This document shows, in pieces, positions 1 through 64,000 of a DNA stretch of 64,000 nt. Every line of letters starts with the position of its first letter. Positions within the stretch are counted from its first letter, which is position 1. The notes below the pieces were generated by a model that made no database searches, was not told the DNA's origin, and worked only from the letters and a program-made list of their open reading frames with translations. The stretch is from an uncultured Clostridia bacterium (lineage in GTDB: Bacteria > Bacillota > Clostridia > UMGS1883), in assembly GCA_947626145.1 (NCBI GenBank), contig CANQRB010000004.1, positions 29,250 to 93,249 of the forward strand. Direction: 5' to 3'. Both the position numbers and the translations under genes were made by a program.

Positions 1-1929
1 GCCCGTGGTGTTAAGAAGGCCGAGGCCGCCTTTAATATAGAGAACCTTTCCGACCCCGAGAACATGAAGCTCAGCCACCACATCAATCAGGCCATCCGTG
101 CCCACGGCATCATGAAGCGGGACGTTGACTACGTTGTGAAGGACGGCGAAGTACTCATCGTTGACGAGTTCACCGGCCGTATCATGGTGGGACGGCGTTA
201 CAGCGACGGCCTCCATCAGGCCATTGAGGCCAAGGAGGGCGTGGAGGTCGCCCGTGAGAACAAGACCCTTGCCTCCATCACTTTCCAGAATTATTTCCGT
301 CTGTACGAAAAGCTCAGCGGCATGACCGGTACGGCCAAGACCGAGGAAGAGGAATTCCGTGGCATTTACGGCCTTGACGTTGTGGAAATTCCCACAAACA
401 AGCCCATCGCCCGCATAGACCAAAACGATCAGGTGTACAAAAACGTCACCGCCAAGTACAACGCCGTTGTCCGTGAGATCGAGGCGGCTCACTCTACTGG
501 CCAGCCTGTGCTGGTTGGCACCGTGTCCATTGACAAGTCTGAAATACTCAGCCGCATGCTGAAGGCCAAGGGCATAAAGCATCAGGTTCTGAACGCCAAG
601 CAGCACGAAAAAGAGGCTCAGATAATCGCTCAGGCCGGCAAGCTTGGGGCAGTTACCATTGCCACTAACATGGCGGGCCGCGGTACCGATATTTCTCTGG
701 GCGGCAACGCCGAGTATCTTGCCAAGAACGAGATGCTCCGCCGTGGCTATACCGACGAGATAATCGCCGAGGCCACAGGCTACGCCGAAACGGACAATCA
801 GGAAATACTTGACGCCCGCAAGGTCTATAACGATTTGTATAAGGAATATAGGGTGGAGGTCGAAAAGGAAGCCGAGCAGGTTCGGGCTCTCGGCGGCCTG
901 TATATCATAGGCACCGAGCGCCACGAGGCCCGGCGTATCGACAACCAGCTCCGGGGCCGAAGCGGCCGTCAGGGCGACCCGGGCAAGAGCACCTTCTTCA
1001 TCGGTCTGGACGACGACCTGATGAGGCTTTTCGGCGGCGAACGCATTGAAAAAATGGTCAGCTCCATGGGCCTGCCCGACGACGAGCCCATCGAGCAGAA
1101 GATACTCACCTCCGCCATTGAAAACGCCCAGAAAAAGGTGGAGGGCCGCAACTACAGCACCCGTAAATACGTGCTCCAATACGACGACGTTATGAACCAG
1201 CAGCGTGAGATAATCTACGGTCAGCGCCAGAAGGTGCTGGACGGCGAGGATCTGCGCGACACCATTCAGGGCATGATAGACGAGATAATCAAGTCCGCCG
1301 TGGACACCTACTGCAACGCCCCGTACCCGGACGACTGGGATCTCAACGGCTTCTACGACTATGTGGAAAAGCTCTTTGTGCCCCAGGGCGCCCTGCGCTA
1401 TACAAAGGATCAGTTCAACGACCTGACAAAGGAAAAGGTGCTTGAGGACCTTCACGACTTTGCCGACCGGCGGTACGCCGAACAGGAGGCCCTCTTCGGC
1501 CCCAATATGCGGGAGGTGGAGCGTGTCATCGTTCTCCGCGCCGTCGACACCCACTGGATGGATCACATAGATGAGATGGATCAGCTCAAGAACGGTATCA
1601 ATCTTCGGGCCTACGGCCAACACAATCCCGTGGACGAGTATAAGTTCCTTGGCTTCGATATGTTTGAGGAAATGGTGGCCGGCATCCGTGAGGACACCGT
1701 TAGATATGTAATGAACGTAAAGCCCAGAATACAGCAGATCCAGCGGGTACAGGTGGCCAAGCCCACCATGGCCGTCCACGGCGACGGCAGCCAGAGCGTT
1801 AAGCCCCGTCCTGCCCAGCGCAAGGCCGTCAAGGTGGGCCGCAACGACCCCTGTCCCTGCGGCAGCGGCAAAAAGTACAAGAATTGTTGTATGGCGAAGG
1901 ACGAGCAACAGGAGGCGGCAAATAAATGA
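1..1929 (+). CDS. secA: Preprotein translocase ATPase SecA, C-terminal part (5' end outside window)
   Basis: Frame 1 is open from base 1 ([16 protein letters not shown]...) into the 621-aa ORF. SecA motifs are seen: [49 protein letters not shown], and the C-terminal zinc motif [13 protein letters not shown]. Confidence 0.95.
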
Positions 1930-3050
1930 TAGTTGAATACGAACAGTTCAAGCAGGAGCTTGCCGGTCAGGAGGGGCCGATAAAAGAGCTGGGTTCGGCC
2001 CTGAACATCGACGGCGCCCGTGAGGAGGCCGCCGCGCTGGAAAAAAAGACCCTCGAGCCCGATTTCTATTCCGATCCGGACAAGAGCCAGAAGGTGCTTC
2101 AAAAAATAAAGCAGCTTGGCGCGAAGATAAAGCGCTACGACGACATGGTTTCCCTCTGGGAGGACACCACAACCCTTCTGGAGCTGGCTATTGCCGAGGA
2201 GGACGCCAGCGTCATGGAGGAAATTTCCTCCGGCTGTCAGCGTCTTCGGGAGACCGTGGAGGCCACCCGTCTTGAAACCCTGCTCTCCGGCCCCTACGAC
2301 AGGAGCAACGCCATCATCACCCTTCACGCCGGAGCGGGCGGCACCGAGGCTCAGGACTGGTGCAGTATGCTTTACCGTATGTACCAGATGTGGGCCGAGC
2401 GCCGTGGCTATGCCGTGTCCACCCTTGACTTCCTTGACGGGGACGAGGCCGGAATAAAAAGCATAACCATTCTTGTGGAGGGGCTCAACGCCTACGGCTA
2501 CGCCAAGTGCGAGAAGGGCGTCCACCGTCTGGTGCGCATTTCTCCCTTCGACGCGGCGGGCCGCCGGCATACCTCCTTCGCCTCGGTCGAGGTCATGCCC
2601 GACATTGAGGACGACATAGAGATAAACATCAACCCCGACGACCTTAAGATAGACACCTACCGCTCCAGCGGAGCCGGCGGCCAGCACGTCAACAAGACCA
2701 GCTCCGCCATCCGCATAACCCACATTCCCACCGGCGTTGTGGTCGCCTGTCAGAACGAGCGCAGCCAGTTCCAGAACAAGGACACCGCCATGAAGATGCT
2801 TAAGGCCAAGCTCATGGAGATTGCCGAGGCCGAGCACAAAGAAAAAATCGAGGACATCAAGGGCGTGCAAAAGGAAATAGCCTGGGGCAGCCAGATACGC
2901 TCCTATGTTTTCCACCCCTACACCATGGTCAAGGATCACCGCACCGGCTACGAGGTGGGCAACATAAGCGCCGTCATGGACGGAGATCTGGACGGCTTCA
3001 TCAACGAGTACCTGCGCAAGGCCAGTCTGGGCCAGCTGGAGCTGAAATAA
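1926..3050 (+). CDS. prfB: Peptide chain release factor 2
   Basis: 374-aa ORF with the RF2-specific SPF motif ([20 protein letters not shown]) and the GGQ motif ([11 protein letters not shown]). The ATG overlaps the secA stop (ATGA). The reading frame is uninterrupted. Confidence 0.93.
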
Positions 3051-3069
3051 AACCTTTGCCGACTGTTTT

Positions 3070-3609
3070 ATGAGTGAACTTAAGCGAAAAATCAAAGCAT
3101 GGCTTGACGACTTCCAATTCCGCCACAATTTCAATCTGGCATGGTTCATACGCTACGCCCTCGGCGGCACCGCCACGGTGATTTTGGAGTACACGGTAAT
3201 GTACCTGCTGCTGTGGTGGACCCTGCCATGGGACGTGATAGTGGCCCTCCTGCCGGAAAGGCTGCAGGCCGCCGCCGCAGGCGAGCTCAGCACCTGGGCG
3301 CTGGTTGTCAGCAACGTCATGAGCTATGTTTTCAACTATTTTGTCTCAAAATACTGGGTGTTCCGCAGCCCCGACACCAAACACAGCCGTGACGCGGCGC
3401 TGTTTTTCCTGTCCTGCGTGGTGAATTTGATCCTCGTTTCGGTCACCGGCAGGCTCGCCCTTGCGGGGCTGGAGCTTCTGCCCCTCGCCGGAAAGACGTG
3501 GGAGATGCTGAAGCCCGCCGTGGCCAAGACCGTGTCCAACATAGTAGCCTATATCTCGGTGCTGCTGTTCAAGCGGTTCATAATCTGGAACGATACCAGC
3601 AAATATTGA
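3070..3609 (+). CDS. GtrA-family small membrane protein
   Basis: 179 aa with four hydrophobic segments and a GtrA-like signature (FNYFVSKYWVF and a C-terminal FKRFIIW). Confidence 0.65.
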   Translation: MSELKRKIKAWLDDFQFRHNFNLAWFIRYALGGTATVILEYTVMYLLLWWTLPWDVIVALLPERLQAAAAGELSTWALVVSNVMSYVFNYFVSKYWVFRSPDTKHSRDAALFFLSCVVNLILVSVTGRLALAGLELLPLAGKTWEMLKPAVAKTVSNIVAYISVLLFKRFIIWNDTSKY

Positions 3610-3613
3610 TATT

Positions 3614-4198
3614 ATGTTAATAGACGAAGCCGCGAATTTGATAATGGAAAAGGCCGCCTCTCTCCGGCGCGGGGAGGGGCCGCTTGTTATTGCTCTGGAC
3701 GGCCGCTGCGCCTCGGGCAAGACCACGCTGGCCGGTAGGCTCGGGGAGCTGATGGGCTGCGCGGTTTTTCACATGGACGACTATTTCCCCCGGCCCGAAC
3801 AGCGGACGGAGCGCCGCCTTTCGGCCCCCGGCGGCAACGTGGATCACGAGCGCTTCCTGTCGGAGGTGCTTATTCCCCTGCGCTCTGGAGCGGAGGAGAT
3901 ATGCTTTCGTCCCTTTGACTGCCATAAAATGGAGCTGGCCCCGCCCGTTAAGGCGCGGGTCACGCCCACCGTGGTGGTGGAGGGCTCATATAGCTGTCAT
4001 CCGGCCCTGTGGGATTGCTATGACTTGCGGGTGTTCCTCACGGTAACTCCGGAGGAACAGCTCCGGCGCATAGCCCTGCGCAACGGCCCCGACGGGCTGA
4101 AAAGCTTCCGTGAGCGGTGGATACCCATGGAGGAGCGGTATTTTTCCGCCTTTCGGATAATGGAGCGATGTGATATTGTGGTCGGAGATCGGGAGTAA
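3614..4198 (+). CDS. P-loop nucleoside/nucleotide kinase (uridine-kinase-like)
   Basis: 194 aa with a Walker A motif ALDGRCASGKTTLA. Size and layout resemble the uridine kinase/AAA kinase family. The specific substrate was not determined. Confidence 0.55.
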   Translation: MLIDEAANLIMEKAASLRRGEGPLVIALDGRCASGKTTLAGRLGELMGCAVFHMDDYFPRPEQRTERRLSAPGGNVDHERFLSEVLIPLRSGAEEICFRPFDCHKMELAPPVKARVTPTVVVEGSYSCHPALWDCYDLRVFLTVTPEEQLRRIALRNGPDGLKSFRERWIPMEERYFSAFRIMERCDIVVGDRE

Positions 4199-4231
4199 TA
4201 GAAAATCGGCAGTAATAACTTTTCACACGAC

Positions 4232-4259
4232 AAAAACGGAACCTTTCGGTTCCGTTTTT
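4232..4259. terminator. Bidirectional intrinsic terminator after the kinase gene
   Basis: aaaaACGGAACC-tttc-GGTTCCGTtttt: a perfect 8-9 bp stem with a 4-nt loop, flanked by an A-run and a T-run. Confidence 0.8.
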
Positions 4260-4532
4260 GTTTGGCTCGGGCCGCCCTGTGGTCGAGGCAGGGCGGCCTT
4301 GTGCCTGTAATTTAAGGAAGAATTATAACCACGCTTTCTTTCAGCTCGGTTTTCCGGGCGGCAGCTTCCTCGCGCGCGCCGCCTTTTTTCTGTCCGGCTC
4401 CGCTGCAGACGGGCGGATCAGGGATGGCCTCGCCTTTGGAAAGCGGCGGTTAACTTGGGTCGGGGTGGCCGGTCTGTTGCGGCCACGGTGTGAGTGGAAT
4501 CAGTTTGCAAAAATCTGTTAACACAAAATAGT

Positions 4533-4706
4533 TTATTGTTTCTGCTTCCAAACCTTATAATCGTCAACAACAGATTTTGTATCTGTGATAACTTTTGCCC
4601 CGGTTATGCCTAAACTGGTCGCTTGGAACAGAACCCCGTCCATAACGGCCTTATCGGGAGACAGGTCTTTAATATCTATTGCGGGATTTTCAAATGCTTT
4701 TCTCAT
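4533..4706 (-). CDS. Small hypothetical protein (57 aa), not in the ORF track
   Basis: Hand translation gives MRKAFENPAIDIKDLSPDKAVMDGVLFQATSLGITGAKVITDTKSVVDDYKVWKQKQ*. GGAGG lies 9 nt upstream of the ATG, and the ORF starts 14 nt after the stop of the 1034-aa gene. No family was recognised. Confidence 0.4.
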   Translation of the reverse strand: MRKAFENPAIDIKDLSPDKAVMDGVLFQATSLGITGAKVITDTKSVVDDYKVWKQKQ

Positions 4707-4720
4707 TTTAATCTACCTCC

Positions 4721-7700
4721 TTACAGCTCGGGAATGAAGTCGACTTCCGCACCAGCGGAATCAGCTTCGGTCTCGGCGATTTCGGTACTTACAAACTCAA
4801 TCTCAACACTGTCTAGGCTGAAGATCATAGCACCATCAACGCCTTCACAAGTAACATCATTGCCATTGATAGTTATCTTATAGAACAAGCCCTCAGTTTG
4901 AGTTGCTGTTTTATCTGTGCCGTTTACATCAACAATGGTAGATACCTTGAAGCCTATACCATTATCGTAAAGGGCTTTATCCAGTTCTATCGTTGTTCCT
5001 GCTTCACTGCTTGTAACTTTAATGAATTCTTTACGAACATCGTTAATAGCGTTCTTGTCATCAAGAACAACACCGCCGGTGCTGAGAATAGCAATGGCCT
5101 GTTCAAGCTTTTTTGCATCAAATTTTTCACGATTCAAAGTATCTTTGTAGTCGCTAAGGTTGGTTTTGATATCGTTAGCAAGCAACTCATAAAGAGATGC
5201 TTCAGCTTGAGCGATGAGATAACCGCTATTTGTGTCAACAAGCCTTGCCATATAGTAAATATTGCTTCCATTGTCTTTTTTCGGAATAACAAGTACAGAC
5301 GGAGCCCCGTTACTGAGGACAGAAGTGTCTATAGTCGTATTGTCTACTCCTTTACCGCCTTTTTCATTTGTTGTTTCGTGAAGATCAATAGCTGTAACCT
5401 TTAGCGTCTGTCCATCATAAGCACCATCGGCAGTAAAAGTTATGCCCAAAGTATCCGCACTGTCTCCATCAGCAGCAAAGCCAAGTCCAGCGGTGAGTGT
5501 AGCCGTCGCAGGAACGTCCACGCCACCTGCATATACGGCAAACTTGCTGATCTCAAGGTCTCCTTCACTTGAGGGATTGTTTCCAAAGAAGGAAACACCG
5601 TCAATTCCTCCATTGTTACGGAATGGTATGCCCATCAACATTTTACCTTCACCGGATGATTCATTCCGCACGGAAAGATTATATGTGTTATTTGTAACAT
5701 CAACATCTACGATAAAAGCATATGACTGATTAAGCTCCATTGTCATAAATTCTTTCTTGGCGGCGTTGTCTCTGTAGTAAATTTTGTCGCCACCGATAGG
5801 CAAATGAATACGAAGATTTGTGCCATACGCATCTGTCCCTTTTGCGTCGTACTTAAAAAATCCGATAGCGTTGTCGCCGTTTTGTTTGGCAACAAGAGTA
5901 AATGCGACGGTAAATTTGTCTGATATTTCTTTAGGGAAACGATACATTTCACTAAATGTCCTACCCTGATTGTTGATTACTGAGTTAGAACCAACGGTCA
6001 TGCCGGCTGTAGGATCAAATGTCTTTTCATGAGTCACAACATTTGCCGTCAAGGTAAGGCCTGTATCGGCGATAGTGCCGGTAGTATCCTCCCATGTTAC
6101 GGGCAATTCCTCGGCTGTCACTGCATCACTGTCAACAGTGGTCTTAATTGCGGTGGGAAGAACATAGTTATATCCTTCGAGAGTATTAATGTCAATGCTG
6201 TCGGGGCCGGTGATGGTGGCAGTTAACTCGGCCTCAACCTCAATTTCCTTAGTAGTGGTTGCGATAATAGTATCCTGATCAGACGCCTTATTGGTATAAT
6301 ATTTATCTGCTATGCGACGATTAGTAATAATCTTGCCATCACTGGCGGCACGGCCTTGATCAACGACCTGGTTTTCTGCAACTTTTACCGTTTCGCCTAC
6401 CTTGCCGGTCTGTTTCTCGATAGTGGCTACAGTTTGACCCTTGTATTTGGCATTTATGACGTAATCCACATCGTCGTTTTCAAGATTGCTAAGTTTGGTT
6501 ATTTTGAAGTTGTCGATGATGGGCTGAGTATCGTTACCGACCCAAGCGGTCTTAAAGCCCAGTTTTGTCTGCTTGGAACCGGTCCATACAATAAACTGCT
6601 TCGTCTCAAATTGATTGAGAGTGTGCAGGGTCATCTGCTGAAGCTTTTGGCTGGTATTGTCATTTTTGTCGGCATACCAATCAGCGCAGGGGTCGTCGGC
6701 CTCGCCGGTGCCATTGGCATCGGTTACGTAAAGCCACATATACTGATCCTTTGCCTGCTTGGTTGGCATGACGTCAAAGCTCACGAGATAACGGGTATTG
6801 GGGTCAACATTCCAAGTGCCGCCGAAAACAGTTCCGGCCGCACCGGCAACGCCCTTGAGCCAAAGAGCCTGGCTTCCTTCGGTCTTTTGGTTCTCACCCT
6901 TGACTATCTCATATTCTTCATTGGGTATATTAGTCCAACCATTAATACCATTTTCAAAGCCGTCGTTGGTGCCGGTAACAGTTCCCTCGACATTTTTTAC
7001 ATGTTTGGCGGTAATGTCGTAGTTGTTATTACCTTCACTCAAAGTGATCTCTTTGATTTCGGGGAGAGCAAGTTCATAAAGCTTTTCATTTTTAACAAGG
7101 TACTTGTTGCAACTGTTGAGAGAAAACTTATCTCCGGCAAAGTATTCCTTTTTATTTCCGTTTGGATTAGACTCCTCCAAAACATTTCCGCCGTCCATTA
7201 TGCGAACATTGACAGCAGCGTCGGGAGACAAAACCTTAACATCAGCAAGGTAAGCATCCTTAAGAGAAGCTACACCCCCAGTGGCATCTCCGCCGTGGAT
7301 ATTGGAGAGCAGAAAAGCGACCTTACCACCAACTATCTTATCGGCAGGAATACGGAGCTGAGACGTCACCTCAGTCCATGAATTAGATACATTTGATGTA
7401 CTCAGTGTTCCGACAAGAACTCTGCCCTCAACAGCAGTATCGAGCAGAGCGTTGTTCTCAGCTTCAACAGCTGCAGGGTCAACAGCAAAAATGGCAGCTT
7501 TAGATATACGGTCGTTAGCACCATTGTTAGACCATGCCTGAACCTTAAAGGTAGCCCGAAGAATTTGACCGGCAGCAACATTAGTGTCTTCTGGCAGTGT
7601 GAATTCAGCAAAACCCGCACGGTTATTTGAGAAAGACACTATGGCAGACTGAGCGTCTTGAACTTTGTATTCGTCAAATGTTTGCGGACGCTTAGCATCG

Positions 7701-7825
7701 GAATTAAAATTCCAACCATAAAGCTTATCTGCGGCGATATCTCCATCAGCCGCAAAAGCTACGGGCACTACTGTCAATACCATGGCCAAAACCACAGCCA
7801 ATGACAGAACTTTTTTGATTCTCAT
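4721..7825 (-). CDS. Large secreted protein of unknown function (1034 aa) with an Ig-like/carbohydrate-binding-like flavour
   Basis: AGGAGG RBS and a signal peptide MRIKKVLSLAVVLAMVLTVVPVAFAADG. The sequence is AT-rich relative to the core. An internal segment (LPTAIKTTVDSDAVTAEELPVTWED) resembles bacterial Ig-like repeats. No LPXTG or SLH anchor was seen. Confidence 0.8.
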   Translation of the reverse strand: MRIKKVLSLAVVLAMVLTVVPVAFAADGDIAADKLYGWNFNSDAKRPQTFDEYKVQDAQSAIVSFSNNRAGFAEFTLPEDTNVAAGQILRATFKVQAWSNNGANDRISKAAIFAVDPAAVEAENNALLDTAVEGRVLVGTLSTSNVSNSWTEVTSQLRIPADKIVGGKVAFLLSNIHGGDATGGVASLKDAYLADVKVLSPDAAVNVRIMDGGNVLEESNPNGNKKEYFAGDKFSLNSCNKYLVKNEKLYELALPEIKEITLSEGNNNYDITAKHVKNVEGTVTGTNDGFENGINGWTNIPNEEYEIVKGENQKTEGSQALWLKGVAGAAGTVFGGTWNVDPNTRYLVSFDVMPTKQAKDQYMWLYVTDANGTGEADDPCADWYADKNDNTSQKLQQMTLHTLNQFETKQFIVWTGSKQTKLGFKTAWVGNDTQPIIDNFKITKLSNLENDDVDYVINAKYKGQTVATIEKQTGKVGETVKVAENQVVDQGRAASDGKIITNRRIADKYYTNKASDQDTIIATTTKEIEVEAELTATITGPDSIDINTLEGYNYVLPTAIKTTVDSDAVTAEELPVTWEDTTGTIADTGLTLTANVVTHEKTFDPTAGMTVGSNSVINNQGRTFSEMYRFPKEISDKFTVAFTLVAKQNGDNAIGFFKYDAKGTDAYGTNLRIHLPIGGDKIYYRDNAAKKEFMTMELNQSYAFIVDVDVTNNTYNLSVRNESSGEGKMLMGIPFRNNGGIDGVSFFGNNPSSEGDLEISKFAVYAGGVDVPATATLTAGLGFAADGDSADTLGITFTADGAYDGQTLKVTAIDLHETTNEKGGKGVDNTTIDTSVLSNGAPSVLVIPKKDNGSNIYYMARLVDTNSGYLIAQAEASLYELLANDIKTNLSDYKDTLNREKFDAKKLEQAIAILSTGGVVLDDKNAINDVRKEFIKVTSSEAGTTIELDKALYDNGIGFKVSTIVDVNGTDKTATQTEGLFYKITINGNDVTCEGVDGAMIFSLDSVEIEFVSTEIAETEADSAGAEVDFIPEL

Positions 7826-7878
7826 TTTTGTTACCTCCTTAAAATTTTGCTAAAAAATAAATCCTCGATTTCATGCGC

Positions 7879-7909
7879 ACTTCCTATAAGAAATGCTATC
7901 GGAAGTAAA
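7879..7909. repeat. Left copy of a 31-bp inverted repeat (itself a hairpin)
   Basis: acttccTata-agaaatgc-tatcggaagt-aaa. Its reverse complement matches 8184-8214 at 30 of 31 positions, including the 8-nt loop. Confidence 0.9.
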
Positions 7910-8022
7910 TTTATGCCGTTTTACGGCAATATTTACAACATAAAAATGAAAATTAGAAATTATTTGTTGAAATTGCACAATTACTCACAACAATTTTGTA
8001 CATTATGGATAAGGGAAAGATA

Positions 8023-8052
8023 TTGACTTTTTTATGGCAAAAGTAGTATAAT
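8023..8052 (+). promoter_or_regulatory. Near-consensus sigma-70-type promoter pointing away from the 1034-aa gene
   Basis: TTGACT (8023-8028), an 18-nt spacer, then TATAAT (8047-8052). It lies inside the segment bracketed by the inverted repeats. Confidence 0.7.
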
Positions 8053-8183
8053 TAGATTATAAAATTTCATGTGCCGATCATAGGAAAGCCTCGGAAAAAG
8101 GCCGTGTTAAGCCGGATTTGCCCGGTTGACGGCGCAGAGGTCGACTGCAAAGCCAGCCTTGGAGCGATGAATGGCCGCTCGGT

Positions 8184-8214
8184 TTTACTTCCGATAGCAT
8201 TTCTTATCGGAAGT
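8184..8214. repeat. Right copy of the 31-bp inverted repeat (perfect 10-bp-stem hairpin)
   Basis: ttt-acttccgata-gcatttct-tatcggaagt. The loop is the exact reverse complement of the left-copy loop. Confidence 0.9.
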
Positions 8215-8229
8215 TCGATGAAATCATAC

Positions 8230-8283
8230 AAAAAAGCACCTGTGACAAGCTCTTTATCGTGAGCTTGCCGCAGGTGTTTTTTT
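8230..8283. terminator. Strong bidirectional intrinsic terminator
   Basis: CACCTGTGACAAGCTC-tttatcgt-GAGCTTGCCGCAGGTG pairs at 14 of 16 positions. An A6 run precedes it and a T7 run follows. Confidence 0.85.
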
Positions 8284-8317
8284 AATGTGATGCCGTTATT
8301 TTCGATATAACGCAAAA

Positions 8318-8343
8318 AGCAGCCGATTTCGGCCGCTTTTTTT
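8318..8343. terminator. Second intrinsic terminator between the switch region and the ECF sigma gene
   Basis: aaaaAGCAGCC-gatttc-GGCCGCTttttttt, with one stem mismatch. Confidence 0.55.
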
Positions 8344-8425
8344 ATTATACGCCTACGTCGCAATCCGTTCTTTGGTATCATAGTTGTATAGGCTTGTATT
8401 TCGCATAAAAAATTTAAAATTTTCC

Positions 8426-8453
8426 TGCAACTTTTCGATCCTTTGCAACGAAT
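8426..8453 (+). promoter_or_regulatory. Candidate ECF-type (autoregulatory) promoter
   Basis: TGCAAC (8426-8431), a 17-nt spacer, then CGAAT (8449-8453), about 20 nt upstream of the sigma-factor start. The AAC ... CG pattern is typical of ECF promoters. Confidence 0.3.
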
Positions 8454-8471
8454 ATATTAAGTGGAAGGAGG

Positions 8472-9041
8472 TTGAGCGGATTGGCGGCGGAGCACGAGGA
8501 ACTTAAATGGATAAGGAAAATCAAGCTGTTCGGTTCAAAAAAAGACGCCGACAGTCTGGTTCGGTCTTATTACGATGAGATTTACAGATATGTATCCCGA
8601 CAGCTTCCCGACAGCGGGGACGCCTGGGATCTTACTCAGGAAATCTTTATATCCATGCTGCGCTCCATAAAGTCGTACAAAAAAGAACGGTCGTCCTTCC
8701 GCACATGGCTGTACCGCATCGCCACAAACAAAATTATAGACTGCCGCCGGAAAAAGGTTCCGACGACTGCCGCGCCCGACGAAGTCAATACAGCCGACGA
8801 TGCCGATTTTATAAGTCAAATCGCCCAGGCCGAGCTGCTGAAAAAAATCGAGGGCTATGTCAACCGCTTTTCGCCCGCCGTGCAGCAGATATACAGACTG
8901 CACATTTACGGGGATTTTACCTTCGCAAGCATCGCTTCAGCCCTGGACATCCCTGAGGCCACCGTAAAATCCCACTATTACAGATTGCAGAAAAAAATAA
9001 GAGAGGAGTTTGGCGATGAGTACAGAGACGTTGTCGAATGA
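8472..9041 (+). CDS. ECF-family RNA polymerase sigma factor
   Basis: Region 2 (DAWDLTQEIFISMLRSIKSYK...FRTWLYRIATNKIIDCRRKK) and region 4 HTH (FASIASALDIPEATVKSHYYRLQKKIRE). The start is TTG 8472, or more likely TTG 8481, which lies 9 nt after GGAGG. Confidence 0.9.
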   Translation: MSGLAAEHEELKWIRKIKLFGSKKDADSLVRSYYDEIYRYVSRQLPDSGDAWDLTQEIFISMLRSIKSYKKERSSFRTWLYRIATNKIIDCRRKKVPTTAAPDEVNTADDADFISQIAQAELLKKIEGYVNRFSPAVQQIYRLHIYGDFTFASIASALDIPEATVKSHYYRLQKKIREEFGDEYRDVVE

Positions 9042-9759
9042 CGAAAAGGATATTGCCATAAAAAAAATTTTGGACGCGGGCGTCGTTACCCCTTGGGACA
9101 GGGTGAAAAAAAACTTGCTGGCGCTCCGTTTCTGCGCGCCGAAGCACATATTTTTCGACATGGGCGACTGCCTGTTTTTGGGACTGCTGGCGGCAGCGGC
9201 AGGTTGGATATTGCTTTTGAATATAAACGGCGGCTTTGTCTGCTGTTCCCTGCTGCTCGCCTCCCCTTTTGCATATATGATAACCTGCCTTCTGACGGCG
9301 TGGAAGGAGCGTCAACGGCGGATGTATGAAATAAAAATGACCTGCTATTTTAATCTGCATCAGGTGACGGCCCTCCGGATGCTGTATTTCAGCGGCCTTA
9401 ATTTAATTGTAAATTTTGTCATGATTCTGCTCGAACGCCGAATTTCTATTTTGGGAGCTTTGTTCTGGCGGCTTTTGGGCATTTCCTTTTCCGGCATATT
9501 TATTTACGGAGTTTTGCTAATAGCTTTCCAAATAAAAGTCCATGGCAGAATGTCCGTTATCTTACCGCCTGTTTTTTGGCTGATGATAAACAGCGTGATA
9601 TTCATTGTATGGAACGAAAGAATAGAATTTATAATATTAAATTTATCCGTTTATATAGTATATCTTGTGACGGCGGGACTGCTCATGCTGTATATTGCGA
9701 TGCTATACACCTATATGACGAATTGGAGAGGAGAAACAGACTATGCTTTCAGTGAATAA
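9016..9759 (+). CDS. Polytopic membrane protein, candidate anti-sigma factor
   Basis: The ATG lies 7 nt after GAGAGGAG and overlaps the sigma gene end, suggesting translational coupling. A short soluble N-terminus is followed by 6 or more hydrophobic segments. No ZAS motif was seen, so the role is inferred from position only. Confidence 0.5.
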   Translation: MSTETLSNDEKDIAIKKILDAGVVTPWDRVKKNLLALRFCAPKHIFFDMGDCLFLGLLAAAAGWILLLNINGGFVCCSLLLASPFAYMITCLLTAWKERQRRMYEIKMTCYFNLHQVTALRMLYFSGLNLIVNFVMILLERRISILGALFWRLLGISFSGIFIYGVLLIAFQIKVHGRMSVILPPVFWLMINSVIFIVWNERIEFIILNLSVYIVYLVTAGLLMLYIAMLYTYMTNWRGETDYAFSE

Positions 9760-10600
9760 CGTCACAAAAAAATACGGTGATTTCACTGCGCTTCAAGACA
9801 TAAACATTGAGTTTGACCGAGGAGTTTACGGACTGCTGGCGCCCAACGGAGCCGGAAAAACCACTCTGATGAAAATGCTGGCCACCCTTTCCTTCCCAAC
9901 AAAGGGGGAGATTTTGTGGAACGGCACGGATATATTTCAACTGGACGAGGAATACCGTGATATTCTGGGCTTTTTGCCGCAGAAGTTCGGCTATTACAGG
10001 AATTATTCCCCGCGCAGGTTCTTGGGCTACATGGCGGCGTTAAAAGGCATAGAAAAAAACGGGGCGGAGGAAAAAATCGACTCACTTCTTAAAAAGGTCT
10101 TTCTCGAAGAATTTGCGGATAAAAAAATGAAGCAGTTTTCAGGGGGTATGCTCCAACGGGTAGGCATCGCTCAGGCTCTGCTCAACGACCCCGAGCTGCT
10201 TATTCTGGACGAGCCCACCGCCGGACTTGACCCAAAGGAGCGGGTTCGCTTTCGCTCCATGCTCCACTCTTTGGCCGGTGAACGCATAGTTATTCTGTCA
10301 ACTCATATCGTTTCCGACATTGAAACAATAGCTGATAAAATAATTTTGCTTAAGGATCATAAACTGCTTTGCTGTGCCGCGCCCACAAGGCTGTGCTCCG
10401 CGTTGCAGGGCAAAATTTTTGAGATACCCGCCGACAGGCATATTGACGCGCCCTGTGAAATTCTGTATGAGCGCCAGACCGGAACAGGGACCGTCCTGCG
10501 TATTTACAGCGAGTCACGCCCTGACGGAGCAACGGAAACGGCCGCGAACCTTGAGGACGTGTTCCTGACGGTTTACCGTGACGAAAGGAGACAAAAATGA
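9743..10600 (+). CDS. ABC transporter ATP-binding protein
   Basis: Walker A LLAPNGAGKTTL, ABC signature FSGGMLQRVGIAQAL, Walker B LLILDEPTAGLD. Confidence 0.93.
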   Translation: MLSVNNVTKKYGDFTALQDINIEFDRGVYGLLAPNGAGKTTLMKMLATLSFPTKGEILWNGTDIFQLDEEYRDILGFLPQKFGYYRNYSPRRFLGYMAALKGIEKNGAEEKIDSLLKKVFLEEFADKKMKQFSGGMLQRVGIAQALLNDPELLILDEPTAGLDPKERVRFRSMLHSLAGERIVILSTHIVSDIETIADKIILLKDHKLLCCAAPTRLCSALQGKIFEIPADRHIDAPCEILYERQTGTGTVLRIYSESRPDGATETAANLEDVFLTVYRDERRQK

Positions 10601-11751
10601 AACTGATAAAATCGGAAATTAAGAAGCTTGTATTTAACAAAAGCCTGTATTTTTTTCTGGCCATTTGCCTGACGTTAAATCTTGCGCTGATCGCTGTGAC
10701 GGGCGGCGAACGTTCTTATATAAAATATATTGGAGAAATCACGGCGAACGCCGGAGACAGGATCAACCGTTCTTTTCTTAATTATGTCAGCGCTTTGCCG
10801 GACAGCGAGTTCATCGACCGCCTCACAGCCGCCTGTGCCGGTGCGGGAAAAATCTTCGACAGCTTTGACGCGGCGGCATTGGGCAGAAACTGGTATTATG
10901 ATGAATACTATATAAAGTCCTCTTTCCTTCATAGAATGTTATATGAGAAATACGAAAAATTAAACAATTCAGTGAAATTGCTGAATTCCGAAAACGCCGA
11001 TCTGTCCGTTTACGGGGCCGACGCCACGGGGAATTTCCATGAGGCTCTGTTTACATATACACTCAAAGCGCTGATGATAGAGGGATTTATACTTATTTCT
11101 CTCCTTACGATCCACATAATGGGCATTGAACGTCAAAGCCTTACCGAGTCCATAATATATTCCAGCCGAAGAGGTCGGGCCCTTGTCAAAGACAAAATGT
11201 GCGCCGCCTGGATAGTGAATACCGGCTGCATCTTGCTGCTGTACGGGTCAACGCTGGCGTTTTTCTTTTCGGTATGGGATATCGGCGGCCTTTGGGAAGC
11301 CAACGTGTCAAGCTGCTTCCACCTTGTGACGGACGTTGATCTGCCGTTTCTGAAGCCTTTCCTCACTTGGACAAGCTTCACGGTAAGAGAGTATTTCACC
11401 GCGACTCTGCTTTTGGAAGCCGCATTGCTGTTGGTGTGGCAGCTCATATCCTCCTGCATCGGAATTTTGTGCGGCAGTTCCGCCAAAGGATTTCTGACGG
11501 CGGCGGCCTGCCTTACGGGTCCGTATTTTCTGCCGTTTGTTTTTAAATCGCTGAGCTGTGGGTGGTCATTTTATATTAACACCTTTTCCATCTCAATGTT
11601 AACGCTTAATCAGCATTTGTGGTTTACGGACATGGGTGTTTACGAGCTGCTGCCGTGGCAGGAAACCTTGTCGGCCGGAATACATTTATCCGTGTGTGTT
11701 CCGCTCTTTTTTACGGCAATTAAAATATTCAAAAGAAGGGAGCTGATGTAA
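10597..11751 (+). CDS. ABC-2-type permease-like membrane protein
   Basis: 384 aa. It has an N-terminal TM segment, a large loop and a C-terminal multi-TM block. Its start overlaps the ATPase stop by 4 nt. Confidence 0.65.
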   Translation: MKLIKSEIKKLVFNKSLYFFLAICLTLNLALIAVTGGERSYIKYIGEITANAGDRINRSFLNYVSALPDSEFIDRLTAACAGAGKIFDSFDAAALGRNWYYDEYYIKSSFLHRMLYEKYEKLNNSVKLLNSENADLSVYGADATGNFHEALFTYTLKALMIEGFILISLLTIHIMGIERQSLTESIIYSSRRGRALVKDKMCAAWIVNTGCILLLYGSTLAFFFSVWDIGGLWEANVSSCFHLVTDVDLPFLKPFLTWTSFTVREYFTATLLLEAALLLVWQLISSCIGILCGSSAKGFLTAAACLTGPYFLPFVFKSLSCGWSFYINTFSISMLTLNQHLWFTDMGVYELLPWQETLSAGIHLSVCVPLFFTAIKIFKRRELM

Positions 11752-12933
11752 ATGTTTGTCTGGGAGCTCAGAAAAGTTTGGACAAAGGAGCATATCTTAC
11801 TCATCGCCGCGGTCACGCTTCTTTTTTCTCTGACCTTTCTTGTACCGCCAATAAGGTCGGTGACTGTGACAGAAGAGGGCGAGGAAATCTTCTCCGCGAG
11901 GATGGGGATAATCAAGGAGTGGCTCAATAAATATGACACACAAATTACGCCTCAGGAATTTGAAGAGATAAAAAGGATCTATGATGAACGCCTTTCCGAC
12001 GGACAGGCTGTCATTTCAACGCAGCCCTATTTCGCGGAGAATAATGTGTTTACTTATGACGACTATCTTTCTTACGGTAATAACGCCCTGAACGGCGCGG
12101 AAGGCTACTCCTACGACAGCTTCCGCAAAATGCGTGAGTTCATATCCGAAGGCACCGATTATTCCGCCATGTATTATCAGGAGTATGAAGATCTCATACA
12201 TAAATATGTTGACGGCAGCTCGCGAAAAGCTCGTTATATTGAAACGCTCCTGTCCGGCAAAGCCGAAAAGGCCGCAATATCCGAGCTCGACACGCTTCGC
12301 CGAACCAAAGGCGTCGGCAGTCTGCTGCCCGGCGAACTTGTGTACGCCGCAAACCGTTACTATGTCAACCTCTCAATTTTGCTCATTATATTGGCGATGT
12401 TCATTTCCGGGCCTGTCATGGTCAACGATAATGCCAATAACATTCGGCCGGGGCAATACAGCAGCAAAATCGGTCTCAAAATATATCAGCGTCAGTATGC
12501 GGCCATGGCGGTTTCTCTTTCCGCACTTACGGCACTCATGCTCATCGGCAGCTTGACGCTTTGGCTTGCAGTCGGGGCCGGCCGCTTTTTCCAATGCGGC
12601 ATCTTTGCTTTTCAAATGATGGAAACGCCGGTGACGGGCGATCTATCGTTTGGCGTGTATTTGGTTTTGATTTCGGCGCTGATTTTTATTCTTGTAAACG
12701 GTGTTGGCGGGCTTATGTTTTATCTTTCCGGCACGAGCCGCAATTTTATCGAGATGCTGATGAAATCGATACCCGCCGCGGTTTTTGGGATAATGCTGTC
12801 GCTTTCTTTAAATGACCTGTTTCTCAATACAAACTTTCTTTTCCGTATGACAGGGATAAGAGGTGTGGAGATTTTTCCGGTTATTTTGATTTTCATATTT
12901 GGATTATTGATAAATTTAAAAGGGATACGTTAG
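11752..12933 (+). CDS. Second ABC-2-type permease-like membrane protein
   Basis: 393 aa with the same architecture as the preceding gene. It starts immediately after that gene's stop codon. Confidence 0.6.
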   Translation: MFVWELRKVWTKEHILLIAAVTLLFSLTFLVPPIRSVTVTEEGEEIFSARMGIIKEWLNKYDTQITPQEFEEIKRIYDERLSDGQAVISTQPYFAENNVFTYDDYLSYGNNALNGAEGYSYDSFRKMREFISEGTDYSAMYYQEYEDLIHKYVDGSSRKARYIETLLSGKAEKAAISELDTLRRTKGVGSLLPGELVYAANRYYVNLSILLIILAMFISGPVMVNDNANNIRPGQYSSKIGLKIYQRQYAAMAVSLSALTALMLIGSLTLWLAVGAGRFFQCGIFAFQMMETPVTGDLSFGVYLVLISALIFILVNGVGGLMFYLSGTSRNFIEMLMKSIPAAVFGIMLSLSLNDLFLNTNFLFRMTGIRGVEIFPVILIFIFGLLINLKGIR

Positions 12934-12997
12934 TAATGCGGTATGGAGAAGCTGTCTGTTGGGCTTGGCGAAGTTAGCATGGTATCACCTCAAAACG

Positions 12998-13027
12998 AAA
13001 CGGACGCTCCGCTTGGAACGTCCGTTT
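12998..13027. terminator. Bidirectional terminator between the ABC operon and the convergent toxin gene
   Basis: AAACGGACG-ctccgcttggaa-CGTCCGTTT, with T-rich sequence on both outward sides. Confidence 0.65.
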
Positions 13028-13092
13028 GATTATCTTTTTACTCTACCATTTTAACACATATATAACTCTCATTCAATCACATTTACTCTCAT

Positions 13093-13404
13093 CTATTCTA
13101 ACTTTTTTTGATAATCGCTTTTAGCATAAACGACTCTCGTAACAGTTATCAGCTTCTCGCGCTCATCCACACGATAAAACATAATATAATTCTTAATCAG
13201 CAGTTTACGGTACTCATATTTTAAAGTTTGGAGTGGGCGATAAACAGGCATGGAATACGGAAAAACTCTGATTTTTTCCGCTTCGGTTATAAACTCCTCA
13301 GCTAACCGTCCGGCCGCAATGGGATTTGATAATGTTTTGCCGATATATGTCACAATGTTAATCATATCCTGTTGGGCGATAGGCTGAAACTCCAAATCAT
13401 ACAT
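13093..13404 (-). CDS. Type II toxin, RelE/ParE superfamily
   Basis: About 103 aa (MYDLEFQPIAQQDMINIVTYI...YIMFYRVDEREKLITVTRVVY). The ATG overlaps the end of the antitoxin gene. The fold-family assignment comes from sequence resemblance. Confidence 0.8.
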   Translation of the reverse strand: MYDLEFQPIAQQDMINIVTYIGKTLSNPIAAGRLAEEFITEAEKIRVFPYSMPVYRPLQTLKYEYRKLLIKNYIMFYRVDEREKLITVTRVVYAKSDYQKKLE

Positions 13405-13675
13405 TTTCGGTTTCTCCAATCGCCTCGCGCATATTTTTCAAGACTTCTTTTGGTGAAAACCGCTTGTTTGTCATTTCCGCCTCATACTCCGCCTCCTTAA
13501 GCTTAAAGTACACTTCGCTTTCAAACTGAAGATTTTCATAAGCTTCCATACTCATAACAACCATGTCGCCAAAACCGTTTTTTGTTAAGAAAACGGGCTG
13601 CTTTGTTTCGTGGACTGTCTTGGAAATATCCGCAAATTTATTTCTTAAGTCCGAAACGGGTCTTATTAAATTCAT
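13397..13675 (-). CDS. Type II antitoxin, Phd/YefM family
   Basis: MNLIRPVSDLRNKFADISKTVHETKQPVFLTKNGFGDMVVMSMEAYENL is a typical Phd/YefM N-terminus. A GGAGG RBS precedes ATG 13675. Confidence 0.85.
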   Translation of the reverse strand: MNLIRPVSDLRNKFADISKTVHETKQPVFLTKNGFGDMVVMSMEAYENLQFESEVYFKLKEAEYEAEMTNKRFSPKEVLKNMREAIGETENV

Positions 13676-13704
13676 AAAAATTCCTCCTATCATATTATGA
13701 TTGT

Positions 13705-13733
13705 ATTTTAGCACAATTATGCTAAAATTGCAA
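13705..13733 (-). promoter_or_regulatory. TA operon promoter with embedded palindromic operator
   Basis: On the minus strand: TTGCAA, a 17-nt spacer, then TAAAAT with an upstream TGc. A perfect palindrome TTTTAGCA-6 nt-TGCTAAAA (13706-13727) fills the spacer. Confidence 0.7.
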
Positions 13734-13778
13734 GAGGAAATTTTTATTTTTATAAAGTGATTTCCTTGCTAAAGCTAC

Positions 13779-13813
13779 AAAAAATGAGCTATGGAGGGTT
13801 GGCTCCATAGCTC
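13779..13813 (-). terminator. Intrinsic terminator of the protease gene
   Basis: GAGCTATGGAG-ggttgg-CTCCATAGCTC forms a perfect 11-bp stem, followed on the minus strand by ATTTTTT. Confidence 0.85.
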
Positions 13814-13927
13814 GATAACTTACGTAGTGCCTATATTGTACAGTCTTGCGCCTGACGCACCGCGGTCGCAAAGCTTCCTATTCGAGGGCAAATGACCTGA
13901 TAAGTGATAGCCTATTGCAAATCTAAA

Positions 13928-16900
13928 TTATAAGGCTATCATACCATCAGTTTCATCATTACCATTAAGTTCTTCGTCCTTTTTGCCTGTGTTTTTATTC
14001 TCAGATATATCTCCTTCGAAAGCTGTTTCGACGGACTCTTCATTTTTAAGTTCTTTGCCTCCAAACTCATTACTGATATCCTTTATTGGCACTTTGTCTG
14101 GCAAGGATTCAATAGAAACTAGTGACTCTTCATCATGATAATTTATTAATATGCCATTAGATATTTTGAATACAGGCCAAGAGTTTCCTGATTGGTTAGA
14201 AGAAACTTTGTACACCTCAACTAAGTTATTTCCATTATATAACTCTACCTGTGCACCCGAAGTCGCCCAAGTACCTTCACCGTAGAACCAGTATACATAA
14301 TATTCATATGTGCTATTTATGTCCACTTCAAATGTAACGGTTTCCGGCCCTTCTCCATCGGTATCATCCACATCCAAATTGGCCACCAAATCTCCTGATG
14401 CATTATATCCGTTTCTGTTAGAAAAATATACATGAAAGTTTCTATGGTCTGAAAGGCTTCCAACCAAATGAGAGTCTAAGTCGCTGGGATTCATGTTCCA
14501 ACGAAGAACTGCCCTATATTGATTGCTAGTCATCGAAGGAGAAATGCTTCCATTTTGATTGGCAACTTCTCTTCCCCCAATTATTGTGACGTTGAAATAT
14601 CCGGTGGTGTATCCGTACTTTTCCATTTCTATTGTATAATACCCAGAGGATGCAGTTAGTGAATATTCACCACTACCGTTAGTTATTGTTGAAGATATTT
14701 CCTCACCTTTACTACTATTCCACCCGTTTCTCAACCTGACTATTACGCCATCAATAGGATATCCGGTTGTTGCGCTTGTAATAACGCCGCTTATTTTTCC
14801 TTCACCAGACTTTACAAGTTTAACAAGTTCTTCTGTTTGGTTGTCTTTTGTTACTGTCGCAAGCCCGTAGAAAGGCATATAACCGTCTTTTTCAATAACA
14901 ACAGAATATGTTCCCACATCAAGAGACAGTTCTTTTGCTCCCTCTGCGCCTATTTGAACTTTCCCAATCAAGAAATCATCATCAAGTATAGATATAGTTG
15001 CATCTTTTATAAATGTTTCATCTTCCGCATCAACAATTTGTATATAAAGAGTACCTCTATCCCCATATATACCAACATCATCAAATGCACGTTTTATAGT
15101 CATTTTTTCCGCTTTAGACAATCCCTGAGTATCAGCTTGAAGCAGTACATTTCTCCTTACGGTTTTAAAGTTAGAATTTGCACTGAAGCCCTTGCCCAAC
15201 GAACCATACCATAGGTCTATAAGCTTAGACATTGAAATGGCCGGAAGACTATAAGAGGGATAGCCTTGTGACATTAAATATGCAGCATGAGAAATTACTG
15301 ATGAATTCGTGTGAGCAAATACTGATTTATTACCAGTATTAGTGCACCAATTAGTTCCACCAACTTTACTGGGCTTATGGCAGGAAGATGGATCCTTAAC
15401 ATTTCTTAATGGTCGCCAGTCCTCCCCTATGGTATAGTTATTATCATCAACGAACCATCCAAAGATATCTGCGTATGCTTCGTTGATTGCATAAGATATA
15501 TGACCATTACTGTGATCGTGACTAAGTCCATTCCCTGTCTTAAACTGAACTACTCCATGAGTGTACTCATGAGCAATAATATCAAGTCCGCTGGCCGTAG
15601 TAGTTTGGAGATTACTGTCGTTATTACTATTATCATAAAAATAGAATTCTTTGTTGCCGCCTGTCCAACACGCATTACTACTGCCTCCAAATTTATGAAC
15701 AGTTACTTTAATAGGATATCCATTCCCGTCCACAGAGCGTCTGCCCAAAGTGTCCGCATACCAATTATATACATCTATCATATTGGTGTATGCAGAAATA
15801 GCCGTTTTATCTCGCCATACATTAAATTCACTGCCAACTCTACTATTAACAAGTCCCCCATCATACATTTTAATGTTTCTCTCTGAATCTTCCATATAGT
15901 AGAATAACCAATCCCATTGTTTAAATTGTACGGGGAATGACACTTCGGTATTTTTTTCATTTTCACCGCTACCAGTTACTCTTTTGTCGCCCCAGTCTAA
16001 AATATTGCTTCCAGAATAAATTACGGAACCAGTATATCCATTTATGATTACAGTTTCGTCAATATTGTCGCCAGACAAACAAATTACATATGCTACAACA
16101 GGACTTTGCTCATATTCATCAAGAGAATATATAACTACCTCTGTTGATACAACATCTACTGATTCTTGCGGGTACTGACTTTTAGCAATATTTATTGCTT
16201 CACTTTCTGATATCACGGGGTCGGTATTTACATCAACTAAGTTTGCAGATGCAACTACATCGGATGTTAATGAAGTAGATGTTCCATTATTATCTACAGA
16301 CACGGTTAAATTTCTATCATAAACGTCAAGCCCATTATATTGTTGACTAAAAGTATAATCAGTTCCGTATTTGCCAGAATTTGTCACAGATATATTTAAT
16401 TCTTTTATTGGATCGTTCATGCCAAGAATTGTTCGAACTCCGTATATTGCATAAAGAGCATCGTCTGGGGAGTTTATATCAATATCACTTATTTTACCAC
16501 TTATCGCTGTTACTTGGGATCCCTCTTCATTGTATTCTATATAAGTATCAAAATCTGCATCCTTATTCATTTGCTCTATATCGACAACTGAATTATTAGG
16601 AGACTCATTAATATTAAAGTTACTTTCTTTTATAACCGTAACTTCAAAAGATTTTGTTAAATTATAGTCTCCTTTCGATATGCTAGCGTTGAGTCTAACA
16701 TTTTTATTCTCATTTATCGGACGTGAGACGGAACCGCTTTCTGAAACTACATTAATATTGTTACTTTCCCATGATATATCTACTGTTTCAATCATTGTTG
16801 GTAAAATCAAATCATGAGTAACAGATTCTTTACAGTCACCTTTACTATATGTAATTTCAAGAGTATCATATGCATATTGAACTATCGCTTTATTAAATTC

Positions 16901-18244
16901 ATTCTCATCATATTCTACCCACCTTGCATACAAAGTTAATTTATTGTTAACGGCCAATTTAAAATCATAGATATTTTCGCAATCCCTATCAGTATACCAG
17001 CCACCAAACAAATAATCTTTACGTTCAGGGTCTTTGGGAATTGTAACATTATTTCCAGCTAAAATCTCTTGACTTTCAGGCGCATCCTCTGCCCCTTCAT
17101 AATTCAAATCAAAGGTGACAGTGTAAACGCCGTCCTCCTCAATTTCTTCTTCCCAACCAGCATACAGAGTCAAGCGCTCGGTAATTTCCGTGTTCTCAAA
17201 ATCAAACTCATAAACGCATTCCTCATCTGTGTACCAGCCCGTGAAGATATAGCCCTCTCTTTCGGGATCATCGGGACGCTCTGCATAATCGTTCTTCTTT
17301 ACTTTCTGGGTAGCCGGAGGATTTTTCGCTCCTGAATAATTCAGGTCAAATTTTACATTGTATCTCGTGGTGCCGCCGGAGCTTCCGCCACCACCGCCAC
17401 CACCGGTGGAACGACTTATCGTATATTCAACGCTCATCACATCGCTGACAAGAACATCATCTTTTACCGCGATTGCCTTCAGTGTCGCGGTAGACAGTAT
17501 ATTTATATTGCCACCTGTGTATTCCTCGCTGTCAACTGTGGGCTCTGTTCCATCGGTCGTATAGTAAATCTTAACGCCCTCGGTGTCGCTCTTAAGCGTT
17601 ACAAGCTGATTTACATAATATGTGCCCGCCTCAACGGACGCGACAGGGGCGGCTACCGTTGTGCGGAGACCGTTATAAACCATTACGGCAATGTCCCCAC
17701 GGGTAGAGGCTGATCCCTTTCTGCCCTTGAGGTTATCCGTTATACCGTTATCCTCAGCCGCTTTAATATAGCCGGCAGACCAATCATCAGGGTCGGATTC
17801 AACATCGTCGCCAAGACCGACGCCGCAAACCACCATCTTTATGGCCTCTTCATATTTGACGTCGTCATCCGGCATAAATCCGCCGCTACCGTTGCCGTTT
17901 ATTATCTCCTCTTTCGCGGCGACATTGATGTAGCCGCTGGCCCAGTGGTCGGCGGGAACATCGTCAAACTTTGTGGCGCCCTTGGAATTGCGGGCATCGT
18001 TCTCCTTGCCTATCATGCGGCATACTACCGCCGCCATTTCGGACCTTGTGATAGATTTATCCGCCCCAAATGTACCGTCGGCGTAGCCGGTGAAAATGTC
18101 GAGCTTTTCCAGAGCGAGAGCCGCCTCGGCGTAATACTCATTCCCCGTAACATCGGAAAAGACCGTGCCTGCGGCAAAAGCACCGATCGGCGCAAGCGAC
18201 AGTGTCATTGCCAAAACTAAAATGATGCTTAAAAATTTTTTCAC
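13928..18244 (-). CDS. S-layer-homology-anchored multidomain M4 (thermolysin-like) metalloprotease
   Basis: GTG start 8 nt after GGAGG, then a signal peptide. SLH-type repeats are present (FSDVTGNEYYAEAALALEKLDIFTGY..., FDDVPADHWASGYI...). A poly-Gly linker follows. Two InlB-B/Listeria-Bacteroides-type repeats are seen (YNVKFDLNYSG...GYIFTGWYTD, YTVTFDLNYEG...DYLFGGWYTD). The zinc site is IIAHEYTHGV with a downstream NEAYADIFG. C-terminal beta-sandwich-like repeats complete the protein. Confidence 0.9.
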   Translation of the reverse strand: MKKFLSIILVLAMTLSLAPIGAFAAGTVFSDVTGNEYYAEAALALEKLDIFTGYADGTFGADKSITRSEMAAVVCRMIGKENDARNSKGATKFDDVPADHWASGYINVAAKEEIINGNGSGGFMPDDDVKYEEAIKMVVCGVGLGDDVESDPDDWSAGYIKAAEDNGITDNLKGRKGSASTRGDIAVMVYNGLRTTVAAPVASVEAGTYYVNQLVTLKSDTEGVKIYYTTDGTEPTVDSEEYTGGNINILSTATLKAIAVKDDVLVSDVMSVEYTISRSTGGGGGGGSSGGTTRYNVKFDLNYSGAKNPPATQKVKKNDYAERPDDPEREGYIFTGWYTDEECVYEFDFENTEITERLTLYAGWEEEIEEDGVYTVTFDLNYEGAEDAPESQEILAGNNVTIPKDPERKDYLFGGWYTDRDCENIYDFKLAVNNKLTLYARWVEYDENEFNKAIVQYAYDTLEITYSKGDCKESVTHDLILPTMIETVDISWESNNINVVSESGSVSRPINENKNVRLNASISKGDYNLTKSFEVTVIKESNFNINESPNNSVVDIEQMNKDADFDTYIEYNEEGSQVTAISGKISDIDINSPDDALYAIYGVRTILGMNDPIKELNISVTNSGKYGTDYTFSQQYNGLDVYDRNLTVSVDNNGTSTSLTSDVVASANLVDVNTDPVISESEAINIAKSQYPQESVDVVSTEVVIYSLDEYEQSPVVAYVICLSGDNIDETVIINGYTGSVIYSGSNILDWGDKRVTGSGENEKNTEVSFPVQFKQWDWLFYYMEDSERNIKMYDGGLVNSRVGSEFNVWRDKTAISAYTNMIDVYNWYADTLGRRSVDGNGYPIKVTVHKFGGSSNACWTGGNKEFYFYDNSNNDSNLQTTTASGLDIIAHEYTHGVVQFKTGNGLSHDHSNGHISYAINEAYADIFGWFVDDNNYTIGEDWRPLRNVKDPSSCHKPSKVGGTNWCTNTGNKSVFAHTNSSVISHAAYLMSQGYPSYSLPAISMSKLIDLWYGSLGKGFSANSNFKTVRRNVLLQADTQGLSKAEKMTIKRAFDDVGIYGDRGTLYIQIVDAEDETFIKDATISILDDDFLIGKVQIGAEGAKELSLDVGTYSVVIEKDGYMPFYGLATVTKDNQTEELVKLVKSGEGKISGVITSATTGYPIDGVIVRLRNGWNSSKGEEISSTITNGSGEYSLTASSGYYTIEMEKYGYTTGYFNVTIIGGREVANQNGSISPSMTSNQYRAVLRWNMNPSDLDSHLVGSLSDHRNFHVYFSNRNGYNASGDLVANLDVDDTDGEGPETVTFEVDINSTYEYYVYWFYGEGTWATSGAQVELYNGNNLVEVYKVSSNQSGNSWPVFKISNGILINYHDEESLVSIESLPDKVPIKDISNEFGGKELKNEESVETAFEGDISENKNTGKKDEELNGNDETDGMIAL

Positions 18245-18342
18245 GATTGTAACCTCCAATTTTATTTATTCACTTTCTAATTGCAGGAAAACACCGCCAC
18301 TGTATGTCACGCCCCCTTTTGGGCGAATTTGTCCTCCGTACA

Positions 18343-18623
18343 ATAAAAAATGCGCAGCTCATCGGAGCCGCGCACGAAAAATGCTTAGCTCCGAATTTAC
18401 TGCGACATAAATTAATATAACACAAAAGAAACGCATTTTTGGCACTCGCTCATTAAAAATGCAACCAGAGCGTTACAGGAGCAGCATTTTTACCAATGCT
18501 AATGTTGCTCCGGTTAGCACTTTTATACGTTAGAATGTTAAAACAATGATAGAAAATATAGGTACTCAAAAAAGAGCGCAAAAAGCGAACTTAATAAGCG
18601 TTTCTATATTAATCTATGTCGCA
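18343..18623 (-). ncRNA. Candidate ~280-nt structured leader or ncRNA upstream of the protease gene
   Basis: The predicted TSS (~18622) coincides with the 5' arm of a long-range helix. Arm 18598-18623 pairs with arm 18401-18434 over 19+7 bp, with one G-U pair and an 8-nt bulge. The unit ends in the hairpin GCGCGGCTC-cgat-GAGCTGCGC plus T6 (18343-18373). An upstream UCGGAGC (18388-18394) can pair instead with the terminator 5' arm. Confidence 0.4.
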
Positions 18624-18628
18624 AATAA

Positions 18629-18657
18629 AGTATACCACACATTTTTCCGGTTGTAAA
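18629..18657 (-). promoter_or_regulatory. Strong sigma-70-type promoter driving the leader/ncRNA
   Basis: On the minus strand: TTTACA, a 17-nt spacer, then TATACT with an upstream TGg (extended -10). Confidence 0.65.
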
Positions 18658-19187
18658 GTGTTTTTTTTTCGTAAATGAATAATTTTTTATAACATATTCG
18701 CCGCGAAACCCATCTAGGCGCTTATCTTGCTGCTGAACGGCTCCCCGACTGTTTTACAAAAGAGTCGAACATTGCACAAATTCGTTCTTCGTAGGAAGGA
18801 GCTGCCACAACATTTCCCTCCTTTTGCTAAAAATTGTTCTTGGTCGGTTTTCCCCCCCTTTGTAATACCGGAACAATTTAAGTTATACAAAATCGGAAAT
18901 TTTTTTAAATTATCTGAAAAAGTCAAAATAAAAAGGACAGATTAATATCTATCATTCTCAGTATTCAATTACATCGCCTTTAAAAATCCCCTCCGGCGCA
19001 TGAGGGGGTTTACGCCGGAGAAAATTTTATATATCAAAGAGGCCCGTGCCTCTTAATTTTTGCGGCCGGTTATGCCTGAGTCGCGGCGTCCGTCTTGACT
19101 CTGCGGAAGCGCACCAGACCCGTACGGTGAAGGGCAACCATTATTGCCGGGATAAGCACAAGTTGAAGTATTATTCCGGGGATGGCG

Positions 19188-20000
19188 TTAAGCACCGCAG
19201 TCTGCGCAGGACAAAAAACCTGAAAAGATGTCGATTTCGCCTGACTTTGTTGGTCTATGTTGCATGGCGATCCGCTTCTGTGCAAGCTCAAAGATTTCTT
19301 CGTCAATTAACGGCTCATGCGTATTAGGTAAGAAATAGCGTTGTTCTGCCTCTTTTTCGACTTATACGAAACCTTGTGTGTTTTCTCAGTGATGATATGC
19401 CCTAAATACTTTTACCGTGTCAGGATGTCAAACAGCGTTTTCTCCGGCCATGTGTAAGGAGCGATCAAGGCTTTCTGATGTCGCGCATTCCTCGTCCGCT
19501 CATAACGTAATGCACCGATTGTCAAAACCTTGTTGTCGTCAAGCCATCGCTGAATATCGCACATCTGAGTATCCTTCACATACATGACGAAAATCTGCTT
19601 GACTATGAGATGTATCCGTATGGATATTCCCCGTTGACGTGCTCGCCCTTTTGAGTCCGCGCCTGCTTTGCGGCTCGGTGGTTGTCGCTCGGCATATTCT
19701 CTCGGATATGTGTCATGGCACACCCGCCGTATGGCTCGGCGCAAAAGGGATGTGTCCTTTGTTGCTGTTATGATGCCTCGCTGTTATCTTGCGGGCAAAT
19801 TTGTCGAGGTTCGTACAGATGGGGAGTATCGGAAAGGGGGATTTATGCGCCGCTCCAGGTCGTCGGGTCAGTTCACCTGAAAAGTCAGAATTTTTGTAAT
19901 GAGCTTCGTTTCCAGTCTGCTGATCTTCGTCTACGCACAAATGAGGATTGCCATACTCGTCGTTTTCGATGTACACTGTATGATCCAGAATACCGAAAGC
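19188..20000 (-). pseudogene. Decayed large serine recombinase (conjugative-transposon/DUF4368 type), frameshifted and 3'-truncated; bounds approximate
   Basis: Fragments in different frames resemble this family: IVKQIFVMYVKDTQMCDIQRWLDDNKVLT...YTWPEKTLFDILTR (19412-19744) and NTHEPLIDEEIFELAQKRIAMQHRPTKSGEIDIFSGFLSCADCGA* (about 19188-19325). The latter is the recombinase/Zn-ribbon region, cut right after CxxCG. Confidence 0.6.
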
Positions 20001-20366
20001 CCTGTCCTCTTTGAAATAACTGTCTCAGACTGAAAGCTGATTCATTACTTCAACAGGAAATTCGACAAAGAAAATCGCCTGCCTGCACATGGCAGGCGGG
20101 CGAAACGGAACTAACAGAAGTATTTACGTGATTTATGTGTTCATCTTCCTCGGCAGGGTATCCCGCTTGCTGGGTCAGACTTCTTTTGAGCGAAGAACCA
20201 TTGCCGGAATTTGTCGATATGGAATAGGCTTCATGGCGGCTACCTCCTGTTAGCCGCCATACCTGTTAGCCTGCAGTTTCTTCCCTTGTATCAAGAGAAA
20301 TGGCAGCCTATGAAAAACAAGCATATAACCAAGAGCAGCAGTATATAGGCTCTGCGTCTATGCGTC

Positions 20367-20513
20367 TTACTCTTTTACAACCTCGATCCGTAGGTGTTCC
20401 TCGTTAATCAGCGTTTTGCGTTTGCATTTGGGACAATACAACGGAAAGTTCTCCAGAATGGTATCTTCCAGTATTTTAATTCGTGTTTTGCTTTTACAAA
20501 CAGGACACAACAC
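20367..20513 (-). CDS. Cysteine-rich KTR-domain small protein (about 48 aa from a GTG start)
   Basis: Hand translation gives VLCPVCKSKTRIKILEDTILENFPLYCPKCKRKTLINEEHLRIEVVKE*. The CPxC...KTR...CPKC pattern is typical of small proteins found beside recombinases in clostridial mobile elements. The start codon is uncertain. Confidence 0.55.
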   Translation of the reverse strand: MLCPVCKSKTRIKILEDTILENFPLYCPKCKRKTLINEEHLRIEVVKE

Positions 20514-20716
20514 CAAAACGCTTTTATTTACTCCGATTCGAACTACTCCCTGCGAATTGCAATAAGTGTTTTAAACTATTACCCTCAACAAAGCACAACA
20601 ACCAGATATTTCCTGACGGCAATTTTTTGCGAAATGATTCCCGTAATTATCGTCGATGCATTGCTGTGAGCAGGTATTTATTTTGTAAAAAGTCGTTGCT
20701 GCCCGTATTTTAATTT

Positions 20717-21340
20717 TTACGATTTTTTGAACTTCGTTTTAAGCGCCTCAAAGTTTGCTTTCAGCTTGGCACGCTCAGCTTCCATTTTCTGCTTGCGTTC
20801 TGCGCTACGCTCAGCGTGCATCTTACGGCGAGCTTCGTCGGCAAGTTCTTTTTCTACGCGCATTGCTTCTTCTACCTCGTCCTGTACCAATGTAGCATCG
20901 CGTCGAAGAATCGTCGTTTGAAACTTATCGAACCGAAAATCCAGTGCATGATCTGTTTCCTCCTGCGCAAGGAGAAGAATCGCGACCTCACCGTCCTCCA
21001 GCTTTGATCCAACCGTTTCCAGCATTGTGTTGTTCCGATCCACATCATCAATGTCTTTGGCGCTTCCAATCAGATGACCTGTCATACCACCCAAAAGGAT
21101 GCCGAGAGGACCACCGAGAATTCCGATCAGACCGCCAATCAGACCGCCCGCGAGGGCGTCATCGCTGCTGTCCATGCCGCTTGTGAATGAGTCTATGGTG
21201 GAAATTATATTACCGTTTTTCTTTACAAGCGCCCCTTGCAATACGGTATATTGCGGCATAATTGGCTGCTTTTTGATTCCCATGTAGGCTTGATAGCCCT
21301 CGCTTTCCACATTGAACAAAATAGTTAAGACATTTTCCAT
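20717..21340 (-). CDS. Glycine-zipper membrane/stress-type protein (DUF1269-like, from memory)
   Basis: 207 aa. A central AGGLIGGLIGILGGPLGILLGGMTGHLIGS glycine zipper is followed by a K/E/R-rich coiled-coil tail. Confidence 0.65.
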   Translation of the reverse strand: MENVLTILFNVESEGYQAYMGIKKQPIMPQYTVLQGALVKKNGNIISTIDSFTSGMDSSDDALAGGLIGGLIGILGGPLGILLGGMTGHLIGSAKDIDDVDRNNTMLETVGSKLEDGEVAILLLAQEETDHALDFRFDKFQTTILRRDATLVQDEVEEAMRVEKELADEARRKMHAERSAERKQKMEAERAKLKANFEALKTKFKKS

Positions 21341-21538
21341 TCGTGAAACTTCCTTTCTTTTGTTGTTATTTTAATCACTAAATTGCTTTTGCCAATCTAT
21401 ACACGAAATCAATTATATTGCGCCTAAAAACTTTGTATATCGGTGTTTCGGGCAATAGGGGTAACCATTAACGGACGCCGCGTCATCTCGTATTTAATCG
21501 CAAGTTTTCCTCGATCAAAGAGAAACGTAATTGCCTTT

Positions 21539-21988
21539 TTATCTCCTGTTTGCTTTTTTCAGTTCCTTTTGGGCGGCTTTGATTTCCCGTTGCAGTTCGT
21601 CAAGTTCCTGTTCCAGTGCGTCGGCAATATAATCTCCGGTAATCACAGCGGCACGAATCATACAGGCGGTGCTTACAATGGCATCCTCCACCTCTTTTCC
21701 GAGTCCGAGGAGTTCCAGAGAACCTGTGCCGTTTTCATCGTACAGCACCACGTCCGGAATCCCGTTTTTATCCGTGTCTCCGAAGTACAGATTGAATTCT
21801 CCGTCGCCGGTGAGATCCACCGCCAGCGTGTCAATATCTCCGTCGCCGGTGGTATCAAGCAAAGCCAAATCCGCTTCTTTATCTCCGTCAATATCGATCA
21901 AAATCTCGTCTTTTCCACTGCGAAGCAGTGTCTTGTGCCAGTCGCGGTCAAATTTCATTTTAGTTTTCAATTTTCTGAGGGTTCCCAT
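21539..21988 (-). CDS. Acidic protein with repeated EF-hand/DxDxDG-like calcium-binding loops
   Basis: 149 aa. Loops seen: DIDGDKEAD, DTTGDGDID, DLTGDGEFN, DTDKNGIPD and DENGTG, then a C-terminal coiled coil. An AAGGAG RBS is present. Confidence 0.65.
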   Translation of the reverse strand: MGTLRKLKTKMKFDRDWHKTLLRSGKDEILIDIDGDKEADLALLDTTGDGDIDTLAVDLTGDGEFNLYFGDTDKNGIPDVVLYDENGTGSLELLGLGKEVEDAIVSTACMIRAAVITGDYIADALEQELDELQREIKAAQKELKKANRR

Positions 21989-22084
21989 AGGTCATTGCTC
22001 CTTTTCTTTTATTTTGGGCTTTTTCAGCCTTTTTTATAGGGTTATTCTGTCCGCAACACAAACAGGGGCTCTCTTTGCGGCATT

Positions 22085-22410
22085 TCTGGAGGGGATGATG
22101 CCGGCAATTTCTGACGCAACAAGCACCCCACCCCTGTGGTGGCCGGGTAGTGTTTAACTTCGAAATAAATCAATGAAATCATTAGTAATCTTATAACTTC
22201 TCCCTTGATTTATTCCGTTTCATCCGATCCCATTTTTGCAGCAGCCTCTTTATAGAAACATCCAAATATCCAATATAATTTTGCCACCGTAAAATCCGCT
22301 TATGATAGGGGCCTTCCTTTCCAAAAAACTTGTTGGATTGATACCGTCTCTGCCGCTTCTCACAAATCATGATAGCAGAGAAATCTAAACTGAAACGAAA
22401 CTGTCTTTTT
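22085..22410 (-). pseudogene. Decayed, internally deleted duplicate of the SAS-GT8-CDP-alcohol-transferase operon
   Basis: Nucleotide similarity was read by eye. Positions ~22085-22195 resemble 22830-22930 (the 5' part of the transferase gene). Positions ~22200-22290 resemble 22995-23090 (the GT8 3' end). Positions ~22300-22410 resemble 24630-24726 (the SAS start, 5'UTR and promoter box). No intact ORF remains. Confidence 0.65.
22369..22402 (-). promoter_or_regulatory. Box 1: 20-bp response-regulator-type box plus -10 hexamer
   Basis: Minus-strand sense reads AGTTTCGTTTCAGTTTAGAT-8 nt-TATCAT. The box is 22383-22402 and the -10 is 22369-22374. Confidence 0.6.
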
Positions 22411-22414
22411 TCTT

Positions 22415-22987
22415 TTATTTGTGCGGAACAGGATTGTTTTTACTCAAAATATGCTTATAGTATCGGATATAAAGGATGAGAGACATAATCATCAAACATC
22501 CGCTTATTAGAATTAGACCATTTGCTATTTTCAATGGGATATCGGGGAAAAGGATAAGCACAGATATAACAATATACAAAAAAACTGTGTTCAACTTTCC
22601 ATACCATTTTGCGCTGTTGACAGTATCTTTTCGTTTCAAAGCAAGATATCCAAGCGTGGCCATGCAGATTTCTTTTCCGATAAACAATACGATCAGAACA
22701 GACATCCACTTATACCGACTCGAAAGGCAGACAATAAGTACACATTGCGTCAATTTATCCGCTATGGGGTCTAATATCTTGCCAAGATCGGATACCATAT
22801 GGAACTTCCGTGCAATGATACCATCAGCAATGTCCGTAATTGCTGACGCGACAAGCACTCCTGTGGCTGCTTGGTAGTGTTTGACCCCGATATAAAGCCA
22901 TACGATCAGCGGGATCATCAGTAATCTTATAACGCTAAGCAAATTCGGTATGGTCAGGATTTGGTCTTTTTTGAATATCCTGTGCAT
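22415..22987 (-). CDS. CDP-alcohol phosphatidyltransferase family protein
   Basis: 190 aa, polytopic. Signature D-x2-DG-x2-AR...G-x3-D-x3-D is seen as TDIADGIIARKFHMVSDLGKILDPIADKL. A GGGAGG RBS is present. Confidence 0.9.
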   Translation of the reverse strand: MHRIFKKDQILTIPNLLSVIRLLMIPLIVWLYIGVKHYQAATGVLVASAITDIADGIIARKFHMVSDLGKILDPIADKLTQCVLIVCLSSRYKWMSVLIVLFIGKEICMATLGYLALKRKDTVNSAKWYGKLNTVFLYIVISVLILFPDIPLKIANGLILISGCLMIMSLILYIRYYKHILSKNNPVPHK

Positions 22988-23005
22988 TGAATATCCTCCC
23001 TTAAT

Positions 23006-23851
23006 CTATTCCGTTTCATCTGATCTCATTTTTGCAACAGCCTCTTTATAGAACACATCCAAATCTCCGATATAATTTTCTTTCCACGGTTTATTCCTTC
23101 CGCAGTAGTGAATTATAATGGAGTGCTTTCGTACCCAATTCAAATCAAGACTTTTTTCAAATGGACTGTGCACCCGATAAAGCCACTCTGTCATGTTATA
23201 TCGAAATGGGTCCAGCGTATAGATTTTGCTGCCATACAGGCTGCTGATAATGTCCTGATCCGGAAAGACAAGATGAGATTTTCTCTTTTCGATGAAGTGA
23301 AACACATCCGCATAGTCCTGCTCTTTCCGTAAAAGCGAGAGGTTCATGAGCAACACGCCGGAATTAATATATGGGCTGTTGTCATCCATATCCAGACGCA
23401 GTTCATTGAACTTATGGAGAAACCCAAGACTGTCAATGTGTGACGCTGCCGCATAATAGTATTCTTCCATCGAGGTCTGATACAGTGGAAGAATCGAACC
23501 ATTGAGAACAAGATCGGGGTCAAGATAGAGCACGCGGTCGAGAGTCTCCGGCAGATAGCGTGCAGCAAAAATACGGTAATAAATCTCTTGTGGATAGCGC
23601 GAAGTTGTTGGGGCCTCGTCAAGCGCCAAATAATCAGCCTTTATTGGGATCAGACATCCTCCTGCCTTAAAAAGCATTTTTTCGGTTGCTTTAAGCGCCT
23701 GCTTTGAAATTGAGGAATGAAGAAGATACACATGGAATACGCAGCCTGGGTTGGAGCGAATCAAGGTTGAAAGCATCACATTCAAATAGGGGATGTAGTT
23801 TTCATCCAAAGTAACAAGAATATTAATCGGATTTATCAATCCAGGATTCAT
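23006..23851 (-). CDS. Glycosyltransferase family 8 (GspA-like)
   Basis: LVTLDENYIPYLNVMLSTL, the DxD motif in YLDPDLV, and NSGVLLMNL. ATG 23851 lies 6 nt after GGGAGGG; the ORF-track start at 23899 is less likely. Confidence 0.85.
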   Translation of the reverse strand: MNPGLINPINILVTLDENYIPYLNVMLSTLIRSNPGCVFHVYLLHSSISKQALKATEKMLFKAGGCLIPIKADYLALDEAPTTSRYPQEIYYRIFAARYLPETLDRVLYLDPDLVLNGSILPLYQTSMEEYYYAAASHIDSLGFLHKFNELRLDMDDNSPYINSGVLLMNLSLLRKEQDYADVFHFIEKRKSHLVFPDQDIISSLYGSKIYTLDPFRYNMTEWLYRVHSPFEKSLDLNWVRKHSIIIHYCGRNKPWKENYIGDLDVFYKEAVAKMRSDETE

Positions 23852-23917
23852 TTTAATCCCTCCCTGTTTCTTATGTTGTATATAGTCTTCTTCACCCATT
23901 CACAAATCCTACCATTT

Positions 23918-24625
23918 CTATCGTGGTTTCAGAGTATTTTTATTTTGTTGGGTCTTTTTTAAGAGGTTATCCATTCTCCGATCAAGTTCCGCGCTGAGGT
24001 TTGCGCACTGATAAAGTTCCTCAGCCATTTCCGGGGTAAATGCAGAATCCTTTTTATAACGAAGCTGATGTTCAAGGCTGGCCCAGAAATCCATCGCTAT
24101 CGTGCGCAGCTGAATTTCTACTTTCATCATCCGTTTTTCATGTGCCAAAAAGATCGGAATTGCTACAATCAGATGCAGACTTCTATATCCGTTGGGTTTC
24201 GGGTTTTTTATGTAGTCCTTTTTTTCAATCAGGGTAATGTCATCCTGTATGAGCAATGCCTCTGACAGCGCATAAACATCGTCCGGAAATGAGCAGATTA
24301 CTCGAACACCGGCAATATCGTTTAGATTTTCTTCTATAGAGGAAAGTGTGGGCGGGATGCCCCGCCGCTCCAATTTTTCTTTTATGCTGCGGGGATTTTT
24401 CAGTCTGGTTTTGATACTGCTTATCGGATTACGGTCGAATTCCAAAGAATATTCTTCATTCAACACATTGAATTTTGTTTCAATCTCCATCATGGCACAT
24501 TTGTAATAGGACATCAGGCGGATAAAAGGTACAGATTTTCTCTGCATCCAGTCGATTGTCTGATCGTCCACAATAGAGAGCATTCGTGTTTTTATATTTT
24601 CATCCTCTTGATTCCATTCAGACAT
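23918..24625 (-). CDS. Small alarmone synthetase (RelQ/RelP-type GTP pyrophosphokinase, RelA_SpoT domain only)
   Basis: About 235 aa: IKTRLKNPRSIKEKLERRG...DIAGVRVICSF...KPNGYRSLHLIV...VEIQLRTIAMDFWASLEHQLRYKK. There are no hydrolase or regulatory domains. Confidence 0.9.
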   Translation of the reverse strand: MSEWNQEDENIKTRMLSIVDDQTIDWMQRKSVPFIRLMSYYKCAMMEIETKFNVLNEEYSLEFDRNPISSIKTRLKNPRSIKEKLERRGIPPTLSSIEENLNDIAGVRVICSFPDDVYALSEALLIQDDITLIEKKDYIKNPKPNGYRSLHLIVAIPIFLAHEKRMMKVEIQLRTIAMDFWASLEHQLRYKKDSAFTPEMAEELYQCANLSAELDRRMDNLLKKTQQNKNTLKPR

Positions 24626-24692
24626 TCTGATCTTCCTTTCCAAAAAACAAAGCTTGTTGGATCAATACCGGCTCTGCCGCTTTTCGCAGGTA

Positions 24693-24726
24693 ATGATAGC
24701 AGAGAAAACTAAACTGAAACAAAACA
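24693..24726 (-). promoter_or_regulatory. Box 2: 20-bp box plus -10 hexamer upstream of the SAS operon
   Basis: Sense strand reads TGTTTTGTTTCAGTTTAGTT-8 nt-TATCAT. It matches boxes 1 and 3 at 17 of 20 positions, and its 8-nt spacer (TTCTCTGC) is identical to that of box 1. Confidence 0.6.
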
Positions 24727-24818
24727 ACGACGGACCCTTCGAAAAAGAAGAATCCGTCTGACCGCTTTACGGCGGAAGTAATAAACTAATTTTATAACCA
24801 TTTCGCAAGTTGACTGTA

Positions 24819-26588
24819 TCAAGCTGCAAGGCAGCGAGCGTTGGCGCTGGATTGCTCCAGCCGGTCAGATGCTGCTTTGATTGCAGCCATCTCACTTTCA
24901 GTTACGGTTTCCGGTTTATATTTGCCAAGCAACTTTCGTAATGCAGAACAGTCTTCTTTAATCTGCTTTTTTTCTTCTTTTTCAAGCTGCTTCCCAACTT
25001 TGTGCAATGCCTGTTCAGCTTCTGATAATACCTTCCCTGCGCGATTAACCATTTCTAAAGAGTTACGGCGAACACCATCCTGTGCCGCATACTGTTCCGC
25101 ATCGCGAATCGCCTGTTCAATCTCCGCATCGGACATTTTATCATTGTTCGAAATGGTAATAGACTGTGCTTTCCCCGTATCCAAATCTCTTGCGGACACT
25201 TTTAAAATTCCATTGGCATCAATGTCGAAAGTAACTTCAATCTGCGGCACTCCTGCGGGGGCTTTCTTAATTCCGTTAAGTTTGAATTTGCCGATGGTCT
25301 TATTATCGCGTGCCATTGGCCGTTCTCCTTGTAGAACATGAATTTCCACACTGCTTTGAAACGGTGCCGCGGTTGAAAAAATCTGTGAATAGTGAATGGG
25401 CAAAGTGGAATTTCTCTCCACAAGACGTGTTGCGACACCGCCTACTGTTTCAATAGAAAGGCTGAGAGGGGTAACATCCAAAAGAAGGATACCGTTTTCC
25501 GAACCGGCAATCTGCAGCGAACCGCCAGAAAGCGTGTCTCCCTGAATGGCGGCGCCCTGAGCAACACACTCATCCGGATTGATATTCTTTGACGGTATAA
25601 TACCGGTCAATTGACGCACTTTTTCCTGAACAGCGGGAATACGGGTTGCGCCTCCGACAAGGATGACCTTGCCAAGTTCGGATGGCGCAATACCAGCATC
25701 ATTCAAGGCGTTCTGTACCGGAATTGCTGTTCGATCCACAAGATCGCGGGTCAGCTCGTTGAATTTGGCACGGGTGAGGATAGTATCAAAGTGTATTATG
25801 CCGTCCTTTTCCTGGGCCAGGTACGGCAGGCTTATCATAGCGTTCTCTGAGCCGGACAGTTCCTTTTTTGCCTGTTCAGCCGCTTCACGCACACGCTGCA
25901 ATGCTACATAATCTTTTTTTACATCTGTATGATACTGCCTCTGAATTTCCGAAATCAAATACTCAGTGATACGCTCATCAAAGTCATCGCCGCCCAAATG
26001 GTTATCACCATTTGTTGCCAGAACTTCTATAACGCCGTCTCCAATCTCAATGATGGAAACATCAAAAGTACCGCCGCCAAGGTCATATACCATGACCTTT
26101 TGCTGTGTTCCGTTATCCAGCCCGTAAGCAAGCGCGGCGCTGGTTGGCTCATTAATAATCCGTTTTACATTTAAGCCTGCAATTCGCCCGGCATCTTTTG
26201 TGGCCTGTCGCTGAATATCGTTAAAATAAGCGGGTACAGTGATGACCGCGTCCGTCACTTCCTCTCCAAGAAAGGCTTCTGCATCCTTGCGCAGTTTTCG
26301 TAGAATCATTGCACTGATCTCCTGCGGCGTAAATCTTTTACCGTCAATATTGATAGTCCAATCCGTCCCCATGTGACGTTTCACAGACGAAACGGTTCGG
26401 GACGCATTAGTAACCGCCTGTCGTCTTGCCGTTTCACCCACTAACCGTTCACCGGATGCGGTAAAAGCAACAATGCTGGGAGTGGTTCTTCCGCCTTGTT
26501 CGCTTGGAATGATAACGGGTTTGCCGCCCTCTACAAAAGCGACGCAGCTATTCGTTGTTCCAAGATCAATACCGATTGTTTTTCCCAC
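24819..26588 (-). CDS. Accessory Hsp70-family chaperone (DnaK paralogue)
   Basis: [25 protein letters not shown] and GGDDFD, followed by substrate-binding and lid regions. The likely GTG start at 26588 gives the canonical [15 protein letters not shown]-terminus; the ORF track extends to 26615. It is AT-richer than the core, and no grpE lies nearby. Confidence 0.9.
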
Positions 26589-26605
26589 AGTAATTCCATC
26601 CTTTC

Positions 26606-27406
26606 CTACATACATCTAAGGCAGCCAAATGGGCCGCATAGGAATTGCATGGCTAAAAAGCCAAAACATATTTTTTGTATATTAGTGGCTTCCATATCGA
26701 AGCCTTTTGCATTTTGTTCATAGGTTTGCTCTGAACGGCGAAATTTTTGCAAAAGCAGATGATAGGTGCGATTATTCGGCTCCATTTGTGATGCTCTCTG
26801 CATATGGTCGATTGCCTGAACGGTGTTACCAAGACCATGATTGGCAAGAGCGCTTAAATAATACCACCTTGCACCTCGTCCTACGCTCGGTATACGGGTC
26901 AAAATCCAAATTGCCTCTTGATAGCGATGGTTATTGATTTCAGTAATGGCCTGCCTGATTTCCATATTGTCGCCCGGCTCAGGCTGCGGATTCATAAAAA
27001 CGGCATCATCATTGCCGTTCCGTTCAAATCCAAATCCAAAAATATTCCCAAAGTCAAAGCCGCCAAAATCGCTCGACCAGCCACCCGGACCTCGATAACC
27101 GCCAGAGCCGCCCTGCCTTTCATATCCGGTTCCACTATAACCGCCGTTTTGATTTTCCGTATATCCCCCATATTGCCTACTCTGTCCGTAAGATTGGCGC
27201 TGCTGTGCTCGCCTTGCCTCATACTTCTGCGGATTCATCAACATATCGTAGGCTTCATTCACCGCATTCATTTTTTGGCTCGCGGTCGGATCATCGGGAT
27301 GCAAGTCAGGATGATATTGCTTTGCCTTTTGACGATATGCTTTTTTTATTTCTTCTTTAGTCGCTCCTTTAGGAACGCCCAGAGTTTGATAAGGGTCATT
27401 GACCAT
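26606..27406 (-). CDS. J-domain protein with G/F-rich linker, TPR-like region and hydrophobic Cys-rich tail
   Basis: J domain [36 protein letters not shown] (HPD motif). A Gly/Tyr/Phe-rich tract follows. The C-terminus is [21 protein letters not shown]. There is no DnaJ-type zinc-finger CxxCxGxG repeat. Confidence 0.85.
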
Positions 27407-27409
27407 GGC

Positions 27410-28228
27410 TCACTTTTTCCTTTCCGTCTGCATTTGCCGGTTATATTTGATCCAAACGCCAGAATAAAGAATGTTCCTTAAAATGTGGGCGTCCTGGACA
27501 AGCGGCAGCGATTCAAAGGCTTCAGCAGCTTCTCCGAGAATGGTCTTCAGCATGGAGCGGATTTCTTCCTGACTCAGAGTGACAGAAGAAAAAGGATTAT
27601 AACTTCCTTTTTTCTGGTCATGCCTTAAATCAATCGCGGCATCGGCAAGATAGATATACTTTCCGATATGATAACCAAACTTCTGCAAACGCGGCATCCA
27701 GTGATCCGGCTCAACCACAAAAATCGTTGACATCAATCTGCCAAAGCTGTTGGCTGCCGCATCTGGAGAGGCGAAGCAGGATTTCTCAATTTCAGAGATT
27801 TCATTTATTTCCTTTTCGATGATCGAACACTGATCTTTTCTTGCTGCTCTGACTTCTTCATAAGCCTTTTTAAGCAGAGTGGCATAGCACTTGTGGGAGA
27901 TATTTCGATCATCGTTCCAGTCGTCAAGACATTTGAAGTATGTCAAGGCTATTGTCATATCGGCGGCATAGTCTATATATTTACCGGACAGATAATTATG
28001 TTTCTTGCATGGATGCACGGCACATCGCACCGCTTTGCTGGTTTCCTCCGGTTCATACAAGGATGATAAAAACATAGCCAAGAATGTCAGATCGTATGTC
28101 AGTCCCAATCGCGACCTAAATCCATACCTTTCCCCCAACGCATGACACAATCCGCAATAAAAGGCACGATACCGTTCTTTTTCTTCATCAGTAAGACCGG
28201 ATAAATTGGCCTGTATGATTCCAAACAT
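27410..28228 (-). CDS. DUF5685-like protein
   Basis: 272 aa. The N-terminus MFGIIQANLSGLTDEEKERYRAFYCGLCHALGERYG...LTYDLTFLAMFL matches my memory of DUF5685. This was not verified by search. Confidence 0.55.
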   Translation of the reverse strand: MFGIIQANLSGLTDEEKERYRAFYCGLCHALGERYGFRSRLGLTYDLTFLAMFLSSLYEPEETSKAVRCAVHPCKKHNYLSGKYIDYAADMTIALTYFKCLDDWNDDRNISHKCYATLLKKAYEEVRAARKDQCSIIEKEINEISEIEKSCFASPDAAANSFGRLMSTIFVVEPDHWMPRLQKFGYHIGKYIYLADAAIDLRHDQKKGSYNPFSSVTLSQEEIRSMLKTILGEAAEAFESLPLVQDAHILRNILYSGVWIKYNRQMQTERKK

Positions 28229-28237
28229 AGTGCCACC

Positions 28238-28648
28238 TCATGTTTTGCGGGTTATTTTGCCTTTACATACCGGACAAGTGATTTCAATTTGCCCTTTTCC
28301 TTTCGGAACTCGTAGCCAACTTTTGCAGTTCGGACATTTATAATACCGATGCGTCTTTCGATCTCGCCACATATTTTTCCGACGTTTGAAACTCTGCTTC
28401 ACTTTGTCTGTATATTTCAAGAAAGTTTCCCGCTCCTTCTGTCGTTTTTCAAGATTGCGGGAAAAGCTGCGAAACATCGACCAAATCAACAGAATCATCG
28501 CAATCGGATATAGCAGAGGGACGAGCGGGGAAATGAGTACGAAAACCAGCACCGCAATCAATAGAAATTTGGAAAGCTCGTCATAGCCGTATCTTCCGTA
28601 CATCCATGCCTGCATTTTTTCTCCGAGCCTTTGCAACCATCGTTTCAT
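28238..28648 (-). CDS. Membrane-anchored zinc-ribbon protein
   Basis: 136 aa with two TM-like segments, then YYKCPNCKSWLRVPKGKGQIEITCPVCKGK (CxxC...CxxC). An AAAGGAG RBS is present. Confidence 0.65.
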   Translation of the reverse strand: MKRWLQRLGEKMQAWMYGRYGYDELSKFLLIAVLVFVLISPLVPLLYPIAMILLIWSMFRSFSRNLEKRQKERETFLKYTDKVKQSFKRRKNMWRDRKTHRYYKCPNCKSWLRVPKGKGQIEITCPVCKGKITRKT

Positions 28649-28688
28649 TTTCCGTTTCTCCTTTATCGGCTTACTCTTTTTACACCAA

Positions 28689-28722
28689 ATTTTACAGCAA
28701 GAATCTAAACTGAAACGAAACT
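28689..28722 (-). promoter_or_regulatory. Box 3: 20-bp box plus -10 hexamer upstream of the chaperone operon
   Basis: Sense strand reads AGTTTCGTTTCAGTTTAGAT-8 nt-TAAAAT. The box is identical to box 1 over all 20 nt. Confidence 0.6.
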
Positions 28723-28928
28723 AAGGAAGAGCTTTCTTCCAGACTATTTTTTCGGTAAGTTCAGTTCTGATAGATTTACTGAATAGCCGCAGAAGTCATA
28801 GACCTACATAAAAAAGAACCTCCACAACGAAGGCTCTCACGGTAAATCTCATATTGGAAGCGGCAGTATGCCTCACAGCACACTGCCACTTTACGCTTCT
28901 CATGCTTAATTAAATGTCCCGCACTATT

Positions 28929-29714
28929 TTATCCAATGCCTCTGAAAGCATTAACGGAAAGAATCGCCACGCCTAAAACCGTCAGCACCACACCAACAGC
29001 CCTGTTGAGCGTTTTGGCGCTGGCCTTGTTTGCGAACAATGCGGCGATCCTTGCCCACAACAGAGTAAACGCCACGCAGAGAGCGAGACACCATAGGTCG
29101 GGCATATCGCCAATGGCAAAATGACTGACGGCGCCGGTCAGCGCGGTAAAGGTCATAATAAAGACACTGGTACCCACAGCGGTTTTTAATTCATATCCCA
29201 AAATGCTGGTCAACAGAAGCAGCATCATCATTCCACCGCCTGCGCCCACAAAACCACAAATGAAGCCGACGACCATTCCGCAGACAATCGACTGAATCGT
29301 CCGCTTTTTTGCGCTTACGACAGCCATCGCCTCCTTTGTGGTCATGACAGGTTTTACAATAAATTTGATGCCCAAAAGCATCGTCATGAAGACGGAGAAG
29401 CTGCCCATAGTGGCGTTGGAGACCAGACTGGCTACCCAACTGCCTACTAAGGTGAAAAGCAAGACGGCCACCATCATAACAAGCCCGTTGCGAATGTCGA
29501 TGTTTTTGTTTTTTCCATAGGTATAGGCGCTGACCGCACTTGCCAGCACGTCACTTGCCAGAGCGATGCCTACCGCTTCATAAGCCGGCATACCCATAAA
29601 TGTGATCAGCATTGGGCTGATGACTGCGGCGGCGCTCATTCCGGCAAAACCGGTTCCCAAACCCGCTCCGATACCTGCTATAAAACAAACTAAAACTTTT
29701 ACCCACAGATTCAT
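28929..29714 (-). CDS. TSUP (TauE/SafE) family permease
   Basis: About 261 aa from ATG 29714, which has a GGAGAAAAA RBS. It is polytopic with Gly-rich helices (GAGLGTGFAGMSAAAVISP..., GFVGAGGGMMMLLLL). Confidence 0.8.
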   Translation of the reverse strand: MNLWVKVLVCFIAGIGAGLGTGFAGMSAAAVISPMLITFMGMPAYEAVGIALASDVLASAVSAYTYGKNKNIDIRNGLVMMVAVLLFTLVGSWVASLVSNATMGSFSVFMTMLLGIKFIVKPVMTTKEAMAVVSAKKRTIQSIVCGMVVGFICGFVGAGGGMMMLLLLTSILGYELKTAVGTSVFIMTFTALTGAVSHFAIGDMPDLWCLALCVAFTLLWARIAALFANKASAKTLNRAVGVVLTVLGVAILSVNAFRGIG

Positions 29715-29845
29715 TTTGCGTTTTTCTCCATATATTTTTTTATATTCTTTTCCACCCGCGTTATGTAGGACTGAAACTGCCGCTGACCTCTTTGTCAAGA
29801 TCGTCTGCGATGATATCCGCAAAATCGAAGCACTCTGATAAAAAA

Positions 29846-30940
29846 TCAGTTTTTCTGGCTTTCTTCTTCTGCATTTAGCTTTGATTTCGGCAATGTAACC
29901 GTAAACATGGTAAGATTGTTTTCGCTTTGAACCGAAACCGTTCCGTTGTGCAATTCCACCACTTTTTTGACAATTGCAAGCCCGATTCCGTTTCCCTCAC
30001 CGGAGTGTGAACTGTCAGCCTGATAAAATTTCTGAAAGATTCGTGATATACTTTCCGCAGGAATTTCCTCTCCCGAATTGATGATATCCACGGACAGGGA
30101 AGACGGTTGATTTTTAATATTGACTTCAATGACTCCTCCAGCGGGAGAAAATTTGATCGCGTTATCCAGCAGATTGATCCACACCTGTTTCAAAAGCTCC
30201 TCATTGGCAGAAATCCTGTATTCACCGAAATCCACTTTAAAGTCCAGTTGCTTTTTTTCCCACTTGTCGGCAAGCAACAGGATGGAAGACCGGATTTGTT
30301 CTGAAAGGTTAAACTTTACAACATCCGTTAAAATCGTTTGATTTTCTACCCGCGTCAGATTCAACACGTTTGTCGCCATATCAGAAAGCCGCAGAGATTC
30401 TTCTTCGATAACCGCCAAATATTCCCCTTTTTGTTCTTCTGTCAGGTTGCCTCGGCGAAGCAGCTTTGCAAAGCCGGCAATAGATACGATGGGCGTTTTG
30501 AATTCATGCGAAAAATTATTTACAAAATCCCCACGAAGCATCTCTGTATTTTTGAGTTCAGAAGCCATTCGATTGAAGCTGTGCGAAAGCTGCGAAAAAG
30601 TAGGATGTTTGGATATGGGCCATCCGAAATCCAATCGGGCACTGAAATCACCGGATGCCAGCCGATCGATTTGATAAATTACATTCCGCAGGGGGCGGGC
30701 GGATATTTTACTGGATAAATAGGCAACAATGACACCGACAATATTACTGATGACGATCATGTAGAGGATGATAATACCGATGTTTGATCGGATATCGGTA
30801 TCAAGCGTGACAACTTGAAAATGTACCAGCATATAAATAATAGAAGCGGTTATTGAAGTAATAATAAATTGAATGAAAAAAATAAGTGTCGATATTAAAA
30901 ACGTGAGCGCAAAATAATGTTTTCGATTTTGTTTGTTCAT
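29846..30940 (-). CDS. Sensor histidine kinase, intramembrane-sensing architecture
   Basis: Two TM helices are separated by only about 13 residues (FQVVTLDTDIRSN). HAMP follows, then the H-box FSHEFKTPI and an HATPase domain (NLLDNAIKF, GNGIGLAIV). Confidence 0.9.
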   Translation of the reverse strand: MNKQNRKHYFALTFLISTLIFFIQFIITSITASIIYMLVHFQVVTLDTDIRSNIGIIILYMIVISNIVGVIVAYLSSKISARPLRNVIYQIDRLASGDFSARLDFGWPISKHPTFSQLSHSFNRMASELKNTEMLRGDFVNNFSHEFKTPIVSIAGFAKLLRRGNLTEEQKGEYLAVIEEESLRLSDMATNVLNLTRVENQTILTDVVKFNLSEQIRSSILLLADKWEKKQLDFKVDFGEYRISANEELLKQVWINLLDNAIKFSPAGGVIEVNIKNQPSSLSVDIINSGEEIPAESISRIFQKFYQADSSHSGEGNGIGLAIVKKVVELHNGTVSVQSENNLTMFTVTLPKSKLNAEEESQKN

Positions 30941-31611
30941 ACTTTTTTCACCGCCTTATATCCGAGCCCGCGCACGGATTCGATATCAAATTCTTCCCAA
31001 CCCTCGAACCGTTTGCGGAGCCTGCCGATGTGAACCGTCACAGTTTCCCACCCGGTATCGCTCTCAGCGCCCCAGATTTCATCCATCAGTTGAATCCGTG
31101 TAAAAATCTTTCCGGGGTATGACAGCAATTTATAAAGTAACAAAAATTCCTTTTGCGGGAGTTCTTGTGTCTCGCCGTTTTTGGTCACGGTAAAGGAATC
31201 GTAATCCAAAATTACATTTCCAATCGTCATTTTACGTTCGTTGGCAATTTGAGCGCGGCGTAGAAGTGCTTTGATTCGCCAGAGCATTTCTTCCTCATCA
31301 ATCGGTTTTGTCATGTAGTCGTCAATCCCTAATGAAAAACCTTTATGTTTATCTTCGGGGAGCTGTTTTGCCGAAACCATAAGAATGGGAAGATTGTTCT
31401 TGCTTTCGCGGAGGATTTTTGTAAATTCATATCCGTCCATTTTCGGCATCATTATGTCGAGAATCACAAGGTCAATATACTCTTTATCCATTACATCGAG
31501 GGCGTCTTCACCGTTTTCCGCAGTAAATACAGAATAGTGCTCCGTTTCAAGCACGGCTTTGAGCAGCCGGCGTGTATTTTTATCGTCGTCTACAACAAGA
31601 ATTTGGAACAT
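30937..31611 (-). CDS. OmpR/PhoB-family response regulator
   Basis: Receiver domain (ILVVDDDKN...DLVILDIMMPKMDG...MVSAK) plus winged helix (VTVHIGRLRKRF...VRGLGYK). Its stop overlaps the kinase start by 4 nt. Confidence 0.93.
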   Translation of the reverse strand: MFQILVVDDDKNTRRLLKAVLETEHYSVFTAENGEDALDVMDKEYIDLVILDIMMPKMDGYEFTKILRESKNNLPILMVSAKQLPEDKHKGFSLGIDDYMTKPIDEEEMLWRIKALLRRAQIANERKMTIGNVILDYDSFTVTKNGETQELPQKEFLLLYKLLSYPGKIFTRIQLMDEIWGAESDTGWETVTVHIGRLRKRFEGWEEFDIESVRGLGYKAVKKV

Positions 31612-31642
31612 TGTTTACACCTCCTAATAATCAATATAAGAT

Positions 31643-31676
31643 AAGATAACATACAAATCTAAACTGAAAAGAAAGT
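31643..31676 (-). promoter_or_regulatory. Box 4: 20-bp box plus -10 hexamer upstream of the two-component system (autoregulation candidate)
   Basis: Sense strand reads ACTTTCTTTTCAGTTTAGAT-8 nt-TATCTT, preceded by TGT (extended -10). It matches box 1 at 18 of 20 positions. The -10 lies about 30 nt upstream of the regulator ATG. Confidence 0.6.
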
Positions 31677-32096
31677 GTGCGAGTTTAATCCCCAAAATTT
31701 ATTATTTCGTTCAGCAGGCTTTTTCGCGTCTTTGAGCAACAGCCACATCTTTCCCATTTTATCGACTCCTGCAATACGTCCGGCAAAACAGTAATAATTT
31801 AATCATGCGGGGAGAGATACCCCATTTTTCGCTGCCTATTTGAACGTCATGTAATTAAAATATCGCACCTCCACATATAAAATTATATTTCGTTATCTTG
31901 AAGAAAGCAAGTGCATTTGATGAACATTAGATGAATTATTTACCCTCGCTACTGAAACTGTAAAGACATATCCAAATAAAGAAAGGGACTGTAAAATGGA
32001 TCAATTTCAATAAAGCGGACAGAAAAACATAAGATGGCAGGAAATTATGTAAAATATTCAATATCCATATTTCTCATAAAGTATATCACATAAAAA

Positions 32097-32318
32097 TCAT
32101 AAAAGATATTTGTCTTGATTTTCGATTACATATTGAAGCCATTCCTCTGGAGTAGGAATGTCGTTTGAAGATGGTATTTTTTTCCACTGTGCTCTAATTT
32201 CAGGATTTGAACTGGTCATTCCAAATTTTATTCGCTCTGAAATTATAACTTTAATTTCGTCAACCGTCATATTCCTTTTCTCAGCTATTTCGGCTAATGT
32301 TATTTTTATCTGTTTCAT
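32097..32318 (-). CDS. Small hypothetical protein (73 aa)
   Basis: GGAGG RBS. It is divergent from the XRE gene. No family was recognised. Confidence 0.55.
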   Translation of the reverse strand: MKQIKITLAEIAEKRNMTVDEIKVIISERIKFGMTSSNPEIRAQWKKIPSSNDIPTPEEWLQYVIENQDKYLL

Positions 32319-32502
32319 GGACCGCCTCCTATTAATTTATTGTTTGTATTATTCCATAATATAACCGTATGCCCTTTGCGGGGCGTATATAATCTACTGA
32401 TTATGACTATTATATCACATTTTTGTGATTTAGAATAGTATTAATAGAAATTATTTTTAGAAGGTTATCTTTATGGATGTACAAAAGCGCATCAGGTAGT
32501 TG

Positions 32503-32787
32503 ATGGCGGAAAGAGGCTGGTCAGACTATAGGCTTGCAAAGGAGTCCAACCTCTCTCACTCAACTATAACGAATATATTCAACAGAAATAACGCCCCAAC
32601 GCTGCCAACATTGGAGTCCGTATGTTCCGCTTTGGGGGTAACCATGTCACAGTTTTTCACTGAAGGCGACGAACCCGTTGTGTTGAGCAGCGAACAAAAA
32701 ATAATACTTGATAGGTTCAACACGTTATCACCGACTCAGAGAAAAGTCATTATTGAACTGCCTGGCAATATGAACAAAGGCACATGA
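32503..32787 (+). CDS. XRE-family helix-turn-helix regulator (the N-terminus is preceded by an in-frame TAG)
   Basis: MAERGWSDYRLAKESNLSHSTITNIFNRNNAPTLPTLESVCSALGVTMSQFF. Upstream and in frame, ATG 32473 encodes MDVQKRIR and then TAG (32497-32499). Confidence 0.75.
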   Translation: MAERGWSDYRLAKESNLSHSTITNIFNRNNAPTLPTLESVCSALGVTMSQFFTEGDEPVVLSSEQKIILDRFNTLSPTQRKVIIELPGNMNKGT

Positions 32788-32835
32788 TGTCATAACAAGA
32801 CAGAGACCGGTCGATGAGCTTTTTTCGACATTGCT

Positions 32836-32871
32836 AAAAAACCTGCATACATTTCTGTGTGCAGGTTTTTC
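32836..32871. terminator. Bidirectional terminator after the XRE gene
   Basis: aaaaaACCTGCATACA-tttc-TGTGTGCAGGTttttt (one G-U pair). Confidence 0.75.
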
Positions 32872-32883
32872 AAATATAAAAAT

Positions 32884-32990
32884 CTAACGATTACTCAATA
32901 ATCCAACGATTACCCCAAAAAACTAACGATTTCCCATAAAACCAACGATTTCCCATAAATCCAACGATTTCCCATAAATCCAACGATTAC
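32884..32990. repeat. Six iterons with an AACGATT core at 19-20 bp spacing
   Basis: Cores lie at 32886, 32905, 32925, 32944, 32963 and 32982. The middle units are near-identical (CCAACGATTTCCCATAAAT). Confidence 0.9.
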
Positions 32991-33080
32991 ACGGCGGCGA
33001 GTTAGGATGGATAATTTCCGAAAAGCAAAAACTGCATTTATTGCCTCCGTAAGGTGCGGAAAAATTATGCCGACCATACA

Positions 33081-33106
33081 AAAAAGCCGATAATATCGGC
33101 TTTTTT
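33081..33106. terminator. Bidirectional hairpin terminator
   Basis: aaaaaGCCGAT-aat-ATCGGCtttttt. Confidence 0.6.
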
Positions 33107-33149
33107 GCACAAAGAAAGAACCTTGACTTTGTATCAAAATCAAGGTTCT
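33107..33149 (-). terminator. Terminator downstream of tRNA-Ser
   Basis: AGAACCTTGA-13 nt-TCAAGGTTCT forms a perfect 10-bp stem. On the minus strand it is followed by TTCTTTGTG. Confidence 0.6.
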
Positions 33150-33153
33150 TATT

Positions 33154-33244
33154 TGGCGGAGAGAAAGGGATTCGAACCCTTGATCGGGGTTAACCGATAC
33201 ACGATTTCCAGTCGTGCGCCTTAGACCAGCTCAGCCATCTCTCC
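33154..33244 (-). tRNA. tRNA-Ser (anticodon GGA)
   Basis: Folded by hand. The acceptor stem is GGAGAGA/TCTCTCC. The anticodon arm is CACGA-CUGGAAA-UCGUG. A long variable arm (ATCGG...CCGAT) and a T-arm (AAGGG-TTCGAAT-CCCTT) are present. The discriminator is G and CCA is encoded. Confidence 0.93.
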
Positions 33245-33259
33245 GCGCTGACAAACGGT

Positions 33260-33288
33260 ATTATAGCACATATTTTGCCGTTTGTCAA
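33260..33288 (-). promoter_or_regulatory. Consensus sigma-70 promoter of the tRNA-Ser gene
   Basis: On the minus strand: TTGACA, a 17-nt spacer, then TATAAT. The predicted TSS lies about 9 nt before the tRNA 5' end. Confidence 0.8.
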
Positions 33289-33368
33289 GGACTTTTTTCA
33301 ATTCTTATATCAAAAATTTATATCTTATATCAAAAATTTAAACAAAATTTAGAAAAGAATTAGGAAAA

Positions 33369-34067
33369 TCATTTACAGGCCTCAACGAAGCTGAGAAGGA
33401 TCTTAAACTGATCCTCATCACCGCGCCAGGAAAATTCCGGGTGCCACTGTACCGCCTGAACAAAGCGTTTCTCCGGACAGTATACGGCTTCGATCAGGCC
33501 GTCGGGAGCGGCGGCCATCGCCTTCAGCCCCGGCGCAAGAGCCTTTATGCCCTGATGATGATAGCTGTTCACACTCAGGATATCCTTCTGCAAAAGATGC
33601 CGCAGCGGTGAACCGGGCACGAGACAGACCTCGTGCCAGCCGCGGTCATAGGGCGGCACCATTTTATGACAGACGGCATCCTCCTTTTGAGACGGGATAT
33701 CCTGATACAGCGTACCGCCCAAGACCGCGTTGATAAACTGTATTCCACGGCATATGCCGAAAACAGGCCTGTCCAGCTCAAAGGCCTGACGGAACAGCTC
33801 CGTTTCCAACCGGTCACGGGGCGGATAGGGAGCGCCGCAGGAGCGCAGCCTTTTCTCACCGTAAAGCGCCGGATCCACGTCCTGACCTCCGGTAAACAGG
33901 AAGCCGGAGCACAGCTCCGCCATCTCCCCCACGCTGTCGGGGTCAAAGGGCAGGATCACGGGCAGCGCTCCGCAGGCCGTCAAGGCGTCCACATACCCCG
34001 GCAGCATCCAGATACTGTCTTTTTCCGTATCAAAAAGGGGCACAACGCCGATAACAGGTTTTTTCAC
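33369..34067 (-). CDS. Class-I glutamine amidotransferase / peptidase C26 (gamma-glutamyl-GABA hydrolase-like)
   Basis: GICRGIQFINAVLGG (nucleophile Cys) and VNSYHHQGI. Confidence 0.85.
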   Translation of the reverse strand: MKKPVIGVVPLFDTEKDSIWMLPGYVDALTACGALPVILPFDPDSVGEMAELCSGFLFTGGQDVDPALYGEKRLRSCGAPYPPRDRLETELFRQAFELDRPVFGICRGIQFINAVLGGTLYQDIPSQKEDAVCHKMVPPYDRGWHEVCLVPGSPLRHLLQKDILSVNSYHHQGIKALAPGLKAMAAAPDGLIEAVYCPEKRFVQAVQWHPEFSWRGDEDQFKILLSFVEACK

Positions 34068-34146
34068 ATAAATTACCTCGTTTCGTCGCCGCCCCTTTGC
34101 GGTCGGTATTCAGAAATTTGTATTAAATATCCATAGCGCCGGCAGG

Positions 34147-35244
34147 TCAGCCCAGCTTCTTATAGTTGCCCAGGAACCGATAGCTGGGGGCGTAGGCCTT
34201 GAGCTTGTCCAGCGTGGCGCTGACATCCATCTTGCCCACGTTGCCCTCAAGGTCCACAAAGAACAGGTACTCGCCCAGCTTGTCGGGAATGGGGCGGCTC
34301 TCTATCTTAGCCAGATTCAGGCCGGACTCCTTGAAAAAGCCCAGAGCCTCGAAAAGGGCTCCGCTGACGTGCGGCGTGGAAAACATGATGGAAATTTTGT
34401 TGTTTTGCTCATCTGTGATTGGATTTTTACTTATTATGATGAAGCGGGTGCGGTTGTTGTCGGCAAAATTGATATTTGTCTGAAGTATCTTCAGGCCGTA
34501 TATCTCGGCGGCCCGGGCGGAGCATATCGCCGCCTTGGAGGGGTCGTTCATCTCGGCCACCATGTTGGCGGCCACGGCGGTGTTCACCACCTTGGTCTGT
34601 ATCCACTCCTTGTCGGAGAGGTATTCCTTGCTCTGATAAAAGCCCTGCTCGTGGGAGTAAACCTGCTCAATGCCGTCTATTTCCGCGTCCTGAGTGCCCG
34701 CCAGACAGTGGCGCACCTCCACGTAGGTCTCGCCGGCGATATAGACCTCGTACTTTTTCAGCAGGTCAAAGACCTCCATAATGGAGCCGGTGGAGTAATT
34801 TTCCACCGGAAGCACGCCGTAGTCGGCCCGGCCGCTCTCCACCTCGCGGAACACATCTTCAAATGTAAGGACGTTGTAAATGCTGTCGCCGAACACCGCC
34901 GCCGCAGCCTCGCTGCCATAGCTGCCGTTAAGGCCCTGATAAGCCGCCGTGCCGCTGAGACGGCCCTTTTCGTAGGTGCGCATTATGCTCCGCTGGAGCT
35001 TGCGGCTCTGGGATAATATGCACTTGAATATTTCCTCAATGTGCCTGTGGTAAGCGGGGTTTTCGGCACGGGAAACACGGTCGGCCAGGATGAGCCGCTC
35101 CCGCTCGGGGTCAAGGATTTTCATGCCGTTGAGCATTTTAATGTTGCCGACCTCCTCGCTGGCGGCCATACGCTTCTCAAAAAGAGCCACCAGCTGGGTG
35201 TCCACCTCGTCGATTATTTTGCGCTGTTGTTCCAGTTCAGTCAT
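34147..35244 (-). CDS. pheA: Bifunctional chorismate mutase / prephenate dehydratase
   Basis: N-terminal CM domain (RKIIDEVDTQLVALFEKRMA...), a PDT domain, and a C-terminal ACT region (ISIMFSTPHVSGALFEALG...). Confidence 0.9.
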   Translation of the reverse strand: MTELEQQRKIIDEVDTQLVALFEKRMAASEEVGNIKMLNGMKILDPERERLILADRVSRAENPAYHRHIEEIFKCILSQSRKLQRSIMRTYEKGRLSGTAAYQGLNGSYGSEAAAAVFGDSIYNVLTFEDVFREVESGRADYGVLPVENYSTGSIMEVFDLLKKYEVYIAGETYVEVRHCLAGTQDAEIDGIEQVYSHEQGFYQSKEYLSDKEWIQTKVVNTAVAANMVAEMNDPSKAAICSARAAEIYGLKILQTNINFADNNRTRFIIISKNPITDEQNNKISIMFSTPHVSGALFEALGFFKESGLNLAKIESRPIPDKLGEYLFFVDLEGNVGKMDVSATLDKLKAYAPSYRFLGNYKKLG

Positions 35245-36331
35245 TTATCTTCTTTCCTCCCAGTAAAAAATCCATGGCGCACAGAGCGGCGCAGCTCTCG
35301 ATGACCGGCACGGCCCGGGGCACGATGCAGGCGTCGTGACGGCCCTTTATCACCAATTCGGTATCTGTGGCGGTTTTAAAATTGACGGTGCTCTGGGGCC
35401 TTGAAATGGACGGAGTGGGCTTGACGGCCACACGGAAAACAACGGGCATGCCGTTGGTTATGCCGCCGTTTATACCGCCGTTATTGTTGGTTTTGGTTCT
35501 CACTCTGCCGCCGTCCATGTAAAACTCATCGTTGGCGGCGCTGCCGGTCATTTTCGTTATGCCGAAGCCCGCGCCGAACTCCACGCCCTTTACCGCCGGA
35601 ACGGCGTACAAAAGCTCCGCGAGGCGGCTTTCAAAGGCGCCGAAGATCGGATCACCCAGACCGGCTGGCAGACCGGCAATACTGCATTCGATCACTCCGC
35701 CAACGCTGTCGAGGCTGTTTTTTGCCTCCATGGCACGGTCGTACATCAGCCTGCCTTTTTCGTCGCTGAAGGTGGGAAAGAGCTTGTCCTTGACGGCCTT
35801 CGCCTGTTCATAGGTCAGGGTTTCGATGTCCGGCCCCTCGTCCTCTATATCCATTATGCTTTTGATGTGTACGGCACAGTAAATGCCCCGCCCCTCCAAA
35901 AAGCCCGTGGCAAGCCCGCCGGCGAACACAATCGGAGCCGTGAGCCGTCCGGAGAAGTGGCCGCCGCCCCGATAATCGTTATTGCCGCCGTAGCGCACAA
36001 AGCCCGAATAGTCGGCGTGACCGGGACGGGCGTTCTCGGCAAGATTGGAATAGTCGGCGCTGTGCTGATCGCTGTTGTATATGACAAAGGCCAGCGGCGT
36101 ACCGGTGGTTTTGCCGTTAAAAACTCCGCTGAGTATCTCGGGCCTGTCCGGCTCCTTCCGGGCGGTGGTGATGGCGCTCATACCGGTGGCGCGGCGGGCC
36201 AGCATACGTTCTATCCCTTCCGTATCCACGGGGATGCCGGCGGGCAGGTCGTCAATGACGCCGCCGATGCCGCGGCTGTGGGACTCGCCGAAAACCGTCA
36301 GCTTAAAGTTCTTTCCCCAATACGAGCTCAT
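35237..36331 (-). CDS. aroC: Chorismate synthase
   Basis: FGESHSRGIGGVIDDLPAG, RPGHADY and GGGHFSGR. Confidence 0.93.
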   Translation of the reverse strand: MSSYWGKNFKLTVFGESHSRGIGGVIDDLPAGIPVDTEGIERMLARRATGMSAITTARKEPDRPEILSGVFNGKTTGTPLAFVIYNSDQHSADYSNLAENARPGHADYSGFVRYGGNNDYRGGGHFSGRLTAPIVFAGGLATGFLEGRGIYCAVHIKSIMDIEDEGPDIETLTYEQAKAVKDKLFPTFSDEKGRLMYDRAMEAKNSLDSVGGVIECSIAGLPAGLGDPIFGAFESRLAELLYAVPAVKGVEFGAGFGITKMTGSAANDEFYMDGGRVRTKTNNNGGINGGITNGMPVVFRVAVKPTPSISRPQSTVNFKTATDTELVIKGRHDACIVPRAVPVIESCAALCAMDFLLGGKKIND

Positions 36332-37500
36332 CTTATTTTACCTCCAAGCCTTTCAAATCTTTCCCAGAAATCGGGCATACTCTTGTTCACGCACTCGGCC
36401 CCGTCTATGACCAATTCGCCCTCCACATGGGGCGAAAGCGCGGCCAGAGCCATGGCGATGCGGTGGTCGTTGTGGGAGCCGCACACCGCTCCGCGCAGAG
36501 GTCTGCCGCCGCGAATGACAAGGCAGTCCTCCCCCTCTTCCACGTCCGCCCCAAGGCGGCGCAGCTCCTGAGTTATGGCGGCGAGGCGGTCGCTTTCCTT
36601 GATGCGCAGGCGGCCGGCGTTGACTATTCGGCTTTCGCCGGGGACGGTCGCCATTACGCAGGCCAGAACCGGCACAAAGTCGGGTATCTGGCCCACATCG
36701 ACCACGGCGGGAACAGCGGCGGTACCGTTTGTTGAATATCCGCCGTCAATCTCGTTTATCTCCATGCCCATCCGGCGGTATACCTCCACCGTGGCTCTGT
36801 CCCCCTGAATTGAGGCGGAGTTCAGGCCAAGGCAGTTTATCCGGCCCATAGCCATAAAAAAGCCCGCCTGAGAAAAGTCGCCCTCAACAGTGTATTCGGC
36901 GGGGCGATATTTTTGCCCCCCGCTTACGTAATATCCGTATTCCGTATTTTCTATTTTTATCCCGAATTTCTCAAGGACCTCTATCGTCATATCCACATAG
37001 CCTTTGGACTGGAGTCCGGTGGTAAGGATTATGCGGCTGTCCCCCTCAAGCAGCGGCAGGGCCAGCAACAGGCCGGTGATAAACTGGCTGCTTACGTCCC
37101 CCCGAAGCCTGTAATCCCCGGGCCTGAGCCTACCCTCGGCCCTGAGGACGGAATTTTCCGTTTTGTATTTTATGTTCTGTTCCTCAAAAATGCGGAAATA
37201 GTCGTCCAGCGGCCGCTCCATGAGCCGCCGGGAGCCCTTTATCTCCAGCCTGCCGTTGAGGGCCAGAGCGAGAGGTATCATAAAGCGCAGGGTGGAGCCG
37301 GACTCGTTCGCGTCCATGACGGCCCCTGTTTTTAGGGCTTCCATGCACTGCTTTGTTGCCCTGATGTCATCGCTGTCGCCAAGGTTCAGAGCCTGTCCGC
37401 CGCCCAGCCCGGCGCAGATAAGCGCCCGATGACTGTAGCTCTTCGACGGAGGCATGACCATCGTGCCGGACAGGGGCGAGGGGGTTATTGTGACCTTCAT
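36328..37500 (-). CDS. aroA: 3-phosphoshikimate 1-carboxyvinyltransferase (EPSP synthase)
   Basis: PPSKSYSHRALICAGL and RIKESDRLAAI. Confidence 0.93.
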   Translation of the reverse strand: MKVTITPSPLSGTMVMPPSKSYSHRALICAGLGGGQALNLGDSDDIRATKQCMEALKTGAVMDANESGSTLRFMIPLALALNGRLEIKGSRRLMERPLDDYFRIFEEQNIKYKTENSVLRAEGRLRPGDYRLRGDVSSQFITGLLLALPLLEGDSRIILTTGLQSKGYVDMTIEVLEKFGIKIENTEYGYYVSGGQKYRPAEYTVEGDFSQAGFFMAMGRINCLGLNSASIQGDRATVEVYRRMGMEINEIDGGYSTNGTAAVPAVVDVGQIPDFVPVLACVMATVPGESRIVNAGRLRIKESDRLAAITQELRRLGADVEEGEDCLVIRGGRPLRGAVCGSHNDHRIAMALAALSPHVEGELVIDGAECVNKSMPDFWERFERLGGKIR

Positions 37501-38549
37501 GCCCCATCCCCCCTGACTATGTCATTAAGAACGGATTTGTGTACCTTCATGTAATAGCCCTCTCCCATCTCGTGAACCAGCACGATGCTCAGACTGTCGC
37601 CCTTGCGCTTTTTGTCGTGAACGGCAGCGGAGGCCAGCTCGGCCCGGTGTTCGCAGTCGGTGGGAAGGCCGTATTTTTTGTTAAGGGCTTTTATGATGTC
37701 GAGGGTTCCGGCCTTGGTGTACCCCATCTTTTCGGCGTACTCGGTCATGATGCACATACCGATGGCCACGGCGGCCCCGTGGCTAAGGGTTCCGTAACCG
37801 TAGTAATTTTCCACGGCGTGGCCTATCGTGTGTCCGAAATTGAGGAGCATACGTTCGCCGGTGTCCCGCTCGTCATTCATCACTATTTCGGCCTTTATCT
37901 CGCAGCACCGGGCCACGACATCGGCCAGATCATAATCGCCGGAAAGGAGGGCCTCGCCCATCTTCTTATCCCTGATGGCGGCGTATTTGATTATTTCCGC
38001 CATGCCGCAGGCCACCTCGCGTTCGGGCAGGGTTTTGAGGGTGTCCATATCAATTATGACCGCGGAGGGCTGATAAAACGTGCCCACAAGGTTCTTGCCT
38101 ACAGGGAGATTGACGGCGGTCTTGCCGCCGACGGAGCTGTCCACCTGACTCAGCAGCGTTGTAGGCACCTGCACAAGGGTCACGCCCCGGAGCACCGTGG
38201 AAGCCACGAAGCCCGCCAAGTCCCCCACAACTCCGCCGCCAAGGGCGATAACGCAGTCCGTGCGGGAAAAGTCGTTTTCCAGTATCTCGCCGCAGACCCG
38301 CTCAAAGACGGAGATGCTCTTGCTGTTCTCCCCAGCCTCCACCACTACCTTAAACGGATTTGCTCCGGCGGCGGTGAGCTGGGCCTCCAGCGCGGAATAA
38401 TAAAGGGGCTCCACATTGGTGTCGGTTATCACGGCGGCTTTTCTGCCCTTTACTATCGGCTCGAGGATTGAGGCGCAGCCCTTCAGCAGCCCGCTCTCAA
38501 TATAGATTTTATATTCCCTGCCGGGAATGTTAACGTCAATGGTACGCAT
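37497..38549 (-). CDS. aroB: 3-dehydroquinate synthase
   Basis: ALGGGVVGDLAGFVAS, VDSSVGGKTAVN and NFGHTIGHA. Confidence 0.93.
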   Translation of the reverse strand: MRTIDVNIPGREYKIYIESGLLKGCASILEPIVKGRKAAVITDTNVEPLYYSALEAQLTAAGANPFKVVVEAGENSKSISVFERVCGEILENDFSRTDCVIALGGGVVGDLAGFVASTVLRGVTLVQVPTTLLSQVDSSVGGKTAVNLPVGKNLVGTFYQPSAVIIDMDTLKTLPEREVACGMAEIIKYAAIRDKKMGEALLSGDYDLADVVARCCEIKAEIVMNDERDTGERMLLNFGHTIGHAVENYYGYGTLSHGAAVAIGMCIMTEYAEKMGYTKAGTLDIIKALNKKYGLPTDCEHRAELASAAVHDKKRKGDSLSIVLVHEMGEGYYMKVHKSVLNDIVRGDGA

Positions 38550-38578
38550 TACATCAGATCCTTACAGTATGATATACT

Positions 38579-38607
38579 ATTTTACTATAATTTTGGTTTT
38601 TTGTCAA
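38579..38607 (-). promoter_or_regulatory. Promoter of the aroB-aroA-aroC-pheA operon
   Basis: On the minus strand: TTGACA, a 17-nt spacer, then TAAAAT. Confidence 0.7.
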
Positions 38608-38645
38608 TAGAAAAAGGGGCCGCAATTCTGCGACAAAAAAATCTA

Positions 38646-38674
38646 TTGCATTTTTCGGAAATATGTGATAGAAT
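38646..38674 (+). promoter_or_regulatory. Promoter of the YihY-family gene
   Basis: TTGCAT, a 17-nt spacer, then TAGAAT with an upstream TGa. Confidence 0.65.
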
Positions 38675-38709
38675 GTTAATGTACTGATTTTTCCAAAGGT
38701 GGCGGATGC

Positions 38710-39612
38710 GTGAAAACTCTGAGAGCTTTAAGAGATATAATACTCAGCGGGGCCAACAAGCTGGCCCACGACAGCATAGGGGCCTACTCGGCGCAGGCGG
38801 CCTTCTTTCTGCTTACCTCTCTTTTCCCGTTCATAATGCTGCTGCTGTCCCTTTTGCAGTTCTTCCCCTTCGAAATGGAGGATCTGATAAGCGCCGCCAC
38901 CGGCGTCATGCCCGACGCCATAAAGGGCTTTCTTGTGCCGGTAATAACCGAAATATACGAAAAGGGCACTCCCGCCCTCATTTCAGTGGCCGCCATTACC
39001 ACCCTGTGGTCCGCGTCCACGGGGGTAAACGCTGTCGTCCGCGGCCTGAGCCGTATCTTCGACACCGACAAAACCGAAACATGGATAAGGCTGAGGCTGG
39101 AATCCATAGTCTATATGCTCTGCCTCATCATAGTTATCATTCTGTCCCTGGGCCTGTCGGTGTTCGGCAGCTCCTTCATGGGGAAAATACTGGAGTTTTT
39201 CCCCGCCCTGAACAAGCTCGGCTTTCTCTCCCAGGGGGTGCGGCTGGTGTGCAGCTTTTCACTGCTTACGCTGATTTTTGACCTTGTGTACATCTTCGCC
39301 CCGCTGCGCAAGAGCCGGTTCACGGCCCAGCTCCCCGGAGCCATCGTGGCCGCCGTGGGCTGGATGGGATTTTCCTTTCTTTACTCCTTCTATGTTGACA
39401 ATCTGGCCAACTTCAGCGTTTACGGCAGCCTTGCGGCGGTAGTTTTCTTTATGCTGTGGATGTACGTATGCTTCTACATACTCTTTATCGGGGCGGAGAT
39501 CAACGTGTTCATCAACGTCCTGCTAAACCGGCTCAAAGCCCTGCGCCGCCCCGAATCCGAAAGCAAAAATTCCGTCAAAAAGAAAGCAGAAGAGTCTGAA
39601 GCTCGTCCATAG
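38710..39612 (+). CDS. YihY/BrkB-family membrane protein
   Basis: 300 aa, GTG start, six TM segments. The family-typical N-terminus is DSIGAYSAQAAFFLLTSLFP. Confidence 0.8.
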   Translation: MKTLRALRDIILSGANKLAHDSIGAYSAQAAFFLLTSLFPFIMLLLSLLQFFPFEMEDLISAATGVMPDAIKGFLVPVITEIYEKGTPALISVAAITTLWSASTGVNAVVRGLSRIFDTDKTETWIRLRLESIVYMLCLIIVIILSLGLSVFGSSFMGKILEFFPALNKLGFLSQGVRLVCSFSLLTLIFDLVYIFAPLRKSRFTAQLPGAIVAAVGWMGFSFLYSFYVDNLANFSVYGSLAAVVFFMLWMYVCFYILFIGAEINVFINVLLNRLKALRRPESESKNSVKKKAEESEARP

Positions 39613-40219
39613 TGCCGACCGTCCACCGGGCGCCGGCGGCCTCCAGCTCGCCCTCGGCGGCGTAGCCGAAGCCCACGCCCACGGCGCTCACTCCGTTGGC
39701 GGCCGCGCCCAGCACGTCGTGCTCCCGATCTCCTATCATGACGGCCTGCTCCGGAGCGGCCCCCAGCCTTTTCAGAACCTCGGCCACCACCTGAGCCTTG
39801 TCGGTCAGCCGGCCGTCCAGCTCGCTGCCCACTATCAAATCAAGGTACGGCGCAAGGCCGTACTTTTTTACTATCCGCTCGGCGAAGACCTGGGGCTTGC
39901 TGGTGGCGAGGGCAAGGGTTTTTCCGACGGCCTTCAGCTCCCTCAGCAGCTCAACGGCCCCGTCGTAGACCCGATTTTCGAATATGCCGACAGGCGCGAA
40001 GCGCTCCCGGTAGACCGTCACCGCCTCCTCCGCCTGCTCAGGGGTGAAGCCGCAGTAACGCATGAACTGCTCCTTGAGCGGCGGGCCGATAAAGCACACC
40101 AGCTCACCGCAGTCCCGTTCGATGCCGAAGCGGCGCAGGGCGTACTGAACGCATTTGGTTATGCCTTCTTTCGGGTCGGTGAGGGTGCCGTCAAGGTCGA
40201 AAAGAAAATATTTTATCAT
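39575..40219 (-). CDS. HAD-superfamily hydrolase (phosphoglycolate-phosphatase-like)
   Basis: Motif I FDLDGTLTD, motif II ATSK, motif IV GDREHD. Confidence 0.85.
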   Translation of the reverse strand: MIKYFLFDLDGTLTDPKEGITKCVQYALRRFGIERDCGELVCFIGPPLKEQFMRYCGFTPEQAEEAVTVYRERFAPVGIFENRVYDGAVELLRELKAVGKTLALATSKPQVFAERIVKKYGLAPYLDLIVGSELDGRLTDKAQVVAEVLKRLGAAPEQAVMIGDREHDVLGAAANGVSAVGVGFGYAAEGELEAAGARWTVGTMDELQTLLLSF

Positions 40220-40560
40220 TTGCAGCCACCGCAGGGCTTAAAAAACTCTTTAATGTTGACCGCAAGCCCGTTTTCTCCGTCCTTAAAGCCCAGCAGATAA
40301 AGGGCGGGGAACATGGTCTCATTTTTGCAGAAGCCGGTCTCAACGCCATTCAGATCAAGATGGTTCAGAGCCGCGCGGATCAAAAGCTCAAAAACGCCGT
40401 CCCTGTCCACAACGTACAGCAGCTCGCCGGTCTCCTTAAAGGCGCACCAACCCTTACAGTCCGGCCCCTCCTGAGCCCAGGCCACGCGCATATCCTCATC
40501 CGGATCGGGGTGAATGGACGCTATTACCTGTTTATTGTCAAAAATTACTACCTTTATCAC
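40216..40560 (-). CDS. Small hypothetical protein (about 114 aa)
   Basis: GTG 40560 overlaps the rluB-like stop (GTGA). The longer ORF-track version would overlap the upstream gene by 58 nt. No family was recognised. Confidence 0.5.
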   Translation of the reverse strand: MIKVVIFDNKQVIASIHPDPDEDMRVAWAQEGPDCKGWCAFKETGELLYVVDRDGVFELLIRAALNHLDLNGVETGFCKNETMFPALYLLGFKDGENGLAVNIKEFFKPCGGCK

Positions 40561-41264
40561 TTTTTCCGCCGTCCCTTCAGCTTGTTTATCTCGGCGTCGT
40601 TGAGGTGCCGCCACTTGCCCTCGGGCAGATTGCCGAGGGTCACGCCGCCCACGGCTATGCGCTTAAGGCTCAGAACCTCAGCGCCCACGGCCTCCAGCAT
40701 CTTGCGAACCTGACGGTTGCGGCCCTCGTGAATGGTTATTTTTACCTCGGGGAGCCTGCCGTGGAGCTGTTCCACTCCGGCCGGCGCGGTAAGGCGGCCG
40801 TCGATTTCCACTCCCTTGCGGAGCGCGGCCTCCTCGCTCTTGTCCAAAGGACGGTTGACACGGGCGATATAGACCTTGTCCACCGAATGGCTGGGGTGTG
40901 TGACCTGATTGGCAAAGGCCCCGTCGTTTGTCATGATCAGCAGACCCGAGGTGTCGAAGTCCAGCCGTCCCACCGGGTAAATGCGGGCGTCAATGTCCCC
41001 GACCAGCTCCATCACGGTGGGGCGGCCAAGGTCGTCGCTGACCGTGGTGACGTAATTTTTTGGCTTATTCAGGGCTATATAGTACAGCTTTTTCTCGGGG
41101 GTTATGACCTTGCCGTCAACGCTGACCTCGTCTCCCTCCCCCACCTCGCAGCCCATATAGTCCACCAGACTGCCGTTGACCTGCACCCGTCCGCTTTCGA
41201 TGAGCCGTTCCGCCGCTCTGCGGGAGGCCACGCCGCACATGGCGATATATTTTTGCAAACGCAT
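40557..41264 (-). CDS. rluB: Pseudouridine synthase, RsuA/RluB family
   Basis: An S4 domain (RLQKYIAMCGVASRRAAERLI) and the catalytic motif GRLDFDTSGLL. Confidence 0.88.
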   Translation of the reverse strand: MRLQKYIAMCGVASRRAAERLIESGRVQVNGSLVDYMGCEVGEGDEVSVDGKVITPEKKLYYIALNKPKNYVTTVSDDLGRPTVMELVGDIDARIYPVGRLDFDTSGLLIMTNDGAFANQVTHPSHSVDKVYIARVNRPLDKSEEAALRKGVEIDGRLTAPAGVEQLHGRLPEVKITIHEGRNRQVRKMLEAVGAEVLSLKRIAVGGVTLGNLPEGKWRHLNDAEINKLKGRRKK

Positions 41265-42365
41265 TTACATCAGTTCCTTCGCTATTTTTATCAGATTGTC
41301 CAGGAAGCCCTCTTCCTCCTCAATGTCACGGTCGGCCAGCAGATCCACCCCGCCCAGGAACTCTCCCTCGCAGAACATATAGAGCCGGGCCAGCTTTTGG
41401 CCTTTTTTTATGGGCAGTGTCATGTCGCCGGCCTCGGTGCGGTACTCCACGGCCCAAAGCTCGGCTCCGGTCAGTGAGGTGACAAAATCCCCGGCGCATA
41501 CCAGCCCCAGCTCGGAGCTGTCGAGGGTCACCGTCTCCCAAAGCTGGCCCGCCTTGGTGAGGGCGGCCGTTTCATAGTCGCCGAAGCCGTAATCCAGCAG
41601 CCGGGCATGATCCTGCCAGTCGTCGGGGGCGTTGAGAGTCACGGCCACAAGCTCGCGTCCGTCCCGAAGGGCCGAGGAAACAAGGCATCGGCCCGCCTTT
41701 TTGGTGAAGCCGGTCTTGACGCCGGTGCAGCCCTCGTACTGCCAAAGCAGCTTGTTATGATTTTTCAGGCTCCTGTCCCACTCGTGGCCGCTCCAAGGTA
41801 TATTTTTCTGCTTTGTGCCCGCTATTTCTCTGAATTTCGGCAACGTCATGGCATGGCGGGCCAGAACCGCCATATCATAGGCGGTGGTGTAATGGCCGTC
41901 GCCGTCCAGACCGTTCGGCGTCTCGAAGCCGGTGTTATACATTCCCAGCTCCTTCGCCTGGGCGTTCATCAAAGCGACAAAGGCGTCGACGCTTCCGGCG
42001 GTGTGCTCGGCAAGGGCAACGGCGGCGTCGTTGCCGCTGTTCAGCATAAGGCCGTACAGCAGCTGCTCCACCGTGAGCTGCTCACCGGCGGCAAGCCATA
42101 TCGACGAGCCCTCAACTCCCGAGGCCACGGGACTGACCGTGACAACGTCGGCCATGGAGCAGTTTTCTATGGCGAGGACGGCCGTCATGATTTTTGTGGT
42201 GCTGGCCATAGGCAGACGCTCGAAGCCGTTTTTCTCGTACAACAGCCGGCCCGAGGCGGCGTCCATGAGCACGGCACTGCGGGCGGAAAGGCCCTCCGGC
42301 GCCTGAGCGTGAGCCGCGGCCGTAAGAAATATTACCGTAAAGATAATTGCCGTCAGTTTTTTCAT
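41265..42365 (-). CDS. D-alanyl-D-alanine carboxypeptidase (S11, PBP5-like)
   Basis: Signal peptide, SxxK (ASTTKIM), SxN (NSGND) and KTG (VKTGFT). Confidence 0.9.
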   Translation of the reverse strand: MKKLTAIIFTVIFLTAAAHAQAPEGLSARSAVLMDAASGRLLYEKNGFERLPMASTTKIMTAVLAIENCSMADVVTVSPVASGVEGSSIWLAAGEQLTVEQLLYGLMLNSGNDAAVALAEHTAGSVDAFVALMNAQAKELGMYNTGFETPNGLDGDGHYTTAYDMAVLARHAMTLPKFREIAGTKQKNIPWSGHEWDRSLKNHNKLLWQYEGCTGVKTGFTKKAGRCLVSSALRDGRELVAVTLNAPDDWQDHARLLDYGFGDYETAALTKAGQLWETVTLDSSELGLVCAGDFVTSLTGAELWAVEYRTEAGDMTLPIKKGQKLARLYMFCEGEFLGGVDLLADRDIEEEEGFLDNLIKIAKELM

Positions 42366-42419
42366 ACCCTTATCCCCTTCACAAAATGCTACTATCATTT
42401 TATGAGGGCTTGTTCGGTT

Positions 42420-43799
42420 TTATTTAAGATTTTCCAGAGTCTCCTTCGCCGCCGCGATGGATTTTGCCACAGCCGACGGAGCCGGCCCGCCGGTGACGGT
42501 GCGGCCGTTCACACAGGTCTCAAGGCTTATTTCCCCGTAAATGTCCTCGCCGATGAGGGGGCTGCACTCCCTCAGCTCCTCAAGGCTCAGCTCATCGATG
42601 CCGACGCCCTTCTTTTCGGCGACAAGCACCATATGTCCCACCACGGCGTGGGCCTCACGGAAGGGCAGGCCGTGCTTCACAAGGTAGTCGGCCACATCGG
42701 TGGCGTTGGTAAAGCCGCCGTTGGCGCCCCTGTACATATTTTCGCCGTTTATCTTCATTGTCGCCACCATGCGGGTGAACACCGGCAGGCAGAGCTTAAC
42801 CGTGTCTATGGCGTCGAACAGAGCTTCCTTGTCCTCCTGCATATCCTTGTTATAAGCCAGAGGCAGACCCTTCATCACCGTGAGCAGGGCCGTCAGATCC
42901 CCGTAGACCCGTCCGGTCTTGCCACGTATCAGCTCGGCAAAATCCGGATTTTTCTTCTGGGGCATGATGGAGCTGCCGGTGCTGTAGGCGTCGTCCATGG
43001 TGACGAAGCGGAACTCGTTGCTGCTCCAAAGTATAAGCTCCTCGCAGAACCGTGAAAGGTGCATCATTATCACCGAGCAGTCAAACATGGTCTCCAGAGC
43101 AAAGTCCCTGTCGGACACTCCGTCCAGAGAGTTCATGGTTATCGCCGAAAAGCCCAGCTTCTCCGCCACAAATTCCCTGTCAAGGGGGTAAGTAGTGCCG
43201 GCCAGAGCCCCGCTGCCAAGAGGCATAACGTCGGTGCGTTCATAGCAGTCGCCCAGCCTGTCCATATCCCGCAGGAACATATTCACATAGGCCATGAGGT
43301 GGTGGGCCAGGGTGATGGGCTGAGCCTTTTGAAGGTGGGTATAGCCGGGCATAATAGTGCTGAGGTTTTCCCCGGCCAACTTGATAAGCGTTTCGACAAG
43401 CTCCGCCAGCATGGCTTTGATTTCGTTTATAGCGTCCTTGGTGTACATTCTCACGTCCAGCGCCACCTGATCGTTACGGCTGCGGCCGGTGTGGAGGCGT
43501 TTGCCCGCCTCGCCTATACGGTCGGTGAGGATTTTCTCTATATTCATATGGATGTCCTCGGCGTCAACGAGGAACTCCACCTTTCCGGCCTCGATGTCCT
43601 CAAGTATACCGCCGAGGGCCTCGACTATCCGGCGGCTGTCCTCCCCGGGGATTATACCCTGACGGCCCAGCATCTCGGCGTGGGCCATGGAACCCATTAT
43701 ATCCTGACGGTACATCCTTTGGTCAAAGCGTATTGACGACTGAAAGTCGTTGGCCTGAGCGTCGGTGGCCTTTTCAAAGCGTCCGCCCCAAAGCTTCAT
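42420..43799 (-). CDS. argH: Argininosuccinate lyase
   Basis: [18 protein letters not shown] and [12 protein letters not shown]. Confidence 0.95.
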
Positions 43800-43864
43800 A
43801 AAAATTTCCCCTTTGCTGCAACTCCCCGGCACGTGTGCGCCGGGGAGTGATGATATTTATTTGT

Positions 43865-45082
43865 TTATTTGTTTTCCTGATTTTGCTTCATGAGCGCGCG
43901 AACCTTGAGGGGCAGGCCGAACAGGTTGATGAAGCCCTCGGAATCCTTATGGCTGTAAAGCTCGTGGCTGTCGCCGAAGCTGGCGATGGTCTCGTTATAA
44001 AGAGAATAGGGGCTCCTGGCGCCGGCGGAGGAAATGCCGCCCTTATAAAGCTTGAGGCGCACCTCGCCGGTGACGGTCTCCTGAGTGCTGTCCACAAAGG
44101 CGGAAATAGCCTCACGGAGAGGGGTGTACCATTTGCCGTCGTAAACCAGCTCGGCAAGCTTGATGGCCACATGACGCTTGAAGGCCTGAGTGTCACGGTC
44201 AAGGCAGAGGTACTCCAGCTCGTTGTGAGCGTAGTAAAGTATCGTGCCGCCGGGGGTCTCGTAGACGCCGCGGCTCTTCATGCCCACAAGACGGTCCTCA
44301 ACTATGTCGGCTATGCCGATGCCGTAGGCGCCGCCTATCTCGTTGAGCTTTTCCACAAGAGCTCTGGGGGCCATTTTTTCACCGTCAAGGGAAACGGCCT
44401 CGCCCTTTTCAAAGCCTATGGTGATATACTTGGGCTCGTCAGGGGTCTTCTCCGGCGGAACGGTGAGCTTGAGCAGATTGTCAAGCTGAGGCTCGTTGGC
44501 GGGATCCTCAAGATCCATGCCCTCGTGGCTGATGTGCCAGATGTTGCGGTCGCGGGAGTAGAGATCCTTCTTGGTAACGGGAACCTGAATGTGATGGGCC
44601 TCGGCGTAGTCCACCGCGTCCTCACGGGACTTGATGTCCCAAATTCTCCAGGGAGCGATTATCTTCAGCTGAGGAGCGAGGGCCTTGATGGTCAGCTCAA
44701 AGCGAACCTGATCGTTGCCCTTTCCGGTGGCGCCATGGCAGATAGCCGTGGCTCCCTCCGCCAGAGCTATCTCAACAAGTCTCTTGGCGATGATGGGGCG
44801 GGCGTGGCTGGTGCCAAGCAGGTACTTGCCCTCATAAACGGCCCCGGCCTTGACCACGGGATAAATGAAGTCCTCAACGTATTCGTCTCTCAGATCCTCA
44901 AGGTAGAGCTTGGAAGCGCCGGCCGCCTTGGCCCGCTGTTCAAGGCCCTCGGTCTCCTTGCCCTGTCCCACGTCGCCGCAGACGGCAATAACCTCGCAGC
45001 CCTCATAGTTCTCCTTGAGCCAGCTTATAATGATGGAGGTGTCAAGACCGCCGGAATAAGCCAGTACGATTTTTTCTGCCAT
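43865..45082 (-). CDS. argG: Argininosuccinate synthase
   Basis: [22 protein letters not shown] and the expected length. Confidence 0.95.
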
Positions 45083-45117
45083 TGAAATTCCTCCTAAACA
45101 GTTTTTACGATGTAGTA

Positions 45118-45146
45118 ATTATACATCAAAATGCAAAATTATGCAA
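45118..45146 (-). promoter_or_regulatory. argG-argH promoter, possibly overlapped by an ARG-box-like repeat
   Basis: On the minus strand: TTGCAT, a 17-nt spacer, then TATAAT with an upstream TGt. TTGCATAATTTTGCAT contains a TGCAT-N6-TGCAT repeat. The ArgR/AhrC assignment is speculative. Confidence 0.6.
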
Positions 45147-45169
45147 TACCTTTTTATAAAATTTTTCGG

Positions 45170-45766
45170 CTATTTTAACAGCCCTTTTTGTATACCCTGA
45201 CATATTATCCAGTCGGCAAGGGCAGCGGTCTCGTCGTCCATGGCCGCCTTTACGGGTTCCATGCGCCTGTACACCTGCTCGGCACGGACGTTTCCCTTCT
45301 TCCATGTGTGGTAGTTGGTGAGGTGGTTGTTTATCAGGGGCTGGAGCCGGTCGATGGCGGCGGCGTAGGCCGCGTCGGGAGTGGCTTTTTCGTCAAATTC
45401 CTCCCACAGCAGGCGGTACTCCCGTCCCTGCTCCTCGGGCAAAAGGCCAAAGAGCCGGTCGGCGGCGGCCTTTTCACGGGCGACCTTGTCCCTGCCGGCC
45501 TCCTCGTCGTAGCAGAAGGTATCGCCGGCGTAGACCTCCACAAGGTCGTGTACAAGGGCCATTCTTATCACCATGTCAAGATCGATCTTATCCTTGTCCC
45601 GGGCGTGGTCAAAGAGGGTCAGGGCCATGAGGGCGAAATGCCAGGAATGCTCGGCGTCGGTCTCCTGACGGGAACCGTCGGCAATCAGGGTCTGACGCAG
45701 GACGTTTTTCATTTTGTCCGCCTCGACGAGGAAGCGGAGCTGCTTTTCATAATCCCCGCTTATCAC
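45170..45766 (-). CDS. HD-domain phosphohydrolase (YfbR-like)
   Basis: DAEHSWHFALMAL and LVHDLVEVYAGD. GTG 45766 overlaps the upstream stop (GTGA). Confidence 0.8.
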   Translation of the reverse strand: MISGDYEKQLRFLVEADKMKNVLRQTLIADGSRQETDAEHSWHFALMALTLFDHARDKDKIDLDMVIRMALVHDLVEVYAGDTFCYDEEAGRDKVAREKAAADRLFGLLPEEQGREYRLLWEEFDEKATPDAAYAAAIDRLQPLINNHLTNYHTWKKGNVRAEQVYRRMEPVKAAMDDETAALADWIICQGIQKGLLK

Positions 45767-47544
45767 CGGCACACCTCCCGGGTATACCGTGTCAGCCAGT
45801 CCTGCTCCTCCTGAGAGAGCCGGGGCATGAGGCGCTTGCGGCACTCAAGGTGATAGCGGTTTATCCATTCTATCTCCTCGTCGGTGAGCAGAGAGGGATC
45901 AATGCCGTTTACGTCAATAGGCACGAAGGACAGCAGTCCGAAGCCGTAAAACTCGCCGTGCCCGGTGGTCTTCCACGGCACGACGACAACGTCGTTCTCG
46001 GTGCGGATGCCGTATTTGCCCTCTATGTAAACGCCTGGCTCGATAGTGATGTTCATGCCCGGCTCAAAGGGGATGGAGCGCAGGTTCTGGCTCATGTTCT
46101 GGGGACCTTCGTGTACGTTGAGATAGAAGCCCACACCGTGACCGGTGCCGCACTTGTAGTCGATGCCCTCCCTCCACAGGGGCTCACGGGCCAGAATATC
46201 CAGATTTGCGCCCGCGGCGCCCTTAAGGAAGCGGGCGGAGATAAGGGCTATGCTGGACTTGAGCACAAGGGTGAAATTGCGGCGCTCCTCCTCGGTTATG
46301 GGGCCAAGAACCAAAGTTCTTGTTATATCGGTGCTTCCGTTCAGGTAGTGGCCGCCGGAGTCGATGAGGAGCATACCCTCGGCCTTAAGAACGGCGTTGT
46401 TTTCGGGAGTGGGACTGTAGTGCATCATGGCCGCGTTGCCCCTGTAAGCGGCAATGGTCTCAAAGCTGGGCCCCATGTTGTAGGGCTGCTGAGCCCGAAG
46501 CTCCAGCAGCTTTTCGCACACGTCAAGCTCGGTAATTGGACGGCCGCCGCTGAGGCAGTCATAAATATAGTAAAAGCCCTTGACCAGCGCCACGGCGTCG
46601 TTTTCGTAGCACTCCACAAGATTTTGATTTTCGGTCTTGTTTTTCACGGCCTTGAAGGGCGTCACTATGTCCCAGATGTACTTAAGGCTGCACTTTTGGG
46701 CGGCGGCCGCGAGAGCGCTGTTGTTTATGTCGAAATCCATGCCAAGGGTGCAGTCCTCGCCCAGGGCGGCAATATCGCCGTAAATACCGCCGTATTCATA
46801 CAGGCTGATGCCCTGCTGCTCAAGAGCGTAGCGCTCGTTCTCGCCCACCTTGGCGGGGTCGATATAGAGACGGACGCCGCCGGGGCCGACGAGCAGATAG
46901 CTGAGAGCGAAGGGGCAGCAGTGGATGTCGGAGCCGCGTATATTGCAGAGCCACATGATGCAGTCCAGCTTGCCAACGGCGTAATGGGTGAGGCCGAGCT
47001 TGCTCATCTCCTCGCGGACACGGGCGATCTTGCTCGAGGCGCTCTCCCCGCACCACTTTTCGTCGTGGAGGATTATTTTTCCGTCGGGAATGGGAGGCCG
47101 GTCCTGCCAGATGACTGACAAATCCACGGAGCTGTCCAAAACCAGCTTTTTCTCCCCGAATTTTTTCTTCATATCATTTATCGACGACTGGGAAAACAGC
47201 TTTCCGTTTACGCCTATTTTCGCGCCCTCGGGCAGCTCGTCGCAAAGGAACTGAACGTAGCTCTTCACGCCGGGGTCATAGGCCCGGAACAGCGCTATCT
47301 CGCTGCCGGAGAGCTGGTTTTCCGCCTGAATGTAGTAGCGTCCGTCTGTCCAAAGGCCGCTCCTGTCCTTTGTGACGGCCACGGTTCCGGCGCTGCCGGT
47401 GAAGCCCGAAAGCCAGCGGCGGAACTGATAGTGCTCCGGCACATACTCGCTCAGGTGCGGATCCGCCGAGGGCACAATGCAGGCGTCAAGGCCGTTTTTC
47501 TCCATTTCCTGCCGCAGGAGGGCAAGCTTTTCGTTAACTGTCAT
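45763..47544 (-). CDS. Xaa-Pro aminopeptidase (M24B family)
   Basis: 593 aa with a creatinase-like N-domain and the M24 core (DSGGHY..., TGHGVGFYLNVHEGP, EPGVYIEG). Confidence 0.88.
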   Translation of the reverse strand: MTVNEKLALLRQEMEKNGLDACIVPSADPHLSEYVPEHYQFRRWLSGFTGSAGTVAVTKDRSGLWTDGRYYIQAENQLSGSEIALFRAYDPGVKSYVQFLCDELPEGAKIGVNGKLFSQSSINDMKKKFGEKKLVLDSSVDLSVIWQDRPPIPDGKIILHDEKWCGESASSKIARVREEMSKLGLTHYAVGKLDCIMWLCNIRGSDIHCCPFALSYLLVGPGGVRLYIDPAKVGENERYALEQQGISLYEYGGIYGDIAALGEDCTLGMDFDINNSALAAAAQKCSLKYIWDIVTPFKAVKNKTENQNLVECYENDAVALVKGFYYIYDCLSGGRPITELDVCEKLLELRAQQPYNMGPSFETIAAYRGNAAMMHYSPTPENNAVLKAEGMLLIDSGGHYLNGSTDITRTLVLGPITEEERRNFTLVLKSSIALISARFLKGAAGANLDILAREPLWREGIDYKCGTGHGVGFYLNVHEGPQNMSQNLRSIPFEPGMNITIEPGVYIEGKYGIRTENDVVVVPWKTTGHGEFYGFGLLSFVPIDVNGIDPSLLTDEEIEWINRYHLECRKRLMPRLSQEEQDWLTRYTREVCR

Positions 47545-47578
47545 ATTAAATTACCCCTTTCCTCTGTCTAATCTTTAT

Positions 47579-48577
47579 TTATTCCAGTCTCAGCTGAGGC
47601 TCGGCGTTCAGTGTCAGGTCGGCCCGCATACCGGCGGCGTAGTTCAGGTACCCGGCGCAGGAGATCATGGCTCCGTTGTCGGTACACAGGTCTATGGGCG
47701 GGCAGTACATTTTCATGCCCGCGGCCCTGGCGGCGGCTTCAAGGGCCGAGCGCAGGGCGGTGTTGGCGGCCACTCCGCCGGCAAGGCAAACGGTTTTGCA
47801 GCCCGCCTGCTTTGCGGCGCCTACGGTGTTCTCCACCAGCACGTCCACGACCGCCTGCTGGAAGGAGGCGGCAATATCCGCCCGATTGAATTCCTCCCCC
47901 TTCTGTTCGGCGGTGTGAACATAGTTTATCACCGCCGTCTTCAGGCCGCTGAAGCTGAAGTCAAAGCCGTGATGGGGCCGGGGGAAGGCTATGGCGTTGG
48001 GGTCACCCTCCTTCGCCAGAGCGTTGACCTTCGGCCCGCCGGGATAGCCAAGTCCCAGCACACGGGCCACCTTGTCAAAAGCCTCGCCGGCGGCGTCGTC
48101 GGTGGTGGCGCCCAGCACCTCAAACTCGTGATAGTCCTTCACATGGAGGATGTGGCTGTGCCCGCCGGAGGCCACAAGGCAGACAAAGGGCGGTTCAAGC
48201 TCCGGATGGGCGATGTAGTTGGCGGCGATATGGCCCTGAATGTGGTTCACGGGCACGAGGGGCCTGTTTATGCCGTAGGCGAAGGCCTTTGCCACGCTTA
48301 CCCCAACCAGCAGGGCCCCCACAAGGCCGGGATTGTAGGTCACGGCCACGGCGTCCAGCTCTTTTTTGTCTATGCCGGCCTCCTTCAGAGCGGCGTCAAT
48401 TACGTATATAATCTTGTCGATATGCCTGCGGGAGGCTATCTCCGGCACAACGCCGCCGTAGACCTCGTGCAGGGCTATCTGAGTATATATAACGTTGGAG
48501 AGGACCTCCCGCCCGTCACGGGTGACGGAGGCCGCGGTCTCGTCGCAGGAAGTTTCGATGCCTAAAACCAATGCCAT
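47579..48577 (-). CDS. tsaD: tRNA N6-adenosine threonylcarbamoyltransferase
   Basis: [20 protein letters not shown] and GGVAAN. Confidence 0.95.
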
Positions 48578-48578
48578 A

Positions 48579-48989
48579 CTATCTTCTCCATTTCATAACT
48601 ACCGCGTCCTCGCCGCCGCCATAGTAGTTTTTTCTTATGCCGATCTTTTCAAAGCCCAGCTCCGTATAAAGGGCCATGGCGGGCAGATTGCTGACGCGCA
48701 CGTCCAGAAAGGCCTCGTCGGCGTCCTTTAACGCCTCGCAAACGAGGGCGCGGCCGATCCCCCTGCGGCGCCCGTCGGGAGCGACGGCGATGTTGTATAT
48801 CTCCGCCTCGCCGCAGATACAGGAAAAAATCACGTAGCCGCCGACCTTTCCCCCGTCCCACACAAGAAAGCTCACCCCCGGATGCTCCAGAAAGCTCCGG
48901 AAATCCTCCTCGATCCATGGGTCGTCAAAGGATGCGGCTTCAATACGTACTATTTCGTCCAAGTCGCTGTCATTTGCGGCACGTATCAT
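48579..48989 (-). CDS. rimI: Ribosomal-protein-alanine N-acetyltransferase (GNAT)
   Basis: GNAT motif A ([16 protein letters not shown]). Conserved position between tsaD and the Sua5-type gene. Confidence 0.85.
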
Positions 48990-49960
48990 ATAACCTTACC
49001 TCCGGCGGATTTCAAAAGCCTGTTGCGCACCGCGACTCCGATGCCCTTATTTTCCGGCAGACGTGCATAAAGGGTATCTATCCCGTCCTCGTCGGCCTTG
49101 CGGAGGAAGTAAAAGAGCTTGGCGGCATAGTCCTCCACCGTCCCGCCGGCGTCGTACACCGGACGGTCGAAGCTGCCCCCGCCGTAAGTGAGTATGGCGG
49201 AATTTTCCGCAAAGGGTATCTTTGTCATGTCGCTGACGGCCCAGACCTTGGCTTTTGGACTGTAATGGGTGTACTTCATGCCGGGGCACTTGGGGGCGTT
49301 GGCGTAATCCCCGCCGTAAACGCAGTCCCCGGCCACGGCGGCAATATCCTCGGCGGTTATTGCGCCGGGCCGCAGCACCGTTGGCACGTCAAGGGTCATA
49401 TCCACCACAGTGGACTCCACCCCTATGAAGCTGTCGCCCCCGTCGATTATCATATCCACCCTGCCGTCCATGTCGTCTATGGCGTGGCGGGCGGCGGTGG
49501 GACTGGGACTGCCGCTGAGGTTGGCGCTGGGGGCGGCGATGGGCACGCCGGCGCGCCGTATCAGCTCATAGGCCACGGCGTGGCTGGGGAAACGTATGCT
49601 CACCGTGTCCAGTCCGGCGGAAACTATGTCCGGCACCTCGGGCCGGCGCTTAAGTATCACCGTCAGCGGCCCGCCCCAGAAGTGCTCCATGAGCCTCCGT
49701 GCCCGGTCGGGTATCTCCGAGGCCAGTTCCTCCGCCTGCTCAAGAGAGCAGATGTGGGAAATCAGGGGGTTGTCGGCGGGGCGGCCCTTGGCGGCGTAAA
49801 TTTTCGCCACAGCCGCCGGGTCAAAGGTGTTTGCCCCAAGCCCGTAAACCGTCTCGGTGGGGAAAACCACCAGTCCGCCCCGCAAAATAACCTCCGCCGC
49901 CCTGTCCATGAGCGCCGCGTCAATATTTTTCGGGTCTGTTTTTATGATCTCGGTGTTCAA
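48986..49960 (-). CDS. tsaC: L-threonylcarbamoyladenylate synthase (Sua5/YwlC type)
   Basis: VVFPTETVYGLGAN, SANLSG and a C-terminal Sua5 domain. Confidence 0.9.
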   Translation of the reverse strand: MNTEIIKTDPKNIDAALMDRAAEVILRGGLVVFPTETVYGLGANTFDPAAVAKIYAAKGRPADNPLISHICSLEQAEELASEIPDRARRLMEHFWGGPLTVILKRRPEVPDIVSAGLDTVSIRFPSHAVAYELIRRAGVPIAAPSANLSGSPSPTAARHAIDDMDGRVDMIIDGGDSFIGVESTVVDMTLDVPTVLRPGAITAEDIAAVAGDCVYGGDYANAPKCPGMKYTHYSPKAKVWAVSDMTKIPFAENSAILTYGGGSFDRPVYDAGGTVEDYAAKLFYFLRKADEDGIDTLYARLPENKGIGVAVRNRLLKSAGGKVI

Positions 49961-49972
49961 GCTATCACTCTC

Positions 49973-51571
49973 TCAGATGACAAAATAAAATTCCACTCCG
50001 CCGTCCCGGTTCTCGAAGCCGCAGCTGCCCCCGTGGAGCTCCACGCACTTCTTCACTATAGTGAGGCCCAGACCGCTGCCGCCGTAGGCCCTTGTCCGGG
50101 CCTTGTCCAGCTTGCCGAAGCTCTCCCAGATCTGATCCGCCCCGCTGTCCGGTATGGGCGCGCCGCTGTTGTACACACCAAAACGCGCCCTCTCCCCTTC
50201 ACGGCGAAGGCTGACCCTGATAAGGCCCCTTTCGTCCACGTGATGGAGGGCGTTGGTTATGTAATTGTCTATCGCCTGGGTCACGGCGTTCTCATCGGCG
50301 GTTATTTCGATTTTTTCCGGGCAGTCCAGCTCAACGGAAGCACCCTGGCGCCTGGCAAGAATGTCAAAGCCCCGAACCTCTCTTTCCACCAGAGCGGAAA
50401 GGTCGAGAGCCGTCCTCTCGGGCTCGCCGCCCTCGGCGGCCTCCAGCTCGGCGACTGTCAGCATCTGCCGTATTATCTTATCCATACGCCCGGCCTCGTC
50501 GATGATAACGTCGCAGTAATAGTTTCTGTCCTCGGCGCTGGCGGCTATATTTTCCTTCAGGCCCTCGGCGTAACCGCCGATTAGGGCTACCGGCGTCTTA
50601 AGCTCGTGGGAGGCGGCGGCGATGAACTCCTTGCGCATACGGTCGATGGAGTTCTTGAGCTCGATGTCCTTTTCCAGACGGGCGTTTTTCTCCCGCAGCT
50701 CGTTGATGTTTTCCTCAAGGCGGGCGCTCATTATGTTGACGCTGCGGCCAAGATCGCCCACCTCGTCACCGGACTTGCCCTCGTATTTTCGGCTGAAATC
50801 CAGAGCGGACACGGCACCGGCTATTTCCGTAAGCTGACGGATGGGACGGGTGGCGGCGCCGGAGGCCGCAAAAACAATGGCGATGCCAAGCACAAGGGCC
50901 ACAACGCCGATAAACATCAGCAGTTCGTTGGCGGTACGCGCCGCCTCGTCCACCGGAGCCATGGCTGTCTGTAAAAACAGATAGTTTCCGTTGTCAAGAC
51001 GTGCGGTAAGACTGAGTACGGCGCCGCCCAGCCGCTCGTCATGGCGGGGGCTGAGGACGTATTTTTCATCGCCGAGGATCCTTCCGGCAATTTCGGCAAC
51101 GGGGATTTTTTTCTCCCAGCCGTGCCGGTCGCCCTCGGGAGGCGGGCCGCCGCCGCTTTCGTCCTCTCCGTCAGCCGGAGCCGGAGGCTCCGGAGGGCGG
51201 CGCCAGTCTTCGCCGCCCTCCTCCCAGGGATTTATGCCCTCACGGTCAAAAAGGCCCTCACGCAGCATGAAGAAAATATTCTGGGCGTTACGGACGGAGG
51301 CGAAGATCTCCTCGCCGTTCCCGTCACAGATAAATATGTCTATCCCCTCAACGGAGGAAATTTTGTCCAGCTCCAGCTCGTTCTCGACGGAGGACAGGGA
51401 GTTGACGGTGTTGTAGGCGTCCGTCAGGGCCACGCGCTTGTCCCGCTCGTAAAGCCGGGACAGCAGGATACGGTTGGCCACCGCTATCCCGCCGATGGTG
51501 ATAAGCAGTATCGCCGCAAAAATCAGCACAAATTTGGCCCTGAGGGTAACGCGGAATTTTTTATTTTTCAA
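49973..51571 (-). CDS. Sensor histidine kinase (extracytoplasmic sensor domain)
   Basis: Two TM segments flank a loop of about 170 aa. HAMP follows, then the H-box ASHELKTPV and an HATPase domain (GGSGLGLTIV). Confidence 0.9.
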   Translation of the reverse strand: MKNKKFRVTLRAKFVLIFAAILLITIGGIAVANRILLSRLYERDKRVALTDAYNTVNSLSSVENELELDKISSVEGIDIFICDGNGEEIFASVRNAQNIFFMLREGLFDREGINPWEEGGEDWRRPPEPPAPADGEDESGGGPPPEGDRHGWEKKIPVAEIAGRILGDEKYVLSPRHDERLGGAVLSLTARLDNGNYLFLQTAMAPVDEAARTANELLMFIGVVALVLGIAIVFAASGAATRPIRQLTEIAGAVSALDFSRKYEGKSGDEVGDLGRSVNIMSARLEENINELREKNARLEKDIELKNSIDRMRKEFIAAASHELKTPVALIGGYAEGLKENIAASAEDRNYYCDVIIDEAGRMDKIIRQMLTVAELEAAEGGEPERTALDLSALVEREVRGFDILARRQGASVELDCPEKIEITADENAVTQAIDNYITNALHHVDERGLIRVSLRREGERARFGVYNSGAPIPDSGADQIWESFGKLDKARTRAYGGSGLGLTIVKKCVELHGGSCGFENRDGGVEFYFVI

Positions 51572-52241
51572 ACCTGTATCCCACTCCCCTCACCGTTTGC
51601 AGCATATCCCCCCACTGACCCAGCTTTTTCCTCAGCTTGGTCACATGGGTGTCAATGGTGCGGGCGTCGCCGAAGTAGTCATAGTTCCAAACGTTGTCAA
51701 GAATTTTCTCACGGGTCAGGGTGGAGCCCCGATTCTCCATGAGGTACAGGAGCAGGTCATACTCCTTCAGGCTCATATATATCTCCTCGCCGTCCACATA
51801 GACGGTGTGGGCCTCCCTGTCCACCCTTATCCCGCCGACGGTAAGCTCGCTGCCCCCGTCGGAAGAGGCCGTGCGCCGGAGCATGGCCTCGACCCGGGCC
51901 ACAAAGACCTTGGGCGAAAAGGGCTTGGTCACATAATCGTCCGCCCCGGCCTCGAAGCCCTCCACCTCGTCGCTCTCCTGCGAAAGGGCGGTGAGCATGA
52001 TAACGGGTACGTCCGAGGTTTTGCGCACCTCGCGGCAGACCTCCCAGCCGCTCAGCCCGGGCATCATCACGTCAAGGATCAGCAGCTTTATTTCCTTTGG
52101 CTGGGCGTTGTACAGCTCCAGCGCCCGGCTGCCGTTCTCCGCCTCGACAACGCTGTAGCCCGCCGCCTCAAGGAAGTCCCTGATAAGCCGCCGCATCCTG
52201 TCCTCGTCGTCGGCGACGAGAATTTTGATTTTAGAGCTCAT
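51561..52241 (-). CDS. OmpR-family response regulator
   Basis: ILVADDEDR...LLILDVMMPGLSG, and the winged helix TIDTHVTKLRKKL...VRGVGYRF. Confidence 0.93.
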   Translation of the reverse strand: MSSKIKILVADDEDRMRRLIRDFLEAAGYSVVEAENGSRALELYNAQPKEIKLLILDVMMPGLSGWEVCREVRKTSDVPVIMLTALSQESDEVEGFEAGADDYVTKPFSPKVFVARVEAMLRRTASSDGGSELTVGGIRVDREAHTVYVDGEEIYMSLKEYDLLLYLMENRGSTLTREKILDNVWNYDYFGDARTIDTHVTKLRKKLGQWGDMLQTVRGVGYRFEK

Positions 52242-52253
52242 GCTTTACCTCCC

Positions 52254-53000
52254 TCAGTCCAGATCACCCGAAGCCTTGGCGGCGTTGTAGCTGTTGGCGG
52301 TCTCGTTGACCGTTTCGTTTATTTCATTGGCGGCGTTCTGAATATCGCCCAGCATGGCGTTGAGCAGCTCGGGAGTCAGGGCCGGACGAAGGACGCCGTC
52401 GCTGCCGGTATCCAGCCGAATATACACGTCCGTGGAAGTGTTGTTTATCTCGCCCGACTCCAGCACCTCCACAAGAGCCCGGTCGTTGAACTCGGCGGCC
52501 TCCTCGCTGGTGGCAACCTCTCCGTTCATCATGGCGTCGTTCATGCGTATGAACACCTGACCGTAGACCTCGCGCATGGAAGGGGCCGATATTTTGGCGC
52601 TGATATAATTGACGCCGTTTTCGGTAAGGCTCTCGCCCAGCTCGTAGCTCATACGGGGCAGCAGAGCGGCATAGGCCACATTGTTACGCGCGCTTTCCAC
52701 GTCCATCAACTGACGGTCCTCCTCACGGGCGTTGGCAAGAGCGCCCTCATAGTCCAGCTTTTGGAAGCAGTCCAGCATAGCCGAGGCGGCGGCGCGGTTG
52801 GCGGCGATAACCTCCTCGTCCGTCACCGGCTGAAATTCGTGTTCCTCCTCTTCCGGCAGGGCGTCCTCAGTCCCGGTCTGCTGTGCCGCACTGCCGTTAT
52901 AGCTGTTGCTGATTTGTTCGTCGGGCTTGTCGGCCTGCTTCCTCCCGCATCCGGCGAGGGCAAGGACGAGCACAAGGGCGATGATCACATTCTTTTTCAT
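52254..53000 (-). CDS. Lipoprotein of unknown function
   Basis: Lipobox LALAGC after MKKNVIIALVLV. It lies directly upstream of, and is co-oriented with, the two-component genes. Confidence 0.8.
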   Translation of the reverse strand: MKKNVIIALVLVLALAGCGRKQADKPDEQISNSYNGSAAQQTGTEDALPEEEEHEFQPVTDEEVIAANRAAASAMLDCFQKLDYEGALANAREEDRQLMDVESARNNVAYAALLPRMSYELGESLTENGVNYISAKISAPSMREVYGQVFIRMNDAMMNGEVATSEEAAEFNDRALVEVLESGEINNTSTDVYIRLDTGSDGVLRPALTPELLNAMLGDIQNAANEINETVNETANSYNAAKASGDLD

Positions 53001-53153
53001 AAAAATCCTTCCTTTTACTGTTCAACATTACACACAAAAAGCCCTGAATGGGCTTTTCGGAGCGGGGCCGCGCTCCCGTAACAGACGGCCGGCCCCGCCT
53101 CACATTATCCCCGCAGGAGCCTTGTAATTTTCAAATACTGACATATGACAAAT

Positions 53154-53423
53154 TTAACCCTTATTTTCTCCGTGTACATCCTCAAACGGTTTGGGGCAGT
53201 CAGGGTCAAGGTCACAACAGAACAGAAGAAATTCCGAAGAACTGGGTGAGTTTTCTTTTATAAACTCTATCATTTTTTGTGCCGTGCCAAGCCTTTTTGC
53301 GTCTATGCACGCACCTATTTCAAGGCCCTCATAACATCTCGGTATTGTCCTGACCCATTTTAACAGCTCCTGAAATTCTTCCCGCTCAAGCAGCGGGACT
53401 TTTTTCGTTTCTTTATTTTTCAT
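53154..53423 (-). CDS. Small Cys-containing hypothetical protein, paralogue B (89 aa)
   Basis: MKNKETKKVPLLEREEFQELLKWVRTIP... is a close paralogue of the adjacent gene. The true start is the internal ATG of the 129-aa track ORF. Confidence 0.65.
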   Translation of the reverse strand: MKNKETKKVPLLEREEFQELLKWVRTIPRCYEGLEIGACIDAKRLGTAQKMIEFIKENSPSSSEFLLFCCDLDPDCPKPFEDVHGENKG

Positions 53424-53676
53424 TTTGTATATCCTCGAACGGTTTGGGGCGTTTGGGGTCAAGGCCATAACAGAACAAAACGAGTTCTGAAGAGCTGGGG
53501 GAGTTTTCCTTGATGTAGTCAACGATTTCCTTCGTCTTGCCAAATTTTTTTGCTTCTATGCAAGTACCTATTTCAAGATCCACGTAACAGTCCGGTATCG
53601 TTCTGACCCACTTTAACAGCTCCTGAAATTCTTCCTGCTCAAGCAGCGGTATTTTTTTCGTTTCTTTATTTTTCAT
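53413..53676 (-). CDS. Small Cys-containing hypothetical protein, paralogue A (87 aa)
   Basis: MKNKETKKIPLLEQEEFQELLKWVRTIP... is the tandem duplicate of paralogue B and overlaps it by 11 nt. Confidence 0.65.
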   Translation of the reverse strand: MKNKETKKIPLLEQEEFQELLKWVRTIPDCYVDLEIGTCIEAKKFGKTKEIVDYIKENSPSSSELVLFCYGLDPKRPKPFEDIQNEK

Positions 53677-53730
53677 TATTTATCATCCATTCTTAAACAT
53701 TTTCAATGCGGCAAATCGGGCCTTACCGGC

Positions 53731-55209
53731 CTATTCCGTAACGGGCTCATACCTGTCCGCCGGGCAAAGAGGTTCGAGTTTGTCCATCATCCAGACCATG
53801 TGAGTCACCGGATCAAGGGACATATAATCCTTCGTGGTGACCGAGCTGCGCGGGGCAAGGGTTACGGCGGAGGTTTTCTGATTATACTGAACGCCGTTAT
53901 TGCTCGCCGCCCATATATCCGTCACGGTATAGCTGTCAAAGCCGCTGTTGGTTATGGTCGCGGATGCGGTGAAGCTGTCGCTGTCAAAGCTTATGCCGCT
54001 GACGGTTATTTTCCTGCCCAGAAGGGTATCCATCATCCTGCCGACGTCCACGATGCCGAAGCCGTAAAAGGTGTCCCAGCCGGGAGCCCCCATATCACGG
54101 GACGTGGCCTGAATAAGGGAGCGGAACCGGTTCACGTCCGCCTCGGGCTCGATCTGCTTGACAAGAGCCGCCACGGAGGCTATGTATGGCGAGGAAAACG
54201 ACGTGCCGCTGTTTTGCCCGAAGCCCATATTCGACAGGTCTTTGAAATTGAGGACGGAGACGCTTCCGCCGCAGGCGGCCACATCCACCTGACTGTTATG
54301 GTACGAAAAGCTGGAATAGTTGCCGTTGCTGTCCACCGAGGCCACGCTTATCACGTTGTTAAAAGCGCCGGGGTACATAAAGGGGCTGTCCTTATTCAGA
54401 TCGTTTTTGTTGTTGGTCGTACTGTCGTGATTGCCCGCGGCGGCCACCACTATGATGCCCCTGTTGGCGGCGTTGTCAATAATTTCCTTCATGGACTTTA
54501 TGGCGGCGGCATTGTTGGCGTCTTCCTTCGCGCCAACACTCATATTTATAACGTCGCAGCCCTGCCTTACGGCGTAGTCCAAGCCGAGGATGAGGTTGCT
54601 GACGGCGGTGGTGTTTGAGTTGCCGGGGAAGGCCTTTATCACCACGAGATCAACGCCGTCGGCCAGGCTGGAAAGTCCCCTGCTGTTGTTGGTCGCGGCG
54701 CATATCATCCCGGCCACAGAGGTGCCGTGGCCCTGATAATCGGTGACATCCTCCGCCTTGGGGTCAGTCTCCTTGACGGTCACATCCCGCCGTCCGACGA
54801 CCTTGGCGTAGTTGATATCCGGATGGCCGTTGGCGATGCCCGTATCAATGATACCCACCTTGACGCCGGAGCCGTTATACGTTCCGTTGTTAACCACGCC
54901 GATAGCGTTTGTGAGCCGGAACTCATAGCTCCGCTGGCGCTCGTAGCCCGTGTCGTCGGCGGCATCCATGAGCTCCACCGAGGCGTCGGGGCCGTAATAT
55001 TCAATTATGCCCGCCTCATACAGGCGCTGAAGCTCCTCAAGGTCGTCGCTGAGATAGATGGCCCCGCTTAGGTGGTTCTGCTCCATCTCAAGGCTCATTG
55101 GCATAACAAGGCCGTCCCTGTACCGGAATATGTAGTCCTGGGCATACGCGGCAGAGCAGAACAGCAGCGCCATCAGCCCGGTCAGAAAAAAACTTTTGAC
55201 AAATTTCAT
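53731..55209 (-). CDS. Secreted S8 (subtilisin-like) serine peptidase
   Basis: Signal peptide. The catalytic triad contexts are VGIIDTGI (Asp), HGTSVAGMI (His) and SGTSFSSPYIASVAAL (Ser). Confidence 0.9.
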   Translation of the reverse strand: MKFVKSFFLTGLMALLFCSAAYAQDYIFRYRDGLVMPMSLEMEQNHLSGAIYLSDDLEELQRLYEAGIIEYYGPDASVELMDAADDTGYERQRSYEFRLTNAIGVVNNGTYNGSGVKVGIIDTGIANGHPDINYAKVVGRRDVTVKETDPKAEDVTDYQGHGTSVAGMICAATNNSRGLSSLADGVDLVVIKAFPGNSNTTAVSNLILGLDYAVRQGCDVINMSVGAKEDANNAAAIKSMKEIIDNAANRGIIVVAAAGNHDSTTNNKNDLNKDSPFMYPGAFNNVISVASVDSNGNYSSFSYHNSQVDVAACGGSVSVLNFKDLSNMGFGQNSGTSFSSPYIASVAALVKQIEPEADVNRFRSLIQATSRDMGAPGWDTFYGFGIVDVGRMMDTLLGRKITVSGISFDSDSFTASATITNSGFDSYTVTDIWAASNNGVQYNQKTSAVTLAPRSSVTTKDYMSLDPVTHMVWMMDKLEPLCPADRYEPVTE

Positions 55210-55370
55210 AGCTTTATCCCCTGAAATCAACAATCAATAATATTACATTTTCTATTGTACAATAAAAAAGGAAATTTGTCAAATGAATTTTTTGTTATTT
55301 TTATTTTAAACTAATCCCAAATTAAAATCATAAATATGTGAGTTCATTATGGTAACAATGACAGATTAAA

Positions 55371-55526
55371 AAGGCTTCCCCTCGAGGGGAAGCTGTCAGC
55401 GACAGCTGACTGATGAGGTGTAGCCGCTGTGCGGCGTTAGCATAGCCGTAAACGTATAACGGATGCTTCGCATCCTACACCTCATCCGGCACTTCGTGCC
55501 ACCTTCCCCTCAAAGGGGAAGGCTTT
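55371..55526. repeat. About 156-bp multi-hairpin palindromic element
   Basis: A 12-bp long-range stem GATGAGGTGTAG (55412-55423) pairs with CTACACCTCATC (55485-55496). Local hairpins are nested and flanking: CTTCCCCT-cg-AGGGGAAG, GTCAGC-gaca-GCTGAC, GCCGC-tgt-GCGGC, GGATGC-ttc-GCATCC, GGCAC-ttc-GTGCC and CTTCCCCT-caa-AGGGGAAG. Confidence 0.85.
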
Positions 55527-55708
55527 ATTATCTGCTATATTTAATACTACTTTCTAATTAAAATCATCAATTCACGGCAGTCTTTTTGGTCTCTTCCTTG
55601 TCTGACACGAAAAATCCTCGCCACTCGGTGTCTGCTTTTAATAGATTAGTATTAAATAAATAAGGGGACAGGCTTTCAGATCAAACCGAAAACCCGTCCC
55701 CGCTCCGC

Positions 55709-56059
55709 TCACCTTCCGCTCAGCCCGAAGCTGACGGATATGGCGTCGTTGACCTTTACCATCTGCAATTCATCCAAACGGCCTATCTTTTCACGAAGGC
55801 GCTTTTTATCTATGGTCCGTATCTGCTCCAGAAGGACGACGCTGTCCTTTTGGAGGCCGTACTGGGCCGCCTCTATCTCAATGTGCGTGGGGAGCTTGGC
55901 CTTGTTGATGCGGCTGGTTATGGCGGCGGCTATGACCGTGGGGCTGTACTTGTTGCCCACGTCGTTCTGCACCACCAGCACCGGCCTGACGCCGCCCTGC
56001 TCTGAACCCACCACCGGACTAAGATCCGCGTAAAAAATGTCGCCTCGCTTGACAATCAC
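55709..56059 (-). CDS. mazF: MazF/PemK-family endoribonuclease toxin (EndoA-like)
   Basis: [36 protein letters not shown]. It lies downstream of alr, as in Bacillus ndoAI-ndoA. Confidence 0.93.
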
Positions 56060-56065
56060 TAAACT

Positions 56066-56341
56066 TCACTCTCCGATAAAATTTTCGTAGGCGTACAACG
56101 CGATTTCATCAGTTGGAAGGGCTTCATTAGCGATTTTCAGATTTATCTCGGCCATCTCGAGATACCCCGACCGCATAAGGGACTTAAGCTCCAGCCGCCG
56201 CTTTTCCCTCAGGTAAGAGCGGACGATCTGGACGATAAAGTCGCTGCGGCTGTTGCGTCCGGGACCGGCGAGAAGGTCTATCTCGGACAGCATGGAATCG
56301 GGTATACTCAGTGAGATCTCCTTTTCACAGCGCTGTGGCAT
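56066..56341 (-). CDS. Ribbon-helix-helix antitoxin (MazE/EndoAI-like)
   Basis: 91 aa, with RSDFIVQIVRSYL resembling CopG/RHH. It lies immediately upstream of mazF. Confidence 0.8.
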   Translation of the reverse strand: MPQRCEKEISLSIPDSMLSEIDLLAGPGRNSRSDFIVQIVRSYLREKRRLELKSLMRSGYLEMAEINLKIANEALPTDEIALYAYENFIGE

Positions 56342-56443
56342 ATCTGTTCCTCCTTCACATACGGGAGCTGACCCCTATTATATATGAATATTATACAACA
56401 AATATGCCCGGGCGTCAAACCACAAACTCCGGAAAACGTGCCG

Positions 56444-57580
56444 CTATATGTAAATTCGGGGAACGCGCTTTCCGACGGTACAGATGACCTCATAGTTTAT
56501 TGTGCCCATAATTTCCGCAAGCTCTTCCACCGGCACGGTCTGTCCTCCGTCGCTGCCGAACAGAACCACACTGTCGCCTACAGAAATATTTTGGACATTT
56601 CTCAGGTCAATCATACATTGATCCATACAAATTCTGCCCAGGACGGCCTTTTTTTCTCCGCCGACAATGACCCGGGCTCTGCCGCTGAGGGCGCGGGAGT
56701 AGCCGTCGGCGTAGCCGGCGCTGACCGTGCCGATTTTCATATCCTCGGGAGTGGTGTAAGCTCCGCCGTAGCTGACGAGGCTGCCCTCTGGCACGGTCTT
56801 TATTTCGGAAATGCGGGCCCTCATGCTCATGACGGGCCTCAGCGGCAGGCGGCTCCTGTCCACCTCATCCGAGGGATACAGGCCGTAAAGCACTATCCCC
56901 GCCCGCACCATGTCAAGGTGCATCTCCGGAGCGTTCATTATGGCCGCGCTGTTGCAGCAGTGCCGAACCTTTATATGCACTCCGGCGGCCTCTATCCTGT
57001 CCAGACAGTCCATGAAGCGCCGGAACTGCAGCTTTTGATACGTGTTGTCCCGCTCGTCCGCCTTGGAAAAATGGGTGAAGGCTCCCTCCACCTCTATGCC
57101 GGGCAGATCGGCTATTTCCCTGACCCTGGCGGCAAGCTCCGGATCGGAATAGTACAGGCCCAGCCGGTTCATGCCGGTGTCCAGCTTGATATGCACCTTC
57201 ACGCTCTTATCCTGTGCGGCGGCCTCACGGCTCAGCACCCGGGCAAGGGCGAGGTCAAATACCGCCGGTATCACATCCAGCCGCACAATGTCGGCGGCGT
57301 TTTCCTCGTCGGCCCCGCTGAGCATGTGTATCGGGGTCTCGGGGAAGCGCGCCCGCAGCTGAGCGGCCTCGTCCACGGTGGCCACCGCAAGCCGGTCGGC
57401 CCCGTTTTTAAGCAGCACCTTTGACACCTCAACCGCGCCGTGGCCGTAGCCGTCGGCCTTGACCACGCCCATGACCATGGCCCGGGGGTCGGTTATGCTC
57501 CGCACGTTCCTCATATTTTCGGCAAGGGCGCCCAAATCTATCTCAGTCCAGACTCTTCCGTGACCGCTCACTGTTATCAA
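56444..57580 (-). CDS. alr: Alanine racemase
   Basis: PLP-lysine context VVKADGYGHG and the expected length. The start is TTG 57580 or GTG 57571. Confidence 0.93.
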   Translation of the reverse strand: MITVSGHGRVWTEIDLGALAENMRNVRSITDPRAMVMGVVKADGYGHGAVEVSKVLLKNGADRLAVATVDEAAQLRARFPETPIHMLSGADEENAADIVRLDVIPAVFDLALARVLSREAAAQDKSVKVHIKLDTGMNRLGLYYSDPELAARVREIADLPGIEVEGAFTHFSKADERDNTYQKLQFRRFMDCLDRIEAAGVHIKVRHCCNSAAIMNAPEMHLDMVRAGIVLYGLYPSDEVDRSRLPLRPVMSMRARISEIKTVPEGSLVSYGGAYTTPEDMKIGTVSAGYADGYSRALSGRARVIVGGEKKAVLGRICMDQCMIDLRNVQNISVGDSVVLFGSDGGQTVPVEELAEIMGTINYEVICTVGKRVPRIYI

Positions 57581-59045
57581 CCTCCATAAATGCGTATTTA
57601 AGATTATCTATGATGTCGTCGGCGGTGACGGAATACGCACCGATGCTTTTCTCGCAGAACATTCCGCTCCGTCCGTGGAGCCAGACCGCGAGAACAGCCG
57701 CCCGGTCAGCCGGTATGCCCTGGGCGCAGAGGGAGCCTACAAGCCCCGCCAGAATGTCGCCGCTGCCGCCCCGTGCCAGAGCCGAGGTGGCCGACAGCGA
57801 GACCCAGGCCTCCCCATCGGGCCGGGCGACAACCGTCCTCGCCCCCTTCAGCAGCACCGTGACGCCGTATTCGGAGGCAAAGCTCCGGGCGGCGCCCAGC
57901 CGGTCGGCCTCTATATCCTCAACACTATGCCCCGTAAGGCGGGAAAATTCCATTGGGTGGGGCGTTATCAGCACTTTCCCTCCGCGCAGAAGCTCCGGAC
58001 GCCCCTTCAGTGCGTTGAGGGCGTCGGCGTCCAGTATCACCGGCCCGCCGGCGGCCTTTATCACACCGGAAATAAAGCCCGGCGCCAGGGTACCGCCGCT
58101 GCCGCAGCCCATTACCGCGGCGGAGGCCGACCTCACGGCCTTTTCCAGCCTTTCGTCGCTAAAATCGTATTTTTTCACCGGCAGCGCCACGGCCTGGGGG
58201 GCCATGAGGTTCATAAAATTCTCCGTTCCGTCGGGGCAGGCCGCCGTCACCAGTCCGCAGCCGCCGCGGAGCGCGGCCCGTGCCGCCATGGACGCGGCTC
58301 CCATCATGCCGTGACTGCCTGTGACCAGCAGCAGACGCCCGAAGGTTCCCTTGTGGGAAAACCGGGGACGCCGCGGGAGTATCTCCGCAGCAAGGCCGGG
58401 AGTTATGGGTATGGGCTGCTCCGCCGGAACCTCGCCCCAGTCCACCGGTATGCCGGCGTCACGGACAACCGTTTCGCCGCAGGGCTCCACGCTTTCACTG
58501 TTTAAAAATCCGGTCTTCGGCGCCGTAAAGGTGACGGTCTTATCCGCCATGACGCAGACCCCGCAGGGCCGTCCGCCGTCGGCGTCCAGTCCGCTGGGTA
58601 TATCCGCCGACAGGACGTAAGCGTCCATGGAATTTATGTAGTCGATGGCCTCCCGTGCCGGGCCGACCACCCCTCCCCTGATGCCGATGCCGAAAATGGC
58701 GTCAACGACAGCGTCACAGATGGGCTTTTCCATATTTTTGTCAAATGACTTTATGGCAATGCCGGCTCTGCGGCACTCCTCCGCCAGCGTCCTGCACTCC
58801 GGAGTGAAGGGCTCGGCCACGCTGACGACGCCCACTCTTTTTCCCATGTCCGCCAACAGCTTCGCCGTCCTGTAGCCGTCGGCGCCGTTGTTGCCCTTGC
58901 CGCAAAAAACGCAAACCGCGTCAAAGAGCCTCAGCTCCCTGACGCAGGCGCGGGCGGCGTTGTCTATGAGCTCAAGGGAGGCCTCGGGGCCGGTTATGAC
59001 CCGGCTCTCGAAATCCCTTATCTGACCTGAAGTCAAAAAACGCAT
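57543..59045 (-). CDS. nnr: Bifunctional NAD(P)H-hydrate repair enzyme (epimerase/dehydratase)
   Basis: An N-terminal YjeF_N domain (CGKGNNGADG) and a C-terminal carbohydrate-kinase domain (GGSGDILAG). ATG 59045 lies 6 nt after AAGGTG. Confidence 0.9.
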   Translation of the reverse strand: MRFLTSGQIRDFESRVITGPEASLELIDNAARACVRELRLFDAVCVFCGKGNNGADGYRTAKLLADMGKRVGVVSVAEPFTPECRTLAEECRRAGIAIKSFDKNMEKPICDAVVDAIFGIGIRGGVVGPAREAIDYINSMDAYVLSADIPSGLDADGGRPCGVCVMADKTVTFTAPKTGFLNSESVEPCGETVVRDAGIPVDWGEVPAEQPIPITPGLAAEILPRRPRFSHKGTFGRLLLVTGSHGMMGAASMAARAALRGGCGLVTAACPDGTENFMNLMAPQAVALPVKKYDFSDERLEKAVRSASAAVMGCGSGGTLAPGFISGVIKAAGGPVILDADALNALKGRPELLRGGKVLITPHPMEFSRLTGHSVEDIEADRLGAARSFASEYGVTVLLKGARTVVARPDGEAWVSLSATSALARGGSGDILAGLVGSLCAQGIPADRAAVLAVWLHGRSGMFCEKSIGAYSVTADDIIDNLKYAFMEVDNSERSRKSLD

Positions 59046-59059
59046 AACAAACACCTTAT

Positions 59060-59566
59060 TTATCTGAAAATTCTGCTCCTCACATAAACCGACATTCCGT
59101 CCAGTATTTTGTCGTTGGGCTCGAACACCAGCATACAGCTGCCGCCCTCGCCGGCAAACACGGCGAACATAGCGCCGGAAGCATCGGGAGCGGACGCCGC
59201 CTGTATCACCTTGGCGAAGCTCCGCTTCATCTCCCCCTTTTTGTCCGGATCGTCAACCCGGGCGCAGAGCTCCATGGCCTCCATATCGAAGCCGCAGAGC
59301 CGCCGGCGGTTCCTGCCGCCGATTATCACGTCCACGTCCAGATGGTCGTTGGTGAGGATATATTCAAATTCTCTTTTTATGCCGGAGGCCAGCCACCAGG
59401 CCCCATAGCCTCCCAGCACCAGAAGCACCAAAGCGCTGGCAAAGCCCAGCCACAGTCCGGCTCCGCCGCATATCACGAACAGAGCCAGGATTATGAGACA
59501 GTATTTGAGCATATCGCTTCGGTCGAATTTTTTCTTTACAAGATATTCAGTATAGTTTTCCATCAA
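59060..59566 (-). CDS. Membrane protein of unknown function
   Basis: 168 aa with two N-terminal TM helices. Its start overlaps the PBP stop by 4 nt. Confidence 0.6.
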   Translation of the reverse strand: MMENYTEYLVKKKFDRSDMLKYCLIILALFVICGGAGLWLGFASALVLLVLGGYGAWWLASGIKREFEYILTNDHLDVDVIIGGRNRRRLCGFDMEAMELCARVDDPDKKGEMKRSFAKVIQAASAPDASGAMFAVFAGEGGSCMLVFEPNDKILDGMSVYVRSRIFR

Positions 59567-62286
59567 AAGCCTCCGTCGCTTACGACCTCGCCGCCGGAAG
59601 GAGCGGTTCCGCCGCCGTCACCGCCGCCGGAGGGAGCCACGCTGCCGCCGCCACCGCCGGAGGGCGTTACACTGCCGCCGCCCGAAGGCGTTACGCTGCC
59701 GCCACCGCCGCCGGAAGGTGTTACGCTGCCGCTGTCGCCGCCGCCGGAAGGCGTTACGCTGCCGCTGTCACCACCGCCGGAAGGCGTTACGCTGCCGCTG
59801 TCGCCGCCGCCCGAAGGCGTTACGCTGCCGCCACCGCCGGAGGGTGTTGTGCTGCCGCTGTCGCTGCCGCCGGAGGGCGTTGTGCTGCCGCTGCCGTCGC
59901 CGCCGCCGGAGCCATCACCGCCCGCGGGCTCGGCGGAAACCGTTTCGCCGCCTTCGCCCGAGGTCGTTTCGCCTGAGCCGGAGCCGGAGCTTCCGGAATC
60001 GTCATCATCGTCGGAGCTGCTGCCGGAACTCGTATTACGCCTTGACGACGAGCCGCTGCTGCTTGTCGCCTTGCCCTCGCTGAGGACATTCTTGCTGCCG
60101 GTCACAAGGGGATGGAGCTTGCAGCGCGTAGTGGGGATGCTGCCGCTCTTGAAAATCTGACTCTCCACACGGTCACAGCCCGGATTGGCCCGCTGTCCGC
60201 TGTCGGAGCAGATCATCACCGAGACCTCCTTGCCGGGTCTCTCGAAATCCTTATATTTCAGATCCTCGTGAATGGGCATCATCACCTTGCGCCAGGTGAG
60301 GGCCGCCGGGTTGGAAGAAAATCCGCTGAGGTTCCGGGGCTGGTCATAGCCGAACCACACCGCGCCCACATAATAGGGTGTCATACCCACGAACCAGCGG
60401 TCATTGCTGGTGGTGGTGCCGGTGGTGCCGGTCTTGCCGGCTATTTCCATTCCGCTGAAGTTGGCCATCTTGCCGCTGCCGTAGCTGACAACGTCCTTAA
60501 GCATCGAGATCATGTCGGCGGCGGTCTTTTCGCTCATGGCTATCTCATGGGTGGGCTCGCCGCTGAGGATAACGCCGCCGTTGGCGTCCAGCACCCTGGT
60601 GTAAAGGGTGGGCTTGTTGTAAAAGCCGTCGTTGACAAAGGAGCAGTAGGCCGCCGTGAGCTCAAGCACGCTGACGCCGTCGGTAAGGCCGCCGAGGGCC
60701 AGAGGCGCCAGATCCTTATCGGAGAAGGTCTTGCCGTTGCGCTCCTCAAAATCCACAAGGGTGGAAATGTGCATACGCTCGGTCATATAGTCGAAGGAAT
60801 TGTCCACGCCGAGGTAACGGCACACCTTGACGGCGGGCACGTTACGGGAATTGGCAAGGGCGCTGCGAACCGAAACGTTGCCCACAAAGCGGTTGTCCAC
60901 GTTTTTCGGGGACCAGCCGTTATAGGTGACGGGGGCGTCCTTTACCGTGGAGGTGGGCGTTATGAGGCCGTATTCCATGGCCGGACCGTAAACGCCGATG
61001 GGCTTGATCGTGGAACCCGGCTGGCGCAGGGACTGAGTGGCACGGTTAAGTGTGAGGTTGCCCTCCTTATCTCCGCGTCCGCCCACAAGGGCCTTTACCT
61101 GGCCGGTATAGGGATCCATTATGACCATGGCGGACTCGGGCTGTACCTCGCCCCTGCCCTTGGGGAACGCCGACTCGTCGGCGTACACGTCGTCCATGAT
61201 CTGCTGGAGGTTCATATCCTGAGCCAGATATATCTTGAGGCCGCCGTTAAATAGAACGCGCTGGGCTATATCCTTTGTATAGTTATACTGGGTCATAAGA
61301 TCGTCAATGATCTGGTTTATGGCCGCGTCAACATAGTAGCTCTGATAAACTATCTCATCCTGAGTCTTAAGGGGCACAAAATGGAGCTCCTGCGCCACGG
61401 CATCCTCATACTGAGCCTGAGTGATGTGGCCCAGCTCAAGCATTTTTCCAAGGACTACCTCCTGCCGCTCCTTATTGTTTTGGGGATTTGCGTAGGGGTC
61501 GTACTTGGAAGGGGACTGGGTTATGCCGGCTATGCAGGCGCACTCGGCCAGAGACAGCTCCGATACGGGCTTGCCGAAATATACGTTGGCCGCCGAGGAA
61601 ACGCCGTTGCACTGCTGACTCAGGAAAATGGTATTAAGGTAATATTCGAGGATTTCTTCCTTGGACAGCTCATCCTCCAGCTTGAAGGCCCGGTATATCT
61701 CCTGAATTTTTCTTTCAACGCTGTAGCCCTTTTCGCCGGTAATGTTCTTTATGAGCTGCTGTGTCAAGGTGCTTCCGCCGAAGGTACGGTCGCTGGTGCC
61801 CCTGATCTTGCCGTAGACATAGGTTACCGTCGCGCCTATGGTACGCTTGATGTCAACGCCCTTATGGCTCCAGAAGCGCTCGTCCTCAATGTCAATGAAG
61901 GCGTTCTGAAGGTCCTTGGGTATATCGTCAAGGTCCACCCAGATGCGGTTTTCGTTGTCATAGAGCCGCTGCACCTCAACGGTGTTGCCGTCGGGGTCGG
62001 TGCCGTAAACAAAGGACGTCATGTTCAGCTTTATGTTGTTCACGTCGATGGTGTCCACGGTCTCAACATAGCCGAACAGGGCTCCCGCCACTATACCGGC
62101 GCCGATAATGCCGATGAGCAGCACAATGAGCAGCAGCGCCAGAAAGACGTTCCTGAACGACAGGAGAATCGCCATTCCGACGCTTCTCTTCTTTTTGCCG
62201 GAAGAGGTTCCCCTCCGAGTTCTGTCATTTGCCATAAAAAGCGCACCTCCGAAGTTATTTGAGGAGTAGTAATTATAGAAAGACAT
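59563..62286 (-). CDS. Class A penicillin-binding protein (PBP1A-type transglycosylase/transpeptidase) with a low-complexity tail
   Basis: GT51 motifs EDERFWSHKGVD and GGSTLTQQL. Transpeptidase motifs STIKP, SRN and KTGTT. The C-terminal ~130 aa are Gly/Ser/Thr/Pro repeats. Confidence 0.93.
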   Translation of the reverse strand: MSFYNYYSSNNFGGALFMANDRTRRGTSSGKKKRSVGMAILLSFRNVFLALLLIVLLIGIIGAGIVAGALFGYVETVDTIDVNNIKLNMTSFVYGTDPDGNTVEVQRLYDNENRIWVDLDDIPKDLQNAFIDIEDERFWSHKGVDIKRTIGATVTYVYGKIRGTSDRTFGGSTLTQQLIKNITGEKGYSVERKIQEIYRAFKLEDELSKEEILEYYLNTIFLSQQCNGVSSAANVYFGKPVSELSLAECACIAGITQSPSKYDPYANPQNNKERQEVVLGKMLELGHITQAQYEDAVAQELHFVPLKTQDEIVYQSYYVDAAINQIIDDLMTQYNYTKDIAQRVLFNGGLKIYLAQDMNLQQIMDDVYADESAFPKGRGEVQPESAMVIMDPYTGQVKALVGGRGDKEGNLTLNRATQSLRQPGSTIKPIGVYGPAMEYGLITPTSTVKDAPVTYNGWSPKNVDNRFVGNVSVRSALANSRNVPAVKVCRYLGVDNSFDYMTERMHISTLVDFEERNGKTFSDKDLAPLALGGLTDGVSVLELTAAYCSFVNDGFYNKPTLYTRVLDANGGVILSGEPTHEIAMSEKTAADMISMLKDVVSYGSGKMANFSGMEIAGKTGTTGTTTSNDRWFVGMTPYYVGAVWFGYDQPRNLSGFSSNPAALTWRKVMMPIHEDLKYKDFERPGKEVSVMICSDSGQRANPGCDRVESQIFKSGSIPTTRCKLHPLVTGSKNVLSEGKATSSSGSSSRRNTSSGSSSDDDDDSGSSGSGSGETTSGEGGETVSAEPAGGDGSGGGDGSGSTTPSGGSDSGSTTPSGGGGSVTPSGGGDSGSVTPSGGGDSGSVTPSGGGDSGSVTPSGGGGGSVTPSGGGSVTPSGGGGGSVAPSGGGDGGGTAPSGGEVVSDGGF
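59590..59925. repeat. Imperfect in-frame tandem repeats (mostly 42-bp units) encoding the PBP tail
   Basis: Units such as ccggaaggcgttacgctgccgctgtcgccgccg recur. They translate on the minus strand as (G)GGDSGSVTPSGG. Confidence 0.85.
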
Positions 62287-62406
62287 AATTAACTTATTAT
62301 ATTTTACATCAAAACCGTTAAAAAAGTATTACAAAATCCCCTTTTTCCACTTTTATTTTGCGGGAAATTGCATTTTGAATTTTTACTGCGCATATTGCAC
62401 AAAAAC

Positions 62407-62435
62407 ATTGTAAAATTATTGTATAATTCTGACAA
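62407..62435 (-). promoter_or_regulatory. Candidate PBP1A promoter
   Basis: On the minus strand: TTGTCA, a 17-nt spacer, then TACAAT. It sits back-to-back with the first sRNA-like unit's promoter. Confidence 0.55.
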
Positions 62436-62478
62436 AATGCTTCTTGCAAAACCTGAAACCCTGTGGTAAGATATATAC

Positions 62479-62558
62479 GTACTCGATGAGAGTGCAAAAA
62501 CTTTTTTCATTTTCCCTCCTTTTTTAGTGGCAGATACACAGTGTCTGTCATTTTTTTT
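62479..62558 (+). ncRNA. Candidate sRNA or leader unit 1 (~80 nt) with a CCCUCC motif
   Basis: Promoter: TTGCAA (62444), a 17-nt spacer, then TAAGAT (62467) with an upstream TGg. A conserved block at 62489-62560 contains UUUUCCCUCCUUUUUU. The terminator is GGCAGATAC-aca-GTGTCTGTC plus T8. Confidence 0.45.
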
Positions 62559-62669
62559 GCGCTCTGCCGCCGTTATTATAAGTTTTGCACAAAACCTCGC
62601 CGCTTTCTTTATAAAAATTGAATAAAATTACCGTTGATATGGCGCTTTAAAAGCTGATATAATAACAGT

Positions 62670-62748
62670 GCGCCAGTAGAGTGCATAAGTTTTTTTCATT
62701 TTCCCTCCTTTTTTAGTGGCAGATACAACGTGTCTGTCATTTTTTTTG
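62670..62748 (+). ncRNA. Candidate sRNA or leader unit 2 (~79 nt), a duplicate of unit 1
   Basis: Promoter: TTGATA (62634), an 18-nt spacer, then TATAAT (62658). The conserved block 62678-62749 is near-identical to 62489-62560. Its terminator ends 30 nt before the ATG of the downstream ATPase gene. Confidence 0.45.
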
Positions 62749-62778
62749 CAATAATACTACCTTAAAAGAGGTGCCGTC

Positions 62779-63975
62779 ATGAACAGATACGCTTATTTAA
62801 ACTCCCGTCTGGGTACGCTGACCGTATTCCGCAATATCCTCGGCGAGCCCGTGATAGCAAGGCTAAGGGAGCTTCTCTCCTGCGAGGACTGGGACAAGCT
62901 CCGTCTGGCCGAGCTGTACTGCGGCTTTGTACACGAGCTGTACCTCACCGGAGACAGCCTTACCGACTGGGTGCTGCGGTACATATCCGGCGACGAAAAC
63001 CCATACGTGGGCCGCATTATTTCCGGCGGGGTTCCGGGTAAGTTAATGGAAGAGAGCCTGACAAACGAGCTGAAAATTCTTGAAGAGCTGGCCGCGCTGG
63101 ACTGCGGAGAGGTTGCGGAGGCCATTAACTGCGGGCTTGAGCTGCCCCGCTGGGAGAGCCGCCGCGAGGATCTGACCGCCGCCTGCCGCCGGAGAATTGC
63201 CGAGATACCCACCAGGGGCTACGGTATATTTGCCAAATATCATATGTTCACCCTGGACGGCGACGGAAATCTCGTGCCCGTCCGCCATCCCGACCCACAG
63301 ACTCTTGACAGCCTCTACGGCTATCAGCGGGAGAGGGAGACCGTAATGCGCAACACCCTCGCCCTTATCGAGGGCCGGGGCGCCAACAACGTCCTCCTCT
63401 ACGGGGACGCCGGCACCGGTAAGAGCTCCACGGTCAAGGCCATCGCCAACGCCCTTAAGGACAGGGGTCTGCGCCTTATCGAGGTCAGGAAAAACCAGCT
63501 CTACCTGCTGCCGGGGCTGATGGACAGCCTTGAGGGCAGCCCGCTGAAATACATCATATTTATTGACGATCTGAGCTTCGGCGGCGGGGACGCCGACTTT
63601 GCCGCCCTGAAGGCCATACTGGAGGGCAGCGTCAGCAGCCGCGGCACAAACGTGGCCGTTTACGCCACCAGCAACCGCCGCCATCTGCTTAAGGAGAGCA
63701 TGAGCGACCGTGACGGGGACGACATTCACGCCTCCGACACCCGTCAGGAGCAGCTGAGCCTTTCCGCCCGCTTCGGCCTGACGGTGACCTTCCTCCGGCC
63801 GGAGCATGAGCTTTACTGCGAAATAGTGGAAAAGCTGGCCCGTGAGCACGGCATAACCATGGACAGGGATCGGCTTCTGGTCAAGGCTGAGGCCCACGCC
63901 ATCAGGAACGGCGGCCGCAGCCCCCGCACCGCCAAGCAGTTTGTGGAAATGCTCAGTCAGGGAGTTATAGAATAA
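62779..63975 (+). CDS. AAA-type ATP-binding protein (DUF815-like)
   Basis: 398 aa with Walker A LLYGDAGTGKSSTVKA and Walker B YIIFIDDLSF. The family name is recalled from memory. Confidence 0.75.
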   Translation: MNRYAYLNSRLGTLTVFRNILGEPVIARLRELLSCEDWDKLRLAELYCGFVHELYLTGDSLTDWVLRYISGDENPYVGRIISGGVPGKLMEESLTNELKILEELAALDCGEVAEAINCGLELPRWESRREDLTAACRRRIAEIPTRGYGIFAKYHMFTLDGDGNLVPVRHPDPQTLDSLYGYQRERETVMRNTLALIEGRGANNVLLYGDAGTGKSSTVKAIANALKDRGLRLIEVRKNQLYLLPGLMDSLEGSPLKYIIFIDDLSFGGGDADFAALKAILEGSVSSRGTNVAVYATSNRRHLLKESMSDRDGDDIHASDTRQEQLSLSARFGLTVTFLRPEHELYCEIVEKLAREHGITMDRDRLLVKAEAHAIRNGGRSPRTAKQFVEMLSQGVIE

Positions 63976-64000
63976 AAAAAGAATAATTTGCGAAAAAGCG

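Follow-up and report, generated by a model that had tools for sequence, protein, structure and literature searches.

A candidate invertible promoter bounded by dif-like sites upstream of a large secreted-protein gene in an uncultured gut Clostridium

The DNA analysed here, a stretch of 64,000 nucleotides from an uncultured Clostridia bacterium (the window), is ordinary chromosomal DNA carrying genes for SecA, PrfB, DnaK/DnaJ and PBPs together with aro and arg genes. A gene for a 1034-aa secreted protein runs leftwards in it, and the right-hand neighbour of this gene is an ECF sigma factor gene that starts at 8472 and is followed by an ABC transporter. The start codon given in the initial annotation, the ATG at 7825, is correct, as it comes with a GGAGG ribosome-binding site (RBS) and a typical Sec signal peptide. 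The protein itself produces weak CBM/lectin-like matches, with Laminin_G_3, Big_4 or CBM96 domains present in paralogues, and the available alleles of its gene show only 2 differences. According to the gene calls (L001 and L119–L142), every member of this gene family is followed by an ORF of 56–59 aa. The features of the locus are as follows.

4533–4706, minus strand: small 57-aa ORF directly downstream of the large gene, with no Pfam family.
4721–7825, minus strand: gene for the 1034-aa secreted protein, the putatively controlled gene; Sec signal peptide MRIKKVLSLAVVLAMVLTVVPVAFA, followed by AD.
7826–7878, minus strand: 5'UTR with the RBS AAGGAGGT, 88% conserved over loci.
7868–7878, minus strand: GCGCATGAAAT, 3' strand of a predicted junction helix.
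7879–7906, no strand: gene-proximal candidate recombination site; outer arm ACTTCCTATA, centre AGAAATGC, inner arm TATCGGAAGT.
7907–8186, no strand: candidate invertible segment between the sites, holding the putative regulator box, the promoter and the leader; 278–280 bp in 6 of 6 loci.
7973–8006, plus strand: conserved upstream box TTGCACAA...CAATTTTGTACATTAT, 50 nt upstream of the –35 element.
8023–8052, plus strand: sigma-70-type promoter TTGACT-18-TATAAT, 91% conserved over loci and now facing away from the 1034-aa gene.
8053–8186, plus strand: predicted leader RNA, G+C-rich and non-coding (55–59% GC vs 25–30% in the surroundings), with frame-breaking indels among copies.
8064–8074, plus strand: AUUUCAUGUGC, 5' strand of the predicted junction helix.
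8134–8148, plus strand: hairpin GCAG-AGGUCGA-CUGC in the leader, its loop invariant throughout the gene family.
8187–8214, no strand: distal candidate recombination site; inner arm ACTTCCGATA, centre GCATTTCT, outer arm TATCGGAAGT.
8215–8229, plus strand: outer flank TCGATGAAATCATAC, a partial inverted copy of 7863–7878, found in 4 of 6 loci.
8230–8283, plus strand: terminator 1, of the bidirectional type, with an A run on one side and a T run on the other; predicted stop for transcripts of the parked promoter.
8306–8349, plus strand: terminator 2 (stem about 8318–8343, then T7); predicted to insulate the putative switch from the ECF operon.

The initial annotation had proposed an invertible promoter switch at this locus on the basis of a pair of inverted repeats, and these can be read directly from the sequence: positions 7879–7909 (ACTTCCTATAAGAAATGCTATCGGAAGTAAA) and 8184–8214 are reverse complements at 30 of 31 positions, the single mismatch being T/G at 7885. 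A repeat search lengthens the arms to 7876–7909 and 8184–8217 (34 nt, 32/34 or 94% complementary, 274 nt between them), and if one indel is allowed the similarity runs outward to about 7863 and about 8229. The two site copies are spaced 308 bp apart and the proximal repeat lies 53 bp from the ATG of the 1034-aa gene, so that an inverted pair bounds a short segment beside the putatively regulated gene, as in known invertons; the same layout is found at five further loci. Each repeat consists of 10-bp inverted arms, ACTTCC(G/T)ATA and TAT(C/A)GGAAGT, around a non-palindromic 8-bp centre, and this centre is itself inverted between the copies as had been claimed (AGAAATGC in the proximal site, GCATTTCT in the distal one). 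Since the centre has the form A-N6-T in most related sites, the repeat can alternatively be read as 11-bp arms around a 6-bp centre, in which case the outer arm of the proximal site is ACTTCCTATAA. In either reading there are two inverted arms around an asymmetric centre of 6–8 bp that is alike in the partner sites, ACTTCC(G/T)ATA(A)-centre-(T)TAT(C/A)GGAAGT, and the anatomy appears to be that of a tyrosine-recombinase core site, in which two arms would each bind a monomer and an asymmetric crossover region would set the polarity. That each repeat is by itself a hairpin with a 10-bp stem had been entered as a caveat against the switch; it speaks for the switch instead, because self-complementarity is what is expected of a site that binds a recombinase dimer. 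A RAGATH-12 match over the left site is weak (22 bits against a cut-off of 75) and probably due to chance.

The promoter recognised earlier at 8023–8052 was borne out as the best promoter-like site of the region, with a consensus score of 11/12; it lies inside the segment, and its predicted activity would drive the large gene in one orientation only. The TTGCACAA box upstream of it is presumed to be a regulator-binding site that travels with the promoter. The leader that follows carries AGGTCGACT at +86 and matched no Rfam 15 family over 8053–8186, nor did the leader of a paralogue, even at E-values up to 10. As coding sequence, the G+C-rich core offers only ORFs of 63 and 104 aa, which lack a Pfam match and are disrupted in other copies by indels. 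Both hairpins described as terminators to the right of the repeat are real, lying at 8230–8283 and 8306–8349 and each being followed by a T run; a simple terminator scan picked up neither, probably because of a 12-nt loop in the first and a stem mismatch in the second. Terminator 1 is 90% identical in the L133 copy of the locus and is preserved by compensatory changes in the L045 copy. A weaker leftward promoter that had also been suggested (TTGTGC-17-TCTAAT) is indeed present in the window, but its –10 element is not conserved in other copies, so that it is probably non-functional, and comparison of the copies revealed no conserved promoter of the 1034-aa gene's own outside the segment.

These comparisons were possible because the whole region 7780–8343 recurs as a module, at 80–86% identity, upstream of homologous large secreted-protein genes at five other loci:

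L059 and L045: module copies, both in one rabbit-gut Clostridia MAG.
L123–125 (P0007): module copy that co-occurs with the window's gene in sample ERZ27249462.
L133–135 (P0016): module copy.
L130–132 (P0012): module copy in a degraded form.

Across the six loci, conservation follows the functional elements (mean pairwise identities). The inner arms are 97–100% identical, the distal one 100%, and the outer arms 85–87%; the promoter reaches 91% and the RBS and gene start 88–90%, whereas the stretches between these elements and the neutral flanks are merely 53–60% identical. The 8-bp centres behave differently, being only 68% identical between loci (we found GCATTTCT, GTAATACT, ATATTCCT, GCATTCCT and ATGTTCCT, with GCATTCCT at P0007 against GCATTTCT at the window locus) while matching at 47 of 48 positions within loci. 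Conserved arms with a centre that is free to vary but matched within each pair are what strand exchange would require, and not what operators or REP elements would. Different centres at each locus would also prevent recombination between loci. Decay is visible in the outer arms of L130 and in one centre mismatch in L045, which suggests that some copies are degenerating. All six loci nevertheless retain intact ORFs of 1034–1537 aa downstream of the candidate switch. Far-side genes of different loci show no relationship to one another (they encode an ECF sigma factor in the window and, at the others, RelB, Hsp33, a terminase fragment or an HD-domain protein), although the far-side terminator is conserved. 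Because the far-side genes differ at every other locus, the switch would belong to the 1034-aa gene only and the ECF operon would be an accidental neighbour; of the earlier placement of the switch between these two, the assignment to the secreted-protein gene stands, and the ECF operon, which two terminators separate from the segment, was rejected as a target.

Paralogues that have no site provide a view of what the segment contains. In four of them (L119/120, L121, L122 and L126) a box, a promoter of the form TTGACA-17/18-TAnAAT and a G+C-rich leader with AGGTCGAC lie upstream of the gene in the sense orientation, and the TTGCACAA/TTGTGCAA box stands at –61 to –69 from the –35 element in paralogues with a fixed promoter or an ON layout. 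The segment in the window has the same three elements in the same order, but reversed relative to the gene, and it would appear to be the gene family's own regulatory cassette, turned round. At one further locus, L138 (P0011), the order is promoter, leader, single site, RBS and gene, a layout that corresponds exactly to the junction predicted for the flipped (ON) state.

Predicted ON transcripts were built in silico for the six loci. The 5' end of the leader, 8064–8074 (AUUUCAUGUGC), which lies inside the segment, is complementary to the reverse complement of 7868–7878 (GCGCAUGAAAU), which lies outside it, and a contiguous junction helix of 9–11 bp was predicted in all six loci at –11 to –17 kcal/mol, as compared with –5 to –11 kcal/mol when the distal (OFF) flank is used and about –6 to –8 kcal/mol with shuffled flanks. 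In the alignment of the helix 90.6% of cells are paired, as against 23–56% when the partner strand is slid, and individual loci have compensations of their own (CAUGGG/CCCAUG in L059, U-A to C-G in L133). Covariation is modest, with two pairs changed on both sides and 31–38 of 500 shuffles reaching the observed values (n=6). L138, which has the ON arrangement natively, has at the corresponding position a 16-bp helix whose sequence is unrelated (–16.2 kcal/mol), while the outer flank at 8215–8229 permits weak pairing of the leader 5' end in the OFF transcript too. The models are suggestive of a junction-spanning helix that forms only after inversion and has been kept across loci; should the helix be genuine, an RNA that can be made only once the segment has flipped has been under selection.

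The site is not confined to this gene family. An exact scan for ACTTCCKATA-N8-TATMGGAAGT through one genome per species (596 Gb) returned at least 117 genome stretches with the site, where about 2 would be expected by chance (calculated for uniform composition). Among the matches listed are Clostridia, Bacteroidota, Lentisphaerota, Rhodothermales, Acidobacteriota and Proteobacteria, and clustering of the ORFs around the same matches gave as the commonest recurrent neighbour a tyrosine recombinase of 266–344 aa, present at about 27 loci and usually 8–200 bp from the site. The best NCBIfam matches of these recombinases are XerA, XerC and XerD, all under the equivalog cut-offs, and at L007 and L092, both from Lachnospiraceae, an inverted site pair has the recombinase gene immediately beside it. 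In a spacer-anchored search, 21 of 123 sites among the matches listed had an inverted partner with the reverse-complement centre, and shuffled centres gave 0. Most of the matched pairs enclose 118–280 bp. At L022 such a pair separates two divergent SusC-like genes, at L017 it precedes a pilin-like gene, and at L080 and L016 the neighbours are an Ig-domain surface protein and an initiating glycosyltransferase, respectively. By these associations the site behaves as a general inversion site tied to surface-structure genes. Close relatives of the site-adjacent recombinase are encoded at 80 viral-contig loci, none of which has this site or showed an inversion variant; the link between enzyme and site is accordingly one of association, and site specificity would vary within the recombinase family. 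The 22-nt core pattern had no match in a metagenome scan, the module is absent from the JGI collection, and three metagenome matches to a 21-nt invariant stretch were set aside as chance occurrences in high-GC coding DNA. A literature search by sequence returned primers and quotations of dif, and the searchable text of the inverton papers and catalogues consulted does not mention the site repeat. The recombinase family is large, 7,990 of 8,000 candidates falling below an E-value of 1e-20.

The initial annotation had suggested looking for the two orientations in related assemblies. A single one, OFF, was found in about 15 consensus assemblies of six loci at 3–7x coverage, a depth at which a minority orientation could not show: the window locus has it in three assemblies (window, L001 and L139), P0007, P0016 and P0012 in three each, and P0006 and P0008 in one each, and the ON-type layout occurs only at the paralogous locus L138. 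Assemblies that are all OFF are weak evidence against switching, given that the cwpV switch of C. difficile is about 5% ON and that its reference genome is OFF (PMC2784873). A site-agnostic search of all fetched genome loci uncovered no orientation variants, and three candidates did not hold up. L022 and L042 are paralogues on one contig; L068, compared with L016 as a possible recombinant junction, has an outer flank that is just 85% identical and is therefore a paralogous locus and not a flipped allele; and the breaks of L001 and L139 at window position 7993 are best explained by a repeat common to the paralogous modules. The earlier remark that no recombinase is adjacent can be extended to the whole 64-kb window, in which Pfam, tblastn and HMM searches detected none; other contigs of the organisms concerned, about 130 kb in all, likewise encode none except a phage-type integrase in L130.

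Taken together, we consider it probable (roughly 0.7, from comparative sequence analysis) that the locus is an inverton, an invertible promoter that controls the 1034-aa secreted-protein gene and is present here in the OFF orientation, a reading that agrees with the initial one and was supported by every comparative test that we ran. In the OFF state, the promoter would fire rightwards and a transcript of about 225 nt, composed of the leader and the site hairpin, would meet terminator 1, with terminator 2 as a back-up. A trans-acting Xer-like tyrosine recombinase, encoded elsewhere in the genome, would bind the four arms, synapse the two sites and exchange strands within the matched centres, so that 7907–8186 flips. 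In the ON state, transcription from the promoter would cross the leader and the proximal site before reaching the RBS and the gene, the predicted junction on the minus strand being ...GGCCGCTCGGTTTT-ACTTCCGATAGCATTTCTTATAGGAAGT-GCGCATGAAATCG, and 8064–8074 would pair with 7868–7878, closing a leader domain that is possible only in that state. With centres specific to each locus, one enzyme could toggle several family members independently and without recombination between loci.

The alternative that survives best, though we regard it as unlikely, is that the switch is a fossil, in which a past inversion (or a single ancestral one) has become fixed, the promoter now makes the terminated RNA of about 225 nt, and the gene is silent or otherwise expressed. 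It would account for the uniform orientation of all assemblies, for the recombinase not found in the window or the other contigs, for the outer-arm decay of L130 and the centre mismatch of L045, and for L138, which with its single site looks locked ON. The assemblies, however, are consensus sequences at 3–7x and blind to a minority orientation, and inner arms that are 97–100% identical with centres matched at 47 of 48 positions, amid neighbouring sequence that has drifted to 53–60%, need continuing selection or gene conversion. Nor would a fossil be expected to have left all six downstream genes as intact ORFs or to have kept a junction-spanning helix with compensatory changes.

Considerably less probable is an arrangement that involves no recombination, with the palindromes serving as operators for a dimeric regulator or as protein-binding RNA hairpins between two divergent units, a rightward small-RNA gene and the leftward secreted-protein gene. 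Each copy does form a hairpin with a 10-bp stem, the hairpin sequence is identical in both transcripts when read along the direction of transcription, and promoter, leader and terminator together resemble a self-contained sRNA gene; yet the supposed sRNA gene shares homology with the promoter and leader that the paralogues carry in sense orientation, and a conserved leftward promoter for the large gene is absent. Operators, moreover, need no inverted, co-varying, non-palindromic centre that differs between loci, the G-to-T arm variant of the proximal site weakens the RNA hairpin, and elsewhere the site adjoins tyrosine-recombinase genes and matches a dif arm. A REP- or MITE-like element, that is, a short, non-autonomous mobile element that ends in inverted repeats, carries a promoter by chance and has inserted upstream of several genes, would suit a unit of about 336 bp with 34-bp terminal inverted repeats and several copies per genome at 80–86% identity but is highly improbable, because the dispersed hairpin copies that such an element would leave are not seen (at up to 3 mismatches the 64 kb hold two copies, both at this locus, against a chance expectation of 0.00), there is no target-site duplication, as the flanks are inverted and not direct, the copies always occupy the same position relative to a homologous gene, and the homology does not stop at the repeats but takes in the terminator at one end and, at the other, the RBS and signal peptide, so that the whole 5' region of the gene was duplicated together with the gene family.

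Among known systems, the candidate site resembles in sequence that of the Xer/dif system of chromosome dimer resolution. The dif site of the Gram-positive S. aureus is ACTTCCTATAA-TATATA-TTATGTAAACT (PMC11040001), with ACTTCCTAGAA as its counterpart in B. subtilis, and the arm ACTTCCTATAA of the window site is identical to the first arm of the S. aureus dif recognised by XerC/XerD; the geometry, an 11-bp arm, a centre of 6–8 bp and another 11-bp arm, is also shared. A further likeness is to the single-recombinase systems (XerS/difSL, XerH/difH and XerA/dif), in which the gene often adjoins its site. In contrast to dif, however, both arms here are of the ACTTCCKATAA type and the XerD-type arm TTATGTAAACT is absent, and there are many copies, one pair here and further pairs at co-occurring paralogous loci, where dif is single and near the terminus. 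The site appears to be related to dif, then, but without two of its defining features, the XerD-type arm and the single copy, and since the sites are inverted pairs around promoters the outcome would be inversion and not the dimer resolution that occurs at dif.

In architecture, the candidate switch resembles fimS of E. coli (FimB/FimE) and the Tsr19 and Tsr0667 systems of B. fragilis, in which a short repeat-bounded segment holds the promoter of an adjacent gene for a surface or secreted protein, a recombinase can act on distant sites and a genome contains several paralogous loci; in B. fragilis, master invertases act on many regions, including SusC/SusD clusters (PMC4747536). Unlike those systems, the present locus has as its repeats complete dif-like core sites, each symmetric in itself and with a centre particular to its locus, and the module includes a conserved structured leader with the predicted junction helix and a terminator dedicated to the parked promoter. 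The comparison with Bacteroides invertons drawn in the initial annotation thus holds in that the promoter lies inside the segment, and the one drawn with cwpV of C. difficile does not, as the cwpV promoter is outside the 195-bp switch and the OFF state results from a terminator formed in the leader (PMC2784873), whereas here OFF would result from the promoter pointing away. The cwpV and flagellar (RecV) switches are still similar as Clostridial switches of the tyrosine-recombinase type that precede the gene of a large protein, secreted or of the cell wall; the distance from the proximal repeat to the start codon is 57 bp in cwpV and 53 bp here, and the recombinase of cwpV is encoded elsewhere. 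The cwpV repeats, on the other hand, are imperfect 21-mers, in place of the 28–34-bp sites with internal dyad symmetry found here.

The logic of the site has a counterpart in Cre/loxP. The loxP site, ATAACTTCGTATA-GCATACAT-TATACGAAGTTAT, has symmetric arms and an asymmetric 8-bp spacer that sets the orientation, so that inverted sites give rise to inversion, and lox sites with different spacers do not cross-react, which is the principle of engineered heterospecific lox sites. The locus-specific centres described here parallel these heterospecific spacers, with the difference that a Cre-like protein was not identified; the distal site agrees with loxP at 8 of 10 arm and 5 of 8 spacer positions, a resemblance that may be coincidental. 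In the mpl genes of Mycoplasma penetrans and the vpma genes of M. agalactiae, short repeats in the 5' regions serve as targets of Xer-like tyrosine recombinases, through which paralogous surface proteins are controlled one by one or in alternation. The organisms, the repeats and the proteins are different from those considered here, and we know of no structured leader or parking terminator described for them.

Several properties take the locus beyond an ordinary inverton: the identity with a dif arm and the spread of the site across phyla, the locus-specific centres, the parking terminator and the predicted junction-spanning leader helix. A wider reading of these properties, which we think possible but rather doubtful, is that ACTTCCGATAA-N6-TTATCGGAAGT defines a cross-phylum, Xer-derived invertase family, with the XerC-type arm of dif on both sides and heterospecific centres, whose single trans-acting enzyme would toggle many promoters without scrambling the chromosome, and that in the Clostridial lineage the site has been built into the mRNA, where a leader helix needs the recombined junction in order to close, selection acts jointly on DNA orientation and RNA structure, and the OFF leader is released as a terminated small RNA. 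Confirmation of the switch would mean that, in an uncultured rabbit-gut Clostridium, large lectin-like secreted proteins of one family are phase-varied individually, the behaviour expected of molecules that face host immunity, phage or a changing supply of glycans. It would also tie a widespread inverton repeat to Xer/dif, a tie that suggests how phase variation came to recruit the machinery of dimer resolution, and it would provide a rule by which such switches may be found from assemblies alone, namely a matched asymmetric centre between symmetric ACTTCCKATAA arms. The locus-specific centres would be a natural counterpart of the heterospecific lox sites that have been engineered, and the junction-spanning leader helix, if real, would link DNA inversion with RNA structure in an unusual way.

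In the family of large secreted-protein genes to which the 1034-aa gene of the window belongs, conserved elements lie upstream of the promoter, in the leader and behind the gene:

Window 7973-8006: upstream box (TTGCACAA / TTGTACAA / TTGTGCAA); at -61 to -69 in the site-less paralogues L119, L121, L122 and L126 and at the single-site P0011 locus, L138.
Window 8134-8148: small leader hairpin with the 7-nt loop AGGUCGA; also in the leaders of L119, L121, L122, L126, L138 and the P0012 locus L130.
Window 4533-4706, minus strand: 56-59-aa ORF; equivalents in L119-L142.

The box precedes the promoter in all family members and is likely to be the binding site of a transcription factor common to them; at the switch loci, the box sits within the invertible segment. 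The hairpin, which was found in all leaders of the family and encompasses the palindrome GUCGAC, has an invariant loop and a variable stem (GCAG/CUGC, CGG/CCG, GUAG/CUGC, CAG/CUG). It matches no Rfam family; it may serve to bind a protein or to form a kissing loop. The 56-59-aa ORF, without a Pfam family or an obvious hydrophobic segment, follows every large gene of the family after 15-20 bp, and the large gene and the small ORF are a conserved two-gene unit. A further large cell-surface protein is encoded near the switch, a 1443-aa thermolysin-like (M4) peptidase with an SLH domain and Listeria-Bacteroides repeats (window 13931-18259, minus strand).

Two paralogues each carry a single copy of the dif-like recombination site:

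L140 (CANRJP010000025.1) 2913-2941: site at the P0015 gene (1537 aa).
L138 372-400: site at the P0011 gene (1247 aa).

The two sites are identical, with a 9-nt centre (ACTTCCGATA-ATATTCCCT-TATAGGAAGT), and so are the 5'UTRs of the two genes; a promoter and leader precede P0011 only, not P0015. Since P0011 is encoded in the MAG on the strand opposite to P0015, approximately 3 kb downstream of it, their sites would form an inverted pair of about 11 kb, and this predicted pair would be able to switch one promoter between two genes.

L001 and L139, independent SPAdes assemblies of the window's own locus, both stop at the same base in the segment (their position 1 is window 7993). From that base on, the locus matches the paralogous modules exactly, so the shared end most likely reflects a repeat-induced contig break, not inversion. 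A weak Rfam match to RAGATH-12 (window 7832-7898, minus strand; 22 bits at E = 0.16, where the gathering score is 75) spans the proximal site and the 5'UTR, with CUUAUAGGAA in common, and is probably due to chance. The sole gathering-level Rfam match in the window is a tRNA (33157-33244, minus strand). At the P0012 locus, a phage-type integrase (Phage_int_SAM_3 and Phage_integrase; L130 7426-8544, minus strand) lies 1.4 kb downstream of the gene. It was seen in one sample and is absent from the same position in the NCBI MAG (L131). The insertion is therefore polymorphic, and is probably that of a mobile element with no relation to the switch.

The site also occurs in other arrangements and lineages:

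L053 3430-3896, L031 92-417, L038 4461-4788, L056 7195-7404, L009 1274-1491: tandem arrays, Clostridia MAGs.
L004, L010, L017, L024, L027, L033, L043, L057, L061, L093, L103: several sites per genome, Victivallaceae / Lentisphaeria MAGs.
L006, L012, L067, L083, L113, L115: single conserved site near a tyrosine-recombinase gene, Rhodothermales.
L003, L008, L052, L063, L071, L086, L094: the same, Asaia.
L022 4120-4391, L042 1534-1561: matched pair and third site, one Duncaniella contig.

The Clostridia arrays consist of 3-4 direct copies spaced by 95-182 bp, and GTTTATAT is the centre of most of them. The array of L009 also includes a longer form, with a 28-nt hairpin between its arms, which alternates with the ordinary copies. 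Recombination between sites in direct orientation would delete the intervening DNA, not invert it. In the Victivallaceae / Lentisphaeria, the sites have conserved flanks (CGCGCCAGCG...site...TTCACYCTGATYGAA) and adjoin paralogous pilin-like genes with an N-terminal methylation motif, which suggests that this gene family is under a multi-locus inversion system.

In Rhodothermales and Asaia the site lies 20-200 bp from the recombinase gene, always about 20 bp in those Asaia loci whose recombinase gene was within the sequence examined. Such a layout is reminiscent of Xer/dif systems with a single recombinase (XerS/difSL, for example) or, alternatively, of an integrase with its attachment site. 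In Duncaniella, the 216-bp segment between the matched sites separates two divergent SusC-like genes, and the third site, with the same centre, adjoins another SusC paralogue elsewhere on the contig, a shufflon-like arrangement that recalls the Tsr0667 system of B. fragilis.

Follow-up and report, generated by a model that had tools for sequence, protein, structure and literature searches.

A stretch of clostridial DNA of 64 kb (hereafter, the window) carries, on the minus strand, a gene for an SLH-anchored M4 protease whose mRNA is predicted to begin with a structured 5' leader of approximately 380 nt, and we hold, with moderate confidence, that this leader acts as a transcription attenuator at the RNA level. 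The design of the leader recurs before related genes in two other uncultured gut Clostridia (records L002/L003 and L030, described below), and the leader is probably a rare new cis-regulatory RNA. Surface-anchored proteases and adhesin-like SLH proteins shape the interactions of gut Clostridia with host, food and phages and, to our knowledge, little has been established on how uncultured species control such surface genes. A genuine attenuator would be an additional orphan cis-regulatory RNA, one whose expression platform is clear and open to test, and it could lead to the signal by which these surface enzymes are switched on or off.

Promoter, closing helix and proposed attenuator upstream of the protease gene

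The features of the leader and of the gene that follows it are, in order of transcription (all leader coordinates refer to the minus strand):

18629-18657, minus strand: sigma-A-type promoter, with the -35 element TTTACA (18657-18652), a 17-nt spacer and the extended -10 element TGgTATACT (18637-18629)
18605-18623, minus strand: P1 5' arm (left inverted-repeat core), UGCGACAUAGAUUAAUAUA, starting at the predicted transcript 5' end; 100% conserved in L002
18598-18604, minus strand: P1b 5' strand, GAAACGC; its L030 analogue is a 10-bp P1b past an asymmetric internal loop
18526-18597, minus strand: U-rich, weakly structured 5' half of the enclosed domain; the least conserved part, with 8 of the 16 substitutions between the window and L002
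18454-18525, minus strand: long internal hairpin A:A', whose tip bears AUUGGUAAAAAUGC
18420-18434, minus strand: P1b 3' strand, GCGUUUC (18428-18434), and the 8-nt bulge UUUUGUGU (18420-18427)
18401-18419, minus strand: P1 3' arm (right inverted-repeat core), UAUAUUAAUUUAUGUCGCA
18381-18394, minus strand: B, the antiterminator 5' strand, UCGGAGCU-AA-GCAU
18342-18375, minus strand: intrinsic terminator, GUGCGCGGCUC / CGAU / GAGCUGCGCAU and a U-tract; its 5' arm and loop (18362-18375) are the antiterminator 3' strand
18310-18325, minus strand: GC-rich hairpin between the terminator and the ribosome-binding site, CGCCCAAAAGGGGGCG
13928-18257, minus strand: regulated gene, with the ribosome-binding site GGAGG (18257-18253) and a GTG start at 18244

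The minus-strand promoter, which the initial annotation had described as strong, is present and scores 10/12 as TTTACA-17-TATACT with the TG upstream of the -10 hexamer included. Transcription is predicted to start at approximately G18622, 7 nt past the -10 element. A scan of the leader for open reading frames and ribosome-binding sites found no credible one. A leader peptide encoded by a 42-aa ORF with a TTG start was considered and rejected, as this ORF lacks a ribosome-binding site and its differences in L002 were, by inspection, non-synonymous.

The same annotation had pointed to a long-range helix running from the transcript start, with one G-U pair and an 8-nt bulge, and all of these parts were recovered. 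The inverted-repeat core, TGCGACATA[G/A]ATTAATATA, is found at 18605-18623 and 18401-18419, and its single mismatch is a G.U pair in the sense of the transcript. This core is non-random in the window, where it has exactly 2 sites at up to 3 mismatches, compared with 0.02 expected by chance. Beyond the 8-nt bulge (TTTTGTGT at the DNA level), GAAACGC pairs with GCGTTTC, and approximately 163 nt separate the arms thus extended. P1 therefore comprises 19 bp, and a further 7 bp with P1b, in a near-perfect duplex from the 5' end. The 3' end of P1, CGCAG (reaching 18399), has an alternative pairing with CUGCG of the terminator 3' arm.

An intrinsic terminator had been placed about 100 nt before the protease start codon, and this was confirmed; the terminator, GTGCGCGGCTC-CGAT-GAGCTGCGCAT and a T-run in the DNA, has 11 pairs, of which 7 are G-C, and ends 98 nt before the GTG start. 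Further analysis showed that the antiterminator-like pairing proposed for the heptamer at 18388-18394 with the terminator 5' arm is also real in the sense of being non-random. UCGGAGCU (18394-18387) pairs with GGCUCCGA (18369-18362) and GCAU pairs with GUGC, which makes terminator and antiterminator mutually exclusive. The duplex has energies of -19.8, -18.3 and -19.1 kcal/mol in the window, L002 and L030, respectively, and of 5000 shuffles only 1, 8 and 9 gave values as low; a cruder test, based on contiguous pairing runs, gave weaker values (0.02 and 0.14). The predicted minimum-free-energy state of the full leader is the antiterminator and not the terminator, and the two states are near-equal in all three versions, with antiterminated and terminated energies of -92.5 and -91.7, -88.9 and -88.8, and -78.2 and -74.1 kcal/mol, respectively.

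The regulated gene encodes a 1438-aa surface protein with SLH, CHB_HEX_C, Flg_new and thermolysin M4 protease domains, and this protein was found on two contigs. Debris of mobile elements surrounds the locus, including fragments of serine recombinases and the remaining 3' part of a phage ssDNA-binding gene.

Recurrence of the leader with its pairing kept

Three distinct versions of the leader are known (i.e., those of the window, L002 and L030); the leader of a further contig, L001, is identical to that of the window. L002 and L003 belong to the rabbit-gut MAG Lapin-021__bin62, and their leader is approximately 94% identical to that of the window, with 16 differences in 284 nt (5.6%). Both arms of the repeat are invariant between the window and L002, against these 16 substitutions across the 284-nt leader, and 5 of the 7 substitutions that fall at paired positions keep the pairing, through wobble pairs. 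In L002/L003 the leader precedes another payload, an S8 protease, of which the N-terminal module (30% of the query) is 86% identical to that of the window protein. The block shared with L002 takes in the final codons of a phage-type gene for ssDNA binding (PF10991), which in L002 continues upstream to the contig edge and in the window is reduced to a remnant interrupted by stops. The presence of these codons within the shared block implies that the promoter and the leader move with the N-terminal module, as one recombining cassette.

The third version, L030 (GCA_045537455.1), is found upstream of an SLH-VWA gene whose product has 60% identity to the query in a BLASTP local alignment (25% of the query, N-terminal module). 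Its parts stand in the same order as in the window, namely extended -10 promoter, helix, P1b, long hairpin, antiterminator and terminator. The promoter is TTGATA-17-TGgTATTAT, in a GAAAAATGTG..GTAT context common to the window, and the long-range helix, of 17 bp, begins 6-7 nt past the -10 element as in the window and has one G.U pair in the sense of the transcript. The tip of the long hairpin is AUUGGCAAAAAUGC in L030 compared with AUUGGUAAAAAUGC in the window, and the two have the motif AUUGGYAAAAAUGC in common. The L030 antiterminator consists of 8+8 bp (AACAAUCG..GUUUGCAU / GUGCGGAC..CGAUUGUU), and the terminator of GUGUGCGGA / UCUGCACAC and a U-run.

At the level of the sequence, an nhmmer comparison of the window and L030 leaders gave no match, and a two-sequence covariance model of the attenuator matched L030 at the right place with an E-value of 6.5, which is not significant. 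The homology of these two leaders therefore rests on their architecture, on short motifs and on the family of the downstream gene. Because a MAFFT alignment of the three leaders was wrong past the left arm, the helices of the window and L030 were compared manually by script, with the following result:

P1: 7 of 17 columns changed on both sides, 0 non-standard pairs
Antiterminator outer helix: 6 of 8 columns changed on both sides, 0 non-standard pairs
Terminator: 2 of 9 columns changed on both sides, 0 non-standard pairs
Alternative pairing of the P1 3' end with the terminator 3' arm: 4 of 5 columns changed on both sides, 0 non-standard pairs (GUGUG:CACAC in L030)

The gathering of homologous leaders that the initial annotation had suggested thus yielded L002 and L030, in which the helix is kept and the pairing survives the change in sequence. 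For P1 the paired changes are equally expected of an RNA helix and of a DNA repeat or a pair of recombination sites, and therefore leave the question between these undecided.

Homologous genes in L004, L025, L026, L031/L032, L033 and L034/L035 are preceded by unrelated leaders. P0131 proved to be an internal protein fragment. Searches of phage and plasmid collections and of viral loci with the N-terminal protein module returned nothing useful, and the conserved motif GCATTTTTCG(N)TGYGCGG was found in viral contigs only in unrelated coding sequences.

Probable constraint on the RNA and a model for attenuation

Several properties of the leader favor a constraint at the level of the RNA. The minimum free energies of the sense and antisense strands are -92.5 and -76.0 kcal/mol in the window, -88.9 and -67.1 kcal/mol in L002, and -78.2 and -53.1 kcal/mol in L030, and an advantage of the sense strand is also present in the repeat-enclosed domain alone. 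The sense folds contain 10-12 G.U pairs in the three versions, compared with 2-3 in the antisense folds. After correction for composition, the fold z-scores of the whole leader are -6.05 (window) and -8.90 (L030) for the sense strand, versus -4.93 and -4.92, respectively, for the antisense strand. In both repeat pairs, that of the window and that of L030, the sole mismatch between the arms is a G.U pair in the transcript sense. Moreover, the second helix segment is spaced unequally on the two arms, with 0 versus 8 nt in the window and 13 versus 5 nt in L030, which an RNA internal loop would tolerate but which would be unexpected for two equivalent recombinase sites.

The enclosed hairpin is also tied to the expression platform outside the repeats, which again favors an RNA. 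In the window and L030 alike, the sequence of A' (AAAAAUGCUGCUCC, 18478-18491; AAAAAUGC...) complements that of B (...GCAUUUUU), the 5' strand of the antiterminator. The A':B duplex has an energy of -17.9 kcal/mol in the window, reached by 5 of 500 shuffles, and of -18.4 kcal/mol in L030, reached by 1 of 500. RNA-level and DNA-level constraint can be told apart by a difference in folding between the strands, by G.U usage and by helix segments that are spaced unequally, and a long inverted repeat in a 5' UTR, even one that lies beside a real inverton candidate, should not automatically be taken for an inverton.

In the proposed mechanism, the sigma-A promoter would drive transcription from the first base of P1 and the A:A' hairpin would form first, after which the first 19-26 nt of the transcript would pair with 18401-18434 in a very stable P1/P1b helix that closes the domain with the long hairpin. 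P1 would thereby bury the 5' end of the transcript and would probably protect the mRNA from decay, an idea based on the fact that 5'-terminal stem-loops stabilize mRNA in Firmicutes. B would then pair with the 5' arm and loop of the terminator and, since transcription reaches B ahead of the terminator, the default would be to read through into the protease gene. Termination, which would release an RNA of approximately 275 nt, would need B to be withheld, either by A', which is the conserved candidate for this role, or by a trans-acting factor or a ligand. The initial annotation had proposed a ligand- or protein-controlled attenuator, and the attenuator part of this proposal stands, with a terminator and an antiterminator in 3 of 3 versions and pairing kept against L030; a ligand or protein sensor is putative, and the comparison with Rfam gave no match.

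Comparison with known leader RNAs

The leader shares with the attenuator leaders of Firmicutes (i.e., riboswitch platforms, PyrR and T-box leaders) a promoter, a long untranslated leader, a terminator and an exclusive antiterminator, and the upstream position of A', complementary to the antiterminator strand, corresponds to anti-antiterminator logic. It differs from them in the closing helix of 19-26 bp that runs from the 5' end, only the last 4-5 nt of which overlap the expression platform. The perfect P1 of 17-19 bp far exceeds typical riboswitch closing helices, and P1 would therefore not be the switchable element; this, and the variable 5' half of the enclosed domain, which does not resemble the core of an aptamer, count against the attenuator.

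The initial annotation could not match the interior of the leader to any known riboswitch or T-box core and had suggested an Rfam search, which found nothing relevant. At E<=10 the leader gave three chance-level matches, with scores of 9-17 bits compared with gathering thresholds of 45-80, and the L030 leader behaved likewise; no Rfam family was matched on either strand, c-di-GMP-I/II, T-box and PyrR included. At gathering thresholds, the sole Rfam match in the window was a tRNA. PyrR-like site, retron, attC and oriT readings were rejected by inspection. The element would function like a classical Firmicutes attenuator or riboswitch expression platform, yet it lies outside any Rfam family.

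A second comparison is with 5'-terminal stem-loops that stabilize mRNA, as found in the B. subtilis aprE and ermC leaders and in the 5' UTRs of S-layer genes. As in these, the helix starts at the predicted 5' end, or no more than 1 nt from it, of a long mRNA that encodes an abundant surface or secreted protein. The known stabilizers are local hairpins, whereas here the partner of the 5' end is approximately 200 nt downstream, with an entire domain enclosed between them.

An orphan candidate cis-regulatory RNA, the SLH motif, has been described before genes for SLH-domain proteins, including genes in Clostridia (Stav et al. 2019, PMC6429828), with its type locus in Thermovirga lienii (NC_016148.1/613490-613841). 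The leader resembles this motif in its position before SLH-domain genes, a likeness that is by description only (PMC6429828), and no family named SLH motif was among the Rfam matches of the leader.

That the leader could be the first recognized example of a new, narrowly distributed class of sensor RNA, either riboswitch-like or a protein-dependent attenuator, is a more specific and doubtful proposition. Such a class would control SLH-anchored surface enzymes in regions of gut Clostridia that are rich in mobile elements, and the AUUGGYAAAAAUGC tip would toggle the anti-antiterminator. In an even more unusual variant, the repeat-flanked segment that holds the anti-antiterminator would itself be invertible, which would couple phase variation to attenuation.

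DNA inversion as a possible alternative

Inversion of the DNA between the arms, which the initial annotation had also raised, is possible but rather unlikely, and may coexist with attenuation. According to this reading, the arms at 18605-18623 and 18401-18419 would be recombination sites of a phase-variable switch of the cwpV/flgB type, at which a recombinase encoded elsewhere in the genome would flip the segment of approximately 185 bp between promoter and gene, with less read-through or a less stable mRNA in one of the two orientations. In C. difficile, cwpV and flgB are examples of invertible 5'-UTR segments that hold no promoter (PMC2784873, PMC5386303), and the geometry of the leader, with inverted repeats flanking 150-200 bp between a promoter and an ORF, is as in these two. 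Were the element invertible, instead or also, a post-initiation phase switch of this type would extend beyond C. difficile.

The cwpV switch has 21-bp imperfect repeats around 195 bp, with the promoter upstream, and controls a cell-wall protein (PMC2784873). The leader is like it in having the promoter outside the element, imperfect repeats of approximately 20 bp around approximately 190 bp of the 5' UTR, a large protein anchored in the cell wall as the gene product, and predicted post-initiation control with an intrinsic terminator. The cwpV terminator forms in one orientation only, across the point where the left repeat meets the invertible segment (PMC2784873), whereas in the leader the whole terminator is outside the repeats, and its prediction is the same for either orientation. 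An in-silico flip left the probabilities of terminator and antiterminator at 0.20 and 0.77, respectively, in both orientations and, by inspection, no cwpV-like terminator arose at the left-arm junction of the inverted sequence.

In flgB, 21-bp repeats around 154 bp lie within a 5' UTR that also holds a terminator-forming riboswitch (PMC5386303). The leader shares with it a 5' UTR before surface-structure genes in which terminator-based RNA control is combined with a repeat-flanked segment of approximately 150-190 bp (PMC5386303, PMC7446863). It differs from flgB in the order of these parts, which is reversed here, with the repeat-flanked segment first and the terminator second, and in having no GEMM (c-di-GMP-I riboswitch) motif; the flgB repeats, AAGTTRCTATWTTACAAAAAA, are unrelated. 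Furthermore, the flgB mechanism has been shown experimentally to be Rho-dependent (PMC5386303, PMC7446863). RecV acts in trans, and the flgB mechanism is not predictable from sequence (PMC2784873, PMC5386303).

The surroundings lend inversion some further support. The window has a 34-nt repeat pair (7876-7909 and 8184-8217) around a near-consensus promoter, TTGACT-18-TATAAT. In L024, upstream of a homologous SLH gene, a tyrosine recombinase gene adjoins 24-nt repeats, which enclose a perfect TTGACA-17-TATAAT promoter facing away from the SLH gene, and the L024 repeat shares xxxACATAA at its outer edge with the arms of the window and L030. The complete conservation of the arms between the window and L002, in a leader that differs by 5.6%, also fits recombination sites. 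As a separate observation, the promoter of the inverton candidate at 7876-8217 is currently directed towards an ECF sigma gene and away from a gene of 1034 aa, the product of which has an N-terminus resembling a signal peptide; contig L028 ends within this element, in the same orientation.

Against inversion, the arms lack the internal dyad symmetry of the repeats of these two convincing inverton candidates and carry an 8-nt indel, and the interior folds in a sense-specific, G.U-rich manner, which points to one orientation as the selected RNA. The orientation is the same in all five contigs (window, L001, L002, L003 and L030). A pattern for the flipped junction (predicted as ATACTTTATT-TGCGACATARATTAATATA-(ACACAAAA)-GAAACGCATTTTTGGCAC) that tolerated any crossover position gave 0 matches in genome_contigs and 0 in metagenome_contigs, a search of low power because the organism is rare and even the forward arm pair is limited to a single further record. 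Pfam on 18 ORFs and tblastn with the L024 recombinase revealed no intact recombinase gene in the 64-kb window, and upstream in the window there are only short pseudogene fragments of a large serine recombinase. Thus, the repeat geometry that had suggested an invertible element is present, while a second orientation, a recombinase and an orientation-dependent RNA feature were not found here, in tests that are each of limited power.

Other explanations

The leader, which is highly structured and free of ORFs, lies between a strong promoter and a strong terminator and could also be a stand-alone small RNA gene of approximately 275 nt, with the protease transcribed independently. This is unlikely. 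The element is always directly upstream of, and co-oriented with, a homologous SLH gene, and the recurrent, non-random antiterminator in 3 of 3 versions makes sense only if read-through matters. A weak promoter-like site is found past the L030 terminator, but the window has none between the terminator and the GTG (18342 to 18244). The stand-alone RNA of approximately 280 nt in the initial annotation would correspond to the terminated product of the attenuator leader and is therefore not a separate explanation.

It is quite unlikely that the helix serves chiefly as an RNase III processing site or a 5'-end stabilizer without switching, with the terminator as a leaky, constitutive damper. P1 would suit such a role as a near-perfect duplex of 17-26 bp at the 5' end that is kept perfect across divergence; the conserved antiterminator, the A':B complementarity and the near-equal energies of the two states would be left unexplained.

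Finally, a non-functional relic or mobile-element footprint (a MITE or an inverted duplication), suggested by the debris at the locus, or a pair of operators for a DNA-binding repressor, suggested by the position of the left arm over +1 to +19, a typical operator location, is highly unlikely, as there is no target-site duplication (the flanks, TTTATT|...|GTAAAT, have no direct repeat), the element is single-copy in the window and in public collections, and operators would be individually palindromic rather than share 19 nt of asymmetric sequence. The repeat core pattern had no match in viral_contigs and, in genome_contigs and metagenome_contigs, occurred as a pair only in L009, which is the L002 record, the other 18 matches being single and due to chance; a multi-copy MITE or an inverton regulon with a shared repeat is therefore ruled out, at least in the available data. 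By comparison with L030, the complementarity of the arms has been maintained through many substitutions, which also argues against these readings.

Leader and anchor module shared by different surface proteases

Comparison of window positions 16945-18745 with positions 140-2000 of L002, a contig with a leader approximately 94% identical to that of the window, revealed one common block of about 86-95% identity. Besides the promoter and leader, this block includes the 3'-terminal part of a phage-type ssDNA-binding gene (PF10991) and the first ~430 codons. In the window, only a stop-containing remnant of the ssDNA-binding gene is left (~18680-18745). Since the C-terminal payloads behind this highly similar block are unlike (an M4 protease in the window vs. 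an S8 protease in L002), cassette-like recombination is suggested, in which the leader and anchor module stay constant and the payload is exchanged.

N-terminal modules of 150 aa (MKRLTSIFLVLAMLLTLAPMNIFAA...) that are at least 90% identical were found among many SLH proteins from different metagenomes (P0006-P0116, identified in database searches), while the payloads of these proteins are very diverse and include VWA, lipase, carboxypeptidase-regulatory repeats and S8. These proteins represent a large modular surface-protein family. A leader of the window type is present in only some of its members, such as P0047 on L030, the contig with a diverged leader upstream of an SLH-VWA gene.

Mobile-element surroundings of the protease gene

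The interval from the DUF1269 gene (20717-21340) to the leader contains no intact gene. Instead, window positions 18930-20520 carry frameshifted pieces of a large serine recombinase (e.g., ...THEPLIDEEIFELAQKRI...IFSGFLSCADCGA; the PF07508 match is weak) and a short Cys-rich ORF at ~20370-20510, read as a putative KTR-like ORF; this region is integrative-element debris. Directly downstream of the protease gene lies a toxin-antitoxin pair:

13093-13675, minus strand: PhdYeFM antitoxin / ParE toxin pair

At the equivalent position, L002 carries HNH and RelB genes, and both arrangements fit a mobile-element neighbourhood.

Two further features were identified between the leader terminator and the real ribosome-binding site, the second of which resembles a weak terminator when read on the plus strand:

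18337-18333, minus strand: decoy-like GGAGG
18310-18325, minus strand: GC-rich hairpin CGCCCAAAAGGGGGCG

Other putative regulatory devices upstream of SLH genes

Upstream of a homologous SLH-VWA gene, contig L024 carries a textbook inverton (98-1267):

L024 98-919: tyrosine recombinase gene
L024 932-955 and 1139-1162: palindromic 24-nt repeats

A perfect TTGACA-17-TATAAT promoter between these repeats is directed toward the recombinase gene; the SLH gene would, therefore, be OFF. The outer edge of the L024 repeat, ACCACATAAT, is similar to the inverted-repeat arms of the window and L030 leaders (GCGACATAAAT and GTCACATAAAA).

Two other family members have leader devices that differ from the window leader. 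In L033, a palindrome with 10-bp arms (1225-1265; TTATTATAGA-CAT-ATCTATAATAA) is located directly 3' of the -10 region and looks like an operator, and L025 (1039-1186) carries imperfect 25-nt repeats around 98 nt, with a 13-bp perfect hairpin within.

Second repeat-flanked element in the window

Besides the leader, the window contains a second repeat-flanked element at 7876-8217, in which a 274-bp segment is flanked by inverted repeats of 34 nt, whose two arms are 94% complementary and, individually, show internal dyad symmetry. The relevant features are:

8023-8052, plus strand: near-consensus promoter TTGACT-18-TATAAT, inside the repeats
8472-9041, plus strand: ECF sigma factor gene
4721-7825, minus strand: 1034-aa gene, product with a signal-peptide-like N-terminus

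In its present orientation, the promoter faces the ECF sigma factor gene and is directed away from the 1034-aa gene. This element is a classic promoter-inverton candidate, which could toggle between these two genes. The end of contig L028 falls within this element, which has the same orientation there as in the window.

Follow-up and report, generated by a model that had tools for sequence, protein, structure and literature searches.

What does the 11-mer TTTCAGTTTAG, which recurs in front of several transcription units of the window (the whole 64-kb stretch of DNA analysed here), stand for? An earlier note on this DNA had proposed that a conserved box at a fixed distance from the -10 element joins a two-component system to three other units in one stress regulon. 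The computationally testable parts of that reading are supported by the sequence comparisons described below.

Four boxes and their promoters

A sequence search found TTTCAGTTTAG exactly four times in the window, on the minus strand each time (22385-22395, 24709-24719, 28705-28715 and 31659-31669). With up to three mismatches allowed, the 20-mer AGTTTCGTTTCAGTTTAGAT returned the same four sites only (0, 3, 0 and 2 mismatches), whereas 100 shuffles of the sequence gave 0 matches; looser half-site patterns revealed no fifth site in the window. When the sequence was read directly, each box was followed after 8 nt by a -10 element of the form TAnnnT (TATCTT, TAAAAT, TATCAT and TATCAT at sites 1-4). 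In a sigma-70 scan of the four promoters no -35 hexamer was found at 4/6 or better, the best candidate by eye being GTTTCA, at 3/6. The positions, the spacing and the lack of a good -35 given in the earlier note were thus all borne out. Of its 20-bp box of tandem half-sites the direct repeat with an 11-bp period stood, the length did not: two 11-bp units in tandem, GTTTCGTTTCA / GTTTAGATTTC, describe the box better, and this 22-bp repeat directly abuts an extended -10, TGnTAnnnT. The elements are as follows.

31654-31676, minus: box 1, putative autoregulatory operator; 20-mer ACTTTCTTTTCAGTTTAGAT plus TTG finishing the second 11-bp unit
31643-31648, minus: -10 of site 1, TATCTT, with TGT in front (extended -10; position-frequency matrix)
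28814-28838, minus: terminator-like hairpin closing the regulator-kinase-TauE unit (11 pairs and a T run)
28700-28722, minus: box 2, consensus AGTTTCGTTTCAGTTTAGAT plus TCT
28689-28694, minus: -10 of site 2, TAAAAT (sequence read)
24729-24758, minus: terminator-like hairpin closing the Hsp70 operon, immediately 5' of box 3 (12 pairs)
24704-24726, minus: box 3, TGTTTTGTTTCAGTTTAGTT plus TTC
24693-24698, minus: -10 of site 3, TATCAT, with TGC in front
22380-22402, minus: box 4, consensus, within the duplicate of the site-3 promoter
22369-22374, minus: -10 of site 4, TATCAT, with TGC in front
22098-22401, minus: decayed duplicate (promoter/leader 84%, GT8-end/CDP-OH-start junction 90%, CDP-OH fragment 70%)

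Box 1 is the most degenerate of the four, and the regulator ATG at 31611 gives site 1 a leader of about 25 nt. Boxes 2 and 3 each have a terminator-like hairpin upstream. Sites 1, 2 and 3 have nothing in common outside the box and the -10. The decayed copy of the synthetase/GT8/CDP-alcohol operon that had been described earlier was recovered in its three fragments, and because site 4 belongs to it (22313-22401 matches promoter and leader of site 3 at 84% identity), site 4 does not count as independent of site 3. Therefore, although all four sites are present as claimed, the window holds three independent promoters and one duplicate. The output of site 4 is uncertain, since the next intact gene lies 374 nt away across decayed fragments.

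Genes of the four units

The gene assignments of the earlier note agreed with Pfam and with the open reading frame translations.

31711-31911, minus: decayed ORF of a small helix-turn-helix protein, 5' of the regulator gene (73% over 210 nt against locus L209)
30937-31611, minus: OmpR/PhoB-family response regulator, Response_reg and Trans_reg_C (Pfam)
29846-30940, minus: histidine kinase, TM1-loop-TM2-HAMP-HisKA-HATPase_c (Pfam; hydrophobic segments)
28929-29822, minus: TauE/SafE-family membrane protein (start uncertain, TTG 29822 or ATG 29714)
28238-28648, minus: membrane-anchored zinc-ribbon protein (N-terminal hydrophobic hairpin; C-terminal CxxC...CxxC)
27410-28228, minus: DUF5685 protein (Pfam; DDWND motif, conserved Cys/His residues)
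26606-27406, minus: J-protein (J domain, Gly/Phe-rich region, TPR-like region, Cys-rich hydrophobic C-terminal tail)
24819-26615, minus: DnaK-type Hsp70 paralogue (Pfam)
23918-24625, minus: small RelA_SpoT-type synthetase (Pfam)
23006-23899, minus: family-8 glycosyltransferase, GT8 (Pfam)
22415-22987, minus: CDP-alcohol phosphatidyltransferase, PgsA/Cls-like (Pfam)
21539-21988, minus: DxDxDG-repeat (EF-hand-like) protein of 149 aa, about 374 nt 3' of the site-4 -10 (ORF translation)
20717-21340, minus: DUF1269 glycine-zipper membrane protein (Pfam), with a homologue in box-carrying locus L179

The regulator, whose phospho-acceptor is probably D52, has the recognition helix GWETVTVHIGRLRKRF, typical of its clade, and is no PhoB equivalog, its score of 179 bits falling short of the cut-off (296). 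In the kinase, hydrophobic segments at about residues 10-39 and 54-77 are separated by about 14 residues, and the protein reads as an intramembrane-sensing kinase, as had been proposed; over 100 clusters of kinases 352-368 aa long make up its clade (identity at least 55%). TauE is probably made from the same transcript, and in locus L092 the gene order is likewise regulator-kinase-TauE, with TauE 89% identical. Upstream of the regulator gene, ORF 31711-31911 is by its sequence the remnant of a mobile-element gene: the window copy contains stops and frameshifts, whereas its counterpart in L209 is an intact small ORF adjoining a Phage_integrase gene.

The DUF5685 protein is predicted to adopt the fold of trans-prenyl diphosphate synthases. 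Neither grpE nor hrcA was found next to the Hsp70 paralogue gene. The synthetase, which likely starts at ATG 24625, matching its orthologues, falls under the YjbM equivalog cut-off (170.8 versus 320). An orthologue of the DxDxDG-repeat protein in locus L087, 81% identical, lies downstream of a box-driven ABC-FtsX gene, and the DUF1269 gene is possibly the last gene of the site-4 unit. The island also contains an ECF sigma gene (8472-9041) with an ABC module.

Conservation of the box among relatives

A footprint was compiled from 43 non-redundant sites. Information was present only in the box, in T20-T21-C22 of the second 11-bp unit, in TG at -15/-14 and in TAnnnT, which stands exactly 8 nt past the 20-mer (TA in 39/43, final T in 37/43). 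The TG of the extended -10 occurs in about two-thirds of the sites of this matrix, and the upstream flank has zero information across the 43 contexts. The earlier note had considered that a motif frequent genome-wide without promoter association would speak against a regulon; the box lies at a fixed -10 distance in about 40 independent contexts, before unrelated genes, and the genomes concerned span 42-63% GC. The spacing has exceptions, since the commonest human-gut variant (71 loci) has TATACG at N8 and a perfect TATAAT 11 nt further.

The suggested survey of gene neighbourhoods found the box before regulator, chaperone and synthetase orthologues in relatives. These orthologous genes (regulator, Zn-ribbon/DUF5685/DnaJ/Hsp70, synthetase) keep box and spacing though the flanks have diverged. 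Counterparts of box 1, similarly weakened, lie 5' of the regulator gene in L086, L008, L092, L209 and L210, the autoregulatory boxes being systematically the weakest in the relatives' loci. Those of box 2, 5' of the Zn-ribbon orthologue, are identical in L086 and diverged in L008 and L013; those of box 3 precede synthetase orthologues in L086, L087, L092 and L209. L086 has boxes 5' of three genes, those for the regulator, for the Zn-ribbon protein and, at the alarmone-synthetase position, for a 240-aa protein without a recorded Pfam hit; in L087 the genes with a box are the alarmone synthetase and an ABC-FtsX gene, and in L092, L209 and L210 they are regulator, synthetase and an ABC gene. Thirteen loci have 2-4 boxes each, often in back-to-back divergent promoters. 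Comparative evidence of this kind supports the view that the box is under selection and is not a product of chance or duplication.

Linkage of the box to the regulator clade

With a 19-nt DNA pattern alone, 42 distinct metagenomic contexts were retrieved. A regulator or kinase orthologue is encoded in 27 of them (16/22 of the contexts of at least 5 kb), mostly 70-95% identical and at 8 nt to 3 kb from the box; the retrieved sequence around the box in the other 15, most of them short contigs, has none, and three or four of these 15 have no -10 either and may be chance or intragenic matches. The exact 11-mer was absent from 1.17 Mb surrounding 80 DUF5685 genes, and the 78 DUF5685 loci that have no regulator also have no box. 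Near-matches that keep the geometry before the expected genes were found among these 80 loci in L008 only (regulator 76% identical); in L013, the second of the 80 with a regulator orthologue (80%), GTTTA-N6-GTTTA was seen by eye before the Zn-ribbon gene, a repeat that the scan had missed.

The recognition helix GWETVTVH[IV]GRLRKRF is common to 30/30 box-linked regulators, which are 69-100% identical and come from genomes of 42-63% GC. A paralogous regulator in locus L066 (52% identical) has the helix DPRTVDVHIKRLREKL, and its target promoter reads GTTCATATTCG/GTTCATAATAC, then 5 nt, then TAGTAT, with the geometry unchanged. Recognition helix and repeat sequence co-vary across these sequences. 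The box, which precedes the regulator gene in many genomes, very probably serves the regulator encoded next to it as a docking site, and the tie between box and two-component system was upheld.

How the box may work

From the sites with their geometry and conservation, their linkage to the clade of the regulator, and the way helix and repeat co-vary, we infer that the box is likely to be the operator of regulator 30937-31611, which would bind it and activate the three units and the duplicated promoter on a membrane signal. When the cytoplasmic membrane or its lipids are disturbed, kinase 29846-30940 would phosphorylate the regulator, of which a dimer would bind head-to-tail on GTTTCGTTTCA / GTTTAGATTTC, at about -39 to -18. 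Placed directly 5' of the extended -10 TGnTAnnnT, the bound regulator would replace the missing -35 and recruit sigma-A RNA polymerase in the fashion of PhoB at a pho box. This would switch on its own regulator-kinase-TauE operon, a positive feedback via the weakest box; the membrane-associated Hsp70 module (Zn-ribbon protein, DUF5685 protein of prenyl-synthase fold, J-protein and DnaK paralogue); and the alarmone-synthetase, GT8 and CDP-alcohol-transferase operon with its presumed enzyme products. From the duplicated promoter the Ca-binding-like protein and the DUF1269 membrane protein would be expressed.

The same operator could serve a repressor that blocks polymerase on a self-sufficient extended -10 until the signal relieves it, which we consider unlikely. 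The TGn extension is conserved and an extended -10 can work without a -35; moreover, an operator at -39 to -18 overlaps the polymerase footprint, and occlusion would be equally possible. However, the geometry matches the established PhoB-type class II activation, most of the -10 hexamers are imperfect (TATCAT, TATGAT, TATCTT), and systematically weakest autoregulatory sites are the usual pattern of positive feedback. OmpR-family direct repeats that replace the -35 typically activate, e.g. GTTAAN6GTTAA of SaeR (PMC5083920).

Recognition of the box by another factor, either as the -35 of the ECF sigma (8472-9041) or by another transcription factor, seems very improbable. This ECF sigma is encoded in the island with its ABC module, and ECF promoters have conserved upstream elements at a fixed spacing, but the downstream element here is TGnTAnnnT of the sigma-A type and not an ECF-type -10. 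A homologue of the ECF sigma occurs in no box-carrying locus, in contrast to the regulator/kinase in 27/42 contexts; a 22-bp box of tandem 11-bp repeats suits a winged-helix dimer rather than a -35 of 5-7 bp; and co-variation of the recognition helix with the repeat argues against any other factor. It is scarcely credible that the boxes are alike only because a promoter was duplicated or carried along in a mobile cassette, without selection for binding: sites 3 and 4 do have a duplicated promoter and leader in common and the module adjoins mobile-element remnants, but sites 1, 2 and 3 are alike in box and -10 only, flanks across 43 contexts are devoid of information, the box is retained at 42-63% GC before unrelated genes, and in place of extended homology around all sites and box loss from orthologous promoters the opposite of both was found.

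Comparison with known systems

In E. coli, pho boxes are tandem 11-bp direct repeats that replace the -35 and end about 10 nt 5' of the -10. The window's regulator has the receiver and winged-helix architecture of PhoB, and the two systems agree in the two tandem 11-bp units for the missing -35 and in the predicted autoregulation of the own operon. Unlike PhoR, the kinase, which is of the intramembrane-sensing type, lacks a PAS domain and any coupling to a phosphate transporter; repeat sequence and regulon differ as well.

As in BceRS-BceAB and HssRS-HrtAB, where an OmpR-type regulator and an adjoining small kinase induce an FtsX-type ABC transporter, the box in L210 and L087 would drive an ABC_tran+FtsX fusion of 1000 aa, whose gene comes immediately after either the regulator-kinase pair or the synthetase operon. 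The paralogous operator of L066, GTTCATATT-CG-GTTCATAAT, presumably resembles the HssR direct repeat. The window, in contrast, has no adjacent or box-linked FtsX-type transporter, the transporter of the relatives is a single fused polypeptide, unlike the BceA/BceB pair with its large extracellular domain, and BceR-type operators are inverted repeats.

Small alarmone synthetases are under envelope-stress control in S. aureus (VraRS, relP/relQ) and in B. subtilis (sigma-M, ywaC). Here too a RelQ/RelP-like synthetase is placed under a putative cell-envelope stress regulator, but this is of the OmpR type and not a NarL-type or ECF sigma regulator, and the synthetase gene comes first in an operon that continues with GT8 and the CDP-alcohol transferase.

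SaeS of Staphylococcus aureus likewise belongs to the intramembrane-sensing kinases: its two TM helices are joined by a linker of 9 residues, and a HAMP domain is present. SaeR-P binds the direct repeat GTTAAN6GTTAA, its own P1 promoter being among the targets (PMC5083920). The 5+6+5 layout of this repeat equals that of GTTTC-N6-GTTTA in the window. Sae activity is tied to the fatty-acid kinase FakA/FakB (PMC5539427), and DegV (FakB) and FakA are recurrent putative box targets in the window's relatives. On the other hand, the DNA-binding domains are distantly related (E 4e-10; SaeR is not the best PDB match), saeP and saeQ are absent here, the targets are housekeeping-type membrane/lipid genes and not virulence factors, and the hosts are uncultured Oscillospirales-type Clostridia.

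Cargo of the regulon

Box-driven genes in relatives encode ABC exporters (10 loci), DegV (8 loci), FakA-PlsX-DegV, FtsH, MGDG synthase, acyl-AMP ligase, PlsC-like and other acyltransferases, and radical-SAM + PlsA-like + MMPL clusters. This lipid, transporter and FtsH cargo therefore points to membrane homeostasis, and the putative label 'membrane stress' is taken from gene content alone. The circuit had been called 'self-contained, horizontally acquired'. Its origin agrees with the low GC of the island and with the integrase/recombinase remnants that adjoin the nearest homologues of both two-component genes; self-contained it is not, as it belongs to a large regulator/kinase clade of gut Clostridia with variable, mostly membrane-lipid/transporter cargo. 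Nor is the Hsp70 machine 'private', for the DUF5685-Hsp70 operon is much more widespread than the box-linked two-component system. Judged by these comparisons the regulon is widespread and mobile and not private to the window's island. Many uncultured gut Clostridia share box, regulator and promoter layout, set before genes for chaperones, alarmone synthesis, transporters and membrane lipids, and this makes up a real, hitherto undescribed putative membrane-stress regulon, in which the mechanistic type would be familiar (PhoB/SaeR-like activation) and the regulon new. Glycolipid and ether-lipid-type genes were also noticed among the box-driven genes of relatives.

The box in the window and its promoters

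The four boxes described in the earlier note were recovered when its invariant 11-mer, TTTCAGTTTAG, was traced through the 64-kb window, where it occurs exactly four times and always on the minus strand.

31676-31643, minus strand: site 1, hexamer TATCTT, before the regulator (30937-31611), kinase (29846-30940) and TauE genes
28722-28689, minus strand: site 2, hexamer TAAAAT, before the Zn-ribbon, DUF5685, J-protein and Hsp70 genes
24726-24693, minus strand: site 3, hexamer TATCAT, before the RelA_SpoT small synthetase, GT8 and CDP-alcohol transferase genes
22402-22369, minus strand: site 4, hexamer TATCAT, before a decayed operon copy and the DxDxDG protein gene

With up to three mismatches allowed, the 20-mer matched only these four sites and had no match in 100 shuffles; looser half-site patterns revealed no additional sites in the 64-kb window. 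At all four sites the hexamer begins 8 nt past the box, so that the fixed distance to the -10 element holds throughout. The claim that a good -35 is absent was also confirmed, as a sigma-70 scan found no -35/-10 pair at the box positions and the best -35-like hexamer agreed in 3/6 positions. The gene assignments listed with the sites, made previously from the sequence, proved correct, including the OmpR type of the regulator and the HAMP/HisKA type of the kinase. TauE, which groups with the regulator and the kinase, was called in addition, as were the length of the DxDxDG protein (149 aa) and a DUF1269 membrane protein that accompanies it.

Separate transcription units are supported by terminator-like hairpins immediately 5' of boxes 2 and 3. 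Site 4 cannot be counted as an independent site: the sequence at 22313-22401 repeats the promoter and leader of site 3 at 84% identity, and behind it come remnants of the GT8/CDP-OH junction and of the CDP-OH gene, in agreement with the decayed operon copy proposed earlier. An RNA element was considered and rejected: Rfam at the gathering threshold gave only tRNA-Ser over the window, and a permissive scan of 22000-24800 gave nothing. The inverted repeat CTCTGC...GCAGAG at sites 3 and 4 was likewise discarded; it would not be in the transcript, since its 5' arm lies upstream of the -10, and it is unconserved in two relatives (L086 and L087).

Anatomy of the predicted operator

An alignment was made of 43 non-redundant sites, of which 4 belong to the window, 7 to relatives and 32 to metagenomic contexts. 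In this alignment the conserved block runs three bases (T-T-C) past the 20-mer, and the candidate operator consists of two tandem 11-bp units, GTTTCGTTTCA and GTTTAGATTTC, that are 7/11 identical and conserved in 43 contexts. The previous reading of tandem half-sites thus stands as to the direct repeat of about 11 bp, whereas the length has to be corrected from 20 to 22 bp. The operator is followed at constant distance by nnTGn and TAnnnT, with TA in 39/43 and the final T in 37/43 sites; the 12 positions upstream of the box and all positions 3' of the -10 contain no information. Judged from this pattern, the layout is that predicted for a winged-helix dimer site in place of the -35 at an extended -10 sigma-A promoter. 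PhoB occupies pho boxes with the same geometry.

Class of the regulator and the kinase

The regulator combines a receiver domain (PF00072, 1.1e-32) with a Trans_reg_C winged helix (PF00486, 7.4e-18), the architecture of the OmpR/PhoB family. It scores below the PhoB equivalog cut-off (TIGR02154, 179.1 bits vs 296.2), and the NCBIfam cut-offs for VanR and VanS were missed by the regulator (167.7 vs 460) and the kinase (150.2 vs 400), respectively. An exact-protein look-up of the regulator returned five short metagenome contigs of the same organism and nothing else. The intramembrane-sensing class of kinases, reportedly defined by Mascher in 2006, is said to have two N-terminal TM helices, a linker too short for a ligand and no extracytoplasmic domain. 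The window kinase, previously described as of this type, has hydrophobic segments centred at residues 17-35 and 59-71 that are separated by a loop of about 14 residues (HFQVVTLDTDIRSN), and thus shows the TM helices and short loop of the class; its homologues are uniformly 352-368 aa long.

That envelope-stress regulators induce a small alarmone synthetase is a known theme (VraRS, sigma-M). The closest overall counterpart of the window system is SaeRS of Staphylococcus aureus, with a kinase that has a 9-residue linker and HAMP, a direct repeat GTTAAN6GTTAA and an autoregulated promoter (PMC5083920). A further report links Sae functionally to fatty-acid kinase (PMC5539427). The two systems differ in that the SaeR DNA-binding domain ranks only about 19th (E 4e-10) among the PDB hits of the regulator and that no lipoprotein/membrane-protein pair (saeP/saeQ) lies upstream of the window regulator gene. 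Bce-type modules differ from it as well, as the window has no transporter of the Bce type and no BceA ATPase and BceB-type permease are found beside the two-component system; the only ABC genes of the low-GC island that carries the boxes (9743-12933) sit with an ECF sigma factor and carry no box.

The box in relatives

A search of relatives, as proposed in the earlier note, found the same box and promoter layout at orthologous genes. Eighty genomic loci around DUF5685 homologues (1.17 Mb in all) were fetched, and a close regulator orthologue was present in only two of them, L008 (76% identity) and L013 (80%). In L008 recognizable boxes with the same spacing precede the regulator and Zn-ribbon genes. 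In L013 GTTTA-N6-GTTTA, missed by the pattern scan, was seen by eye before the Zn-ribbon gene, the regulator promoter being off the contig end. The exact 11-mer is absent from the other 78 loci. A rule that two-component systems control DUF5685-Hsp70 operons generally found no support, as most of the 80 loci have no such system nearby; in those of Lachnospiraceae an unrelated regulator (33-37% identity) lies convergent to the operon, the promoter is an ordinary TTGACA-N17-TAAGAT, and a common repeat is absent. At L010:3350-3620, another locus of the comparison, and at L013:5840-5960 the gene for the alarmone synthetase stands close behind or directly at the end of that for Hsp70 and lacks a box; the chaperone and synthetase units are therefore fused into one operon there.

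Four closer relatives were obtained by exact-protein look-up. L086 has retained the cluster in full; boxes precede its regulator and Zn-ribbon genes as well as the gene in the alarmone-synthetase position, which encodes 240 aa with no Pfam hit on record. In L087 boxes precede the synthetase gene and the gene of a 1003-aa ABC-FtsX protein; next after the latter comes the gene for an 81%-identical DxDxDG protein. The two others, L209 and L210 (kinase 89% identical), carry boxes before the regulator gene, a synthetase-DedA-GT8-CDP-OH-DUF2238 operon and an ABC-FtsX gene.

Linkage of the box to the regulator clade

Metagenome contigs were scanned for GTTTYGTTTCAGTTTAGAT, so that loci were chosen by DNA pattern alone; at least 120 were obtained, collapsing to 42 distinct contexts. 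Among the matches listed, a regulator or kinase orthologue, mostly 70-95% identical to that of the window, is encoded at a distance of 8 nt to 3 kb in 27/42 contexts, and in 16/22 of those that extend over 5 kb or more; 13 loci have 2-4 boxes, often as back-to-back divergent promoters. The recognition helix GWETVTVH[IV]GRLRKRF is invariant in the box-linked regulators (30/30 among the matches listed), which come from genomes of 42-63% GC. A paralogue that is 52% identical and likewise accompanied by a short-loop kinase is found in one further locus, L066:

L066, 9497-9530 and 11550-13249: paralogous regulator and short-loop kinase in a Zn-ribbon/DUF5685/DnaJ operon, the promoter of which carries GTTCATATTCGGTTCATAATAC

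Here the recognition helix reads DPRTVDVHIKRLREKL. Upstream of the DUF5685 operon stand GTTCATATTCG/GTTCATAATAC and, after a further 5 nt, TAGTAT; the geometry is the same and the repeat a different one, which may resemble the HssR box of S. aureus. Of the computational arguments for a reading of the box by the adjacent regulator, this co-variation of helix and repeat is the strongest.

It is probable that the kinase senses membrane perturbation and that the regulator, once phosphorylated, occupies the 22-bp tandem repeat (about -39 to -18), where it would activate sigma-A transcription of the four units, its own among them. Such a mechanism would resemble the class II activation by PhoB. The autoregulatory boxes are consistently the most degenerate (2 mismatches in the window; GAA instead of GAT-TTC in L086, L209, L210 and another carrier, L092), and a weakest box at the regulator's own promoter fits positive feedback with a threshold. 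That the regulator acts as a repressor, a reading that shares its pairing with the box, is considered unlikely. Reading of the box by another factor or an ECF sigma is very improbable: the island does encode an ECF sigma, but no homologue of it was found near any box among the matches listed, and this candidate reader was rejected. A duplication or cassette artefact, as the copied site 4 might suggest for the similarity of the boxes as a whole, is scarcely credible for an element shared by such diverse loci.

Content of the predicted regulon

The genes downstream of 65 distinct boxes were sorted into recurrent families; naive ORF calls in high-GC loci gave several Arg-rich antisense artefacts, which were discarded.

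Genes downstream of 65 distinct boxes (among the matches listed)
ABC exporters: 10 loci, including ABC_tran+FtsX fusions and heterodimeric exporters
Regulator/kinase pair itself: 8 loci
DegV (FakB): 8 loci, also as FakA-PlsX-DegV
Zn-ribbon/DUF5685/DnaJ/Hsp70 module: 5 loci
Radical-SAM/SPASM proteins (about 470 aa): at least 4 loci; L202 (box at about 770), L136:10154-10173, L113, L144, L098, L107
FtsH: 3 loci
Small synthetase: 3 loci
CDP-alcohol transferase: 3 loci
Further genes: MGDG synthase; PlsC-like and 2-oxoacid_dh-like acyltransferases with acyl-AMP ligase; alpha/beta hydrolase

Together with the kinase topology, this gene content suggests that the system watches over the cytoplasmic membrane and its lipids and repairs them. 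In L202 the radical-SAM/SPASM gene is followed by genes for HGD-D, HGD-D+BcrAD_BadFG (PlsA-like) and MMPL, an order of the PlsA-like ether-lipid kind (compare PMC13159169); in L136 it is divergent from a SAM-synthetase-like gene. For these proteins NCBIfam gave only generic rSAM/SPASM hits. A membrane-spanning or ether-lipid pathway may be under the regulator at the radical-SAM loci. The most abundant carrier lineage among the matches listed is formed by L155 and at least 70 near-identical human-gut loci (e.g. L090, L093 and L094). Its box precedes the 2-oxoacid_dh-like acyltransferase and acyl-AMP ligase genes, with the PlsC-like acyltransferase gene divergent; at N8 the sequence reads TATACG, with a perfect TATAAT one helical turn further downstream. 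At a back-to-back pair in another contig (L163:1599-1718) a consensus box drives another two-component system that is unrelated to the first; its regulator is 42% identical, and its kinase has a long extracytoplasmic region. This suggests a regulatory cascade.

Oscillospirales-type Clostridia are abundant in the human gut and hard to culture, and their signal transduction is almost unexplored. The present analysis provides a concrete predicted regulon for a large uncharacterized kinase/regulator clade of gut Clostridia, and the 22-bp predicted operator, with its fixed promoter geometry, allows members of the regulon to be predicted from any genome or metagenome. The cargo (FakA/DegV, PlsX, acyltransferases, glycolipid and ether-lipid-type enzymes, ABC exporters, FtsH, the Hsp70 paralogue and the alarmone synthetase) points to membrane defence or remodelling in these anaerobes, which is relevant to bile acids, antimicrobial peptides of host or bacterial origin, fatty acids from the diet and drugs that act on membranes. 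What is gained is a new regulon and not a new principle, an OmpR-type regulator on direct repeats that replace the -35 being textbook. In the literature no description of such a circuit or its box was found, and the 11-mer appeared only in unrelated primers.

The chaperone and synthetase proteins

DUF5685 is a large Clostridia family (5089 hits at E < 1e-10, counted as 90%-identity cluster representatives; best identity among GTDB representatives 58%). It is predicted to have the all-alpha fold of trans-isoprenyl diphosphate synthases, to which its identity is 9-16%. The first Asp-rich motif is invariant (D102 D103 W104 x D106) and the second is reduced to A-D196-A-A-x-D200. The literature mentions DUF5685 once in passing, PF18937 never, and describes no function for DUF5685, which here gains a predicted prenyl-synthase fold and a regulatory context. 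The Hsp70 exceeds the cut-off of the DnaK model NF001413 (810 vs 648 bits) and stays below that of TIGR02350 (798.6 vs 822.55); as neither grpE nor hrcA adjoins, it is regarded as a DnaK paralogue. The small synthetase, a 241-aa ORF with a single RelA_SpoT domain (PF04607, 3.4e-33), fits the RelQ/RelP architecture (about 200-250 aa) and reached 170.8 bits against the YjbM/RelQ equivalog NF053588 (cut-off 320). In the DUF5685 locus L014 a 76%-identical TauE homologue (11679-12449) adjoins the operon without a two-component system. In function, therefore, TauE may go with the chaperone module and not with the kinase.

It is conceivable, if rather doubtful, that the box and the two-component system together make up a mobile programme of membrane homeostasis, plugged into one gut Clostridia genome after another with changing cargo. 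One such cargo would be a hitherto unrecognized machine of a membrane-tethered J-protein/Hsp70 pair with DUF5685 and a membrane zinc-ribbon protein. If true, chaperone action would be coupled to polyprenyl or lipid-carrier metabolism during membrane damage, beside a brake on growth driven by alarmones and the remodelling of head groups or glycolipids.

Origin and surroundings of the island

The island spans about 4.2-33 kb at 40-46% GC inside DNA of 57-60% GC, and the closest relatives of the cluster are found in DNA of 42-48% GC. In L209 and L210 fragments of a Phage_integrase and a DUF4368 recombinase lie 5' of the regulator/kinase genes, and a small helix-turn-helix ORF that is intact in L209 has a decayed copy in the window, where no integrase remains. 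The low GC, these fragments and the decayed ORF make horizontal acquisition of the cluster plausible. The interpretation in the earlier note is upheld as far as computation reaches. Of the self-contained, horizontally acquired circuit proposed earlier, acquisition is thus retained, whereas the system is widespread and not private to the island. A plasmid origin was rejected (no megablast match to 72,556 plasmids). The following features mark the edge of the island and a second, box-less envelope-type module within it (8472-12933, plus strand).

33154-33244, minus strand: tRNA-Ser(GGA) at the island edge, with the GC step near 33-34 kb
8472-9041, plus strand: ECF sigma factor, with a probable anti-sigma ORF
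9743-10600, plus strand: ABC ATPase, with two unannotated ORFs of 384 and 393 aa

Beyond the tRNA gene lies a conserved aromatic amino-acid biosynthesis cluster that is also present in the comparison locus L001. The island further encodes two very large surface proteins: a thermolysin-like M4 peptidase of 1443 aa that is SLH-anchored and has Flg_new, Big and CarboxypepD_reg domains (13928-18259, minus strand), and a protein of 1034 aa with weak carbohydrate-binding-module hits (4721-7825, minus strand).
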